Origin: Raillietiella orientalis
Taxonomy: Eukaryota
DNA length: 64,000 bases
Assembly (NCBI GenBank): GCA_036172245.1
Contig: JAYWIR010000057.1
Coordinates: forward strand, 248,001 to 312,000
Direction: 5' to 3'
Shown here: piece after piece, positions 1 to 64,000 of the stretch
Layout: every line of letters begins with the position of its first letter
Numbering within the stretch: the first letter of the stretch is position 1
The notes under the pieces: model-generated
The model's database searches: none
What the model was told of the DNA's origin: nothing
What the model saw: the letters and a program-made list of their open reading frames with translations, nothing else
Program-made: the position numbers and the translations under genes

Positions 1-892
1 AGATGTCAAGCGCGAACGATAACTTCGGGTCCATGAATTGCAGGATCCAGCAACAAGATCAGAAAAGGAAAAAATTTTTTTTTACTAAATGACAAAACGA
101 AGCAAAGCTTGCATTTCGCAAACGATTTATGGTAAGATTCCAGAAAACGCCATTTTGGCTTGGGCTATTCGCAAAAACAAAAAAACAAAACTTCTGGTGA
201 CGGAAAGTGCAATACCACTGAAGCAAACTGCCAATTCCTATCTGATAAAAACTTCACATCAACCAGCATGAAGGACAGCTTCCAAAAGGCGACCGCAACT
301 TTCCTGAGACGTCATCATGAAACGGTCCCCTGCGGCTACCAAAGGTGACACTACTACTACGAGTGGTAGTACAACCCATTCCAAACAAACGCCAGAGACA
401 GAAGGTAAGTTCGGCCCACCTGCACCTTGATGGCCAAGCTGCACAAGCCATGTCAGAGAAAGTGAACCCTCGAGTGACGGCAACACGCGATGTGGTCGTC
501 GAAGCAGTGCCAAACTCTGCTGCCGCATTGGAAGAACGGCGTGGAAACGACAGTCCCGTCGAGGGAGACCCCCTCCTGCCACACAAAGCACTCCGAACCT
601 GCAAGTGTCCGAAGGAGGTTTTCTCGATGGGTTCGCCCCACCCTGATGACGCATCCCAGCAGGGGAGACCTCCACTGGTGCAGCGTGCTTTCCGAAAGCG
701 CCGCACGGCGGCGGCGGTGCACTCGTGTTCGACACACGTCACTTGGGGCTTCCGACACCACCGATCGGGGGCCGATCCAGAGTGGCTGCTGCCTCGAACC
801 GGAAGCGTGGACGCAACACGGCCGACAGACAACCCGAATCGAACACAATGAAACGGCACACCACATAACTGCTAATAACAATGCTATACAAT

Positions 893-898
893 TTTATT
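893..898 (-). promoter_or_regulatory. Probable poly(A) signal AATAAA of UBA1
   Basis: AATAAA on the minus strand ~135 nt downstream of the UBA1 stop, in an AT-rich 3' UTR. Confidence 0.6.
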
Positions 899-1033
899 AC
901 CGGTACACCATTCCGGGAACTGTCCGTTCGTGTATTCCTGGCATTTTTTATGTTTTTTGGCATGATCAGATATAGTTCTTCTGCAAAATATAAAGTCAAC
1001 TTTGAAACTCGTGCACGTACGGCACACCTGGTG

Positions 1034-4000
1034 CTATTCCTGGGGCAGCACGTAACGCACGTAGGGTACTTCGACGTCATCTCCCTCGTGGTTGTTACAA
1101 CACAATTCGAACACGAGGGCACGCACGTGAGGTTCGATGCGGCGTTTGGAGACGCGGCGCACCACTTCCGCCAGAGGCAAGGGCATGCGCTCGTCTCGCT
1201 TCGACGTCGGCATGAAGAACGAGTACAGCATGCACACGCCCTGCGACAACATCGTGACCTCGAGGCGGTACTCCCTTTGGAAGTAGTCCAGGAATTCACG
1301 CAACGTCATCTCCCCTTGCACCTCGAAACGATCCCACAGGGTCCACTCGGTATTGTTGTACTGCAAAAGCCGGGGCACGGCAGGTGACGCGTGGGGCGGG
1401 CAGGGGCCAGGCTCAACTCACCTTCATCTTTGGTGCAGCGATTGGTTCCGAAAAACCAAGGAAGGGTAACGCCAAGTTGACGAAGCCGTTCTTGTAGTAT
1501 TTAAGCTCCTGGTGCTGCTGCGCCAATTTGTACAATTCGAGACACACGAGGCCGCTGACAAGAGACGTAGTCGTAGCGATGGCAGGTATGATCTTTCCGG
1601 CAATGAGTTTGCTCTAAGAGACACCTTCAATTACACCGCGCGGAATAAAAGGGAGCAGCGGCTTGCCTTATGACGATCGGCCAACGATATGCCGTAATTG
1701 AGGGCCCGCAGATTGGAAGCCGAAACAATAAAATCCATGTGGAAGTTGCTGTCATCATCTTTCTCAAACTCCAGAGGCGTGAGGCGCACAGAGCTCAGGG
1801 CTTCGACCGGAGGCAGCAGCTTCTGCAGCTCACCGAGTCGATCGGGGTCAGCTAGGAAATCTCTTCTTGCATTTTCCTGGGGTGAAAGGGGTAAATACCA
1901 AAGTTATGGTTGCTGTTCGCTTGGGCCTCCGTGTCGCTGACGTCGATTCGAACTCCAGACTTGGGGATAAACTTTGGAACTTCAATGCGACCGACAGTGT
2001 GGGCGATTGCCGCCCGATCCCTCAGCTGCGAGATGCCATACACCTGCGCACGCAAGTTGGCCGCTGCCACTATGTAGTCCAGATGCAGAGCCTGGAAGGC
2101 GAAGAAGGGTAAACCTGCCATCTTCGAACGCACAATGATGAGTAATTACGTTGCCAACATCGAAAACGAGAGGAGTCGGACATCGTTTGGGTCCGCTCCA
2201 GAACGGCTGTCCAGATGAAGTCAACTGATCTGGAGGAAAATTATACAGCAATTGCCGTATTTGATTGCTGAAATGTTCTTGCCAGTGCATTCGTGCCCAA
2301 CGAATACAATCATCGAAAGAACGTGGGTATTCATCGACCAGGCAACGTTTCACTGCTTCAAGAGTCTCTACGGGCTGAACCCCGGGAAGGCGAAGTGTTC
2401 GTTCGATAAAGCGAGGGTCCGTTAGATACTGTGCGGCACTTTCAGCACTTTGCTTGAAGACTCCTTCGAAAAGGTCGCGTGCCCACTGCAATGTGTGCTC
2501 GATGGCGTTCGGGAAATTTTTAAGAGTACAAATGGGGATCGACTTTTCAGGAGGATCTTGCGAGGAACTATAAGATTCCGTGAGATGCGGGATTATCACT
2601 TGTACGTTCCCTTTGGTACCCAAAGTGCCCGACTCTAACAACGGCTTACGGTAGTACACACACCGTCGATCCATGTAGATGCCTAAAAACAATCGACTGA
2701 ACCAGCAAATGGGCCAACTCACGAGCATCCACGTTGTCCAAAGCATTGGCCACGCCATCCAGCTTTTCAAAGAAACTATCATCGTATACGCTTTCAGTTT
2801 CGGGACCAACGCGGTTCTGGTGCGAGACGATGTGGCAGCTAGGATTCATCGCTTTGGCCTGAGCACCAACAGATAAAACGCAACATCGCAGAAACGGATC
2901 GACGTACCGCAGAGGCAGCTGTGTCCGACTTCAGTTTCTGGACATCCCAGGAACGGAACAAGAACTGCCGGTTTAAATTGGATCTTTCGATGCTGTCCAT
3001 GTCTGTGATTGTGATGCAACCCTTTTCACCAGAGGCCACTCCCATCATGACGAAATTCTTCAGCAGTTCGCAACCGATAGCACCTGCTCCCACGATGAAA
3101 TACTTGAGCAAACTCAACTGCTTTTGAAAATTCGTTCCGAAAACCGCAATTTGTCCATCGTATCGGCAGTTCGCCTACATTTGGTTGGTAGCCATGTGCA
3201 TAAATACCAAGGAAAGATCCTTACTGATTTGGTGATTTCTTCGGTCAAGGTTTCTTTCCAGTCAGAAGGAAGGCATTCGTACGCATCGAAATAAAACCAC
3301 TGGAGAATAGGATGGAACTTGCCACTGCAAGCCTTCATCGCTTCCTGAGCCACGATGGCTCCTGTGATTGCAGCCATGGGGCTTAGGTTGCCAGCACATG
3401 TGTAACAAAACATCCGCATTAGCTCTTCATCGATTTTCACCGATTGATTTTCCCTTTCCTTGAGAATGTCATTGAGCAAAGCCATAAACAAGCTGAAATC
3501 CGCCTGCAAGAATGCACACCGACACGCATCATCCCAATCTCAAGTGAGAAGCAACTGACCTCACTAAATGAGTGAGGAAGATGATCGTACTTCTTGATGA
3601 ACAAATCCAAGGTCTGCAGGGCCGACTGAAACTGCTGTGGTCTTTCTGTTTTGGAGAAGTCACTGGTGACAATCGCAGGCTCCGCCAAAGCATCCTGGAG
3701 CTTTTTGAAATGCAGCACTTCGGGCATCTTCACTTGAACAACTGCTCCCCCGCTGATGTATTCGGAAAACTCGGAAGTATCTCCGATACTGAACGTGTAA
3801 GGACCTAGCAAACTTTGAATTTCACTCGGTTAACGCAAAAAAAAGATGTACCAAGAACGGTGATCTTGCGGGGATGACACCCATTGAGTTCGGTCATGCC
3901 TTTGATCTCGGTGAAGGTTACGAAACTTCCATCTTGTAAACCATGCCGCGTCTCATCCAAGCAAGTTACCACTCCTTCCTTATCCTAAATAATAACCGGC

Positions 4001-4696
4001 TGATTTCATTACTTGACATCCCGTCTTCAAACCTTGGTTATACTGGCGATTAAGGCGGTTATTGGAATCTCTCCATCCACGTCAGTGACGGTGAATTCTT
4101 CTCCAAAATCACAAAAAATCCGACACATCAGGCCGCGAGTACAACAACTTATGAATGCAATGCTCAATTTGTGTGTTATCTCTGATATGCGCAAATCTTC
4201 ATCGAAGGAAGAGTCCGTTAGTATCACAACCTGGCGGTTCCAACAGGTAACATGGCAATTGCTCATTGACTGTATACTTACTCGAAACTTGGATAAGAAT
4301 TCTTCAGTAAGCTTCCCTGTGTAAGTTTCAGTGAGCACGTAGGTGTTGAGTTCTGCTATTCTCTGACTGCAAGACTCTGCCCTGTTCTTGCCGATATCAT
4401 CTTCTCTTAAAAAGAACTGGTTTTGGATTGAAAATGACCATGGGAACACATACTGATTGATATACCTGTGATGACAAATCCGCGATCTCGCATAGCTTCG
4501 TATCGTGCAGGGTCACAGACCGAACTCCCGACAGGACAATGTTTTTCGCGATCTCGACCCCCAATCCATTGAGTCCAGATATGAGCACATCCGAAGTGGC
4601 CATTTTCCTCATGGCATCGTGGCCCAACACATACAGTTGACGAGAATAGAGACTCTCGTCGATCTCACCATCGTGTGACGTACCGTTCTGCGCCAT
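1034..4696 (-). CDS. UBA1: Ubiquitin-activating enzyme E1, core/short isoform from ATG 4696 (13 exons, 3054 nt, 1017 aa)
   Basis: Motifs [54 protein letters not shown], catalytic [23 protein letters not shown] and a C-terminal UFD ending EVPYVRY. Twelve introns of 40-61 nt (11 GT-AG, 1 GC-AG) splice to one uninterrupted frame. Confidence 0.97.
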
Positions 4697-6306
4697 AAGG
4701 GCCAAATGCTGGAAACAAAGAAGAATGTCAATCGGTGAACCCGCATTCATCCACATGACCACCCCAACCGAGCACATTCTCTATCTACGCGAAGGTATCG
4801 TTTCCTTCAGTGCTCGCGAATCAAAGTGGTCACTTACTTCTTGCAAGTCTGCAATGACGGTATTCGAAAGGAATAAATCACATGCGACTCACTACGATAA
4901 CGAAAGGCACAGCAATGGTCATTCACTTTTCAACAATACAAATAAAAAAGAACTTAAAACTGAATGACTTGAAAGAAATTCTGAAACAAATCGAAAGTGC
5001 CCTGTTGCCATGTTATGCCGTCGATGATACCCAAAGCATCTGATAGTAGCAGAACGCTCCGTAATCGCGAACTCCGTTTAGCACCGCAACGTGCAGTCAA
5101 TGACAACTGTGCTCGTTCGTGACCGCAAGCACCGACTTTGCATGGAAATCACTCTTCAGAGAAACTTGCGGCCACTTTTTCTGATACGCACTCCACACGG
5201 AAAGTCGCACTAAATTGCTGGAAGTACCATGTTGCAAAATTTACTCCAAATGAGCTTCGAATTCCTGGCTGGGGGAAAACTCCGGTTCTGGATGTACCGA
5301 GCTGCACTGGGTCTCCATCTACTACTTTTTGCAGCAGACGCGGGCACATCAAACAGGCAATGCAACCACAGGAAATTGCCAGGTAAAGCACAAACCACGG
5401 ACACGAATGGCTGTGGCTTCAACTGTTCTCTAAATGCTAATCTGTCTCGGTCGCTGCTCTGATGAACCCTCACGGATCGACTTCTGCATCCGTCTGTGTA
5501 ACCAAATTTCCGCACCATCGCACTCGATTAAAAAAATATGTCTGTTCGGTTGTTTTATTCAAACCAAAGAAACACTTTTAATACGATGGGTATCCGTTAT
5601 AAAATCCGAAAATCGGAAAGAAGAAGCCCTTTGTTTACCACATTTTTCATGCTCCCAATGATTGCAACTATTCTCTAGATACGAAACGGATGTCTTTAAG
5701 CTTGCCGAGCACATAAAGGTTAGAATAAAAGCTTCGATTACAGTCAAGCGGAACCACACGCCTGTACGTGAGAGATCCCATTTAAATTACATTACAGTTT
5801 ATACACGTCTTTTCAACTCTCTGTCCGGAGAACTTTGTTAAAAATCATCGCCTTTTTAATCGATAAATTCCATTTTGAGTTCTGCATTGATGACTGTCAG
5901 AAAAATTAAACAAATCTCATCCACACTTTTCATTTTTTGATCTCGCTCGTTCTGATCAACAACATTCTTAACTTTTTCTTTTTCCTTTCCTCTCCCCCCC
6001 CCCCTTCCCCGCTCTTCAGAAATTCTACATATTCACTGAGAATGGTGCTCTCTTCGTTTACTTTATTCCCACTGAACACCCACAAAGCGTTCCATAGAAA
6101 TCACTGGGACGCCCAATACTTTATTAGGAGCATAAATTACTCTTTTGAATACCATTTTCGTCAACCCCCTTCCTGATACACTTCCAAAATTTACGTTCGA
6201 CATCACCTTTGAGTACATAAAACTTCGTGTACTTTCTGAAACTACACAATTCTCAAGTAATGGATGCAAGTGCAAAATGAACCTCCATTACGTTTAATTA
6301 AACTGC

Positions 6307-6340
<34 letters not shown>

Positions 6341-9300
6341 TTCAATTGCGTTTCTATCGGATAGTTCTTACAGTAAAAATACATTTTTAAGGGATGGAAT
6401 CGTCTGCCTTCCGGCATGATCATAAGGGACCGCAAACTTGTCGAGTACCAGGCATACTCTGATGTACATTCTTCTCTATATAAACGAGTGTACCATGAGT
6501 GTTTGAATGTTTTACACGCATGAAGAAAGCAAGACTTTCGGCGTGGCCCTTATCTCACCCTTTCCACGTTTCGAATTATAATTGCTCCAATGCGCTGGAA
6601 AGTTCCCCGTCTACTTTTTTTCCTTTTATTACAAATGCAAAACGTACTCTTCATTTCATGAATTCATGCCGGCTTACGCCCTTCAAAACCAACCCCTTTT
6701 TCCTTGCACACACCAAGTTTCGAGGCAAATGGAAAACAAGCACACGTTCCTTTTTGAAAATTTATATCAAACAACCTTTATCTTTTCATTCGATACAACT
6801 GATGCTCAAGTGATCAGGAAGCAGGAAACACAAGTACGGAAAACATCGAAACTGATGGTGAATCGATCAGATAGCGAAGGGATCGCGAGGCAGGCGGGAT
6901 GCAGATGTGTTGCTTGGAAAAGGAAAACGCGTGCTTAACCGCAAGAACATCCTGCAAAGTGCTCCCCCTATTTTGTTACTGCCTTCCTTCGCCCGGTCTT
7001 GAAATGCTTCTAAATCTGAAATCCTTCATCAAACAGAATGTTACAAAGAAAGATCTTTTAGGTTTTCTAAACAATAATTCATTCAAATTCATTCACTCTC
7101 TTTCCATGAGAATAGTTACGTGATTTATCAATTAAAATACCTAAAAGAATGAAGAGGATTAGAAAAGAAAAAAAAAAAACTGGAACGAGAAAAAGCCGAG
7201 CACAGTTTTAAACTTCCCCAGAGACTTTGACCCCCGTGACATGTTGGACTAATACTAAACATTATAATAAAGATTCGAAAATTATAACCTTGATTTAATG
7301 CTAAATAGATTAGAATAACGTCCATACGAATATATAACGAGATTTAATAATCACTGTTGATGAAAAGCATGCAAAGATAAAAAACAGTCATTTGGTTTCA
7401 TAGCACCAATGCACATCTAAATCATAAATTTAGACCGGGAAGAGTAAAATGCTTGAAAAAATTAAAATAAAATGAAATTTAATAACAATTAGGGACTCAT
7501 CTTACTCACTGAATTTGCATTGCTGCTGAAATTTCAAGACTTAATACAAAGCCCAAAAGAGAATAAAATTTATTTTGACAATTGCTCCGGAATCGGAAAT
7601 AACGAAAATATCATAAATGTCGTACGCTCAAAGAAGCAAAAATACCCTTAAAGGATACCAAACTAACTTGAAACTGGCAACTCATAAAAGAAAAATAAAT
7701 CAATCACCCATGTTGCAATGCAATTTATCAATGTTACCACCTTCAAATAAGACTCGAAGCTCAGAAGATTATGTCTAGAAAAATGGTAAGAAATTAGCTC
7801 TTAAGAGATTACCTCGCAACGGAATCCATTAATCGAATATATTCGTAGTTAGTTAAACAGCTACTACTGTCTTAACTCAGAATCGCTCTTGCCAGCTAAC
7901 TAATGGGCACAACCAATAACAACATACTGTGAGCCTTTAAGCGCACGCACATAATCACCTCAAAGCTGACTGATTTTTCACCTCGAGATAAAACATTCAT
8001 TCAAGCAACCCTATTAGCTAACATACCCTACAGTATATGTACCTGACACATGCACGTACATGCAGACAGGCAAATAGCGATCTGTGAACATTTTTAACCC
8101 GATTCAAAACAAACACATCTTTTCCCTATGAGAGCTAATAGTAAGTGTGCTAGTAGAACAACAACTTGCAGGAGAGAGAGAGAGAGAAAAACCATGTCTT
8201 GCACTTGAAACTTTTGTAAACATGAGACTCGAGTCAACTTTGAGCAGCGCTGGAAGAGCAGAAGTAAACCGTACAATTGCACACGGTATAGTTCACTAGA
8301 GACATGAGAAACATCAAGTAGAACGCTTTTCTAGAATTGCGGGCATTGCTCGACTCTGAATGACTAGAAACCAGCAGCACATTCTCCTAAGATCACATAA
8401 CTAAAAAAAACGGAAGCGTGCAAGGCGAACGGTGTGAAACGAAACTCTCAACGGATTCTTTAAAAGCACAAAAACTCGGATTTTGAACGTATGAAGACAA
8501 AGCACGTGTACTTTTCCTTCGTACGTTATGGACTCAATTACGTACCTTTCCATAACAGTCGTGAATTGAAGCTTTCGCTTTAAAAGGTCGATTCAAGGAA
8601 ACAAGGTCACAACGTCCGAGAAACCAGCACAGGCGGCTGCACAAACAAAACCAGAAGAACAGAACACACGCACAAACTCTTGCAATTCAGAAATGCTTCA
8701 CTCCAAAAGCAATCAGAGTCCGATAGCAATCCGATGAAGAGAGCTAATGGTGCTTGATAACACTGCCGCGATGCATTCTTCACTCCAGAATGCACAGCAG
8801 CCACACTGCTCGTGGATTCAGCAACTGCAATGCAAAGTCTAACGGAGTTGACCGGAACCGCCAGTTGTCCATTCTTGCATGGAATGGACCTCCTGTAGAA
8901 CAATCTTCATCAAAACTGCGATTGCAATGATCCAATCCTTCAGTACGCTACATTTTACTACAGCCTTCAGCAGAACCACTGATATGACGTTTCGTTAGAA
9001 TTGGTACTGAATAGCGAGGAAATGCAGATCATGGTTTGGTGTGAAGAAATGAGGACGTGCAGACTTACATGCCCGAAACAGCTACCGTAAAGAGAATTAC
9101 TTGCTGGACCCTTCACAAGTTTTGCCACTGAATCTCTACTGTGCGTAAGCGCATTGTATTCACCAAAAGTCCGAAAACTTCTTGCTGTCCTCGGGAACTT
9201 GTCTGTTACTGACGACTTTTCTCGAGAATTTTGCTCTCCTTCTGGCTTATTTTGATCCAGCTTTATTCCCGAGCATTCATCTTTGATACTTTGAAGTGTT

Positions 9301-12300
9301 CTTCCACGAATAAACTTATCTGCCTATATTCTACGCCCCCGATTCTTCAGATTCACTCTTTATTATGTAGTTGGATTTGAAAGTACAGGTAATTTCTAAC
9401 GTGACTGTAAACGAATCTTCGAATACTCAACGAAAAGGGCTATATGGAGCAAAGACTTGTGCCCTTATTATAATTTCTTAGAGCAAGTGACATTGAGCAA
9501 CTTATTTGCTATGCTTTTAAAAATGTATGGATGCGCAATATCCGCATCCTCCCTCTTCAAACTAGTACAAAGAGTTTGTAAAGATTTCTTGTGATGCTAA
9601 TACCAAGATTTTTTTTATAACTTTTCCGTGTCCTTTGACCAAACTGTTTCAGAAACCAAGGCATAAACACATACGTTTCACAATACATTAACCGTTTCTT
9701 GATGCCCCTCTTCAAAGGCTGTAGAAAACATGCATCACCTGGAGAACGAATAAAAGTGGCTTCCTGATCAGACACATTAATGGGGATCTTTTATCATCTG
9801 GAAAGGTATATTGATGCATAGCTTCTCCAAATGATAATAAATTCGATTTATGTTTGAAACTTCCAATGATATCAGAAAATTTGAAAACGGCTAAACTCTT
9901 TGTCTTTTCAATGTAAGAAACGTTTCGTGATATCCTAAATTTTTAAATGGTGAATCTTGAATTTTTCCTGGAGGTAATGCAGCACTGTGTGCTAGTTACA
10001 CAACCAAATTCAACCAACTTTCATCCCCTCTAGAACTCGGAGCAAAAAAAAACTTTGGTCTTTATGAGTATTTATTCGATCTTGATCTCAGAATCCATAT
10101 CTCTTCATCATTTAAATGCATTATTCCCTTTGTTAATCGCGATCTTAGGATGCCTTGCTCTCATCATTTCCATAACTAATTTATCTTCCTGAACTCACAA
10201 TGCAAACACTATTCTCCAAACAGATAAGATCTTGTAGAAAAAAAAAAAAATCTTCTCTCTTATTGGATTTTTACGCGAAATATCAGTAGATATTTTGATA
10301 CCATTTCGGTAAAAGTGTTACATTACATTCATAAGAAAGGCAATTTTTTACATATGTATCAACTTTGCCAATTCAGAGTTTACTGATAAACCATTTTCCA
10401 CCGTTCCAGTAATTGTTATTACGAAAGCAGAACGTTTCGCAATGCATTACTGAAAACAACACATTAGGAAAGAGCAAGAAAAATGATAACAACGCCAGAC
10501 CATAACTTATTCTCTCATGCACAACTTCGACTATCTGGAGTGATTATCTACTGAAGCATGCATATGAAACATGACGCTGAGGAAATTCGGATTCACACGC
10601 GATCAGGGCATTTCCACGACTGTCTGTTTGTTCTTCAATTTCCTGAAGACCAATTTACTTTGTTAATTTTTCCCACGTTTGACCGTCAACAGTTATTCCG
10701 GTGATATCCCACCAACGTAATTAAATTATACACATTTTAATGTACAATCAATCAAGTCTGCGATGCACATGAAAGCCATTAAAATGTTACCTCCTCAACT
10801 TGATGAAGCTACATGATTTCCCAAAGATGACACAATGAGATTGATTCCTATGGGTCCATTAGTATCATTAGCTGAGAAACTCGATTTTCCTTCTATAAAA
10901 TTTGCTGCACACCGTACTGTGCTCTAAATGGTACATGTTTGATAAATTTGATGAATATAATACTTTCATTGATGATAATTTCATTGTATCTCTTTGCATT
11001 TAAAAAGAATGCAAGGTACTTATAATTCTTAATATTTTGTACATTCCGATTCAAGAATCTCTCAACTGGGCACTTAATGTAATTCATGAAAAGTCTACTG
11101 AAACAATGTTTAAAATAAATTCATTCATGAAATAAATTCATATCTAACAAATTCCTCAACTGTCACCAATTGCCATTACCAAATAGAATTAATACAACAG
11201 TAAAACCAATACTTTCTTTATTACTGAGTTTCTACTGTTTCATTCTGCATACGATTTCATGCTCGCAGGAAAGTGGATGATGAATAACTCATCAATCTTC
11301 CAATGATTGTGTAGAAAACTGCAGTTCTTAATGTAAGCTCTAAACAAATATTACTGCATTGCAACTAGTGATTAATACATGGAATATCGCTTTCCCAGTG
11401 ACTTTTTTGGATTAGCCATTCGAGTCATCAGGATACACTGCAGTCTTTCTAGTGACTGACGGGCTTGCTCATCTCAAATGCACAAGAAATTTAATCAAAT
11501 TCTCCTGCGTCTAAAATTGTTCCGCTACATGGGATGTAGTCTCTAGTTTTTATTCCATATTACAAGAATGTAACCGCTCAAAGAAATGCTGATAAATGAC
11601 TTAACAAAATTGAAAACAATCATGAAATGGAGTGCGGAGATAACAGCAAGAATAAGGTTACAGACCATACAACACAGAAAAAAATGTTCCAGTTTCCCAA
11701 GATTCCATGAGTTGAAACCCTAACGAACTACAAGGAGGCAGATTAAGATTATGAAGTGGAATGCACTGCAGCTAGATGAAAGTAACCACACTGTATTATT
11801 ATTATACAGTGTGGTTACTCTCAAATGACACAGTCATGGTGGCCAATTGGCACCGAAAAAAAGAAGAGCAAAAGAAAACAGGCTACAGTTGAGGAGCATA
11901 ATAAATCATGAATTAATTCGTTGAACGAAAGGAATTCAACAATTCATTTTTTCTTGTTCCCATATGTTTTTTCAGCACAATACGGAAACCTTTTCTCGTT
12001 TCATTTCATGCATTGAGTTTTTAACATGAAATAGGGATCCAGGAATTCTTACAACGGTAGCCCGTTGATGCCGCACTATGACAAATCGCATATCGACTCT
12101 TCCATGCAAAATTAACTATGGAGCATACAAGTCAACGTGGGAATTTCTCAAATAGCACATTAAGAAGGATTGCTACAAAATTTTATCCATCTTGAATGAT
12201 CCTAAATGAAATAATATGTGAAAAACAATGAAAAAACTATGTAAGATGAAAAAAAAATTTCACTTCGGAACAGTTATAACGATATAACGATGTTTTCTGA

Positions 12301-15112
12301 AAAAAATCCACTCTGAGAATCAAGCTACATTCTGTATTCTTTTTTTTATGGAAAAAATTTGAACTAGCTTGTTCTGATTTGCTTTTGTTCATAACATTTT
12401 AAAATGAGTCGACTAGTCTTATTCGAATTACAAGCATCCCACATATTTAGTAAATATTACTAAATCATCAAAATACACACAAATCCAATATGTATGAAAA
12501 AAATACCATTTGAGCAAACCTTCCATAGTCGAAGTTATGAATTTGCAAAATTCACAATTCGCAGTTATTTGGTTGCAAAAACATTCTACTGAAAACAAGT
12601 GAAAACTTTAAAATGCAAACAGAAACTTGTCACCAAAGCCTTATAGTTCATGAAAGCGATAAATATAAATTGCAAGGGTTGCGTGTATTCAAAGCATACT
12701 GAATTTGCCAAAACACCCTTACCATATCCCTAAGATCAAGCCATCACTCTTTTTGATTATGTCAGTGAACATGAATATTAATAAAAAGCATGAGGAGAAT
12801 GTTCTGCATTACTGTGACTTTTATAATCAAATAGATTTACCATCTTTAATATTTACAAGAACAGATATGTCATATTTGTAACCCAGCTCGAAATTGATAG
12901 ATGGTTTACCACTTTCTGAAAGAAACGTTTCTACACACAAAAAAAAAAGCGTTCATACCAGTCACATATGTGTGCAGAGTATCAAATGATTCACAAAATT
13001 AACCCTAGAAAGAATTACCGAACAAAAAATTGCGGAGGGGCATAAAAGTACTGAGCTAAAAACTACATTTCATTTTCAACTCTATGAATACTTTTTGGTC
13101 ACCAGAGACAATCAAATATCTTCCAGAGTTTCTTAAGAAATTTTTTCAAGTTGTGATAAGACAAACACAAACATGTCATGAATGTGACAATTTGAGGAAT
13201 GCCTTTGCAGCCAGTGTTTGATATTTTTGCATGAATAACGTTAAAAAAATGCAGCCAAAATAAACTAATGCAAATGTACCTCAGATATAGCTTTGCCACA
13301 TCCTTTGTTTTCACATGCTGTGCAAGCATTAGATTGCTTCTTTATGCAATGTATTTCTGGTTTTCATAAGATTTTTAAAATCTAATGGGAAAAGTACTAA
13401 TTGTACATCATGTATGTATTTAAATAGATATCTGCCCAGAGGGAAAAAAATACATGGAATAAAGTGATTAAACCAAAATAGAAACTGCCAGCCCAATACT
13501 CAATATTTCACATTTTTCTACACTTTCTGCTGAACTTCTAATTTCTGGTAATTTTTCACTGCGTATTTTATACATCATCAATAATTCTTATTCAAATCAG
13601 AATCATTACGATTTAAGATTATACACGTCATTAATCAAAAACACATATTTAATTTCCACTGTATTTTTTTTTACAGCTGCTATTTTTCTGCACTTGCTTT
13701 TCCAATACACTTTCTTTAGCCCTACTTTTTCAAAATAATTCTCTTTTTGGAAAAACTGAGCATCAAATTAGCTTAAACCAAAGAACCAACTAATTAATTA
13801 GAATTTAAATTAAGTAACTGCAAAATGATTAAGGAATTATATTTTGTTTCTAAAACCTTTCAGTCATACATCTTTAGCACTCAAGATTCACGTTGGTGTA
13901 TTTCCTAATGAATGTAAGCTCAATGTAATTACAAAAAATTATAAACAACTTTCCCATCATATGCAACAAGTTATTTTCTCTAGGCTACTACCAACATTAC
14001 TTGCTAACAGAAGATTCTATTTTGGTTTCTGAAATTAAAGATATCTAATACTATTCACTGTTGCTTACCATGTGCTCATTCTTCTTGAAAAGAAGCACAA
14101 AATTTCAATGCAATTTACATATAAAACCAGAAAGTGGAACTCAAGACACAAAGGATATGATAAAACCAGAAAACAGGAAATTACAAAAATGAATGTCCTG
14201 AACTGCTTTAAAACTCCAAACTGAATTCATAAGGAGATGAAAAATTACAGGGCATATAATAATTGTTTTAATTTTGATATAGTAGAGCAAAATTTGCTTA
14301 ACTAATCAAGAATATGGAATTTGTAAAAAGCAAATTCCAAAAATCTGTTCTCTTGTGCAAAAAACGCATTTAACCTCAAAAATAGTCTAATTTAATCATG
14401 CAATAAACAAGGAAAATCTCAATGAATACGAAAGGGTCCACATAGTACTTTAAACAACATAAAAAGAATGCTACCATGACAAAGATACTTTTGTCTCTTG
14501 CTCTTGTTAAAGCAAATGGCCATAAGTATAATAATTCTAATGAAATTAACATTAGCAAGTACTAATGCTTAATAAATTAATTGTTTTTATTTGGAAATAC
14601 GATGAAATTGTTCTTTATTAAAACAACCACATCTGCACTTGAGCTTTTCATTTAAGTAACTTAATTTTAAGCATTTCCCAGACCAACAGCCCACCTATAT
14701 GCTTAATTTCACATAAAGTAACATCATTTAAATTATACACGAAATGAGTTCGTTTACATAATACTCTCTACTACTTACAGAGAAAAACCTGAAATAATTT
14801 CCAAAACCTACATAACAAAATCAATCAAGTTATCGTAGATGCATTTTTCATATGCATTTAATTTGTCCAAATCAGTCCATGATGAACTGTGATCTTTTTT
14901 TTTTTTCTATAAATTTTCACAAATAACCCAAAATTACTTTATAATCATAGATAATAAAAAACTTGAAAAATTATTTTAGTTACTCAAAACCAACTTACAA
15001 CACTGTCTTGGAAACAGTACTCTGCACTACTCTTCCCACTGAAAGATTCTACTTTCTTTTTCTTTGCAGGAGGAGATGCTGATTTGTTGGTGTTTCTGAC
15101 AGTATCTGACAT
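1034..15112 (-). CDS. UBA1: Ubiquitin-activating enzyme E1, long NLS-bearing isoform (~1059 aa). Exons: 15112-14999, 4708-4466, 4416-4282, 4230-4033, 3984-3852, 3804-3560, 3503-3225, 3174-2908, 2858-2723, 2682-2150, 2091-1899, 1851-1667, 1613-1422, 1360-1034
   Basis: The distal exon reads [38 protein letters not shown] and ends at a phase-0 GTAAGT donor. It joins in frame to the TTCCAG acceptor at 4709 (HLAL-MAQNG...). The core exons carry the UBA1 motifs. Linking the distal exon to the core is an inference from frame, splice signals and the NLS. Confidence 0.75.
5229..5382 (+). other. Possible first coding exon (signal-peptide-like) of an unidentified gene, antisense within UBA1 intron 1
   Basis: An ATG-initiated frame ...[30 protein letters not shown] ends at a CAG|GTAAAG donor. 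No downstream exons were found. Confidence 0.25.
6308..6337. repeat. Poly(T) tract (~30 nt)
   Basis: Direct reading. Confidence 0.9.
11781..11819. repeat. Perfect 16-bp inverted repeat with a 7-nt spacer
   Basis: AGTAACCACACTGTAT-TATTATT-ATACAGTGTGGTTACT. Confidence 0.9.
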
Positions 15113-15873
15113 CTATTTCCAGATTCTTGCCAATTTTTGTAGACGTAGCTTGGATTTTACTGTTTTAATAGTACAAGATTTAATGAAAGATTTGAATTCA
15201 CAAATTCCAATAAACTCTGAAAAAAGAAACCTTTTGATTGTTTTTGAAGGCAAACTTGAATTATCCATGCAAACAAAAGAAAAAAGTTATATCTAAATGA
15301 AATCTAAGACTCAATAAACATTCTTGGGTGCAATACAAATTCTAAAGGTAATACAAATAAGTTATATTAAGGGATAAAAATAAATAAACGATCTCTACTT
15401 TCCAAAGTCGTTAAAAATTTCGATATGGAATTAACTTTCGATATCTGCTGTTACACTGACCATAGAATGACAAAAAATCTAATTACACCAAAATATGAGA
15501 TATTTACACACACATAAGCTTAGGTAATTTCGTTTTCAATCAACAGTCTCGTTTCCTTAAAAGAACCAACAACAAAAGTGTTTATTCAAGGAAAAAAATT
15601 AACGTGCCAATCTGATCTTGTCGCATAATTGACAAAATTTTGTTTATAGTCACACCCATACAAACAAAACGCTCTGGAATCAGCTGTGAGAGCTGAAAAC
15701 GGCAAAATCAGTGGAAAGCAGCATCAACCAAAAAGTGGTGTACAGTGGTGCATAAATGTTACTACAAGTTCTTAAAGTATTCTGAGCAAGAATAACGATA
15801 AGTTTATGAAATCTAAGCTTAGAGACGTTTTAATGCAATGTCTAAACACAAATTCGAAATCAGCTGAGGAAAG

Positions 15874-15908
15874 TTGATTTCAGCGGTTGTATAAACCGCT
15901 GAAATCAA
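15874..15908. repeat. Perfect 15-bp inverted repeat with a 5-nt spacer
   Basis: TTGATTTCAGCGGTT-GTATA-AACCGCTGAAATCAA. Confidence 0.9.
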
Positions 15909-18900
15909 TAAAGGACCTGAAAGTTAAACCTGGAATGCACTGCATACGTTGCATTTTCACCCAATGGACAACATGCTTATGCACACATACACGAGCCTAA
16001 ACTTTCATCAGAATTCGGCAATTATATATTTAAAAATGCAATTTGGAGAATATAAGTGCTCAGGAGTTGAGAGGGATTTCAAAAGTAAAAAAAAAAACAA
16101 AAAAATGCTTCTTCCTACGAAGGGTTAACCTACATCTAAACTGCAAATGGCAAATAAAATGAACCCAATTTAGTGTCACCATTCCGCTTGTACAGCGCCG
16201 CCACCACAACACTTTCGTGAAACGATCACAAATATGCATACACAACCAATGTCTAGAGTTACTGACTTCGTACGGTATGCCTTTTGCATAATGACTATGC
16301 CACTTCGGGGTATAACTTCGGCTCCCTTGGTTATTAGTTCGAATCCGCTTGCAATCCGCTCAAAATCAACATAGATTTCACACACGGACCTTTACAAAGC
16401 TTTCGTACTACCCAGCATCTCACAAAAGATACTATTTTTGCATTTAATCTGTTCAGTTATCATGGTGTCCGCAAAAATACTTGTCAACCTTGAGAAGGGA
16501 TACATGAAAAGTAGACATCATACAGATTATTATCCACGAGCTGTACTAATTGCCGGTGCGATACTGCCAAATTTATCGAAACTATCAGCCCGACGGCCGT
16601 TGCACAATTAAATAAGTTACAAAATTCACAACTTACGTATACGTACATTCATGTGGTCATGAGAGAGACACATGCAAACGATCCCATATACGTCTTTAGT
16701 TTGAGAATGCTACTTTATGACCGTGAAACAAAATCGACGAGAGTACCATCAATGGTATAGAACAAACGCTCGCATATACACTCGCATACGTCTACTAGTA
16801 ATTCTATTTACTCAAAGACTGCTCCCTGTTTGGAATAACTTAATAAGAGCAGCATCTCATTCAGGGTTCGAAGCACTAATCAGTAGATACACACAAGTAC
16901 CTCAAGCCCAAAAAATTCTAAAGACTATCTATATTGCGAAAGCAGATTAAAAAATTGGAGAAACTATAATTTGATGGGTTGCCATAAAGAATGCCTCCCA
17001 TTTTTTCTTTCACCTGTTATTAGATTCACTCCAAAAATAAGCTTTTCGGCAGAGTTGGATTCTGCATGTTATTTAAGAAAGCATGACGCAACATTTCGAC
17101 AGATTGGGCACAGCTTTGTGTTTGAAATGCATTTCCAGGAAGTCACTCAAAGAGCAAATTTGCATGTTTTCAAATTATCAATCAATATTGATCAATACTG
17201 ATGTATTATCCCCCTCAGCTCCTAAAGGTCAAATCTCAAGAGCACTCTTTTGGAAAAAAAGCAACGCAATATTGGAAACCAAACTGTGATTTTTAAACAA
17301 TTTGATTTTCTAATAATTTGGAGCACACTAAGAGTTCTCGATTCTAAACACTTCCACGATAACAAGTGCAGTAGTGTAGTGTGTGTGCTTTGTGGGGGGG
17401 GGAGGGAAGATGTTAGCCTAGGTAGGTATAAATCATGCATTTCCTGTACTCAATTTTTCTTTTCATTGGAACATTAATTACTCACATATAGACTTCCACA
17501 TGCCGAAAGCATCAAAATCCAACAGATAAATAGTTATCAAAAATTTCTTTTGAGGTTTTTTCTATAGTTCTGTCTTTCTCTCTCAATTCGTTTTGTTCGT
17601 TTACTTTAATTGAAGTTTACTACTTCTCACTTGTGTGAAGGTCGTGTTGCCTTCTCATTCGATTTCCTTGTTAGCAACGAAATCTTTCGAATGTTAGCAC
17701 CAGGTTTAATTATTTATTTCTCTGTTCATCTTCTTTTTCTAGAACACGGGCACAAATTGAGCTTCCGAGGATTTTTTTCCTTGTCCTTATGCTACAAAGT
17801 ATTTTCATAAAGACACCCATGTGTCCACCGCTGTAGATTAAGAAACTCAGATTTCTCTTTCGCAATCTTAACAATTATAATCTTTAGCTGATGTGTACAA
17901 ATAATTCTCTCTTATGGCTAATTGCACATTTCGATCAAAGAGTCTAAACAAAGAGTGCTGCCTCGTTGAAAAAGTTTCACGTGAAAAAATTCCAAAGCCT
18001 TCCTGAAAGCCTGGAAAGAATACCGTAGTATGAATAATAGATGGGGATCATACCCTTGAACTTGGAATGTAGATTTGGCTCAATAAAACCAGTTTGCTTG
18101 GCATGAAGAGGAACTCGGTGGAAATACACACAGAAGTGCTATAACGAATTATCGAAACGCATCTAATGTTGAGCTTATTGTTTAAATTTTAAGACTTGAG
18201 CTTATTGTTATAAAAACAAGATCAGCGTACATGGAATGCAAAACTTGATCTATAAAAAAGGTGGCAGTTGAGATTTTCTTTACGAGTATATCCTTCCGGA
18301 GAGCTACCCCATTGAATTCCAGAGAGCTGCTTCCATCCAATCTAATCCAGAGCTTCTTCCTCCCCCCCCCCCCCCCCGACCATTCCATACCCCAAAGCCG
18401 CAACACACCAATGTGAGAAGAACATACCAGTAACGACATACACGAACACACACCCCATTTAGTGATAAGTGCTGCACCATAGGTTCAGGTTCATGAAGCA
18501 TGACCACAGGAATCCATGGATAAAAAGTTGAATCACTCAGAAAGTCATCAGCTGAAATTGACGTCATCGATATTTCGTGTACAGCAATGTTGTGATAAGC
18601 CTGTAATTGAGGTATTGAAAGACGGACTGAATTCATCGCATGATGTGTATGCTGGGGGACATGACTCAACAACAGACTCATAAAGAGATACGTTTGAAAT
18701 ATCTTGGAAACATCATCCACAGCAACATATGATCGAAAATGATGAAGTTTTATGGATAGGTACCTTATATGGCGATGTCCTTCGTTTTTATGGTATTTTT
18801 TTATGTATAAAAAAAAAGAAAAGAAAAAGTAGGCTGTTTCACTCTAGTCGAAATTTCTATTCAAAACTAATGAAAACATTAATAGTCATTGCTGTTTCCG

Positions 18901-19112
18901 TCTGTTTGTACATAAATATTTTGAAATCATAATATTCGTAAGCAGATCTAAAAGATTGTCACTTACAATAATATATACTGTGAAACTCGTACCGAAAGCT
19001 TCATGATTTATTTCCTCTTTTGAAATAAAAGCTAATGGTTTGTATGGCAGCCAAGAAAAGTTCCTAATCAAATAAATTGAAAAATGTTCAAATTTTTTAA
19101 TTACTCGCCATT

Positions 19113-19618
19113 CAACACCCGGATATGCCAGGGCATTTATTTATAACAAATAAAAGTGCAATTACATTTTCGTGTGGTGAACCCAAAGGCTCACTACATC
19201 ATGGCAGCTTGCTGCTTGCCGAGGCAAGACCGGCGAGGTCCATCCGACGCGCGGGGGTAGGGATAAGTAAACAAAAAGAAACAAAAAAAGTAAACGTGGG
19301 GAAGGCAGAAATACCTAAGGGGTGGGGAGGGCGGGGAAGGGATCCTACTGCGCGCGGATCGGTCCTCTAGATCCTGTTCAGGATCCTCGCAAGCTGAGTT
19401 CTTGCGCCCAGGTGGGGCCACCAGCAAATGTTCCGTACAAAGATGCGCGTCCAGTGGATGGCATCCCTGCAATTACCTAAAATGACGAACGATGACGCGT
19501 ACGATTCTGATACGATTCCGCGAATGCAGCACAGCACTGCTATAGACGCGGCCGGGGGCAAACCGGCACGCGAGAAGAGGCTCCAGAAAATGTGGGGGTG
19601 CCTCCGTGAACGTTCAGG
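19113..19618 (-). mobile_element. 5'-truncated non-LTR retrotransposon (L1/Tx1-like ORF2 C-terminus plus 3' UTR) with a 13-bp target-site duplication
   Basis: A 506-bp GC-rich island in AT-rich DNA is flanked by identical ATTACTCGCCATT (19100-19112 and 19619-19631). A minus-strand frame (HIFWSLFSRA...LARILNRI*) is open from the 5' junction to a stop at 19367. A pyrimidine-rich UTR and AATAAA (19136-19141) follow. The clade call is from recalled motif similarity only. Confidence 0.75.
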
Positions 19619-20336
19619 ATTACTCGCCATTATTTAAACTGGGTATTGTAGATAATGTAGTAATTACAAAAATTACATACAGTGAAAATGGTAAACTTTT
19701 GATTTCATTACTTCAAAAATTAAAGGGGGGAAACAGGATACTTTATAATTTTTTAATACATACAGTCACAACTCTAGAGGAGGCAATGAGATCAGGTCTG
19801 ATGGTTAGTTTAAAACATTAAAGTGTAGACATGAATGTATAATTTTCTGCAGTGACTAGCGCTTTATAGAAATTTAAAGGCTTTGAGATTCTTGAATTTC
19901 CTTTTTTTGTAATTCTTTGATTGAGAATAAGACTATCGACATTCAATGGTTTTTTGGGCAATATACTCTTTTCTGTGATTAAAGGATTATCTGCACTGTC
20001 GAGTGCTGTCATGGAATCAGTCTCCAAGAATGCAATCAGTTTTCATATAATTGGATTCATGTTCACAGAATTTTGTCTTCTGTCTAAGAGTAATTCTCAT
20101 GCTACTGTGAATGGAAATCTAGAGCTGTAGTACAGAAAGACGTATGATATATCCGATTAATAAAAAATGAACGTCATTTGTTTAACCTAACTAAAAACAA
20201 ACAAATAAGCTCGCAGTGATTTTACTTAACAGTTGGGGCTCATCGCAAAATGGTTCTGATATTTTCCAGTGTCCACTAGAAGGACTCTTCTGAAAATGAA
20301 AATGGTTCATTTATATACATTGAGTATATATTTTAC

Positions 20337-20632
20337 TCGCTTGAGACTGTACGGGTAAGTGAGTTGTTATGTGTTGCAAATCATAATACTTGTTTATCGT
20401 TCGAATGATGTTAACGTTGCCGTAGTCCTCATACAAAACATCAAAACACCTGCTCAAATTCATGCATGCATCATTCATAAGTTTTATTTATATCGTAAAT
20501 CGGATATTTGGATTCGGTATTCGAGTTGCTGATATGCATTCCTTAAGAATACTTCGTTTTTGTCTGTGAGATCCCATTTTCCCTCCAATCGGTTGAGCAT
20601 ATGCCACATCCAGCAACTCTGCTGAAAATTGT
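20337..20632 (-). pseudogene. Possible Tudor-domain exon pair (relic or divergent gene)
   Basis: Two exon-like segments (~20632-20562 and 20449-~20337) have AG/GT borders. They splice to ...GICSTDWRENGISQTKTKCFDVLYEDYGNVNIIRTINKYYDLQHITTHLPVQSQ, resembling the Tudor W...V.(F/Y).DYGN...LP.Q pattern. Downstream exon-like segments have stops in all frames. Confidence 0.3.
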
Positions 20633-20661
20633 TTGGCAATCAGAATGCTAATTCATACAGT

Positions 20662-21347
20662 CAGGGTTGCCAAATTAGTGGATTTCACGCTAGATCTAGA
20701 GTTTCTGGAAACCCATCTAGTGGGTAAGAATATTTTATCCTGCTGAGCGGGAATTCTAGTTGTTTTTTAATCAGTGGTCACCGAAGATTACGGGTTTTTC
20801 ATGGCTGCAAAGAAAATTTTCAATTGTGGATGTGTAAATAGTCTGAAATGGAATTCCGAGTGTTTTTATCCACCCTTATTTCCATGTTGGCGGATTTGGA
20901 GTCACCTTAATAAATTATTGCATTATGGATAAACATTGTCGAGGAAAACGACTTTTTTATCATTAAACTATTTTGATATTTAAATTGTGATTGTTGCAGT
21001 GCAGCGGCAACTGACTTGAGAACTTAATTACAGTTTCCAGACTTTTCCAACGTTTTCCTTTAACCGTAGGTAATAAGACCGGCAGTGCCGCGCTCTCCTG
21101 GTAAACGTATCGGAACACGTGCAGCAGTAGCTTAGTAACACCAATTTCAGGTCATCAGCAATTAATTGTTAGTTTGCACTTTGTTTTTGCACTATTGAGT
21201 CCGAAGATAAAATGACATTAAGTGATTTAACAACGACAATAATAAATTCCTAGGTATTAAAATGTGGAAATTTGTTTTTGGTTTGGAGAATCGCGAGTTT
21301 TCGAAGGCCATCTAGCGGGATTCCATTAACTAATGTTGGCAACCGTG
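20662..21347. mobile_element. Non-autonomous DNA transposon (MITE) with hAT-like termini
   Basis: Left end CAGGGTTGCCAAATTAGTGGATTTCACGCTAGAT versus the reverse complement of the right end CACGGTTGCCAACATTAGTTAATGGAATCCCGCTAGAT. 686 bp, no ORF, TSD not cleanly preserved. Confidence 0.7.
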
Positions 21348-21899
21348 AACACACGGTATGATTCGCGTGTAAGTAACGGCGACTCACGAAGGCGTACGCT
21401 GTAGGATTTTGTTTGATACACCATGATTTTGTACTTGGATTCTTGTAGCAGCATATGGATTGCGGGATGTTTTGAATTGCAAAGTCAATTTGATTAAAGA
21501 TGCCTCGGAAGGTTGATTATCAATAAATTTTGTTTTTGAAAAAAAAAAAAAGAAAAAAAAAATAGATGTTTACGATTTACAGGTGTCGCAGATAAAACAA
21601 TTACAGATTTTTTTAACAACTGTTTGCAACGTTCTAACAGGCTGTTCATTTTCCCATCTTATTGTCGCGTGATTAATTTTGAGATCCCTTATTATTAAAG
21701 TAAGGTACGTCAAAGCTAATCAGACTTCAAAAAACTTTTGGTATCATGATGGTTGCTGTATATGTCAGTATTCAATTAGCAAATGAAATTTTTCGAGTAA
21801 TTAATATTTAAACTTTTCAGCAATACTTATTTAGAAGTATCGAAATTTCCTACGTTATATTGTTTCAATATTGCTTTCAAGGAGTGCAATTTGCAGAAA

Positions 21900-23729
21900 A
21901 TGAATGGCTTTCCCGTTGAACAATCTTCGCGTTCTAGGAAAAGAATTGAAAGCAGACAAAGAAAAAATCGTGCACTCTATCAGTTACTAATTCAGAGTAC
22001 AGAGGAAAAATGTGTATCTCATTCTCCCGGTGAAGAATCAACACATTCTCAGAATGAGTGTTCCATCAAAAAGAGGAAGGTAGAAAACATCCTGTCCCCT
22101 GAAGAACTTGCAGAATTGAGAGAAAAATTAAGAGAAAGACAGATACAGAAAATGTGTAAGCCTTCATTTTATCTAAATGAAGTGGGAATGAAATCTCAAA
22201 TACACATTGATTCAAGTGAAAGAATCCCCATATTTGTGAGTGATCTTCAGTGTCTGCTTCTGTATTCCCTAATAGGTAAAAGTGCCCCTTATCATCCACG
22301 TTGGTGTGAGATAAACCGATATAATATTCTAAATCAAGTGGAAATTATACTGTTAGATGGGTTGAATTTGAATGATTTCCTGCAGCAAGATTTCAGATTT
22401 ATGAAAACTTTGGAAAATCAACTTGAAGTTCTTTTACCCCAAAAGGAAGAGTTTTCCATTATTCAGGAACTTCTTTGTGTTCCACTCAGTTTGAACCAAA
22501 AAAACCGTATTGTTTCAATTCCGGATGCTATTTCACAAGGTCATGTACTTCAGATAATGAAATTTCTTTTCCCGATAAAGACATTAAATCTACAACACAA
22601 ATTTGAATTACTGAAAGGAAATGAAGTTATTCCCAGAACTGCTCTTTTGTTAAATTCTGTACAGCTATTGCATGAGAATTATCCTTTACCCATTTTTGTT
22701 GACCGCAATGACCATTTCATGAATTTTCGGTTCACCAAAGATTATTATGAAAGTGTGACTCCCACATCACCATTGATTGCTATTGACTGTGAAATGTGCA
22801 CCACTACATTGGGTCAAGAATTGACTCGAGTAGCTGTAGTTGCAGAAGATTATAAAGTTCTGTATCATTCTCTGGTCATTCCAGAAGGCAAAATACTAGA
22901 TTATGTTACTCGGTATTCAGGTATCACAAGGAACCTCTTGAGGGGAGTGACCACAAAGTTAAAAGATGTTCAAGATGCTCTGTGTACTCTTTTGCCAAGA
23001 GATGCCATTTTGGTTGGGCAATCATTAAATTGTGATCTCAAAGCATTGAAACTAATGCACCCATACATTATTGATACAAGTGTAGTGTACAATGTCACAG
23101 GCAATCGAGGTCGGAAGACTAAGCTTTCAGTCTTGACTAGTATGTTTCTTCAAGAACAGATTCAGCAGAAGGAATCAGGTCATGATCCTATAGAAGACAG
23201 CATTAGTGCTATGAAATTAATTCAACTTAAGTTACAAAAAGGTTTATCTTTTGGTGATGTGCTATTGCATGGAGAGATACCTGTTCTTCAAGGAGAATTC
23301 AAAAATGCGCATGAAAAACTTGTCCCAGCAGAAGAGGCGAAGTTCAAAACATCATTAACAACAAATTTGTTACATTATGTGCAAGCTGTTAAAAAGAAAA
23401 GTTTATATGTTGGTCCTGCATTTGATAATGTCACTCAACCTTTGTTGAATAACATTCTGAGTTGTAAACTTGTGACATCTGTTAAAGATACATTTAATAT
23501 CTCTTGTAAAAAAGCTTCGAATTTTGACTTTGTAATTACCAATGTATCTTTGAATGAAGAATTGAGAGGAGAAAAAAATTGGTCTTCTGTTTTGGGGAAA
23601 GTTGACCGAAGAGTTGATGAAAAAGTCAAGTGTTCAAAGAGAAACTCCTTGTTTGTGATCTTGTTTTCTGGATCATGTGTACCCACAACTTGGCAGAGTG
23701 GAGTGTGCCTTGTACATTTGAAGTTATGA
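21900..23729 (+). CDS. REXO5: RNA exonuclease 5-like (NEF-sp/REXO5) DEDDh 3'-5' exonuclease, 609 aa, intronless CDS
   Basis: ExoI IAIDCEMC, ExoII LVGQSLNCDLKAL, PYIIDTS and ExoIII GHDPIEDS, plus TRYSGIT typical of the REX1 family. The N-terminal PRWC-containing region resembles arthropod REXO5. First ATG is at 21900 (the ORF track starts at an upstream TTG). Confidence 0.85.
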   Translation: MNGFPVEQSSRSRKRIESRQRKNRALYQLLIQSTEEKCVSHSPGEESTHSQNECSIKKRKVENILSPEELAELREKLRERQIQKMCKPSFYLNEVGMKSQIHIDSSERIPIFVSDLQCLLLYSLIGKSAPYHPRWCEINRYNILNQVEIILLDGLNLNDFLQQDFRFMKTLENQLEVLLPQKEEFSIIQELLCVPLSLNQKNRIVSIPDAISQGHVLQIMKFLFPIKTLNLQHKFELLKGNEVIPRTALLLNSVQLLHENYPLPIFVDRNDHFMNFRFTKDYYESVTPTSPLIAIDCEMCTTTLGQELTRVAVVAEDYKVLYHSLVIPEGKILDYVTRYSGITRNLLRGVTTKLKDVQDALCTLLPRDAILVGQSLNCDLKALKLMHPYIIDTSVVYNVTGNRGRKTKLSVLTSMFLQEQIQQKESGHDPIEDSISAMKLIQLKLQKGLSFGDVLLHGEIPVLQGEFKNAHEKLVPAEEAKFKTSLTTNLLHYVQAVKKKSLYVGPAFDNVTQPLLNNILSCKLVTSVKDTFNISCKKASNFDFVITNVSLNEELRGEKNWSSVLGKVDRRVDEKVKCSKRNSLFVILFSGSCVPTTWQSGVCLVHLKL

Positions 23730-23769
23730 GACCTATGTTTGATGTGTCCAAATCAAATTTGGGCACAGC

Positions 23770-23775
23770 AATAAA
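23770..23775 (+). promoter_or_regulatory. Poly(A) signal AATAAA of the REXO5-like gene
   Basis: Canonical AATAAA 40 nt after the stop, followed by a T/GT-rich downstream element (TTTGTTCTGATGTTTT). Confidence 0.65.
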
Positions 23776-25043
23776 TATGTAGCCCTTTGTTCTGATGTTT
23801 TCATTATCCTATTCAATTACGTTTAAAAATGGAAATCATGCTTAGTTTCTATGCAGTGCTTCCTTTGTATGAATTTTCAGAATTGCAGAATTCCAGTAGA
23901 AAACTAAAATGACACAGTGGATCTTATGAACAAAATGCGGATTGTTAAAATGTTTTTAGTTGTTTTTTTAGCAGTAAGGTGGGATGCAATTTATAATTCA
24001 GATTTGTGAATTGGAGACATGATTATTATGTGAATAGTCTTATGTGTGCTTTTATGTATAGCATTATCCAACATATAATATGTATCAATAGCTATGTTTC
24101 CTGTAGTTTTTCAATTTTTGTAGATAGATTTAAGCATGCAAATGCATTAGTCATGAAAAAAATGGCTTCTTTTGTAAAACCCTCATAGTTGTGTTTCAAT
24201 TTACTGATATATTTATTTTATTTTCTCACCAAAAAAAATATTGAGGGTATCTTTCCCGGCATGCTTTATAAATGTCTTCATTTCTGCAAAATCAGTTGAA
24301 CTTATTGTTTACTGTAAACTGTTTGTGCTTCTAATTCCCTATGAACTATCAGGAACTTTCTTGGCTTGCAAACATTAAATGAGGTGCTTCTGATTTTGCA
24401 AACAAAGGAATGTAGTCACATTCACAAATTCACAAAAATTTTTTGACTTTGCATTTCTCATGTTATCAAGTAATACTTTGCAATCACATGCACAAAAGCA
24501 TGTTGTGTTTGACATTATATTTTGTCTTGACACTGAATAAGTATTACAATTACAATTTTTTCATTTTCTATGTTTAAAAATTGTGGTTGCATTCAGAAAA
24601 TATTGCGTTTTCTTGTTTGGTTCCCTATTGTGACCTTTATTAGTTTGGTAGAATTTATTTTTTCACGAGCACCATTTCTTTGTCTTTTGTACAGTTGCTT
24701 GTACTCTTTGTTGTGGTGATTGCTAGAAGTTTTGTGAACTTCTCTGTTGTAGAAAATTATTGTTTCTACTTTACAGTAATGAAACTTGTACTGCATGTTG
24801 TATTGGCAATGCTAAAGCCTAAAGTGCACCTTTTCATTTCAAGTATTTTTTCATCCTGTTTTCTGGTTAATATTCTGTTTTGTATGCAAAGTACTGATAT
24901 ATGGTGTCAATGTTTATGTTGATCTGAGTGATTTGCTGTGTTCATGCAAAATTCCGTTTTGCAGGTTATAATGAATCTGACATGTTCATTAAACAGCAAT
25001 TACATAGTACAGACTCGAAAATTAGCTTGCTTATTCATATAGA

Positions 25044-26159
25044 ATGCAAGATATTGTTGCTAATTGTGAAAATGTCAAGTTTGACATTGAAATTGCTTTG
25101 GAGCAACAACTTGGTGCACAGCCCCTTCCTTTCCCTGGGATGGACAGTAAGTGACACCTTAGATTGCAGCAAGGACTGGCAATTTACTCTTATTGTTTGT
25201 AGAGACTACAGCAGCTGTATGCTCTTTTTATGCCAAAAGTTCTTGTAGTAAGGGTACATCCTGCCCATTCCGACACATCCTTGGTGACCGCACCATTGTT
25301 TGTAAGCATTGGCTAAGAGGTCTCTGCAAGAAGGGTGACCAGTGTGAATTTCTTCATGAGTATGACATGACAAAAATGCCAGAATGCTATTTTTATTCTC
25401 GGTTTAGTGAGTAAATGGGAACAAAGATATCCATATCTTGCTTTGAAATTTTAGATGCATGTCACAACAAAGAATGCCCTTTCCTTCACATTGACCCAGA
25501 ATCAAAGATTAAAGACTGCCCGTGGTATGATCGTGGTTTTTGTCGTCATGGTCCCAACTGTAGGCACAGGCATGTGCGCAGAGTCATATGTGTAAATTAT
25601 GTTTCGGGGTTCTGTCCAGAAGGTGCCAATTGCAAATTCATGCAGTGAGTACTTAAAAAAAGGTTTAACTGAGGAGTATCTTGTTTTTTAGTCCTCGTTT
25701 TGAACTTCCAGCACCCATAGAAGAGATGCAAAAGCAAACTAAGAAGGTAATTATCACATGCCATTACTGTGGGGAGAGTGGGCACAAAGTAGTTCAATGT
25801 CCCAAAATGCCCCCAGAACTCAAGGAATTACAAATGAAGTCTCAAATTGAAAGGCAGGAGGTGAGTTGATTCCTCCCGTTCAATTTATTCTATACTCCGT
25901 GTAAATTTAGCAAATGCAAATTCTGGCACAAAGATATGGCATGACTGCACTTATGAATCACTTGGATGATTTAAGGGGCAAAAATCAACAGAGACCTTTA
26001 GAAGAGGTTACTTGTTATAAGGTAATATGTTTGTGTACTGTTTTTTCTGTCTAATGGGAATTTTAGTGTGGTGGCAAAGGACATTATGCAAACAAATGCC
26101 CTAAGGGACATCTTGCTTTTCTTAGCAGTGATTTAAGCAATCTCAGGGAGCGCAGCTAG
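25044..26159 (+). CDS. CPSF4: Cleavage and polyadenylation specificity factor 30 kDa subunit (CPSF30/Clipper), 289 aa. Exons: 25044-25146, 25203-25406, 25455-25644, 25692-25860, 25911-26021, 26067-26159
   Basis: N-terminus MQDIVANCENVKFDIEIALEQQLGAQPLPFPGMD. Five CCCH fingers (VCKHWLRGLCKKGDQCEFLH, ECYFYSRF, DCPWYDRGFCRHG) and two CCHC knuckles (CHYCGESGHKVVQC, CYKCGGKGHYANKC). Five GT-AG introns of 45-56 nt give an 870-nt frame. Confidence 0.97.
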
Positions 26160-26484
26160 TGTGGGATCAAGACAAAACCTATAAAATATCCTCTAACTTT
26201 TTCTTTGATGGCTGTCCTCTGTTCTGTGTTATTAAGAAAGATCATCATTCTCAGTATTCTCTTTATTAATTTCTTCAGAAACTTGGTATGTAGCAACATA
26301 GCAAGAACAATTCCTGTTCCAGCATATCGTAAATCTATTCATGAATCCATATGAGAATTCATTGTAGGGGACTTTTGACGTAGTCTGATTTCAGTGTGAG
26401 TGTGGATTCCTATCTGGTTTTAAACGGATCCGTTGGTTGCCCTTGGCCTTTATTATGAATTTATTGGTTCAGGACTATTGTTTT

Positions 26485-27099
26485 TCATGTCTGTTCTGCT
26501 TGAGGGGTTTCGGTTTTTTCCTCTGCTGGTTTCTCTTCTGCTGGCTTCTCCTCTGCTGGTTTCTCAGGTGCTGGTGGTGCCTCAGCTAATGGTTCAGCTT
26601 CAGCTGGAGGAGCTCGCTCAGGAGCCAGTGGCAGCGGCGCTGCTTCTTCTGCTGCTGCGAATTTTTTTACTTTTTTGCCCTTTTTCAGTGCTTTTCTTAT
26701 TTTCACTCCAGCTGAATCTTTTTCTCCCAACTTGATTTTTTTAATTTGTTGCTTCTGACCAGACCACATCCAGCGCAACTCATCGAAAAACTACATTTTT
26801 TTTAAAAGGCAAGAATTTCAATAAAAGGGACATGTTCAACTTACCCAGCAACAGCAGTACGCCAATATAAAACCACTCAAAAATAGTGTTATCGCTAATG
26901 CTACAGAGGTTGCAGCAACTGAAGCATCAAATTCTCCTTCTGTATAAACTGGAATCTGTTCTTCTTCTGCAGCGGTTGGTTTTTCCTCTCCCTCTGCTTC
27001 TGGTTCTGCACCAGCTTCCTCCGGTGCTTCTTCTGCACCAGCTTCTTCAACAGGTTCCTCTTCTGCTCCTGCAGGTACTTCTTCACCTTCTTCCTCCAT
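26485..27099 (-). CDS. Unrecognised 186-aa single-pass membrane protein. Exons: 27099-26845, 26790-26485
   Basis: Two ORFs join in frame across a 54-nt GTAAGT...TAG intron. Acidic E/A/P-rich N-terminus, hydrophobic SVALAITLFLSGFILAYCCCWFF, Lys-rich juxtamembrane segment and EKPAE repeats. Two AATAAA signals at 26449-26465. Confidence 0.8.
26521..26565 (-). repeat. Coding tandem repeat, 3 x 15 nt (EKPAE)
   Basis: CTCTGCTGGTTTCTC / TTCTGCTGGCTTCTC / CTCTGCTGGTTTCTC on the + strand. Confidence 0.85.
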
Positions 27100-28329
27100 T
27101 TCAAATCAATATATGAAAACTTTATATGTCAAAAAGATGTGAAATATATAAAAAAAAAAAGAATTTTCAGCAAAGGTGGCTCCTTTCTTTTCAACGCTGT
27201 TCATGCAATTTCCTCTGATTTTTGTTTAATAAAGTTGTGGATTCCAGATTAATCATATGGCAGGTTTTTAATTTTTCTGTTTCATTTTGTAAAGTATCAT
27301 AGCAACATAGTTTTTAGCCCACTGTATGAAATTTATGTATGTGTCCACGTGTTTTACTTGTGATTGCAATCATTGAATAATCAATGAAGTAATTATTGTT
27401 TGTTTAAGGCGAATAGTGAATGGGTTTTACAGAGACCCAAAAATTTCTCCCTGATAAACCCCACATTCAAAATTGTACGTAACGTTGCTAGATCACTGTA
27501 GGAAAGAATGTTTTACGTTCAATCCAATTCATAACGGAAATCTTTAGATAGTTCATCTTTAGTTGGATTTGATTGTCGGGTCACTGATGCCGTATGAGTA
27601 TAGATTTTGAAGTGAGAGACTTTATAGAAGGAACCTTTAAGCATTGTAGATACATAGGTACATTTTCGTTAGAACAAATAGCCAAAAGCGGATAACCGAA
27701 TGTTTCCACTGACTGTGCACAAGTTTGAAAGTAATTTTATATCGTGCCGAGGGGATGCTTCGAAACGTGTAGGAGAACCCGGAAACTGAAAGCATCAAAT
27801 GTGTGTTGTAAAGCAGTTTGATGTGCAAGTTGTTTGTTACGGTCACGAATCATTGCAAATTGATGCGGTTTGAAGTTACCCCCACCCCTTTTCTAATTTG
27901 CACTTTCATGAAAGTAATGGCAGTTCGTAACGAATGTACCATGTGTGTTATCTCTTTCATTACGAAGAAGCTTCGATTCCATCATGGAATGTGGCATTCA
28001 AATCTCTCGGTTCTCCCATTTAACCTGTGTAGCTCAATTTGTCCACGTCGACCTCTTTATTCAAATGTAATTAGGATACCTTTACCTGTAAAGTAGCGAG
28101 AAATTGGTTTGTCGATTTTTATCCTGTACAGGAGTTGATCAAGTTGCAAAATAGTTATCGCTCTTTTGTATGTTTTCACGTATGTTTGGAAAGTTTTAAC
28201 TTGGTGCAATTGCACCCTTATTTCTGGATACGATGCTTCCCTACTGTGCATGAATTAACACCTCCCACAATCGAACACAACGAAGCACATGATTATAGGT
28301 TAAATCTGGAGCTTTGCACCTTTACCAGC

Positions 28330-28704
28330 GTGTCCCAGGCGTGTCTTCGTTCCAGTCGCCTGCTTCGAGAAAGTACATAACAAGACGCAGCCGATCTTGA
28401 TCAGTTGCAGTTGCCTAAACAGCCCCAGGAAGGTTTGTGGCACTGCTGGGGCGCTCTTTGTACGAAGAAGTCGGACCACGCCTGTGGTGGTCCGATTTAT
28501 CATCTGCCGCTGAACTTGTAGCGTCCTCATCTTATGCAGAAGTCCGACCATTACGAGACTTTACTCCCTCAGCACAAGATGAAAGTGGTCACCACAGTAG
28601 CTCTTAGAACGGATATTGCTACGTTTACCTGGTATCTTGACCAGAAGTCATGTGCCGGAAAGAGAGATACGGGAGCGAACGACTGTCTGTCTCGTCTGCC
28701 ATGA
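28330..28704 (+). mobile_element. Decayed Ty3/gypsy-like pol (RNase H) remnant
   Basis: Frameshifted traces: SDH (cf. TDH) and terminal GANDCLSRLP* (cf. N..ADALSRLP). Confidence 0.4.
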
Positions 28705-31030
28705 GTCACGCGTGAACCCGTTTAAGAACGAAATATCCCGCGTGATCACAGGTAATTAAAACAAGCTGATTTTGCTCAATATGTAAAGTAAGTGGCACTT
28801 CTGGCAGCAGAAGCAAAAGTTTGGTTAAATAAAAAAACTCATTAATACAGGATTGATTCGATGTGTTTCGGTACAAGTGAAAGTGATAGCTGAGCACTGA
28901 TTGCTATCATCAGTAAATAATGAAATCAATAAATAATTGCCCATCAGTGAAGGTTTCTTTTCTTTTCTTTTCTTTTTTTTTTACAACATTGACACTCAGC
29001 TTGAAATGTCTCAAATGAGTTCTCAGTTCTTTGGGCACAAGTTTTTGGGATGAAATAGGTAGGTGTACGATTTCGAATCAGTTAGCATCTGAGACCATTA
29101 ACTCAATATTTATGGTGACGCCCTCGGCTCAACACCTGGCTTCTTCTTTTGCCTCTGGAATATGCGTGGGATGAAAGAATTATGTTGCCCAGTGGTCGAA
29201 TAGGGGTGGGCTCTCCCGAGAAGGTGCCCCTTTCACTAGTCATTGCAAAGGAGAAGCTGTTGGCACCAATGTGTATTAAACATGGATTAAAGAAAACTGT
29301 TTTCGAGGCAGTACTGAGGACATTGGTGACCTTGCACACGTGAAAGAAAGGCTTCCTCATTTAAGGCACACGAAAGTCGTAGTAGAAAGAATTTATATGG
29401 TCCCAAATGCAAACATTTCTATGAGTTTCTAAAGTATCTCATCGAAATGTTTACGTATGTGTATGTATATATAGGTATCAAAAGATTGGAAAACTGGAAA
29501 TCATGTTTTCGATTTATCGAAAAACTGTGAAATTTTAATTTTTCCGAGACTTCGAGTTTTGCATGCTCATTTTCCTCCCTTTTATAATTTAGGGGACTGC
29601 GTGCAAAGACAAGTGCCTTCATCAGGAAATTCAACTGATGGAATATCATCGTAGCATCCATAGGATGATATTCCGTCAGTCTCGGCAGAGAGGAAACAGT
29701 CCCAATGTCTCAGTACCAGAAACAGCATGACTGTTTCTGGTAAGTATGTTTCCTATGTACGTGCTATACGTGCTATACAATCATGTCGAGGGTTATGGGC
29801 TCTCCAAGTGGCATCGCTAAAGAGGAATGCTCTCTCCTATGGCAACGAATCAATTCTATCTGCATCCGTGCATCTATTTATTCGATACCCATCTCACAAC
29901 TACATCCACATCCATATTCTGTTTGCTTCACTTTGCATCCTAAGCCTGATCAGAGGGTAGAAATCTCATTTTCATAATCACTGAACTGGAAGTTGCTGAT
30001 GCAGAATATTTGTGTTTCCATTGCAGGTGACAAACTCCAGCCAGTGCACTTATACCAAAATCTAGTTATAAAAGCATTCAAATCATATTGCGAGAGACGA
30101 AAAAACTAGGCTTCCTTCTCATCGAATTGGTATAGGAGGCTTTTTTTGACAGGACATGTTTTTTTTTCCTTAGAAAGATGCATGACCTCCTAATTTTATC
30201 GGGAATCATGATCGGTCGATCAGCAAACAACTTAAAGCCGAATCAAATAACAACAAAAAAACGAAGAGGTACACACACTTACTGGGTTTAAATGCAAACT
30301 ACAGAACCTGAGTGTTACGCCCGAAGGTAAGCTTTCCTGAGGTCACCCTGGGATGTTCAAGCTAAGATCGATGCTTCACTGCGGTGAGAAACCTGTTCTG
30401 ATCGTTAAGAGTTGCGATTCATCATATGAAATGCTTCTCTGACTTTCAGAACAATCTTGAACAAAGAAGTATTTTCTTCTATGTAGTTAATGAATATACG
30501 AAAAATCCTTTTATCAGCGTGCATTCCTAAAGGGAATTCGGGAATGTTTTAAAGGGTTCATTAGGAAAGGTGAAGTCTTAAGGATTCTGCAACTTCGATA
30601 AGGATTTTGGGAAAAAGCGTTCAGTAGTTCGTCGCAAGCGGCGCCAAATCTCCTCATAACAGGTGCATTTGTACATGTCGATTCGACTGACTTAGGCGGA
30701 TGAGATGTCCAGTACTCGTACGGTCGAAACCAGCGTCAGAAGGAAGCAGGATATCTTGCCGTGGTATACAGAGGGCAGCGTGCTGCAATTCAAGTTAAAA
30801 ATCTCAAGGTAAATATCGGTAAATATCTTCGTCATTCCATTCAAAGTAAATGATGATGATGCAATTTTTGCAAATGCAGCACAATAGTGATGAAAACCAT
30901 CCGCATCGTCAATGATATCACTACAAATTCCCAAACTGAATTAAAATGCAGAAATACGTCATCACATGCTGCACGAGCTAACCGAGGCGGCTCCAGTCAT
31001 GAGCGCCTTCAGAAATAAGCCTTATCGGGT

Positions 31031-31055
31031 AAAAAAAAAAAAAAAAAAAAAAAAA
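31031..31055. repeat. Poly(A) tract (25 nt) near the compositional transition
   Basis: Direct reading. Confidence 0.9.
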
Positions 31056-32496
31056 GTGATCAACGCCCCCATATTATCCGGAGATCTCTGAAGATGGATC
31101 GGCGAAGCGCAGGCTCGTCTAATCGCCTCACTCCTGGAACCGGGAGAAGAGACGCAGTTACTGGTTCCATCGCATAATCGAAATGCAACTCTGTATCAGA
31201 GACTCTGTTCTTTGCCTCGCCCTCCCTCTTCAGTCCCTCAACTTCCGTCGAAGCAGCTCGGCGTCTGAAAGATGGCGGTTAAGCGCTGACCGGTTAAGCA
31301 TCAACCCTGATCTCAGAGCTCCAGAGTGGGGACTCGCTCTTGAAAACGCCCCAGCACGTCTGGAAAGAGTTTGCTGTGGTACGCAGCCCTCAAGGCGCAG
31401 AGCAGAATGCGCTCATGGTGTTGGCTCAAACCATGCAGCTCATTTCTAAGCATTGTGTCGGGAGGATTGCAGAAGTTGGAAGCTGGCTGATTTTACCCAG
31501 CATCCAAAATCTTCGAGCTCACATTGGCGACTAGTCTTTATCGAACGAGTGTGAAAGTACTTCATGACTCGAGAGTGAAAAAGGACGAAAAAAAAAAAAA
31601 AATGCACAGCAACGAAACGCCAGCGTGAATACCCTAATCAAGAAATAGAGTAATTCGTTGAGAAAATTGAGAAAGACGTGAATTGTCAAGTGAAAGGAAC
31701 TCAAGAAGGAGAAGCTAATGGATGGAAAACCTTTGAGATCGTCCTTCCTTCATCATGCATGTGGACAACGAGGAGGACACTTGAAAAAACTTTGAAAGCA
31801 GGTGGTTGGAAAACTTGAGCTTGGAATGCTGAGTCCCCACTCGAAGGCTGCCAATTCCTGATCACACGAAATTGATTTGAGCTTCTTTTTGGAGTTTCCA
31901 TATCCTGGTGGTTGCAAGGATGATGAAAGACCGCCGGGAGCTGTGGACGTGTGTGCTTTTCGTGTCAGTTTCTGCGAGTGCAGGGGACGTCTTCGAAATT
32001 TTCTTAATCATCATCAACGTGTATGGGTCAATAGTGCACTTGAGGCATCCGATCGAATAAGAGACTTTACTTACACATTCAGTTTCAATGGAGAATCCCA
32101 TGGGTCCCTGTGAAACTCTCACGATTTCCCTCGAGCCACTTACACAACCACTTTTTTAATCCATCGCTGGTCGACAAATGGCGGATCTACCGAAACGAGA
32201 AGGAGAAATGGCCGACTGACAATTTCGCCCAAGACCGCAATTTTCAGTCGTTCGTTCTCTTCGACTGGATTCTTTTCGACGGAGTCAACAGTTTGACGTG
32301 CTTTGCGGCCGATTCGCACGGTCAGGCCGTCGAATTTCATGCATGTCGACGCGGTCGTCCTACAGCCGGCCTACCGAGTGGCCAATGGTCTACTAGGGTG
32401 AGCAAAAAAAAAAAATTCGCAGGTCACATGAAGCAGTTTTTCTCTTTCTCAAAATCAAAGCAAAGGTTGGTTGCGGATGCTTGTTTCTTCTGAAAA

Positions 32497-32970
32497 CGAA
32501 GCCGTCCAGTAATACCATGGAGTGGTGGGTTGATGTTTCTTCAGAGTGTGAAGAAGCTCGCTGCTCCCTTCGGGGAGCGGACCCTTCGGAGAAATTGGGA
32601 AGCGTCGTTTGTGGTTCTCTTCAGAGGAATAAACAAGGAGCAGTTCCCTTGCGAGTTCCCTTCGGAAAAGAAATGATGAGTGGCCCCCTCCGGGTGTCAC
32701 TCACCATTTCTTCTCCGGAGTGCCCCTTCCTCCGGAGAGAATAAGGAATAAGGAAGAGGTGATTCCCTTGGGGGTTGCCTCCCAAGAGTAAGAGAGGAAC
32801 AGACTCCTTCCTCTGGAGCCTTTCCTGGATTCATAAGGTAGTCCTCTCCTAGGGTACCCCCTGTAGCTTAAAGAGTTGACATGCACCCTCAAGTGGCGTG
32901 GAGCTGCGTTGAAGAGATTCATGAGCAGTTAGGAGAACGGTTCTTCGGTACTCAGAGAACTCCCAAAAAC
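32497..32970 (+). mobile_element. SINE-like family, copy A (5'-truncated)
   Basis: Aligns by eye with 37780-38200 and the reverse complement of 50660-50960. Shared blocks include GCTCCCTTCGGGGAGC, GAGAAATTGGGA, GAGAGGAAC.GACTCCTTCCTC and GAGAATAAGGAA. Confidence 0.75.
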
Positions 32971-35900
32971 AGCGCATCCCAAATGAACGGTGAAAATTTT
33001 TTCTTCCTCCATCGTAAGGACCTCCTCTTCGGCTTTCCCATGAACTTCTGGAGTCAACACGCCTTGACTCGGGGGATTTGAGCTCTCGACCAGGGCAACA
33101 GAAAGAAAAATCTCTAGCTTCATTTGGAAGGTGCAAACGACAGTCACGTGAGAGGTGACGTTCGATGAAACCTCGCTGGTGTTTCCAGAATCAAAAAGAC
33201 CATCTCCTTCTTTCCTGCTTTCTTTTTCAACGTCTTCAGCACAGGATTGTTCCTTGGACCATTTAGTTCCTGCCCCTTACGAGAAAACATTGGATTGCCA
33301 ACAGCCTTCGCCAGCAAGAGCTTAAAATGTTTGGCTCCCTCTCCGTTCTTCGGAGGTGGTTTTCTGGAAGAGAGCCGCCTTTCCGCGCGTTTCATTTTCC
33401 GTGGCCCTTTATCCGCCTCCGGTCTGGTTTCACTTCAGCGGGAAAGCTGCCCGCTGTTGAACTTTTCAACGGGAATTTTTGCTTCCCAGCACTTTTGAGC
33501 AGTCATCTCATCCTCGCTGGTTTTTTAACAAGCCCCACTCTTCGTGATCCATTTCCAAGCATTTTCCTCACATCTCGAGCATCTCGTTTCCTGCACGGTT
33601 TTTACCTTCCTCAGCCACAGCACACAACTGGGTTACTTCTCAAGATTCCAGAATGGATCCCTGGAGGATTTTATTTTTATTCCCATTCCTTTTTAGCCCG
33701 AAGCTTTGCCTTCCAATCGAGCTGAACTTTTCGAGCCGAACGCATGGGGGCAACATCCACAATGCACTGCTCCCCCCGTTTTGGCCAAACGGCTTCTCCA
33801 GTGACAGCCGAGCTCCCACTATTTTTAAAACTTCTTCACCAAAAGGAGTGCTTCAGACGCTCGTAATTACCACAAATTACCGAGAAAATTTGTTAACTCC
33901 AACCAGGAAGCTGGGCGCGCGGAGCACGGCCGCGACAAGCAGTCTTCCAGAATTAACTACCTGCGATGCCACACTGGGGAGCAGCACGGGATCGAGGAAG
34001 ACCAAGCCACTAAGACCAAGCCAGTGGATTTAAAAAAAGAATCCAAGCGGATTGTCAAGGAAAGGATTTATTCAGGGGCTGCTTGCGAGTTTAGGGCAGA
34101 CACCCCGCTCGGGCTCCACAGTACATGGCAGGGGAGTGCGTGCAGCGGATGGCTGGGTCTCACGAAGACGGAAACCACGAGCGCGCGGGTTAAACGAGAT
34201 GGCGGCCGCCAAAACGCTACCTCCCCCCTCCCCCTTCCTTCCTCCATCGCTTCTTCCTCGCGCCACATTCCGGGCGTCCGCTTGCATCGGGAACCGGAAG
34301 GAACCCGTTCGTGGGTTCCTCGCGCTGCAGGCATCTCGCCGGACCAGGAGGAGACGATCGGGGAAGGGGCCGGTCGGTGCCCTTCAGGCGGGTCAGAGTG
34401 CTTCCCAGTTTCGATCGGGAAAAGGGGATGGGACGAGGCGGATCTGCGGGATCTTTCGTCTGCAAAAGCGGAACGAAGCGGAACGAAATTCCCGTGTTCC
34501 CTCCGAAACTGCAGGGTGCGGTGGCACTTCGCTCCTTGATGTATGGCGCCGGGCCCCCCACCCGAAAGGCAGGTCTGAGGATGCGCTTCGTGATTCCTCC
34601 AAGCAACGGCAACCGGAACGGGCATGCCAAGTTTCGATTACCAGAGTGAGAAAAACTGGCATCTTTCTCGAAGGTTCGCGGCGCGCGAGCACGTGTTCGT
34701 CTCCGAGTCAGAAATGTTTATGGCTGTTTCCTGAAGAAATACAGGTGTCAAACAAAGAGATACGAAGTGTTGAAGGAATTCTCACAGCGCAATCCAAGAC
34801 ACGCCGGAAGTCTCGCGCAGGCGAAGTTCACCGTTCGCAACGGGAAAAATCCCGATTCGCAAGGATGCCGGGAATGGGTTGCTCAGCAACGCAATCGCCG
34901 GGTGGATTCGACCGCTCGTGATTACGAGAGCACCGACGGCGACAGACGACATTCTACCGCTGTTCCTCCGAGCGTGTCGAGCCACACCGCGGAAGGAAAA
35001 GGTCAGTTCCTGAGGTGTGGAATGGGAAGCCGCTCCCCAGCAGCGTCATCTCGAAGAGAGGCCGGGGATAAACCCCGATCGCTCAAGGGGGGCCATGAAG
35101 AGGGTGGGAGTGCGGATCCGACGGGCAGCTCCCGGGGTTTCGCTTTCCGAGGCGTTCTGGGAGAGGCAGATGAGGACGTCGGTATCGGAATCAGCTTTTT
35201 TTTCTCTTGAAAGATCATCTTGAAGCTCCGAGCTCCCTCGTGACAGCTTCCGTCTACGAAGGCAGCAGCTGAGGAGAAAGAAGCGGTTCGAGAAAACAAG
35301 GCATTTTTCAAGGTGCCGTCTTGGAGTGTGGTTTTCCTTTTTTTTTCCTTTTGACGTATGCAGCATCCATCATTCGCCAGTCATTAATTGATGCAATATG
35401 CTAGTGGCTCCGCCGAGTTATCCACTTGTTGAAAAATATTTTCTTCAAATAGTGGCTGATGACTGGCACTTGCTGACAAATAACATCTGCGGTTCAAATG
35501 CCATCGGGTATGTGGGCTGATATGAGGATATTTCAATTACAGAAAACAATTAGATCTGCATTTGGATGATTTATGACCTTTCTTGTTTTCTGGCCTCAGC
35601 TCACCGTAAGTCAAAGACAGATCGCTCATTGCTGATGGCAAAATGGCCACTGCAGCTTGTTTTCCCATCTGATTCGGGTTCCCTTCATTCACCGGACTGC
35701 CACTGTTTCGGACCATTTTTTTCCTTCCGAAAGCGTTCATCTTGTGGTAATGGATGCTGGATCCATGACTGCAGGATGAAGGTCCGAATCGACTTGGTCG
35801 TTGCAAGCAATCTTTACGACTGACCGGGCTGCTTCGAACAGCTGCGGTTCAATTTTTTTCTCTTTTCAAGATTACTCGAGGGTCAACGTGTATTCCACGT

Positions 35901-37509
35901 GCGTTTCCCAGAGAAAGTTGCGTTTTCCTCGAGGGTCGAGCGGTGGCTCATTTTCCACACGCGGTTGTCCGTCATCCGACTTTCCGGCTCGTCTTCTTCA
36001 TCCAGCAGTGACACGACAGACGTCTGTAGGGGGTGCGTAATCTCTCAAATCGATACAGTCTGAAGAATGGTTCGTCTTTCCAGCACGTTGCGTCTATCCC
36101 AGACAACGGCATCTGCTGCGAAATTCTTAACGAAATTTGCTCTATGAATCTCCCTGGTCTTCGCCTCCAAAATAGATCCACACTGAGAGGGTCTGCAAAC
36201 AAGGGAACTGCATTCCATGGGCTCTTGAAACCTCGTGCTGCTTCTGCTTCGTGCCACAAGATCGGTTTCCTTGGTTCCATAAGCAAAGATGCAATGTACC
36301 ACGTCTGATGTGCAATGCGCCCTGCGTCGAAGGGTCGTGAAATGGACGAAGACCAGGTTCACTCAGTTTCCATTTCTATTCTGCCTCGTACACGCACAAG
36401 TGAATGTACATACGTGCTTTCCCAAAAAGCCCTTCTGAGCTTCAAGACCAAATGACCTTTACGGAAACGATCCAAATCGTTATCTTCTTACTCAGAAAAC
36501 TTTGTAGCTGTGAAAAAATTCCTCTCAGATTTCAGTTCGCAAAAGGATAGCCATCCTCCTCTTGATATTTAGAAGCAGCAGCAAAGACAGAAAAGCACTG
36601 CGCACACTAAAGTGCTGCAGCCCTTCGTCGTTGCACGAAAACACTCAAATAGGCTTGTGCGTCTCTCACAGCAAGCACCGGAAAACCTTAGGTTTACGTA
36701 TATCGTGTATTCAAGGAAAGGATTGTATTTCCACTTCAGTGAATGTGAATGGACACAAAGGGCATGGATGCACGCGTCACGGCGAATTCCCACCGTGTCA
36801 TGGACCCTGCAGGTACACACAAGGAGAGCACTTTCGAATCCTTTCAATCCTTCGGAAGCAATCTTGAGCCCATATTCCACGCGATTGGGCGAACCGTTCG
36901 CTTCTGAAGGTCCTTAGATTCAACGCTCCTCCCTCATTACAAATAGAGGAAAGAGGGAAGACTTCCAGAAAGAGGGAAAAGTTCCCCTTGTATGGTGAAT
37001 GCGGTTCCTTCCAGAAAACAACGTCCAAGCAGGCTCGGCTGCATTAGTGCGAGACCATCCCGTCCAGCGTATTCACCTCATGTGTGTGGGTGTTTCCGGA
37101 GGTTCCTCTAAGACGAGGTGTACAGAGCAAAAGTCAAGCACAGAGCTGGAAGGCTGGAAGTACTGTTCTCAGGGAACGAAAGGGTCATTTGCTGACGTGC
37201 ATGCGCCACCCAAGTAGACTGATGTGGTTAGATGGTGTGCCGTGAGTAATTAGGACCAGGTGTCCTGGCACTCCGTGTTTGTCTCCATTTGTCTCAATTT
37301 GTATTTATCAGCCCAACGTCCTCCTGCCGACCTCTTAAAGGATTTATGGACACATCGAGACTACTAATAGAACTGAATGCTGCGTTTGCTTCTACGACAC
37401 ACATTGAATTTGTCAGACGGAACGGAAAGATGCGACCTCACACGTGGGTGGAGACAGCACAATCCGTGGGAGCAATGACGCTGGCATTGCCTCCAACAAA
37501 CGCGCGATG

Positions 37510-38234
37510 CCCGTGTTGGCGCGGCCATGGTCTCCGTGCGTGGCACCAAGCGTCGAATCCCGCCCTCGAGGAAGGAACGACGCCGAGAACGGGTGGTGAG
37601 TCGCGGGTTTTGAGTACCTCCGCAAGATGACGCTGGTTGGCCTTACAGCCTTCGGGTGCGGCATTGGTGGAGTCCGGAAACCGGATGCCCCCCGCTGACG
37701 GGCAGTGATTGAGAGTGGACTCCGGGGTCCTTCCAGGAATCAAGGAGCCCTTCGAGGTTCCCTCCTGTTGTGAAAGTGGAGCCGTACAGTAATATCATGG
37801 AGATGGTTGATACCCCACTCGGGGGTTGGTTGCCTCTCCAGAGTGTTAATAAGCGCGCCGCTCCCTTCGGGGAGCGGACCCTTCAGAGAAATTGGGAGGC
37901 GTCCCATGCGGGGTCTCTTCAGAGAAATAAACCAGGAGCGGTTCCTTTGCGGGTTCTCTTCGGTGGGGAAGAGTTCGGAGACAACCAGGGTGGAGGCTTC
38001 CCTCCGGAACTTCCTCCCAAGAGTGCGAGAGGAACGGACTCCTTCCTCCACAGCCTTCCTGGATTCATGGGTGGTCCCCTCCCAGAGTACTATCTAACTA
38101 AAAGAGTCAACAGGCACCCTCGGGTGGCATGGGCGGAGTTAAAGGGCACGGTGAGCCCCCCCTGAGGAGGCGAATGGCTCCTCAGTACTCCCTGAGAACC
38201 AGGAAAAGAAAAACTCGAAAAAAAAAAAAAAAAA
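37510..38234 (+). mobile_element. SINE-like family, copy B (near full length, degenerate tRNA-like head, A-rich tail)
   Basis: Head GTTGGCGCGGCC...GTCGAATCCC. The body is shared with copies A and C. It ends in an A-rich/poly(A) stretch at 38204-38234. Confidence 0.75.
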
Positions 38235-41200
38235 CTAGCTGGAAGGAAAGCGTCGAAAGCGGGAGAACCCCAAAGGATTTTCATCCCCAGTAATGATCTC
38301 TTCGTGAGCTTGTTACTGAATTTAAAAAAAATTAAAACAGCAAACATAAAATAAATAAAAACAACAACAACAGCAAAATGCGCTCATTCGTTGGTAGTCG
38401 TCGGGGCGGTCTGCTTGGCTGAGAGGCACTCTGTGTGAAGGTAGCTGAGGGTCGGGAGGGGCGAGCGCCCGGTTTTGCGGTTTTGAACACTCGCGTATGG
38501 CGGAATCCACACCGGAGGCGCGAAGCGGCTCCGAGATGGCTCGCCGGGAACCGGGAAGGAGTCAAGCAGTCACGGGTCTGCCCGAAGGCGCCGCAGGTCT
38601 TCTATGCGAACGAACTCACGGCCGGCGACATCCGTCACGGCCGCGAGGCGGCTCAAGGACTACCCCTCGAGAAGGAGGTCGCGGAACAGTCCCAATGCCT
38701 TCCCAGCTCCTTGCGCCGCTCGAAGGATCGGGAGCAAAACGGAGAGCAGGGAAAACAAAGACAGAAGGAGCGGGAAAGAGTAGCTATCCCGTTTCCAGGA
38801 TGCGCATGACGCCGACAGGGGTCCCGGAGCCGGGCGTACAAGAAGCATCCGCATCCTGAAAAGTCCCAGCCTTTGTAGCTCGAAGGGTAAGTTTTCTCGG
38901 GACAGGGGAAAGGACGAGGAGGAAGCTTTCTGCGAAGCCGGGATGGCAGGCACGCCAGCAGTCACTCCCGTTTCGGATTGGCTTTGCCCCGGGAAACTAT
39001 TTCGGCCGCCTCCCTCCATCCGCGCAGAGTTTCTGCTTTCCTTCACAGCAAGGGAAGAGCCAAGAAAACCGAAAAATCAAGGGATGAAGAAGTAAACATT
39101 TGGGTGGAATAAGCTGGAGCCATTTCTCCCACGGCGAATGGGAACAGGGAGAAGGAAACTGGCAGGGAAGCGGCGAAACAAAACATCCAGGGGGCTGGGA
39201 GAGGGCTTCACTGAGACAGCACTCATGACAGCACTCTTCTTAGAAGCCGTGCCCTCAGGGCAAGACGAAATGAGTAGGCTGCGAAGTTTGCTGGACAGGT
39301 CTGGTGACTGCAATGAGTTACATCTTCAGGGTGGGTGCCTGGATCGTGCGAGGAGCTCGCATGGAAGAGCAGTTGCTCAGTCTAGGCAACTCTGCTTGCT
39401 TCGGAAACTAGAGCCGCTTTCACTTTCTAAGAAATGGTTGCCGTGACGATTCCTCCGAGGGGAAACAACTGCCGAATGATGATCGGTGTGGATGATCTAA
39501 TGTTTCCGAAGAGGAAGACATCTCTTGCATGCCTAAAAGAAAACCTGCAATGAACCAAGGGATAGACATCATTGGATTCTGAAGCATTCAGGAATCACAG
39601 GGACGTTGCCGTTGAAGACGAGGATCACTCTGTCCGCAGACAGGAGGCCGAAATAGGAAGATCTTCTTCTCCTGATCGAGACCGAAAAATGTCATGGGAA
39701 AAGATGGCAAACCAGCGAGAGTGCGAGATGCCAATCCCTTTTCCAGACAAATCCTTGTGCAAGCCTTCTCCTCTGAGGAGAAGAGCAGAAAAAGGGAGAA
39801 TCAGCAAGGAACCGCAAGTTTTTCCTCGAAGGCCAAGGGGATGGGAAGAAAATCCGAGAGGAATTTGTAAAGATCGGTGTGGTTGCTGCAGGCCTTCTGC
39901 ATCTGGTCTCGCACTGGTTTTTCGAACCAACCATTTCATCAGTTTGAGAGCGCAACCGCGGGTGCATCTTTTCTAGGATGCCGCTTTGCAGCCATGAATG
40001 TGGAAGCTGTAACTTTCTCTCAGTGGTCCAGAAATAGAAGGTGCTACCACATGATAGGTGGTGGTCACGTTGCGATGAAAATTTCCTGATGTAAAGTGAA
40101 AAAAAAATAAAAATAAAGCAAAGAGATGAGAAGCAACTCTTCACCGTCGAATGCTGTGGGGAAGAAGATGCATACCTGAACGGGTACCCAAGGGCAGTGA
40201 TTGGAGACTGCAGAAAGGGAGTCACAGGAGTCACGAAACGTTTGAGCCGAAACGCCGAGCGGATGAGGGGGGAGGAGGTGTGGTTTCATTGGAAAGACGT
40301 GACAACTAGGTTCGGGCTTGAGGTCTCACGTGCGACAGTTGATAAAGATCCAAACGAGTGAAAATCGGTTCGTCAGTGGCAGAAATTCCAATGGAACTCC
40401 CGGTTTCCAGGCACGGAAGAAGCCAAGAAAGTATCGGACTGCAAAGTCTGTGAAACGAGAAGAAAACTCGGAATTTGAAGAGAGCATGAAATCAGGCAGC
40501 AAGGAGGAAAGACGAAGACCACTCCAGTTACTCTTTCCTAGGAAACAAAGAAGACGATTTGTGGTGGGCAGGTCCATGGTTCCGGGGGGACCTAGAAACA
40601 GAAATGGCGCGATGATTATTGCTATGGTCATGCTACCGATGTGCTTTTGGTGAGCGTGATCATCCTGCTGGTGCCGTCATCGAGAGAGAATGATGGTTCA
40701 TGAGCTAAGCTCTTCGGGAACCAGAGGGGATGTCCACTGTAGGTGTCAGGTCGTCAGAGAACTCACTGTGATTCCTTTCTTCCTTCACCATCCAGCTGCT
40801 CTCGCAGGCGATTCCCAGCATTATTTCGGCTTTGATGAAGTCCGTCCAAGAAAAGGCTGGATGGACGCTGCATCTGCGAAGATAATTATCGTGCCTCTCT
40901 GTGCCTTTCTTCCTTGACTGAGGTGCTAATCGAGGCTTCAGGCAGAGGCAAGAATCAGAACACTCCGCGGACATCTAAGAAACACGCTGAAACACAGGTC
41001 TTCTTTGGTTACAATAGGAAATCAACTCATTCTGTAGCCACCGACCCAAAAGTGGCTCATCTCATAGTCCCATGAGCTTGGTCATCCATTTGCACAACGA
41101 TCCAGTCTTGCGTCTCGAGAAAATTCTGAAACGGCGGAAGATTTTTAGGATCAGCATCCACTCCATTCGTTGGTGGATGGCAGTTCCACTTTTACCAGCA

Positions 41201-44200
41201 ATGGTGGTTGTAAATTACTCACTTGATGAGATACTACATAAGAGATGTTTTCACAGATTTCCATTCTGAGATGAAAAAAAAAAAAAAAGTCGTTTTCGAT
41301 TTGCCCTACGGGTGCTTTCCATCTTCGGTTTCTCCTCCTTTCCGCATATTCATAAGAAAATGAAAGGAAACAACGTGCGATTTCATTCGGAAAGTGATGA
41401 TCAGATCAGCACATGAACGCACTGGTCCAAGGATGAAAGATTTGAAAGCCGTAGAAGAAGGAGGAAAACCCATTCGTTTTCGACGCATTTTAGCGTGTAA
41501 AATCACTTCATGTTTTAGAATTTAACCGGAAAAAATCCTTTGAAATCAATGTATCAGAATGAACATAAAAGAAACTTTCCAAGCGCTCCAAAAACTGTTG
41601 GGAGCTCGGAAGGGAGAAGCCAAAGACCAGCAAAACATCTCGCTTCCTTCTCTTTTAGCTGTGTTTATCAAACATCAATTTATCAGCGTGCTGAGAACGG
41701 TGCGGATTCTGCCGTTGTCACGGACAGAGGAGAGTGCATTTCAGTGCACTTGGATTCCTCATTACTAATGCTTGGCCATGTTTCAAGTTCCTATTTAAGC
41801 GAGTCGTTTGAGGTTTTTTGGCATCTGTAGAATTTTAGATGCCAAATGTTTCATTTGAAGGCACAAAAGCATCAAAGTATCATTAATTTGGAAATCGAAT
41901 CGGTCCTTCCATTCACGTTTGCCATTCCGTTTCTTTCAGTCTTCTCACGTTCGATCAGACAGTAATAAATGGCTTTCAGGAGAGGAAGATCATGGACCAG
42001 GACGAATACCCGCTCGCCTGCGCTTCGTAATTCTAGCGTCCTCTGCGTTTTCCTATTTCCTTTTTAGATGGTGTGGCTTCGCTTACCTGTGGATTTTCGA
42101 AATGGCGAGTTTAATAACTCAGATGGGATCGAAATCATAAAAACAAAAGGCAGTCGCGGTCTGCACCTTTCTCTTTCTACTTGGCTCGGAGATGAACTCC
42201 AATTTCCATGATCTTCCGAATATAACCTTTTTTTTCCGAAGATCTAGAGGAATCTGTGGAAAGTTCTGTAAAACTTGGAATTTTGCCTTCACAGACCCGA
42301 TATTCCTAAATTTAACCACTGACTGTACTCTTCGAGAATGTTCTAGACACGGGTGATCTAGGAAAAAACGCATCCTTCAGTTCCACTGAGCATCTCCCCC
42401 CTCTTCCAAAATTGCGAGCCACAAAGAACTGGACAGTCGCCACCACCGGTCCCAATCTCTCGGGCTTACATTCCGCGTCACTTTCTGAGCGTCGGGTGAT
42501 CCTGAAGAACGAATCTGTGCCTGCTAAAGTTGCTCGCGAGGACTTCAGGAAAGTTCTTTCATCAGCTGATCGTTTGGGATTGCATTTCTTTTCCTGCTCT
42601 TGTCGTGACCTTTGGCTTGCAATACGCGACTTCTGCGGAACTCGCCCGATCAATTCTTCAAGTTAGGACGTAAGGCGAATGCATTTCTCTATTGGAAAAG
42701 AGAGGGGAAAAAAAGGACATACCACTTCCTCAAGTCCTGCGTAGCCTTCGGCGCTTTTCAGGAAGAGAGCCGAACTAATTATTCAGGATGGAGTTAGGAG
42801 GCCGAGGCGAATTCATCTTCGGAGTGTGCCAAAAGAAGGAAAACTAGCAACGGCTGATGGAGAGAGAGAGAGAGGAAGGAACTGCTGTAAGCAGGAACCA
42901 AAAGAAAGGAGCAGTCCGTTGTGTATCAGGAACTGCAGCTCGTATCTTTCCCGAGAGCATCTCGTCTCTGAGCGCCGGTGAAACCAAGCGATCGGAATTG
43001 CCATAGCAGTGCTTCCCAAGCCGTGCAGCATGACTGGTTGCTGGGGCGAGCAAGGTGCTGTGGAAGACTCAGACAGATAAGGGAATCCCCGGTATCGGTG
43101 AGAGACGCACCCTCTTCTGGGAACCATTCTTCCGTGTTTCCCTTCATGCCCCTCAAAGCACAAAGGAAAACATGCTATTTATAGGCATCGCTGTTGTCCC
43201 CTAAAATTTACCAAGCTATTCGGAAGATGAAATTCGCGAAATGTCTCGGCACATGACCACTTTGGTTGCCAAGCATCGATCGAATGAATTCACTGGAACC
43301 TTCCGAAGGCTAGCGTCGTACCGTCAGGTGTCGTGCACGGCTTCGGGAAACACTTCCTCTACACTGTCAGTCGATGGAGATCAAACACACCTGCTGCTTT
43401 CAGGAAGGAAAGTTGAGGAATCTTTGAGCGCAGATGCGTGCTGAACCGAAGGAAGCACCAGGGCCGTTTTTGCGACTCGCAACGCTAGTGCTGGTGCTTC
43501 AGGGAATCCACGACCAGAGTACCGGAACAGAGGTCCCGTTCGCAACACCGCCGCGAGATGCGTCCCGAAAAGATTTGAAGCTTCTTGGATAGTGCTACGT
43601 GTAGGCCGAACCAGAGTTTGGTTTCTAAAGAGAAGGCGGACTTTGAAGCGGCGGCGCTGGAGGGGCTACGCGGGAAGAAGATGAGTGACACCAACGCAGA
43701 TGGCAGATAGACTGGCGACGTTCGAATGCGTGAGGAGATTCCTGCTTACCTTGGAAGATTCTTAGGCACATTAATGAGAGTCAGGGTACGTCGGCCATGC
43801 TGGTATCCTTGTTTTCTTGCCAGAGAAAGAAGCACTGTACCCCGAGACAAGAATCGTTTTGCTTCTTCGCATTTCTTGAGCGTCGTACCAGGTAGGGGAA
43901 GGCTCCCAACCTTCACATGGTAGAAAAGTGTCCAAAAGTAGATCTGTGAACCCCCAAGGGAACAGCTAGTGGGAGGGCTTTCGAAGTTCCAATGGTTTTC
44001 TGTAGGGAAAGGTTGAAATGGGGAGTGGGTGTATGTTAAAGTGGGAGCAGTATAAGATCCTCTGAAATCCGCGGAAAGAGCGCATTGTCACAGTCCTTCA
44101 CGGACGGTTTACCGTCACTCCTTCTGTCACACATGACGAACGTCACAAGCTACATAAAAGGGATTCATCATTCCTCGTACTCCTCGTTCCGGAGAAGGAT

Positions 44201-45144
44201 GAAAAGCTGATGAACGGAAGCGACAAGAAAGCGTCAGCTGCCCGTCCAAGTGATTTATTTTTCCATTTTTTTTTTTCATCTTCAGATGCCCGAAAAACCC
44301 TTAATCTTGCCAGTCTCGTTACATCAGGAGCGGTCAGATGGTCTCTCCATTTTCTGACTCGGCATCTGCTTACAAACATGTTTCCAAGCAACGGAGTGTA
44401 GTGGTTCACTTGCAGGGAGTTCCCTGTCTCCAATGCCGAAGACAGTCTTGGAAGCGATTCGAAATTTGAATTGCTACTCGCAGTCGCTGGCATTTGCTAG
44501 GACCAGTTTCATTACCGAGATGATGTTGGCAGCATTCGAGCATTAGCTTCGCAGTTGTGCAAATTTCCCATGGACGTTCTCAATCCTTCTGCACCTTCGG
44601 CTGATATCCGCCCACTCAAGACGCATTCTTTCGAATCTCAATATCTGCTTCGCTCGCCATCAGACCATCTCATCAGCATTCGCTGATTTTCAAGCGCTCT
44701 GCCCTGCTGCTTATTCCGTCATTGGCAGGTGCCTAGCATCGGAAAAGTAGCACCCTTTGCCTCTCTAGATGCGTCCGTATCTCCGTTCACGGTTTATGAA
44801 AGGTGCAGCAAACCCCATGTGTCCCCTGGCGGCGGGGGAGAAATGCATTTGTTCTTCTGCGAGACTTCTCGAACTCATTTGTCGCATTCTGTTTCGAGGT
44901 GGTTCTGGAAGGTCTTCTCCAGACCACGTTCTCTGCGGCGCCACGTGGTCGAGCGGCGCCCGCCCCACCGCAGTTTTTTCATTCCCCTGTTCTCTCATCC
45001 GTCCCTCGCTGTCCAGCTGGTCCAGCTGCATGTCCTGTTCTTCCATGCTGACAGGGTCTCATGGTTTCCCAGTTCTGATGTTTTCCGTCACAGGATGGTC
45101 TTGAAAAATCACTGAACGCACACCTCAAGGCGAGGAGGAACTGG

Positions 45145-45600
45145 ATTCAAAATCCCCAAGGATCTTGAAAATAAATGCATATGTTTATTCCATATGTATT
45201 CATACGCAGCTTAGTGTGCAAATTTATTTGAACATGCATATTTATTAACATACTTATCATCAATAGTAGTGCTATTTTAGCAAATATATTTATTTTTTAT
45301 TACCTTTAAATACATATATTAACAGACATTATTAAGTACATTAACAAATACGTACATTGAAATGAATTTGTATAGAAATTGTACATCAATATGCATAATA
45401 GGCATGTATATTTATTTTTTTTGTAATCTTTAGGACATATATTTATATACAAATATCTTGATATATAATAAGCATATCACAAATTATATTCCTATCAATA
45501 ATGTGTATATCAATAATAAATATGTATGTTAAAATAAATTTGCATCTTGATCCATAAAACCGTATGCATTTATGTTTTATGGTTTTCGGGGTTTTGACTG
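45145..45600. mobile_element. AT-rich fold-back/MITE-like element
   Basis: Sharply bounded AT-rich island with nested inverted repeats: 45171-45181/45563-45573 (11/11) and 45217-45246/45515-45544 (28/30). Outer TCAAAATCCCC/GGGGTTTTGA. Confidence 0.65.
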
Positions 45601-48199
45601 GCACTGGCGTGGAGAAGATAACGTGAAGTCTTTGCGCGTGGGGGATGCCTCACGTTTGAGAAGGAATCCATCATCAGACGTGACACCGAGCAATCGTGCA
45701 GTAAACGGCCCGGTCAGAATCCATGCCAACGTACTCACCCCAGGAAACCAGGCGACCAGGTCTCTTTCCACACTTGTTTGATTTCGAATGTGCACCCAGC
45801 CGTTACGTTTTTCTTCCTGTTCCTCTGCTGTGGACCTTCGATGTTGCCAGACACCATGGGGATATTTAAAAAAAAAGTTGGTCCAGTGCTTCCTGCCGCG
45901 AAACTCCTGCCGGTTGTCGACACACCAAGTGGTCTTCTGCATCCATTCGCCTTACGTGCGTTCAGTTTGACGGCAGCTCTTTCTGGAACTCAAGCAAAGT
46001 TGTGCAGGTGAGGATAGGAAGGCCGAGATCTTTACTGATTGTCATGGAGCTTTCCACGCCTCTTCCTGTGTTCTTCTTGTCTTCTTACCTTAGCTTTAGG
46101 TGCGAGTGTGAACAGGGCTGAGTGAGGCGTCAACCGTATCCCTGGATGCATCTTATGTACATAACACACCTTTCTGGTTCCAGCGTCGACATCGTTCTCC
46201 TGGTTCGTTCGAACCGAAGAGCCTGCATCGCTCGTATCCAAGTCTTCTCGCACCCATCCATCCACTGAAATCTGCCTCAGGTGGGTTTCAGATTACAGTG
46301 CAGAGAAATGGCGGCTTGCCACAATGGAACCACATCCGATCAGGACCGAAGTTCTCCTGCGAAGACTTCACGGGAGTGGCGGCATTTGGTTTGATATGAA
46401 GCCACTTGCAAGGCATCCTTCTCCGACTGGGTTTTCCTCCCTTCCTCCCATAGAAGAAAAATATACAAACTGCAAGGCTGTCGTGTTTTTGGGGGAGGCC
46501 ACGGAGGAAAAAGATGGCTGAGCAATTAGCACCTCAGCACCTGCAGGTGACCTATCCCATGTTTGAAAATTCACGGTCTAAAGGCGAAAACGAGGGAAAA
46601 ATCTGTTACGATTGCAAAGATTCTTGCCGGCTTGCACGCCATGACCAAGATGGAAGAGGATCCACCCTCTGGATTTCGGGAAGAGATGAAGAACAGGCAA
46701 TAAAGAACGACAATCCTTTCCTACACCTCGGAGAAGCTTTGGTTGCAGTGTCAGAAAATGCCAAGGCTGGCACCGAGGGCACGCTGGTTGAGATGCAGTT
46801 CTCTTTCTCAAACCTGCGTCATTACGTTGCGCCGGGGTCGAGAAAGGGAGTTTTGAAATCAAATTGCCATCTCAACTCATAAAAGAGAGATAAAAGGATG
46901 ACGTGTTTTTAGAATTTTTCGAGGGAATGAGGTGTACCGGAAACTTCGCAGTAACGACCTCATGCAAGGCATAAATCTTCTCGGTGAATTTCTTATTTAG
47001 CAAAGCTCATTATTTATCCCGAAAGCTTAATCTAAACAAATATCAATTTGAACACAAGTACTGGCTTAAAAATAGCTTCAAGAGATGATTCGATTGAGCA
47101 CATATGCATCTTCGATGACTGAGATAAAGAACACGGGGAAATTTCTGTATAGAAATCTCGGGAATGATTCATCAAGAGCTCTGGAAGGAGCATCACTCCC
47201 GAGAGATATTATAGGTGGTGCTCTGTAAACAGAATCTGTGATTTATCTAATCTGAACCTCCGTATTACGTCAGCGCCTTTTTTTTTTCTTTTTTTTTTTT
47301 TAGAGCTCCAAGGAGCCTATAAAATCTTATTTATTACGAAATTTCTGGGGAAAACGAAAGTGAATAACTAACACACTGTAGAGAGATAGTTGAAAATATC
47401 GAAGCGCACTCGGACATTGCAGAGAAATCTGCAGGGAAATTTTCCCGCAGCCAGAGAGGATGACGTGTCAATTTGTGCTAGGCGTTTGAGTGGGGCCGTG
47501 GATCTCTTGAGCGTCTTGTGCTATGAGCAAGGTTTCAGCCTGGCATGCGAGTTTACTGCTGCGGTTCGAGAAGAGCGACTACCCACCTCCCACCGCAACC
47601 CTTCTAAAGAACCAGAGGACTGCAGCCTAAGAATCGACTCGAGTGTTCTTTCAGCGGCGCGCTAGTGAGGGCGCGCCCTCGAACACCGTGGGGCATGAGG
47701 GCACAGGAGCGAGGCGGCGCTCCGTTCAGGTGGCATCCCAATTCTTTCTGCTTCCCTCATTCTCGCAAAGGAGAACGGGATGCTTTCTGGTTCGGTCTAG
47801 ACGCTTCGCAAGATAAAGCGAAGCGTCCAGACTGAACCAGAGAGCGACATTGCGAACTGATGCCGAGCAGGACTGCTGCTGGAATTTCGAGAAAATTCCT
47901 TGTTCCCGTAAGCATCGTGTCGAATTCCTACTCCCCCCCAACGAGTCTCTGCTTTATTTCTAGCGGCCAGTGCTCGCTTCGAACAAAGGCGCGTCTCTTT
48001 TTTGTCTTTGTGCGGATGGTGTCCTTGCTTTGCTTTCCATCTCACACTTGCATCATAGGCGAAAGTACCCTTCCGGGACAGCATGCATCTCTGCGGATTC
48101 TCAACGTGACGAATCCTTTTGAATTCGGAAATCCCCTTTTCAAACCTCAGACCTTATCCAGGGGTCCATTCTTTTGCATTTGCTGCTGCTCGATGACTC

Positions 48200-48460
48200 C
48201 TTAAGTCTGCCGGTTCACCAGCGGGTTCAGCTTACCAATTAGGCCAAGGGAGATGATGTACTTCGTGCAATCCAGGCTCCTCATACTTGATGCCCACAAG
48301 TATGAAAGAATTTCTAACTCAACACCCAAGAGAATAGTCGGATGCCAGGAGCTAGGTGTTCTCGTGTGTCGGATGGTAATCCAGATGAAATGCACCAATG
48401 CGCAGGATCCTTGAGAAGATGGCCAGTCGGGGCTCAAGTATATCTCCATAGACGGAAGTC
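48200..48460 (-). mobile_element. Possible decayed gypsy-like integrase fragment
   Basis: ...PTILLGVELEILSYLW...LGLIGKLNPLVNRQT resembles the P..IVSDRD..F.S.FW...LG.KL...HPQTDGQTE integrase core. Confidence 0.3.
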
Positions 48461-50049
48461 AGGAACGAAATTATCTGTCCATACAAGATAACCTGGGTAC
48501 AAATGTAGGCCATGTTTGTTGCTGACTGGTGGCATTGAAGGAACCGAAAGCCTCCTCGAGAGCTGCGTTTCTTACAGAAAACTCAGGAACTCTAGAGTGC
48601 AGAATTCGAAGCAACTGGCAATCCCAAAGATAAACTGCTGACTACCTTGACCGCAAACCGTTAACTGGTGATTTATCACCATTGGAACCCTTAGTAATGT
48701 GGAATATCTGTATGCTGGATGTTTTTTTCTTCTTCCTTGAAGGAAGCATTGGGGGAAGACGAGGAAGACGACCCTTCAGTGGTTTCCAGCGACCAGCAAG
48801 AAAGCACCAGAGCGAGCAAGAGATCAACGCTTCCATTCCAATGGAATTCGCTGCCCTGTTAGCCTGACGATGTTTCCAGGGGGCAAGTTCGTCGCAGTAC
48901 CGCGTTAAAAGAATGGCTTCCCGAGGTCAGAACTTTTCAAAATTCCGTTGGAGCTTCACCTGGAGTTCATTAGCGGTCTTTCCTTTTTTGGCACGCTTGA
49001 AAAGCGACCAAAAAAGGATGCTGAACCTTAGACTGAGTCATTGAAAGAGACGAATAAGTTGAGCAGTTGTTGGGGCGAAACGATGAATAAGAGAACTCTG
49101 CATTTTGTCCAGATAGCGGTCCGATTCTCGACAAGAAGGGGGATTCCAGGAAACAAAAAAAATGGCGGCCAGCAACACAAATGCAACTATGGAAACAAAA
49201 ACGTGTCATTGTGAGGGTCTCCAGGTAGTTTCGTTTGGGCGTGTATGTTACTGGGCGTCCGCAGCGGAGACGCACAACGGAAGGCAAAAACCTACGCAAA
49301 AGATCTTCGCATTTTCACATTTCGGGTAGCAAGGTTCTTTGTGATTTCAACCACACAACCATTTGACAAAGCAGGACTTTCGGCAATGCCAGATCCCATC
49401 TAGAATTTCCCAGTCCCATCCAACTCCGCTAGCTTGAACGAGGAAGGCTCGATTTGAACATTCAGGAACATTGCTGTCGCGTGGGAATTTTCAGAAATTT
49501 CCCAGCTGGAAGCCATAAACAGCAAAACACTTCACTCGCACTCTAGTGTACTCGAGGAAGTGTTTTTTTTTTTTTGTTGTTGTTTGGTTTCAAGCAGTCT
49601 GTCGTTACTCGATCGGATTTCGTCCTCATCTGTTGCGTTGCAGCAGGAGGAAAACAAGGCAGCGTTTGGGCGTCCCAGAGATGGCGGGAGCTTGCAAAGA
49701 TTCAAATAGAAACCACGAACAAAAAAACAGGTCAGAGTAGCACTAAAGAGTAAAAGGCGAAGTGCACGCTCATATCCGTGACATCTTGTCTGACTTAAAG
49801 ATTCGATTTATAATAAAATTACAACGGCTATTTCTAAATCGGCCCGTGGTCTTGCATGTTTATGCCCTGCCACCTGTTGCCACCTTCCCCATAATTCGCC
49901 AGCCATGTGGGGTCGCTCAAATTTACTGTGAATTGTTCCCCAAATCGCAAATACATTCCCCGAATCATCTCGACGCAAGACCGTTGGCCACTTGCGAATT
50001 ACCCGCGTTGCTGAGATCACTGCAATTCTTAGACCGCAGAAACTTCTTT

Positions 50050-50650
50050 CGTTTGAATCCGATCGTGCTGAAGGCAGCATCTTCAAACTTCCAGAATAAA
50101 TCCTGAACAACCGTCCCCACTGCCAGCGGCTCTCGATATTTCGTTTTCTTTCAGACGTGGAAGACAGCAACAGAACAACTGATGCTGATGAAGTAAAAGT
50201 CATCCGGAAATTCAATCTCGAGCCTGTGCGAGGTCAAACTTTGCACTTTCACCTGGACGATTCAGCATCCAGCTGCTGCTGTTTTTGTTGCCGGAAAAAT
50301 GGAAAGCAAGGAACTCCTTGAACAAGATTGGATATGTGCGCCTATCATCTTCTGGTTACGGCACAAGTAGTTTAGGTCGAGCCTTAGCAAAATTGGTTGG
50401 CAATGTTCGACCGTCCCAACTGTGTTGGTTGCAAGAGCAGCCAACACAGTGGAAATAGAACTTGAACTCTATTCACTTAACGAATCTTCCATCCTTTCTC
50501 TGCTAAGTTGTAGATATACTACCAGCAGCCTGAACGCAGCAAATCTGTACTTCACGGCTGCATTCCAGTTATCGCAGTCGGCGTCATTCCACATTGTACA
50601 ATGGGCTCCTCATTCAAGTACAATCAAATTAGATTTCTTTAGAATGCTTT
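50050..50650 (-). mobile_element. Possible decayed BEL/Pao integrase C-terminal remnant
   Basis: VVLLL...SRWQWGRLFRIYSGSLKMLPSAR resembles the BEL/Pao VLL...PR..W.LGRI...PG.DG.VR.A motif. It is adjacent to SINE copy C. Confidence 0.35.
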
Positions 50651-50659
50651 AGTCTATTT

Positions 50660-51235
50660 AGAATGAGTCCTCTCACGCTTGGTAGGGAACCTCTTCCTTA
50701 TTCTCCCCGGAGGGACCCCTCTGACCCGGGGGGACTTTCCGAGTTCCACAATTGGAAACCTGGAAAGGACCCGTGACTGGAATTTCATCTCTCAAAAGAC
50801 TCCCTGGAAAGGGAAGGGACATCCGAAGGGAACCACGAAAGAACGCTTCCCAATTTCTCTAAAGGGTGCTCCCCGAAGGGAGCAGTGCGCTTCTTAACAC
50901 TCTGGAGAGGCAACCAACCTCAGAGGGAGGAATCAACCAGCTCCATGGTGCTGCCACACTTTCATAATCGGAGGGAAACCCCGGAGGACTCTTTGATTCC
51001 TGGAAGGACTCTGTAGGGTCAACTTCCAGTCCCGCTTAGTCGACGGGGGCATCCGTCTTCCACGAGTGTCGCACTCAAAGCCAACCGGGACCAACCGGCG
51101 TCGTCTTGCGGGGGGCACCTGAAATCCACGACGTACCCATTTGTCGGCGTCGACTTTTCCCCGGAAGGGATTCGAACTCTCAACTCTCGGTGCTAAACGC
51201 GGAGACGGCAGCCGCAAGACCGCCAACGCGAGAGT
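50660..51235 (-). mobile_element. SINE-like family, copy C (best-preserved Pol III promoter)
   Basis: A-box-like TGGCGGTCTTGCGG (51225-51212) and B box GAGTTCGAATCCC (51179-51167) at tRNA-like spacing. The body matches copy B (CGACGCCGA, CCGCAAGA.GACGC.GGTTGG, GTCCTTCCAGGAATCAA, GGTTGGTTGCCTCTCCAGAGTGTTAA). Confidence 0.78.
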
Positions 51236-54200
51236 ATGGTTGCGGTGAATGAATTTCCCTGGACCAGGAGGAGGAATCAAGGTAAACCAGAATGAAGAAA
51301 GAAATGCAGGCTTCTTTCTTTTGACATCAAATGGACTGCCTGCACTTGCAAGAATTGAGACTGGTACACACCGACTGGTACTTTGATCTGCATCCAGGAC
51401 CATTTTCCAGTCGCAATTTTATGAGTCATTCTTATCGTTCTGGATGCTGGTGAGGTTTGAATCTCTCTCCTTCCACCGTTCCTCCGCAGCACGGTGCGGT
51501 TCAACTAGGAAGCTTCTGCAAAGCTGATCTTCATCGTGTTTCAGCATTGTCATCTATTGAAATTGGGGCCATGCCTGACTTTGTTCGCTCCACTCTTTAT
51601 TTTGATCGAAACGATCATTTCAGGCAACCACCATGTCTTTAAATCAAGTTCGACATTCTTCCCTTCTTTTACCTCCCGAGTGGGTGACGTAGAAGGAAAC
51701 CTCTCAACGGGGCGACCGGCAGTGATGGTAACAGGGATGATTTGCGATTGCGAATGCAGTCGTTTTACCAGGTCAAGAGTCATGAGATGCATCTGCTTTC
51801 GACGAAACTTTCTCTAAAATGGGTGATCTTCTTCCAGATCTTCCTGCTTCTGCTTCTGCTATCCGTGAAGCACTATCCATGGATTTCAAAAGACTTTCCC
51901 TCTTATGTGTAAAAGACTTCATCTCAGCGCGCAGCACCCATTTTTTGGGATTCATCCAGAAGTTCCTTCCTTGCTTTGCTTCCCGATGTTTCCTCATCAA
52001 AACTTTTCCAGATGATGCTGACAACCAGGATGCTTAAAGATCACCTTGGCGACGAGTCTTTCTGAAACTCTCTTCGATGGATCCACGGGAAGCTTTTACT
52101 TTGGACTTGAGTATCTGGGTGGCCGTTTCCGTTTCTTTTGTTATTTTTTCGCACAGTTTTCTTGTCATCTTTCCTGATCAGCTGGTTACCTGTGCTGAAT
52201 GAGCAGCCGTTGCGGCCATGGAAAAGCCTCGATTTGTACGCTCTCACCAGCTGAATCAGCAGCACCTTTATGCTCCTATGTGTCGACAGAAGCATTGATG
52301 CTCGACGTTGCTGCCATCAGCGGCAGCATCGAACACATTCAAAAGTATGGTGGTGATCCACCAGTCCTAAGGTAATTGCTATTTTCCCAAACATCAAAGC
52401 GTTCCCTATCAGCACAGTACGGAGGACTTCCGGCAATAACTAAGTTTACGAGACGAAGAGTAGTAATCGTAGTCTGAGACCATCCACTCCACTTCAACGT
52501 CTCTCACGGTCACATGAGGGTGATTTCATTGGTCTGGTCTCATTTCCGTTTCTTCGGCTCTAAAAGATGTGCAATGCGTCCTGCTCGACCACATCATGGT
52601 ATTTGCCACATCCGTTGCCATGACATCACTTCTTTCTTCTGCTTTCTCCTCCTGCACCTGCTGAGAGAGCAGTTTTCCTGTTCCTTATCTGGCGAGAGGT
52701 ACGAGGAAAAAGATAATGCAAAGAGGATGCCGTCTGGAACTGACGGATACGGATGAAGAAAAACCCAGATGCGAAATGTATCCACACCGATGCTACGAAA
52801 AAATCATGGTAAAGACATCGTATTATTTCCAGCCTCATCCAGATCCCAGGTGTCCTCGTACTTGTGCTCTTTACCAAAATCTTCATCTGTTCTTCACTGT
52901 TTTACAGCCCAGAAGACTGAGGTTCGCCGAAATCAAACCTAGCCTCCTGGGTGATAAAACTGTCCTCAAGATCACGCGCGAAGGAAGGCCACAGGGAGAA
53001 GAAGAAAAAAGACATCCAAACTCCTCGAAGTCCTCAAAGACGAAGATAAAGACAGGACTGGAATCAGAAAGGAAGGTCGCTTCATTCTGATCTTGCAGCC
53101 GATCTTGCATTTCGTTCACTTCAGCACTGGAGACGGATAACTGAAGATGGGTTCCTGGAGACAACACGTTCCATGACTCCAGCGAGTGGATTCTTAACTT
53201 TGGGGTTCCAGAACTGATTTTTTTCCTTCAAATACTGTTCTGATATCAGACATTAAGTGAGGGGGATCCTAAATGATTCTGCAGGAAATTGGAGGCTGCG
53301 TTGCTGACTATAGAGCTAAGCGCAACGTGGTCGAACATGCATTCCCTGTGTTCAGTATCTCCTGGTGATCAAAGGCACGATATTTCGAAAAGAAGCATCA
53401 TGAAGGGAAGAGCCCGAGAAGATGCGGGAGCGGCTGCGAAGATTCGTCGTTCCCTAGCAGCGGGATGATCTTTCTCCAGTTCAGGAAAAAGTCAGGAGCA
53501 TCATCGACTAGGGAATCCGGTCTGCTCGCTCTGTTTAGGAAGAGAAACCACGTCTCGCTGCAGATTTAAATAAACATCTCAGAGGACAAGGAAAAACCTC
53601 AAAAACATCCTGGATAGATGGAAATTTTTTCCCTACACGTATAAAGAATAAAAGGTTAAGACAGGCTACATTTCAAAAGGACGCTAAAAGCAGGCGTAAA
53701 CAGAACCACGTTGTTACAATAATGAGCGAGAAAATGAGAGAGATAATGGGTATGAAATCTTCAATCTCTTCCTAATGATGTGCCTACACAGTATGGAAAA
53801 ACGGGAGTGAAAATTACCCTCCCCATCCTCCTTGCCTGGATGCTGGGGTTTTCAGAGAGGCAACCAATTTGGCATCTTTTCCGAGGTTCCTGCATCGAGG
53901 TGCTGACGCGTCCCTCAGGGAAAGTCCTTGCCACGTCATTTGGCGAATTCTGGAAATCACACTCTCCGATCTTGGCCTTTTCCTCCGCTTTGGTATGCAC
54001 CCCGTTTGTCCTCGCTGGAATACGGGTCTCCTGTTGGGGTTGCCTATAGCTGATCTTGACATATCACTTCTCTCAGAAGATAACGTTCTCTGCAGAGCAC
54101 TCCTTGCCCAGGACTGGTCAGAGGCTTTTGGCAGCCCCTATAAACAGGACGATGCCTCCAGAAACGCGCGCTCTTCCAGGAGCGACCCGCTTTTTCTAAC

Positions 54201-54279
54201 ATCCTCTGTAGAGCTGCAAAGAGCTGATTCATCGGCAATAAGGCATGTTCCACGGGGATGCTTTTGGGGGAGGAGACTC

Positions 54280-54620
54280 GTTCATAAGTGGATTCTCTTT
54301 GCAATCTTTCGGAACCCTTCGCATCCTTTTGTTCTGAGTGTCTTTCCCCCTTGAAGAAACGGAGTATTTCTTCAGTCAGGGCGTTTCTTCTTGTAGTAGG
54401 GAAGCCTCTTAAGGCATTGCTCCCTCCGTAAACTGAAATCTCCAAAAAAGAAATTCCTGATGCAAGAGATCCTTTTAGGAAAGAAACATCCAGAAACGAA
54501 AGTAGACTTCCTAGAGAAGTAGCCATTGTTCGTGAGCCACGCTGTTCTCCCAGAAACAGGCTCTTCCCCATGTGATCCTCCCACCAGCTTGGTCTTTGGC
54601 GGAAGGCAGAATTTTCTAGT
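54280..54620 (+). mobile_element. Possible decayed gypsy-like integrase fragment
   Basis: Traces NGVFLQSGRF (cf. DNG..F.S..F) and DFLEK*PLFVSHAVLPETGSSP...LVFGGR (cf. L..YR..P...TG.SP.EL.FGR). Confidence 0.3.
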
Positions 54621-57600
54621 TCTTCGCCTTTTCGGGAACCGCAACACCTCCTGACACCGCTCACGAGCGAGGGTTTGCTTTAAGCTCGTGTGCGTCCAGT
54701 TTCGCGCGCTCCGTGGCGTGTGCTCGTGCACGGAAATGCCGTCGCTTTGATCTTCGCTTTGTCGACAAATAGCTGGTTCATGGGGAGCAAAAGCCTCCAA
54801 GGGGGAAGTGACCCCGTATTTTGGTCTTCCTGCTCAAGTGGCGTCTCACGTCTCAGCTACCGCAGGAGAATGTTCCAGAAAACAAAGATCCGCTCCCTTC
54901 TTGCCGCGCGATTCCCCAGTCCCGTCTACTCGTTGTTGTTAAAAGTGTTCTCCAAGCAGTAGTGTTCAGCACCAATCAAACTAATAACGGCGCATCGAGC
55001 GAGAGCCCCCTCTTGGAACTCATTTTGCCATCTGAGAGGCTCCATGACAGAAGATGAAATTATGTTTCCTATTCTGCAGTTCCACGCTGACGCGCGACCG
55101 TTGGGTCTTCCTCAGAATGAATTCATCATTACACAGTGAACCATTTATTTACCAGATTCATTCGGTATGATTCACTCCAAGATGATAAACGCATCCTGAC
55201 CAGCTTTCCTCCAGAGAAAGTCCCATTCTCCGTTTCCTGTTCCTTTGGTTCCTCCTGCTTTCGCTCTTGATGTCATAGCTCGCAGTTCTGGACAAGATAT
55301 AATTCTCCTTGAGGTCAGATCCCACTTTCCCACAAAAGCTTCAACGGAGGCAATTTTGGATGCAATGGAACCTTACGCAAACAGGCGACCACGATTTATT
55401 TTAGGATTCCTAAACAGCATTCATGGACATCTGCTCTTCTTCATGATCCAATCCTGCTTGTCGATAAACAAGGTTGATACGTTGATTAGGGAATTCTCAA
55501 ATACAGCATCGATGCCTGAGCATTGATCCTGCAGCGCGATATCTGTGTGCTTGATTTGCATCTTGCCGCGCAGCAGCCAACTTGCAGAAGCTCTTGTGCG
55601 TAAGAGAATTTGACCTTAAGTGACTGGGAGCAAAGGGTTCCAAATGCCACTTGGGACTCCCATATCCGTTTCCTTCTCCCGTTTACCCAGAAAGCTATCG
55701 ATAGTCTCTGGACGCCACTTTGCGTATTTCCCACGAATCTGAGCAACAGCTAAGCAGGAAGTTCAGGAAGACAAACCGATATTGCAGAGCATTCGCAAGG
55801 CATTGTACGATCCCCTACTCTTACGTTGAGAGGCTGGGAGCATGGTTATGATGCGGATAATAAGGGCAATATTGGGCACATGCGCAAGCGAATATGCAGA
55901 AAACGTAGGGCTCTTTCAATTCGTGGCAGGGTAACCCAGTAATGCCGCCCGTGTGATCATGCTTCGGACAGGAACCTGGAACTTCTTGCAACTGCCACCC
56001 TGTGGGTCGTTCTACAACTTGTCCCTACTATTTATTTTCGCCCGGTCACGCAGGGGTGTTTATTGTAAAGAATATTTACAAAAAAACAGTCATATATAAG
56101 ATGAAAAATGTTTTTCTCCGTGGTAATTTCACAGCATCACTACGAAGGGAAATGCCTCGAAGGCGCTGCTTCTCGTGATAGACCCTCCCTCTGAGGACTG
56201 CACAAGAGAAGTGGGAGAGGGGATGAACAAAAACAAAAAAACACAAAAGTTCAGTTTAAAAAATATGTGGGGAGGAAAGAGAAGAAATCACAAATTTGTT
56301 CCTGGTGTCCTCAACATCCTCTGGAGGATGTGGGCAACCTCCTCCTTCTGCTCGCAGAGATGTGGCCACCATCTTGTCGCCTTCCTCACGAAGGAGCAGA
56401 CGATCGGAATGACCTAACCGTCCGACTGGACTCTTCCGGCACGACTTCTCTCTGCCACGATCCCACGAGGCAGCAAGCAGCTGCAAGGGGAGCTGCAGGA
56501 GACATCGAGTCGCCCGCGAAGAGGAACCGCAAGACCTTTCTGCCGTTGTCCATCGGGAGTGGGAGAGCCGCAGCGAAGCGTTCCCGGACACTCAGGAGGG
56601 CAACACGATCTAACAACAGGCGCAGGAAGGTTTCCCGCCCCCCGCAACTGGCACAGCCTGGGTCCGCACTCCCCCCTGCCCAGTGGTGGACTCGCTCGTT
56701 GCATGGGATCGTCCATTGCAACAACTGCAATGCCGAGTCCTACCAATTCAGGGAAAGCGTGGAACTGCCCACAAACACTGGGGAATTTCTGCCTCTTCAT
56801 GAGGAATGTCCAGGAGCTCTTTCCGGAAAAGAATTCGTCTGAAAAGGGTACATGCGTCAGCCAGTTAAAGCTCCGTCCAGCATCCCAGCTGCTTCTTTTT
56901 TTCTCGCGATCTCCAGAACACTCATTTTCGCGTCCCTACTCTTTAGGGACTCGCAAAAAGTCGGAGGTCTGCTCGCATACGCTGCTCTCATATCGAAGAC
57001 ACAGTCTCGTCTTTCTACAGAATCTCCCACCCAGGATGTTATCGAGGACTGTGAACCTATCTACCCGGGTATCCTCCTACGATTTTTCCTATCGCCAAAG
57101 ATCGCCTAGTCTGTACTGTCGGTTTCATCGGACTCCAGATAAATCATGTCCTTCTGCTTTCATAGCTTGGTTCCAAGGGGTAAACTCATTTTTCGTTTTT
57201 ATTCACAGGATGCAATGAAAGCGCACGCGTGTCTATACTTCCTTTGGTGTTCGACAGAGATGAAGGCATGGCATTTCAAAGTCAAGGGTGAGCATGAGTT
57301 GGTAACGTAAAACGTCTCCTTTCTAACCGGAAATTTTGAAACTAGGCTCATTGATTGGCATTTATTGCTCGCCATTCTTCTTAAGCTGCTCGCATGATCG
57401 TTTTCAGATGTTTGAAACGAGCGACTGTGGCGAGCAGCCACACTGACTGATTCATTTTTTTCCAGTCATGGTGTCTTCACGTTCTCCACTTTGCTCAGCC
57501 TCCTGTCGTCCCGCTCGATCTCCCATCACCGAACGCTGGTAATTTCGACTTCTCGGTTCCACGTGAACTTCCTCACAGAGACGTTTCCGTGCGGCTTCAG

Positions 57601-60600
57601 CAAATGTCCACTCCTTCCATTGACTCCGTTTCGGATATGCATCACCGTCGACTCTGAATCTCCTTCACTCTCTTTCACGCTGTGCACCTGGTGCCAAAAC
57701 TTCATCCCATCGGCGATTTTTTGGGGGGAAAGGGGGGGAGAGACTTGTATTTGATTCAGACTGCTGTTTGCAAAACCAGAACACGTGCATCCTCTCACAC
57801 CAACGTCGCGGTCGTAAATGTTAGCAAGAAGGCAGTTCCGAATTTCTTCCAAGTCTCGGCAAAGGGCTGCCTTGATGGTCGCTGCACACCAGAATGGGAA
57901 CCGTTTCATGATCGCGAAGATTCGATCCTCCCATCCGCTTTGTGCTGAGCACTCCTGCGTCCTCATGAAGCAGTTCCATTTTTCAAGAAGCTTTCGAGCT
58001 CTCCTGAACGTCCTGGCAATCCAGAATGCTTCTGGAATGCTAGTGCTGCAAGCACCGCATGAAAGAAACGTCAATGTAGCTTTCTATCCTCAACCAGAGA
58101 AGCATCTGAGAAGGTCTCTCGCATACGTGTTTCTTTCCCTTATGTTTCCTCAGTGTCTTTGCACGAACCTCTGTCCTTGTATCCTTCGAGGCTTCTTCAC
58201 TCCTTCGTTGTTGGGACTCTCTTGCTGCTTTCCTTCTCAGTTTGCACTCTCACTGAATTGGAGACGCAAGTTCGTCGTCGTCAGGATGTCTTCCATTATT
58301 CGTTCCATTGGAGGCAACGCGATTGGTAGATTCCAGGCCGCAGAAAAAGCTGTGAGCAACAGATGTGAACGGGTTGAGGGAGGACAGAAGGATTTGGAGA
58401 CCCTCCCACGGCAAGAATGGGTTCCTTTGCCCCTTGCCTCTGCTCTCTGACTACATTACCAAAAACAACGGAGCATCGTAACCCAATTTGACCACTTCCT
58501 TCAGGCCGCCTTGTGTAACTGACAAGATGTGGATTTACTGACCCAAAGCGATCTCTCAGTCTCAGCCAAGGAAAAGTATATGCGGTTTCTGTGGTTTCGT
58601 GGCGCCTGTTCTCGCCTGTCTGGTTGCGAGCGTCATCTTTAAGACGGCGGTGGACAACCGGATGGCTATCCCCCGTAATTCGTCAGTCTGCCAACTGATG
58701 GTGCTGCTGTTCTCCTTCCCAATGAGTGTTGGACACTGTTGAGAACCACCGGCTCGAGGCCATTCCCACGTGATCTGTTGATCATTGATGATCCATTTCT
58801 CTACCTGCTGTTGCCGCTAGATTTTTGGGAGGATCCTGTGATCCAGGTTGCTTTCGAGAGGTACTGCCACCTTGTGAAAAGATGATGGACTCCATGGGTC
58901 AACGGACAGTAGAGGAGGACGGGAAAAAAGATGGGGATGATGTTCATTCTCAATGCTGCTGTAACTGAGAATGAGCATGAGAAAGAGGGGGTACTATCAG
59001 AAACGTGTCACAAATGAGAAATCGCCGCCCCCTTCATTCGTTTTTCAGGATGCTGGATCCTGAACCGGGACTTTCAGCCTGATGCAGTCTCCAGGAATCG
59101 AGGCTGTAGCACAGACGATGATGGACGCTACCTCTTCCGATTTTTGCGATTCAGCCAAGTCATGTCCGGTCGAAATCCGTCTCTTCCTGCACATTCATCT
59201 CAGCACCTGATGAGAGCGCCGAATCACGAAATTGGATCCTGTCCATTCTCGCCGTGGGAAGGTCTTCCCTCAACCCGTTCACCTCTGCTGCAATGCACAA
59301 AGAGGATTTTTTTCGTGCGGAGAAGTTTCAGTAGAAGGTCTGCAATACGGTTGAAGGCCTGCGGCTGAGGATTTCTTGAGGCATTCTGATTTCTCGTCAT
59401 GGGACCGTGAAGCTGGGAGGAAAAGAGGAACAAACAAGGCGATGAACAGATCTTTTCCCTTCAAGAAATGGCCTGTTTGCTTGAAAAATCGACGGGAAGC
59501 AGGCAAGGACGGAAAGCGCGATTCGACTCTTCCTATTCCACCGCTCTCCCGCTCTCGTCCATTCCTTCTAACCCCTTCAGTTTTGGTGAAATGAAGGCCT
59601 GTCAGTGGAATCACGGGAAAGCTCTCCTCATCTGTCCAGGTGAAACGAAAAGTGGAAATCTGTTTGTCGGTGGCGACCCGTGTTAGCTGCCCATCTGTCC
59701 TTCCAGGTGGCTCCTTGCCGTCATCTTTGATTTGTCTTTGTTATAGGGTCACACAGAATGAAGTGCTCCACCCACACTCTCTGGTTCGAGGAAACTCCCT
59801 CGAATTTCCTTCGGGTTCCTGAGCATGCCAGGTGTTACTTTGAAGAAGTCACCGGTTTCAAGAGTCGTCGACCCTTTTTTGATTCCACTGGAAGCGGTCG
59901 CAGAACATCAGGGGCGACAAACAAGCAGAGGACCATGCCAATGAAGCCCTTATTACTCAGGAATCGTCGTGTTCTTTGAGGTCAAAGACACTTGCGCCAT
60001 GTGGCGATGCGCCGTTCTGCTTGTCCTGCTTGGATGGATTCCACTGCTGGAAGATCACATTGTGGGAATCATCTCCAACGAAACCACAAGGGAAGCCTAG
60101 AATCGCCCGGAGGCTTGTAGGGGAGTTGCCTAGTTTTTCTCCAAAGGAGAGCAGGCGATTCACTCTCTCTGCGTCCTCCTGCTACAACAAGTGCATCCAA
60201 GCACAAATTTTCAGTTATACATCCCCTGGGATTAGCCAGGATACGTGTCTCAAGCAATTGCGCTGCCGATGGGCTGACCAATGCGAAGAATTTTCCTCTC
60301 TTTCTCACCGCGTCGCTACAGCAACGATGCCATTGCGGGGACGGAGACCCTGTGGTGGCTGCTGAATTCATTGCAACCGAATGACAGCTGCCGATTCTTT
60401 TCTATAAAAGCGTGCCAGACAGAGGTTCCGGACGTTTTCGATCCATATGCCGTAAGATGGTGTCGCTTGCTAGCAACAGAAGAAGGCTATACTTCTCCGA
60501 AAACTCTGTACACATGTCCAGAATATTTTTCCTAGAATTCCTGTGATATTTATACAATGAAGTACAAAAAAAAAAAATATACAGCTAAGGGAACCATTAC

Positions 60601-63600
60601 ATACCACACGCCGGACAAACGAATTCCGTTCTCTTGAGGACACAGAGGTTTTGCAGAATTGGTGTCATTGTCGACTGATGAAGAGGGTGTGCCCTCGAAG
60701 TTCTCTTTCGATGGTCATCACAAAGCGCTAATTCTGCTTCCCTGAAGTCGGCGCAATCCCAGATCGGGTTTGCTTTCCGGAACGCCCGTCACGTTCAGAA
60801 AGAAGACAGAAGGGAACGAAAGAATTTCCACCGCCGCTGCTGCTGCTGACAAAAAAAAGAAAAAGTCTTAGAAGGAGAGTCCTTCGTAGAGAGTTGACCT
60901 TTATTTATCCGAAAGCAGCAGCGCCTCGCTTTCCGACGGGATGAGGGACGAGGAGATACCCGGGGAGACTCTCGGGAGCACGCGAAAGCAAAATCTGTTT
61001 AGCTGGAGAAGAAAAATGCTTGTTTTGGAGACAGACTCGTAAACACGACGTCTCTCATGCATGCATGGGGGAGGCGTCCGAGATGCAAGGGTTGGTATGC
61101 TGAAAGATACAGATGCAGACACCGCGCTGGGTCCTGGGAAGCGCTCCGGAGCGGGAAAAAGCTGCTCGTCTCTTGCAATAAATGGATCGTGGAGCTGCCT
61201 GGGCGAATTTGGGGAGCTCTGAAGATAATTTCGGTGCTGCCGTTCCTGAGTCTGCTTCGGGGTGTCGAGCTGACAAAGGCCGCGAGCGAACCGGTGAACG
61301 CATCCGTGAGTCAGGAATTTCGGGTGATTTCCGCAGTCCTGAGAACGGGGTCCCGGAAGTTTTCAAGTCCACTGGGCTTTTCTGGATTCCTGGAGCGCAT
61401 TCTCGCTCCTCGCAAGGGACACAGGGCCTCATTAAAAGGGGGTTCGTTTTGAAGTTTTGAATGGTGCTGATGAAGGGACTTGATTTTGACCGGTGCTGAC
61501 GTCAGTTCCGTGATCGTCCTGTCCTCATAGGTGAGCTCTTAGACAGTGTTGGATTCTTCGCTCGAGGCCTTCTTGCCTTCTCATCTCCCGAAGGAATGCC
61601 CCTGTGCAGCTTTTTCACCGACAGTATTCTCTCGTACAGATTCTTCGACCATCGCTTGCCTGCAACGGTGACTTCCTGGGACCTGAGGTCGGATTCCCAC
61701 AGCCCATCAGAAACGTCCCTTTAGGGACAACAACGACTTTTGGTCGAAGATGTGTGAGAAGAATTAGGCAGACTAGGTTGATGGTTTCGCAGCAGTCGCA
61801 GTTCCAATGTCCCAGGGAATGCTCCTCCTGCCTGCGTGGGTGTAGAGGGATATAAAGATGCGCAATCCTCCCGCGCCTGGGTTCATGAATCCTGTGCTTC
61901 CATTGATGGACAAACGCTCTGTAGTCGTTCGTGTGTACTGGAAAAACGAAGCGTCTTCCGTGCTGGCAGACAAACGCTGAAGACGTCCGCCTCGGGTTCT
62001 GCAGGTTAACGAAAGGGTGAAGGAATAGATTTGGAAACCAATTCTTTAACTGAGGTCCAGAATTGACCCGGCACTGACCAACTCGAAATCTTTACGAGGT
62101 TCCAGCATTTTCGAGGTGGAAAAATCTTGCTATCGCCCTTGTTCCGTTTTTTTTCCTTTCTTTCCTTTTTTGTTAGGTCTACCGGGATTAAAACGCTGGT
62201 GTTTCCTGCGTGCTCTTTGTCGTGTCTTCTGAACTTTGAATCCTACATCACCATGGAGACGCTGCACCACCGCCGACTTTGCATCTAAGAAAGGGAAAAA
62301 AAACGATTTTAAGAAGAATCAGGATAAAAAAAACAAAAAAAACACACACAAAACGAAATCTTACCAGTTCCTTAAGGAATGCATGAGCTTTCTCTGGAAT
62401 GTACCAGAAGAGATCGGAGTAGCCAATCTTAGGGATGTGGGACGGAATCCCAAATTTTCGAAACAAAAGGAAGCAAAAGATAATCTATGGGATGGAGGGC
62501 AACCTTGAGAGCAGGATTGAAATTGCCAGGAGATCAGCATAAATATTTAGAATCGTAGGTGTGACAGAAACTGAGAAGATAAACAAGAATAAAATTACAC
62601 AAAGTGATGCAAGCGTCCTTCGTCGCTGCAGATAACGCGTTCCGAGATGTTTAGACTTCAATTTTCAGCCACCTGAGATCATCCCCCCCTCTCTATCTGC
62701 AGTTTCCTCATCCGTGAGCTTTTCCGGTTATCGCGACACTCCACGAAAATGGGAAACATTCCGTCGGTGGATGGCGGTTCATCCAATTCATCCTCCCCTT
62801 TCTGCTCTTGTGCAGCTGAAGGTGGAGAGGTCCTCCTCGCCTTCGAGCGCTTCCAGCTTCCTCTGAAATCTGGCGATCTCATCGCGCTGGAGATGGCGGA
62901 TACGGAGGAGGAACCGTATAAGCATGGCTTCCTCAGGGAAGGCGCCAGGGCTGGAAGTCTGCCCAACTTCCAGACAACAAGGAAACCTTTAACTTCCTCT
63001 GCCACAACTGCGACTGTCATGTTGATATCGGATGCCACACCAACGTTTCCAATTAAATAGTATTTAATTAGCAGCGCATTTGTGGCAACGTCTGTCTTCA
63101 TTACCTGTACTTTTCCCCTTCTTTATAACGTACAATGCCTGTGCCCCGGGATGCACGTCATCGTGCTGCATGTTCCCGTTGATGTACAATCAAACTGCGT
63201 TCAATTCTTAAGACATTTCTCACTTTTATTCCGTGCTTGAAAAATTGCAAAATGGCGTCCTTTTCTCTCCCCTTTCGTGAGCATTTCGCAAAGTTATTCC
63301 TGTCGCTCGAAACCGCAAGCGTAAAGCAGCCATTCTGGCGGGCGCGGAGGGGCTTTGCAGCGACCATCAAGAGGGGGCAGGAAGCCGATACCAAGCGAGA
63401 AGGCAGGCAGTCTTTCTGGAAGCGAGAGACGATGAGGACGAATGAGAATGCTGGAGGAAGAGCGTCGGAGCCCCAAAGGTTCCAACGTGCACCGGCATTC
63501 GCTTCGGCGCCGTTGTCATCAAGCAGCGACTACTCCTTCCAGCTCGTCCGGTGCCACTGGAGGACACCCAGCGTTTCCAGACCGAAAGCCTACTTGAAAA

Positions 63601-64000
63601 TTTCAAAGTTCCCGTCTGAGAAAGCTGTACCAAAGGAAACACAAAAGTCATCTGCGGTCATCGAATTATCGTTGATTGGGGATTCTGCCCCGGAGAACCA
63701 CCATCCTCTTTCGGTTGTTTCGCAGAGACCACGATCATCAACGGTTCTTCCTGAAAAGCGATAATCGATAAATCCTCAGCATCCTTCATCGTGATTCGTC
63801 ATTTATCATTGTCGGTGTCCACTCAGATTTCTCAAGGATGGTTATGATGTGCACGGAGATCCCAGTTCAGTGCTACGGAAGCAAAAGGAGGCGACGTAGA
63901 TGAATGGGATGGGAGGCATGAAAGATGGTCTTCTTTCATGCCGTTGCATCTTTGCAGAGGTGGGCGGATGGACTTTTTTTTTTCAGAACTGAAATGAGTG

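What the first reader, a model, noticed from the sequence alone, without database searches (positions are those of the whole stretch)
21350..26159. REXO5 may be an alternative terminal exon inside the CPSF4 transcription unit, a possible poly(A) feedback switch
Seen: both genes are on the + strand, 1.3 kb apart. The CPSF4 ATG is immediately preceded by acceptor-like sites (TTTTGCAG at 24964, CATATAG at 25042). The spacer 23730-24960 is T-rich and nearly CpG-free, like intron or gene-body DNA, with no promoter-like patch. The only CpG-containing 5' region, with UTR-exon signals (donors at 21511 and 21704, acceptors at 21582, 21820 and 21881), lies upstream of REXO5, whose ORF is a single exon closed by a canonical AATAAA (23770). 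Known: CPSF30 directly reads AAUAAA, and the 3'-processing factors CstF-77 and PCF11 autoregulate through intronic polyadenylation. Inference: shared leader exons splice either to REXO5 (cleaved at 23770) or over it to CPSF4, so high CPSF30 would favour REXO5 mRNA and limit its own. A dicistronic or trans-spliced arrangement is the alternative.
Basis: partly seen in the sequence, partly recalled or inferred. Interest (0 to 1): 0.8.

Follow-up and report, generated by a model that had tools for sequence, protein, structure and literature searches.

The report
Tandem REXO5 and CPSF4 genes
Two ordinary housekeeping genes of an arthropod, an RNA exonuclease and the poly(A)-signal reader CPSF30, lie head to tail in one block of DNA that looks methylated; sharing a promoter is possible, but the sequence alone cannot show it.

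Summary
The genes are real. 21900-23729 (+) is a complete, intronless REXO5 orthologue. 25044-26159 (+) is a six-exon CPSF4/CPSF30 with introns of 45-56 nt. The 1,314-nt spacer is T-rich and CpG-depleted (7 CpG, o/e 0.23, with TpG/CpA excess). It belongs to one CpG-depleted block, about 21.95-27.3 kb, that also covers a convergent minus-strand gene. The only plus-strand AATAAA in 21900-26500 lies 41 nt after the REXO5 stop.

The splice-like motifs exist, but most are no better than chance. A splice acceptor just before the ATG is also seen at UBA1, whose whole 5' UTR intron fits within about 250 nt.

No RNA runs and no genome were available, so shared leader exons could not be tested. None of 80 CPSF4 loci from other organisms carries REXO5 nearby. 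A louse has the two genes 8 locus tags apart.

My reading:
- About 0.55: separate tandem genes, with CPSF4 starting in the spacer.
- About 0.2: CPSF4 starts upstream of REXO5, as ChAT does with VAChT. The missing CpG-normal patch keeps this alive.
- About 0.08: the proposed poly(A) feedback switch operates.

Interest is low to moderate.

The parts
20500..21950 (.). CpG-normal 5' flank of REXO5 (CpG o/e about 0.8-1.4; CpG clusters at 21051-21118 and 21292-21397). Candidate REXO5 promoter and leader region.
21702..21711 (+). Best donor-like site upstream of REXO5, AAG|GTACGT (GT at 21705). It lies in an ATG-free stretch, 21567-21745.
   Evidence: (top 0.25% of GT sites)
21813..21896 (+). Acceptor-like sites before the REXO5 ATG: CTTTTCAG ending at 21820, TTATTTAG ending at 21834, and TTTGCAG ending at 21896, 3 nt before the ATG. 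There is no upstream ATG in 21821-21899.
21900..23729 (+). REXO5 (RNA exonuclease 5 / NEF-sp) coding sequence: 609 aa in a single exon, with the DEDDh domain at about residues 285-447.
23770..23775 (+). AATAAA, 41 nt after the REXO5 stop, followed by a T/GT-rich stretch. It is the only AATAAA on the + strand in 21900-26500.
23730..25043 (+). Spacer of 1,314 nt: T 41%, 7 CpG (o/e 0.23), TpG and CpA in excess, most T-rich at 24450-24900. None of the 12 open frames of at least 45 aa scanned has a Pfam hit, there is no Rfam match, and the sequence is unique in the window.
24267..24299 (+). TATAAA (24267) and Inr-like TCAGTT (A at 24294), 27 nt apart. Candidate core promoter, weak evidence.
24957..24964 (+). 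TTTTGCAG acceptor-like site, 79 nt before the CPSF4 ATG. An exon starting here would carry upstream ATGs at 24971 and 24982.
25036..25042 (+). CATATAG acceptor-like site, 1 nt before the CPSF4 ATG. By the local matrix it is ordinary (top 20% of AG sites).
25044..25146 (+). CPSF4 exon 1, starting at the ATG.
25203..25406 (+). CPSF4 exon 2 (CCCH zinc fingers).
25455..25644 (+). CPSF4 exon 3 (CCCH zinc fingers).
25692..25860 (+). CPSF4 exon 4 (first CCHC knuckle).
25911..26021 (+). CPSF4 exon 5.
26067..26159 (+). CPSF4 exon 6 (second CCHC knuckle, stop TAG).
26180..26185 (+). TATAAA, the only one of the eight poly(A)-signal hexamers scanned that lies on the + strand between the CPSF4 stop and 26500.
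26485..27099 (-). Convergent two-exon gene for an acidic, Pro/Ala-rich protein with a hydrophobic, possibly membrane-spanning stretch. It has no Pfam family. It closes the CpG-depleted block.

Best explanation
REXO5 and CPSF4 are two separate, tandem housekeeping genes.

REXO5:
- It is transcribed from the CpG-normal region at about 21.0-21.7 kb.
- It probably has a short non-coding first exon or exons and a 5' UTR intron, from the donor at 21705 to an acceptor at 21820, 21834 or 21896.
- It ends at the canonical AATAAA at 23770.

CPSF4:
- It starts at its own TSS inside the 1.25-kb spacer downstream of that poly(A) site.
- It probably also has a short non-coding first exon and a 5' UTR intron ending at 24964 or 25042. 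UBA1 in this window shows the same layout.

CpG depletion:
- The even depletion across the spacer arises because REXO5, CPSF4 and the convergent minus-strand gene lie in one germline-methylated domain.
- Transcription running past the REXO5 poly(A) site, together with CPSF4's own 5' UTR and intron, keeps the short gap methylated.

Shown: gene identities, exon structure, composition and the poly(A) signal. Inferred: methylation, the TSS positions and all 5' UTR splicing.
For: GENE IDENTITY AND COMPLETENESS
- REXO5: the best hits are arthropod proteins named RNA exonuclease 5, at 33-45% identity and up to 99% coverage. It is collinear with them, and D296, E298, D379, H428 and D433 are invariant. 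The DEDDh domain matches SDN1 at 1.3e-22.
- CPSF4: the model gives 289 aa with five CCCH fingers and two CCHC knuckles. 205 of 293 aligned columns are identical to a stick-insect CPSF4.

A REAL 3' END FOR REXO5
- AATAAA occurs once on the + strand in 21900-26500, 41 nt after the stop.

LOCAL GENE ARCHITECTURE
- UBA1 has an Inr-like TCAGTT, a donor GAA|GTAAGT at 4837 and an acceptor TTTGTTTCCAG 12 nt before its ATG. All of this lies within about 250 nt.
- All 14 introns inferred in the window are 40-127 nt.
- A TATA/Inr-like pair lies in the spacer (3.3% of shuffles).

RELATIVES
- cDNA-like CPSF4 contigs have 5' UTRs of about 24-250 nt (one is about 494 nt), and none carries REXO5.
- 0 of 80 CPSF4 loci has REXO5 in its flanks. 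19 of those loci have at least 3.3 kb upstream.
- One locus, L035, has a CPSF4 upstream region that is CpG-depleted for more than 2 kb.
- Methylated insect genes cluster in short runs (Nasonia, PMC3794928, passages).

PRIOR (my knowledge)
- Most same-strand neighbours about 1 kb apart in arthropods are independent transcription units.
Against: - No window of 300 nt in the spacer holds more than 2 CpG, where about 7 would be expected at o/e 1 (positions; my arithmetic). An own promoter would therefore lie in DNA that looks methylated in the germline.
- In 3 of 7 CPSF4 loci examined (L018, L076, L069) a CpG-normal patch sits within 750 nt upstream of the ATG.
- In Nasonia, flanks and intergenic DNA are depleted of methylation (PMC3794928).
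- Methylated arthropod genes tend to be broad-TSS housekeeping genes (PMC7343188, passages). That makes the TATA/Inr match less expected for CPSF4.
- The six fly core-promoter consensus motifs that I recalled from memory gave nothing in the spacer.
- Every candidate first exon in the spacer carries upstream ATGs.
- The spacer's best donors (23974, 24384) are far from the acceptors.
- No transcript data support any TSS.
Confidence: 0.55

Rival explanations
1. CPSF4 transcription starts in the CpG-normal patch upstream of REXO5, and REXO5 sits as a single-exon gene inside the CPSF4 first (5' UTR) intron. The two genes either share leader exons, which is the first reader's alternative-terminal-exon model and the layout of the cholinergic ChAT/VAChT locus, or they use neighbouring start sites. 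If the leader is shared, use of the REXO5 poly(A) site competes with splicing to CPSF4. High CPSF activity would then lower CPSF4 mRNA.
For: - One continuous CpG-depleted, TpG/CpA-rich block runs from about 21.95 to 27.3 kb. The only CpG-normal DNA on the 5' side lies upstream of REXO5.
- Three comparator CPSF4 loci have a CpG-normal patch next to the ATG, which is missing here.
- REXO5 is intronless while its neighbours have about 3 introns per kb of coding sequence. About 6 would be expected in 1.83 kb, so the Poisson probability of none is about 0.003 (my arithmetic).
- Donor 21705 is in the top 0.25% of GT sites and lies in an ATG-free stretch.
- Acceptor 24964 is one of the two best in the spacer.
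- The same layout is proven in ticks: a shared 82-bp exon 1, with the VAChT ORF in one exon inside the first ChAT intron (PMC7524744).
- Pcf11, CstF77 and RBBP6 autoregulate by alternative polyadenylation, and CPSF30 fingers 2-3 read AAUAAA (PMC7614891, passages).
Against: - It needs an intron of about 3.3 kb where all 14 inferred introns are 40-127 nt.
- A strong canonical poly(A) site and nearer acceptors would have to be skipped for an essential gene to be expressed.
- The adjacency is absent from 80 CPSF4 loci. In the louse Menopon the genes are 8 locus tags apart, and in 2 of 4 comparable species they are on different contigs.
- No long complementary arms bracket REXO5 that could loop it out. 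There are only 13-24-nt AT-rich matches.
- No transcript evidence exists.
Confidence: 0.2
2. The pair is co-transcribed as one precursor. CPSF4 mRNA would arise in one of three ways: read-through past the REXO5 poly(A) site with splicing from a donor in or after REXO5 (for example 23974); a dicistronic RNA; or spliced-leader trans-splicing at TTTTGCAG (24964) or CATATAG (25042), as in an operon.
For: - Acceptor-like sites lie 1-79 nt before the CPSF4 ATG and 3 nt before the REXO5 ATG.
- The spacer is CpG-depleted as if transcribed.
- Donor 23974 (GCA|GTAAGG) is in the top 0.6% of GT sites.
- + strand G>C and T>A skew runs on from about 19.5 to 26.4 kb.
Against: - The best hits are arthropods, mostly insects. 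From my knowledge, trans-splicing in arthropods is reported only for copepods and amphipods.
- The 1,314-nt gap and a canonical poly(A) signal right after REXO5 do not fit a tight operon or a dicistronic mRNA.
- No SL RNA or other Rfam family is in the window.
- UBA1's acceptor next to its ATG has a matching cis donor 127 nt upstream.
Confidence: 0.08

Closest known systems
Cholinergic gene locus (ChAT with VAChT nested in its first intron, sharing exon 1). Shown for Ixodes ticks in PMC7524744 (passages read) and reported there as common to metazoans.
   Same: - A complete ORF in one exon, on the same strand, lies upstream of the first coding exon of a second gene.
- That exon has its own acceptor-like site and poly(A) signal.
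- The downstream gene's ATG exon is preceded by an acceptor-like site.
   Different: - There, a shared exon was proven by RT-PCR and the layout is conserved across phyla.
- Here, no transcript is known, and the adjacency is missing in all 80 CPSF4 loci examined.
- Here the two products are not steps of one pathway.
Autoregulation of 3'-processing factors by alternative or intronic polyadenylation: Drosophila su(f)/CstF-77, PCF11, RBBP6 (review PMC7614891, passages read).
   Same: If CPSF4 began upstream of REXO5, a strong AAUAAA would lie in its first intron. Its use would then compete with production of full-length CPSF4 mRNA.
   Different: - In the known cases the poly(A) site lies in an intron of the factor's own coding region and gives a truncated transcript.
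- Here it would end a second, complete gene.
- Whether it lies in a CPSF4 intron at all is unknown.
- My one literature search on this listed no paper that, by title or abstract, describes such autoregulation for CPSF4/CPSF30.
Ordinary tandem housekeeping genes inside one gene-body-methylated cluster, as described for Nasonia (PMC3794928, passages read).
   Same: - Neighbouring housekeeping genes share CpG depletion with TpG/CpA excess.
- The gene spacing is short.
   Different: - In Nasonia, methylation is concentrated in exons, and flanks and intergenic DNA are depleted of it.
- Here the non-coding spacer is as depleted as the exons.
Spliced-leader operons of nematodes and tunicates (recalled, not read here).
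   Same: Same-strand genes with an acceptor close to the downstream ATG.
   Different: - The gap is 1.3 kb.
- The taxon is arthropod.
- No SL evidence could be sought.

Membership tests
REXO5 / NEF-sp (DEDDh RNA exonuclease 5) | DEDDh catalytic residues in the three Exo motifs | tested here: met
   D296, E298, D379, H428 and D433 are invariant in the alignment with six homologues. Residues 285-447 match SDN1 at 1.3e-22 and ISG20 at about 3e-12.
REXO5 / NEF-sp (DEDDh RNA exonuclease 5) | Full-length similarity to proteins named RNA exonuclease 5 | tested here: met
   Best E-value 9e-109. The named hits are arthropod 'RNA exonuclease 5' / NEF-sp, at 33-45% identity and up to 99% coverage. The protein is collinear with them from the first Met to the C-terminus.
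REXO5 / NEF-sp (DEDDh RNA exonuclease 5) | Pfam RNase_T (PF00929) match | tested here: inconclusive
   0 families even at E<=10, while the lacewing homologue P0008 matches at 5.9e-13 in the same tool. The domain is seen by phmmer against PDB, so this is a profile or filter miss, not an absence.
CPSF30 / CPSF4 | Five CCCH zinc fingers followed by CCHC knuckle(s) | tested here: met
   The spliced model has 5 CCCH patterns and 2 CCHC patterns. The exons match zf-CCCH at 1.8e-12 and zf-CCHC at 4.9e-5.
CPSF30 / CPSF4 | High full-length identity to known CPSF4 | tested here: met
   195-205 identical residues in global alignments to five arthropod CPSF4 proteins. Exon 2 is 79-87% identical to named arthropod CPSF4.
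   (sequence level only)
   No RNA run was listed and no genome is held.
   There is no CpG-normal patch in the spacer. Against that, a TATA/Inr-like pair is present, and a comparator locus has an equally depleted upstream region (L035).
   0 of 80 CPSF4 loci has REXO5. In Menopon the genes are 8 locus tags apart, in Chrysoperla they share a chromosome-sized contig only, and in Cryptolaemus and Tigriopus they are on different contigs.
3'-processing factor autoregulated by intronic polyadenylation | A poly(A) site inside an intron of the factor's own transcription unit, whose use responds to the factor's level | not testable with these tools
   It depends on the CPSF4 TSS and on perturbation experiments. 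Only the AATAAA itself is shown.
Spliced-leader operon | Short intercistronic gap and an SL on the downstream mRNA | tested here: not met
   The gap is 1,314 nt with a canonical poly(A) signal. No SL RNA family is in the window. The presence of an SL on mRNAs could not be tested.

The most novel reading that the evidence does not exclude
CPSF4 has no promoter of its own. It is transcribed from the CpG-normal region upstream of REXO5 and shares a leader exon ending at 21704. The intronless REXO5 exon, with the locus's only AAUAAA, acts as an alternative terminal exon in the CPSF4 first intron. On this reading the cell's poly(A)-signal reader sets its own level by choosing between cleavage at the REXO5 site and splicing on to CPSF4. 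Output of an rRNA/snoRNA 3'-trimming exonuclease would thereby be coupled to mRNA 3'-end capacity.
Probability: 0.08. Interest if true: 0.7.

Novelty: new member of a known kind. Interest (0 to 1): 0.27.

Why it matters
If the two genes are simply neighbours, this is routine annotation of two conserved RNA-processing genes in an unannotated arthropod genome. One mildly useful lesson follows: a promoter may lie in CpG-depleted DNA when housekeeping genes are tightly packed.

If CPSF4 really depends on skipping the REXO5 terminal exon, it would be the first case of CPSF30 controlling itself through poly(A)-site choice. It would also be a second, independent example of the ChAT/VAChT type of nested, shared-leader locus. 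One 5' RACE or long-read cDNA experiment would settle it.

Tried and rejected
- RNA evidence: the look-up of sequencing runs listed no RNA holder, so read laying was never called.
- Whole genome: none is held.
- Earlier notes of this scan: none on this genome or on the REXO5 sequence. The one word hit, a viral CPSF30, is unrelated.
- Rfam over the whole window: 0 matches.
- Pfam on 150 open frames of at least 45 aa in 4.65-21.5 kb: 0 families.
- Pfam on 12 spacer frames and on the two exons of the convergent gene: 0 families. The controls in the same call worked.
- Retroposition marks for the intronless REXO5: no flanking direct repeats beyond short chance matches and no A-run after the poly(A) signal. 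The louse linkage also argues against a random retro-insertion. I dropped retroposition as a claim and kept it only as a possibility.
- Fly core-promoter consensus motifs, recalled from memory: nothing in the spacer. One E-box-like site with 1 mismatch lies at 21615.
- TATA+Inr pairs over the whole window: 3 found against 1.9 expected, so there is no general enrichment.
- ATG-free stretches: 24571-24778 (209 nt) lies in the spacer, but by my arithmetic about 0.5 such stretches would be expected there.
- Inverted repeats that could loop out REXO5: only 13-24-nt AT-rich pairs.
- Spacer against the window and the 80 loci by blastn: no copies.
- The splice-site matrix from 12 introns is too noisy for acceptors. 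It scores CTTTTCAG at 21820 below zero, and it did not list the UBA1 5' UTR acceptor TTTGTTTCCAG among sites scoring above 5.
- Upstream of CPSF4 in L037: 9 frames, no Pfam family.

Full report
WHAT IS THERE

The open frame 21900-23729 (+) encodes 609 aa. Its best relatives are arthropod proteins named RNA exonuclease 5 / NEF-sp, at 33-45% identity, up to 99% coverage and a best E-value of 9e-109. It aligns from its first Met to its C-terminus with six full-length homologues. The DEDDh residues D296, E298, D379, H428 and D433 are invariant. Residues 285-447 match the solved SDN1 and ISG20 exonucleases. Pfam reported nothing for it, although a homologue passed in the same tool. I treat that as a profile miss. 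REXO5 is therefore complete in one exon.

CPSF4 is a six-exon gene: 25044-25146, 25203-25406, 25455-25644, 25692-25860, 25911-26021 and 26067-26159. Its GT-AG introns are 56, 48, 47, 50 and 45 nt. The product is 289 aa with five CCCH fingers and two CCHC knuckles, and it is about 70% identical to arthropod CPSF4 proteins.

The organism is an arthropod with no close relative in the protein collection. The best UBA1-exon identity is 85% to a planthopper, and CPSF4 exon 2 reaches 87% to an ant and to a stick insect.

THE OBSERVATION

The gap between the REXO5 stop and the CPSF4 ATG is 1,314 nt. The composition claim is solid. The spacer has 41% T and 7 CpG, with CpG o/e 0.23, TpG 1.48 and CpA 1.61. 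These values match the REXO5 coding sequence (0.34) and CPSF4 (0.27), whereas DNA upstream of 21.9 kb is at 0.90 and DNA beyond 27.25 kb is at 0.87. The depleted block runs from about 21.95 to 27.3 kb and also covers a convergent minus-strand gene (26485-27099).

CpG loss with TpG/CpA gain is the usual footprint of germline methylation. That is an inference, since no methylation data exist here.

AATAAA occurs once on the + strand in 21900-26500, 41 nt after the REXO5 stop, so REXO5 has a convincing 3' end.

The splice-like motifs are weaker. I scored them with a matrix built from 12 local introns. Only donor 21705 (top 0.25% of GT sites) and acceptor 24964 (top 2.2% of AG sites) stand out. 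The 'donor at 21511' and acceptors 21820, 21881 and 25042 are unremarkable. The matrix is noisy for acceptors, so this cuts both ways. A random position in the non-coding 5.1-21 kb has an equally good acceptor within 80 nt upstream 5.7% of the time.

CAN THE MODEL BE TESTED HERE?

It cannot be tested directly. No RNA run was listed and no genome is held. Everything about transcripts is therefore inference.

- No 300-nt window of the spacer has more than 2 CpG, where about 7 would be expected at o/e 1 (positions; my arithmetic).
- I profiled seven CPSF4 loci from other organisms. Three (L018, L076, L069) have a CpG-normal patch within 750 nt upstream of the ATG next to a depleted gene body. One (L035) is depleted for more than 2 kb upstream, like this window. 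Three show no contrast.
- In Nasonia, methylation is almost confined to transcribed genes, and flanks are depleted of it (PMC3794928, passages).
- REXO5 has no intron, while CPSF4 and UBA1 carry about 3 per kb of coding sequence. The Poisson chance of none in 1.83 kb is about 0.003 (my arithmetic).
- The layout has a proven arthropod precedent. In Ixodes, ChAT and VAChT share an 82-bp exon 1, and the whole VAChT ORF is one exon in the first ChAT intron (PMC7524744, passages).
- The background claims hold. CPSF30 fingers 2 and 3 read AAUAAA, and Pcf11, CstF77 and RBBP6 autoregulate by alternative polyadenylation (PMC7614891, passages).

EVIDENCE AGAINST IT

- UBA1 in this window has an acceptor 12 nt before its ATG, a strong donor 127 nt upstream of that acceptor, and an Inr-like TCAGTT about 120 nt further up. 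An acceptor next to the ATG is thus the local norm and goes with a nearby first exon.
- All 14 introns inferred here are 40-127 nt, whereas the model needs about 3.3 kb.
- An essential gene would have to skip nearer acceptors and a canonical poly(A) site.
- The spacer holds a TATAAA/TCAGTT pair with 27-nt spacing, seen in 3.3% of shuffles. The match was chosen after the fact. It is also not the promoter type expected for methylated housekeeping genes (PMC7343188, passages).
- The adjacency is not conserved. 0 of 80 CPSF4 loci from metagenome contigs has a REXO5 match; 19 of them have at least 3.3 kb upstream.
- cDNA-like contigs among these loci have 5' UTRs of about 24-250 nt, with one of about 494 nt.
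- Contig lengths and locus tags allow four comparisons. The louse Menopon gallinae has REXO5 (PYX00_008239) and CPSF4 (PYX00_008231) 8 tags apart on one contig. Chrysoperla has both on one chromosome-sized contig. Cryptolaemus and Tigriopus have them on different contigs.
- The louse result suggests an old regional linkage, not an old shared transcription unit.

VERDICT

The most likely reading (about 0.55) is two independent tandem genes in one methylated domain, with the CPSF4 start somewhere in the spacer. I put a CPSF4 start upstream of REXO5, shared or adjacent, at about 0.2. Within that, the poly(A) feedback switch is at about 0.08. Co-transcription with read-through splicing, a dicistronic RNA or trans-splicing is at about 0.08. 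The rest is unassigned. The genes themselves are ordinary orthologues. The one unusual feature is a promoter-less-looking, CpG-depleted gap before an essential gene, and a single 5'-end mapping experiment would resolve it.

Noticed in passing
window 26160-26500 (+): The gene for the AAUAAA reader has no AATAAA or ATTAAA after its own stop. Of the eight hexamers scanned, only TATAAA at 26180 is present. The convergent minus-strand gene has AATAAA (as TTTATT) at 26262, 26449 and 26460, so the two 3' ends must abut or overlap within about 100 nt.
   Followed up: partly
window 1034-4960 (-): A complete UBA1 (ubiquitin-activating enzyme E1) gene with introns of about 40-74 nt in its coding part and a 127-nt 5' UTR intron. 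It is GC-rich (49%) and CpG-normal (o/e 0.99). Unlike REXO5 and CPSF4 17 kb away, it therefore looks unmethylated although it is a housekeeping gene.
   Followed up: partly
window 32000-64000: 33 kb of about 49% GC with strong TpA depletion (o/e 0.46) and far more long open frames on both strands than I would expect by chance. 0 of the 32 frames scanned in this stretch has a Pfam family, and megablast finds no internal repeats. I have no explanation.
   Followed up: partly
window 5000-19600: Strand composition (G-C and T-A skew) is steadily minus-strand-like from 5 to about 18.5 kb. It flips to plus-strand-like near a 600-nt GC-rich (55%), CpG-normal patch at 19050-19650. This could mark a divergent promoter or a long minus-strand transcription unit, but 150 open frames scanned across 4.65-21.5 kb gave no Pfam family.
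   Followed up: partly
window 13000-15000: A second CpG-depleted stretch (o/e 0.32, GC 29%, TpG 1.36) with no recognised gene.
   Followed up: no
window 26485-27099 (-): A two-exon gene with an intron of about 53 nt. Its product has an acidic Glu/Ala/Pro-rich N-terminus, a hydrophobic stretch that may span the membrane, and a Lys-rich then Pro/Ala/Glu-repeat tail. It has no Pfam family.
   Followed up: partly
proteins P0008, P0207, P0247: In the lacewing Chrysoperla carnea, UBA1, REXO5 and CPSF4 are all reported on a contig of the same length (77,476,099 nt). This hints that the three neighbours in this window belong to an old insect linkage group.
   Followed up: no
window 24971-25042 (+): If the 24964 acceptor is used, the CPSF4 leader carries a 23-codon upstream ORF whose stop (TAG, 25040-25042) lies 1 nt before the main ATG. 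It also carries a second, out-of-frame upstream ATG at 24982.
   Followed up: no
window 18360-18378 and 21539-21562: A run of about 19 C at about 18360, and an A13-G-A10 tract at 21539-21562 in the REXO5 upstream region.
   Followed up: no
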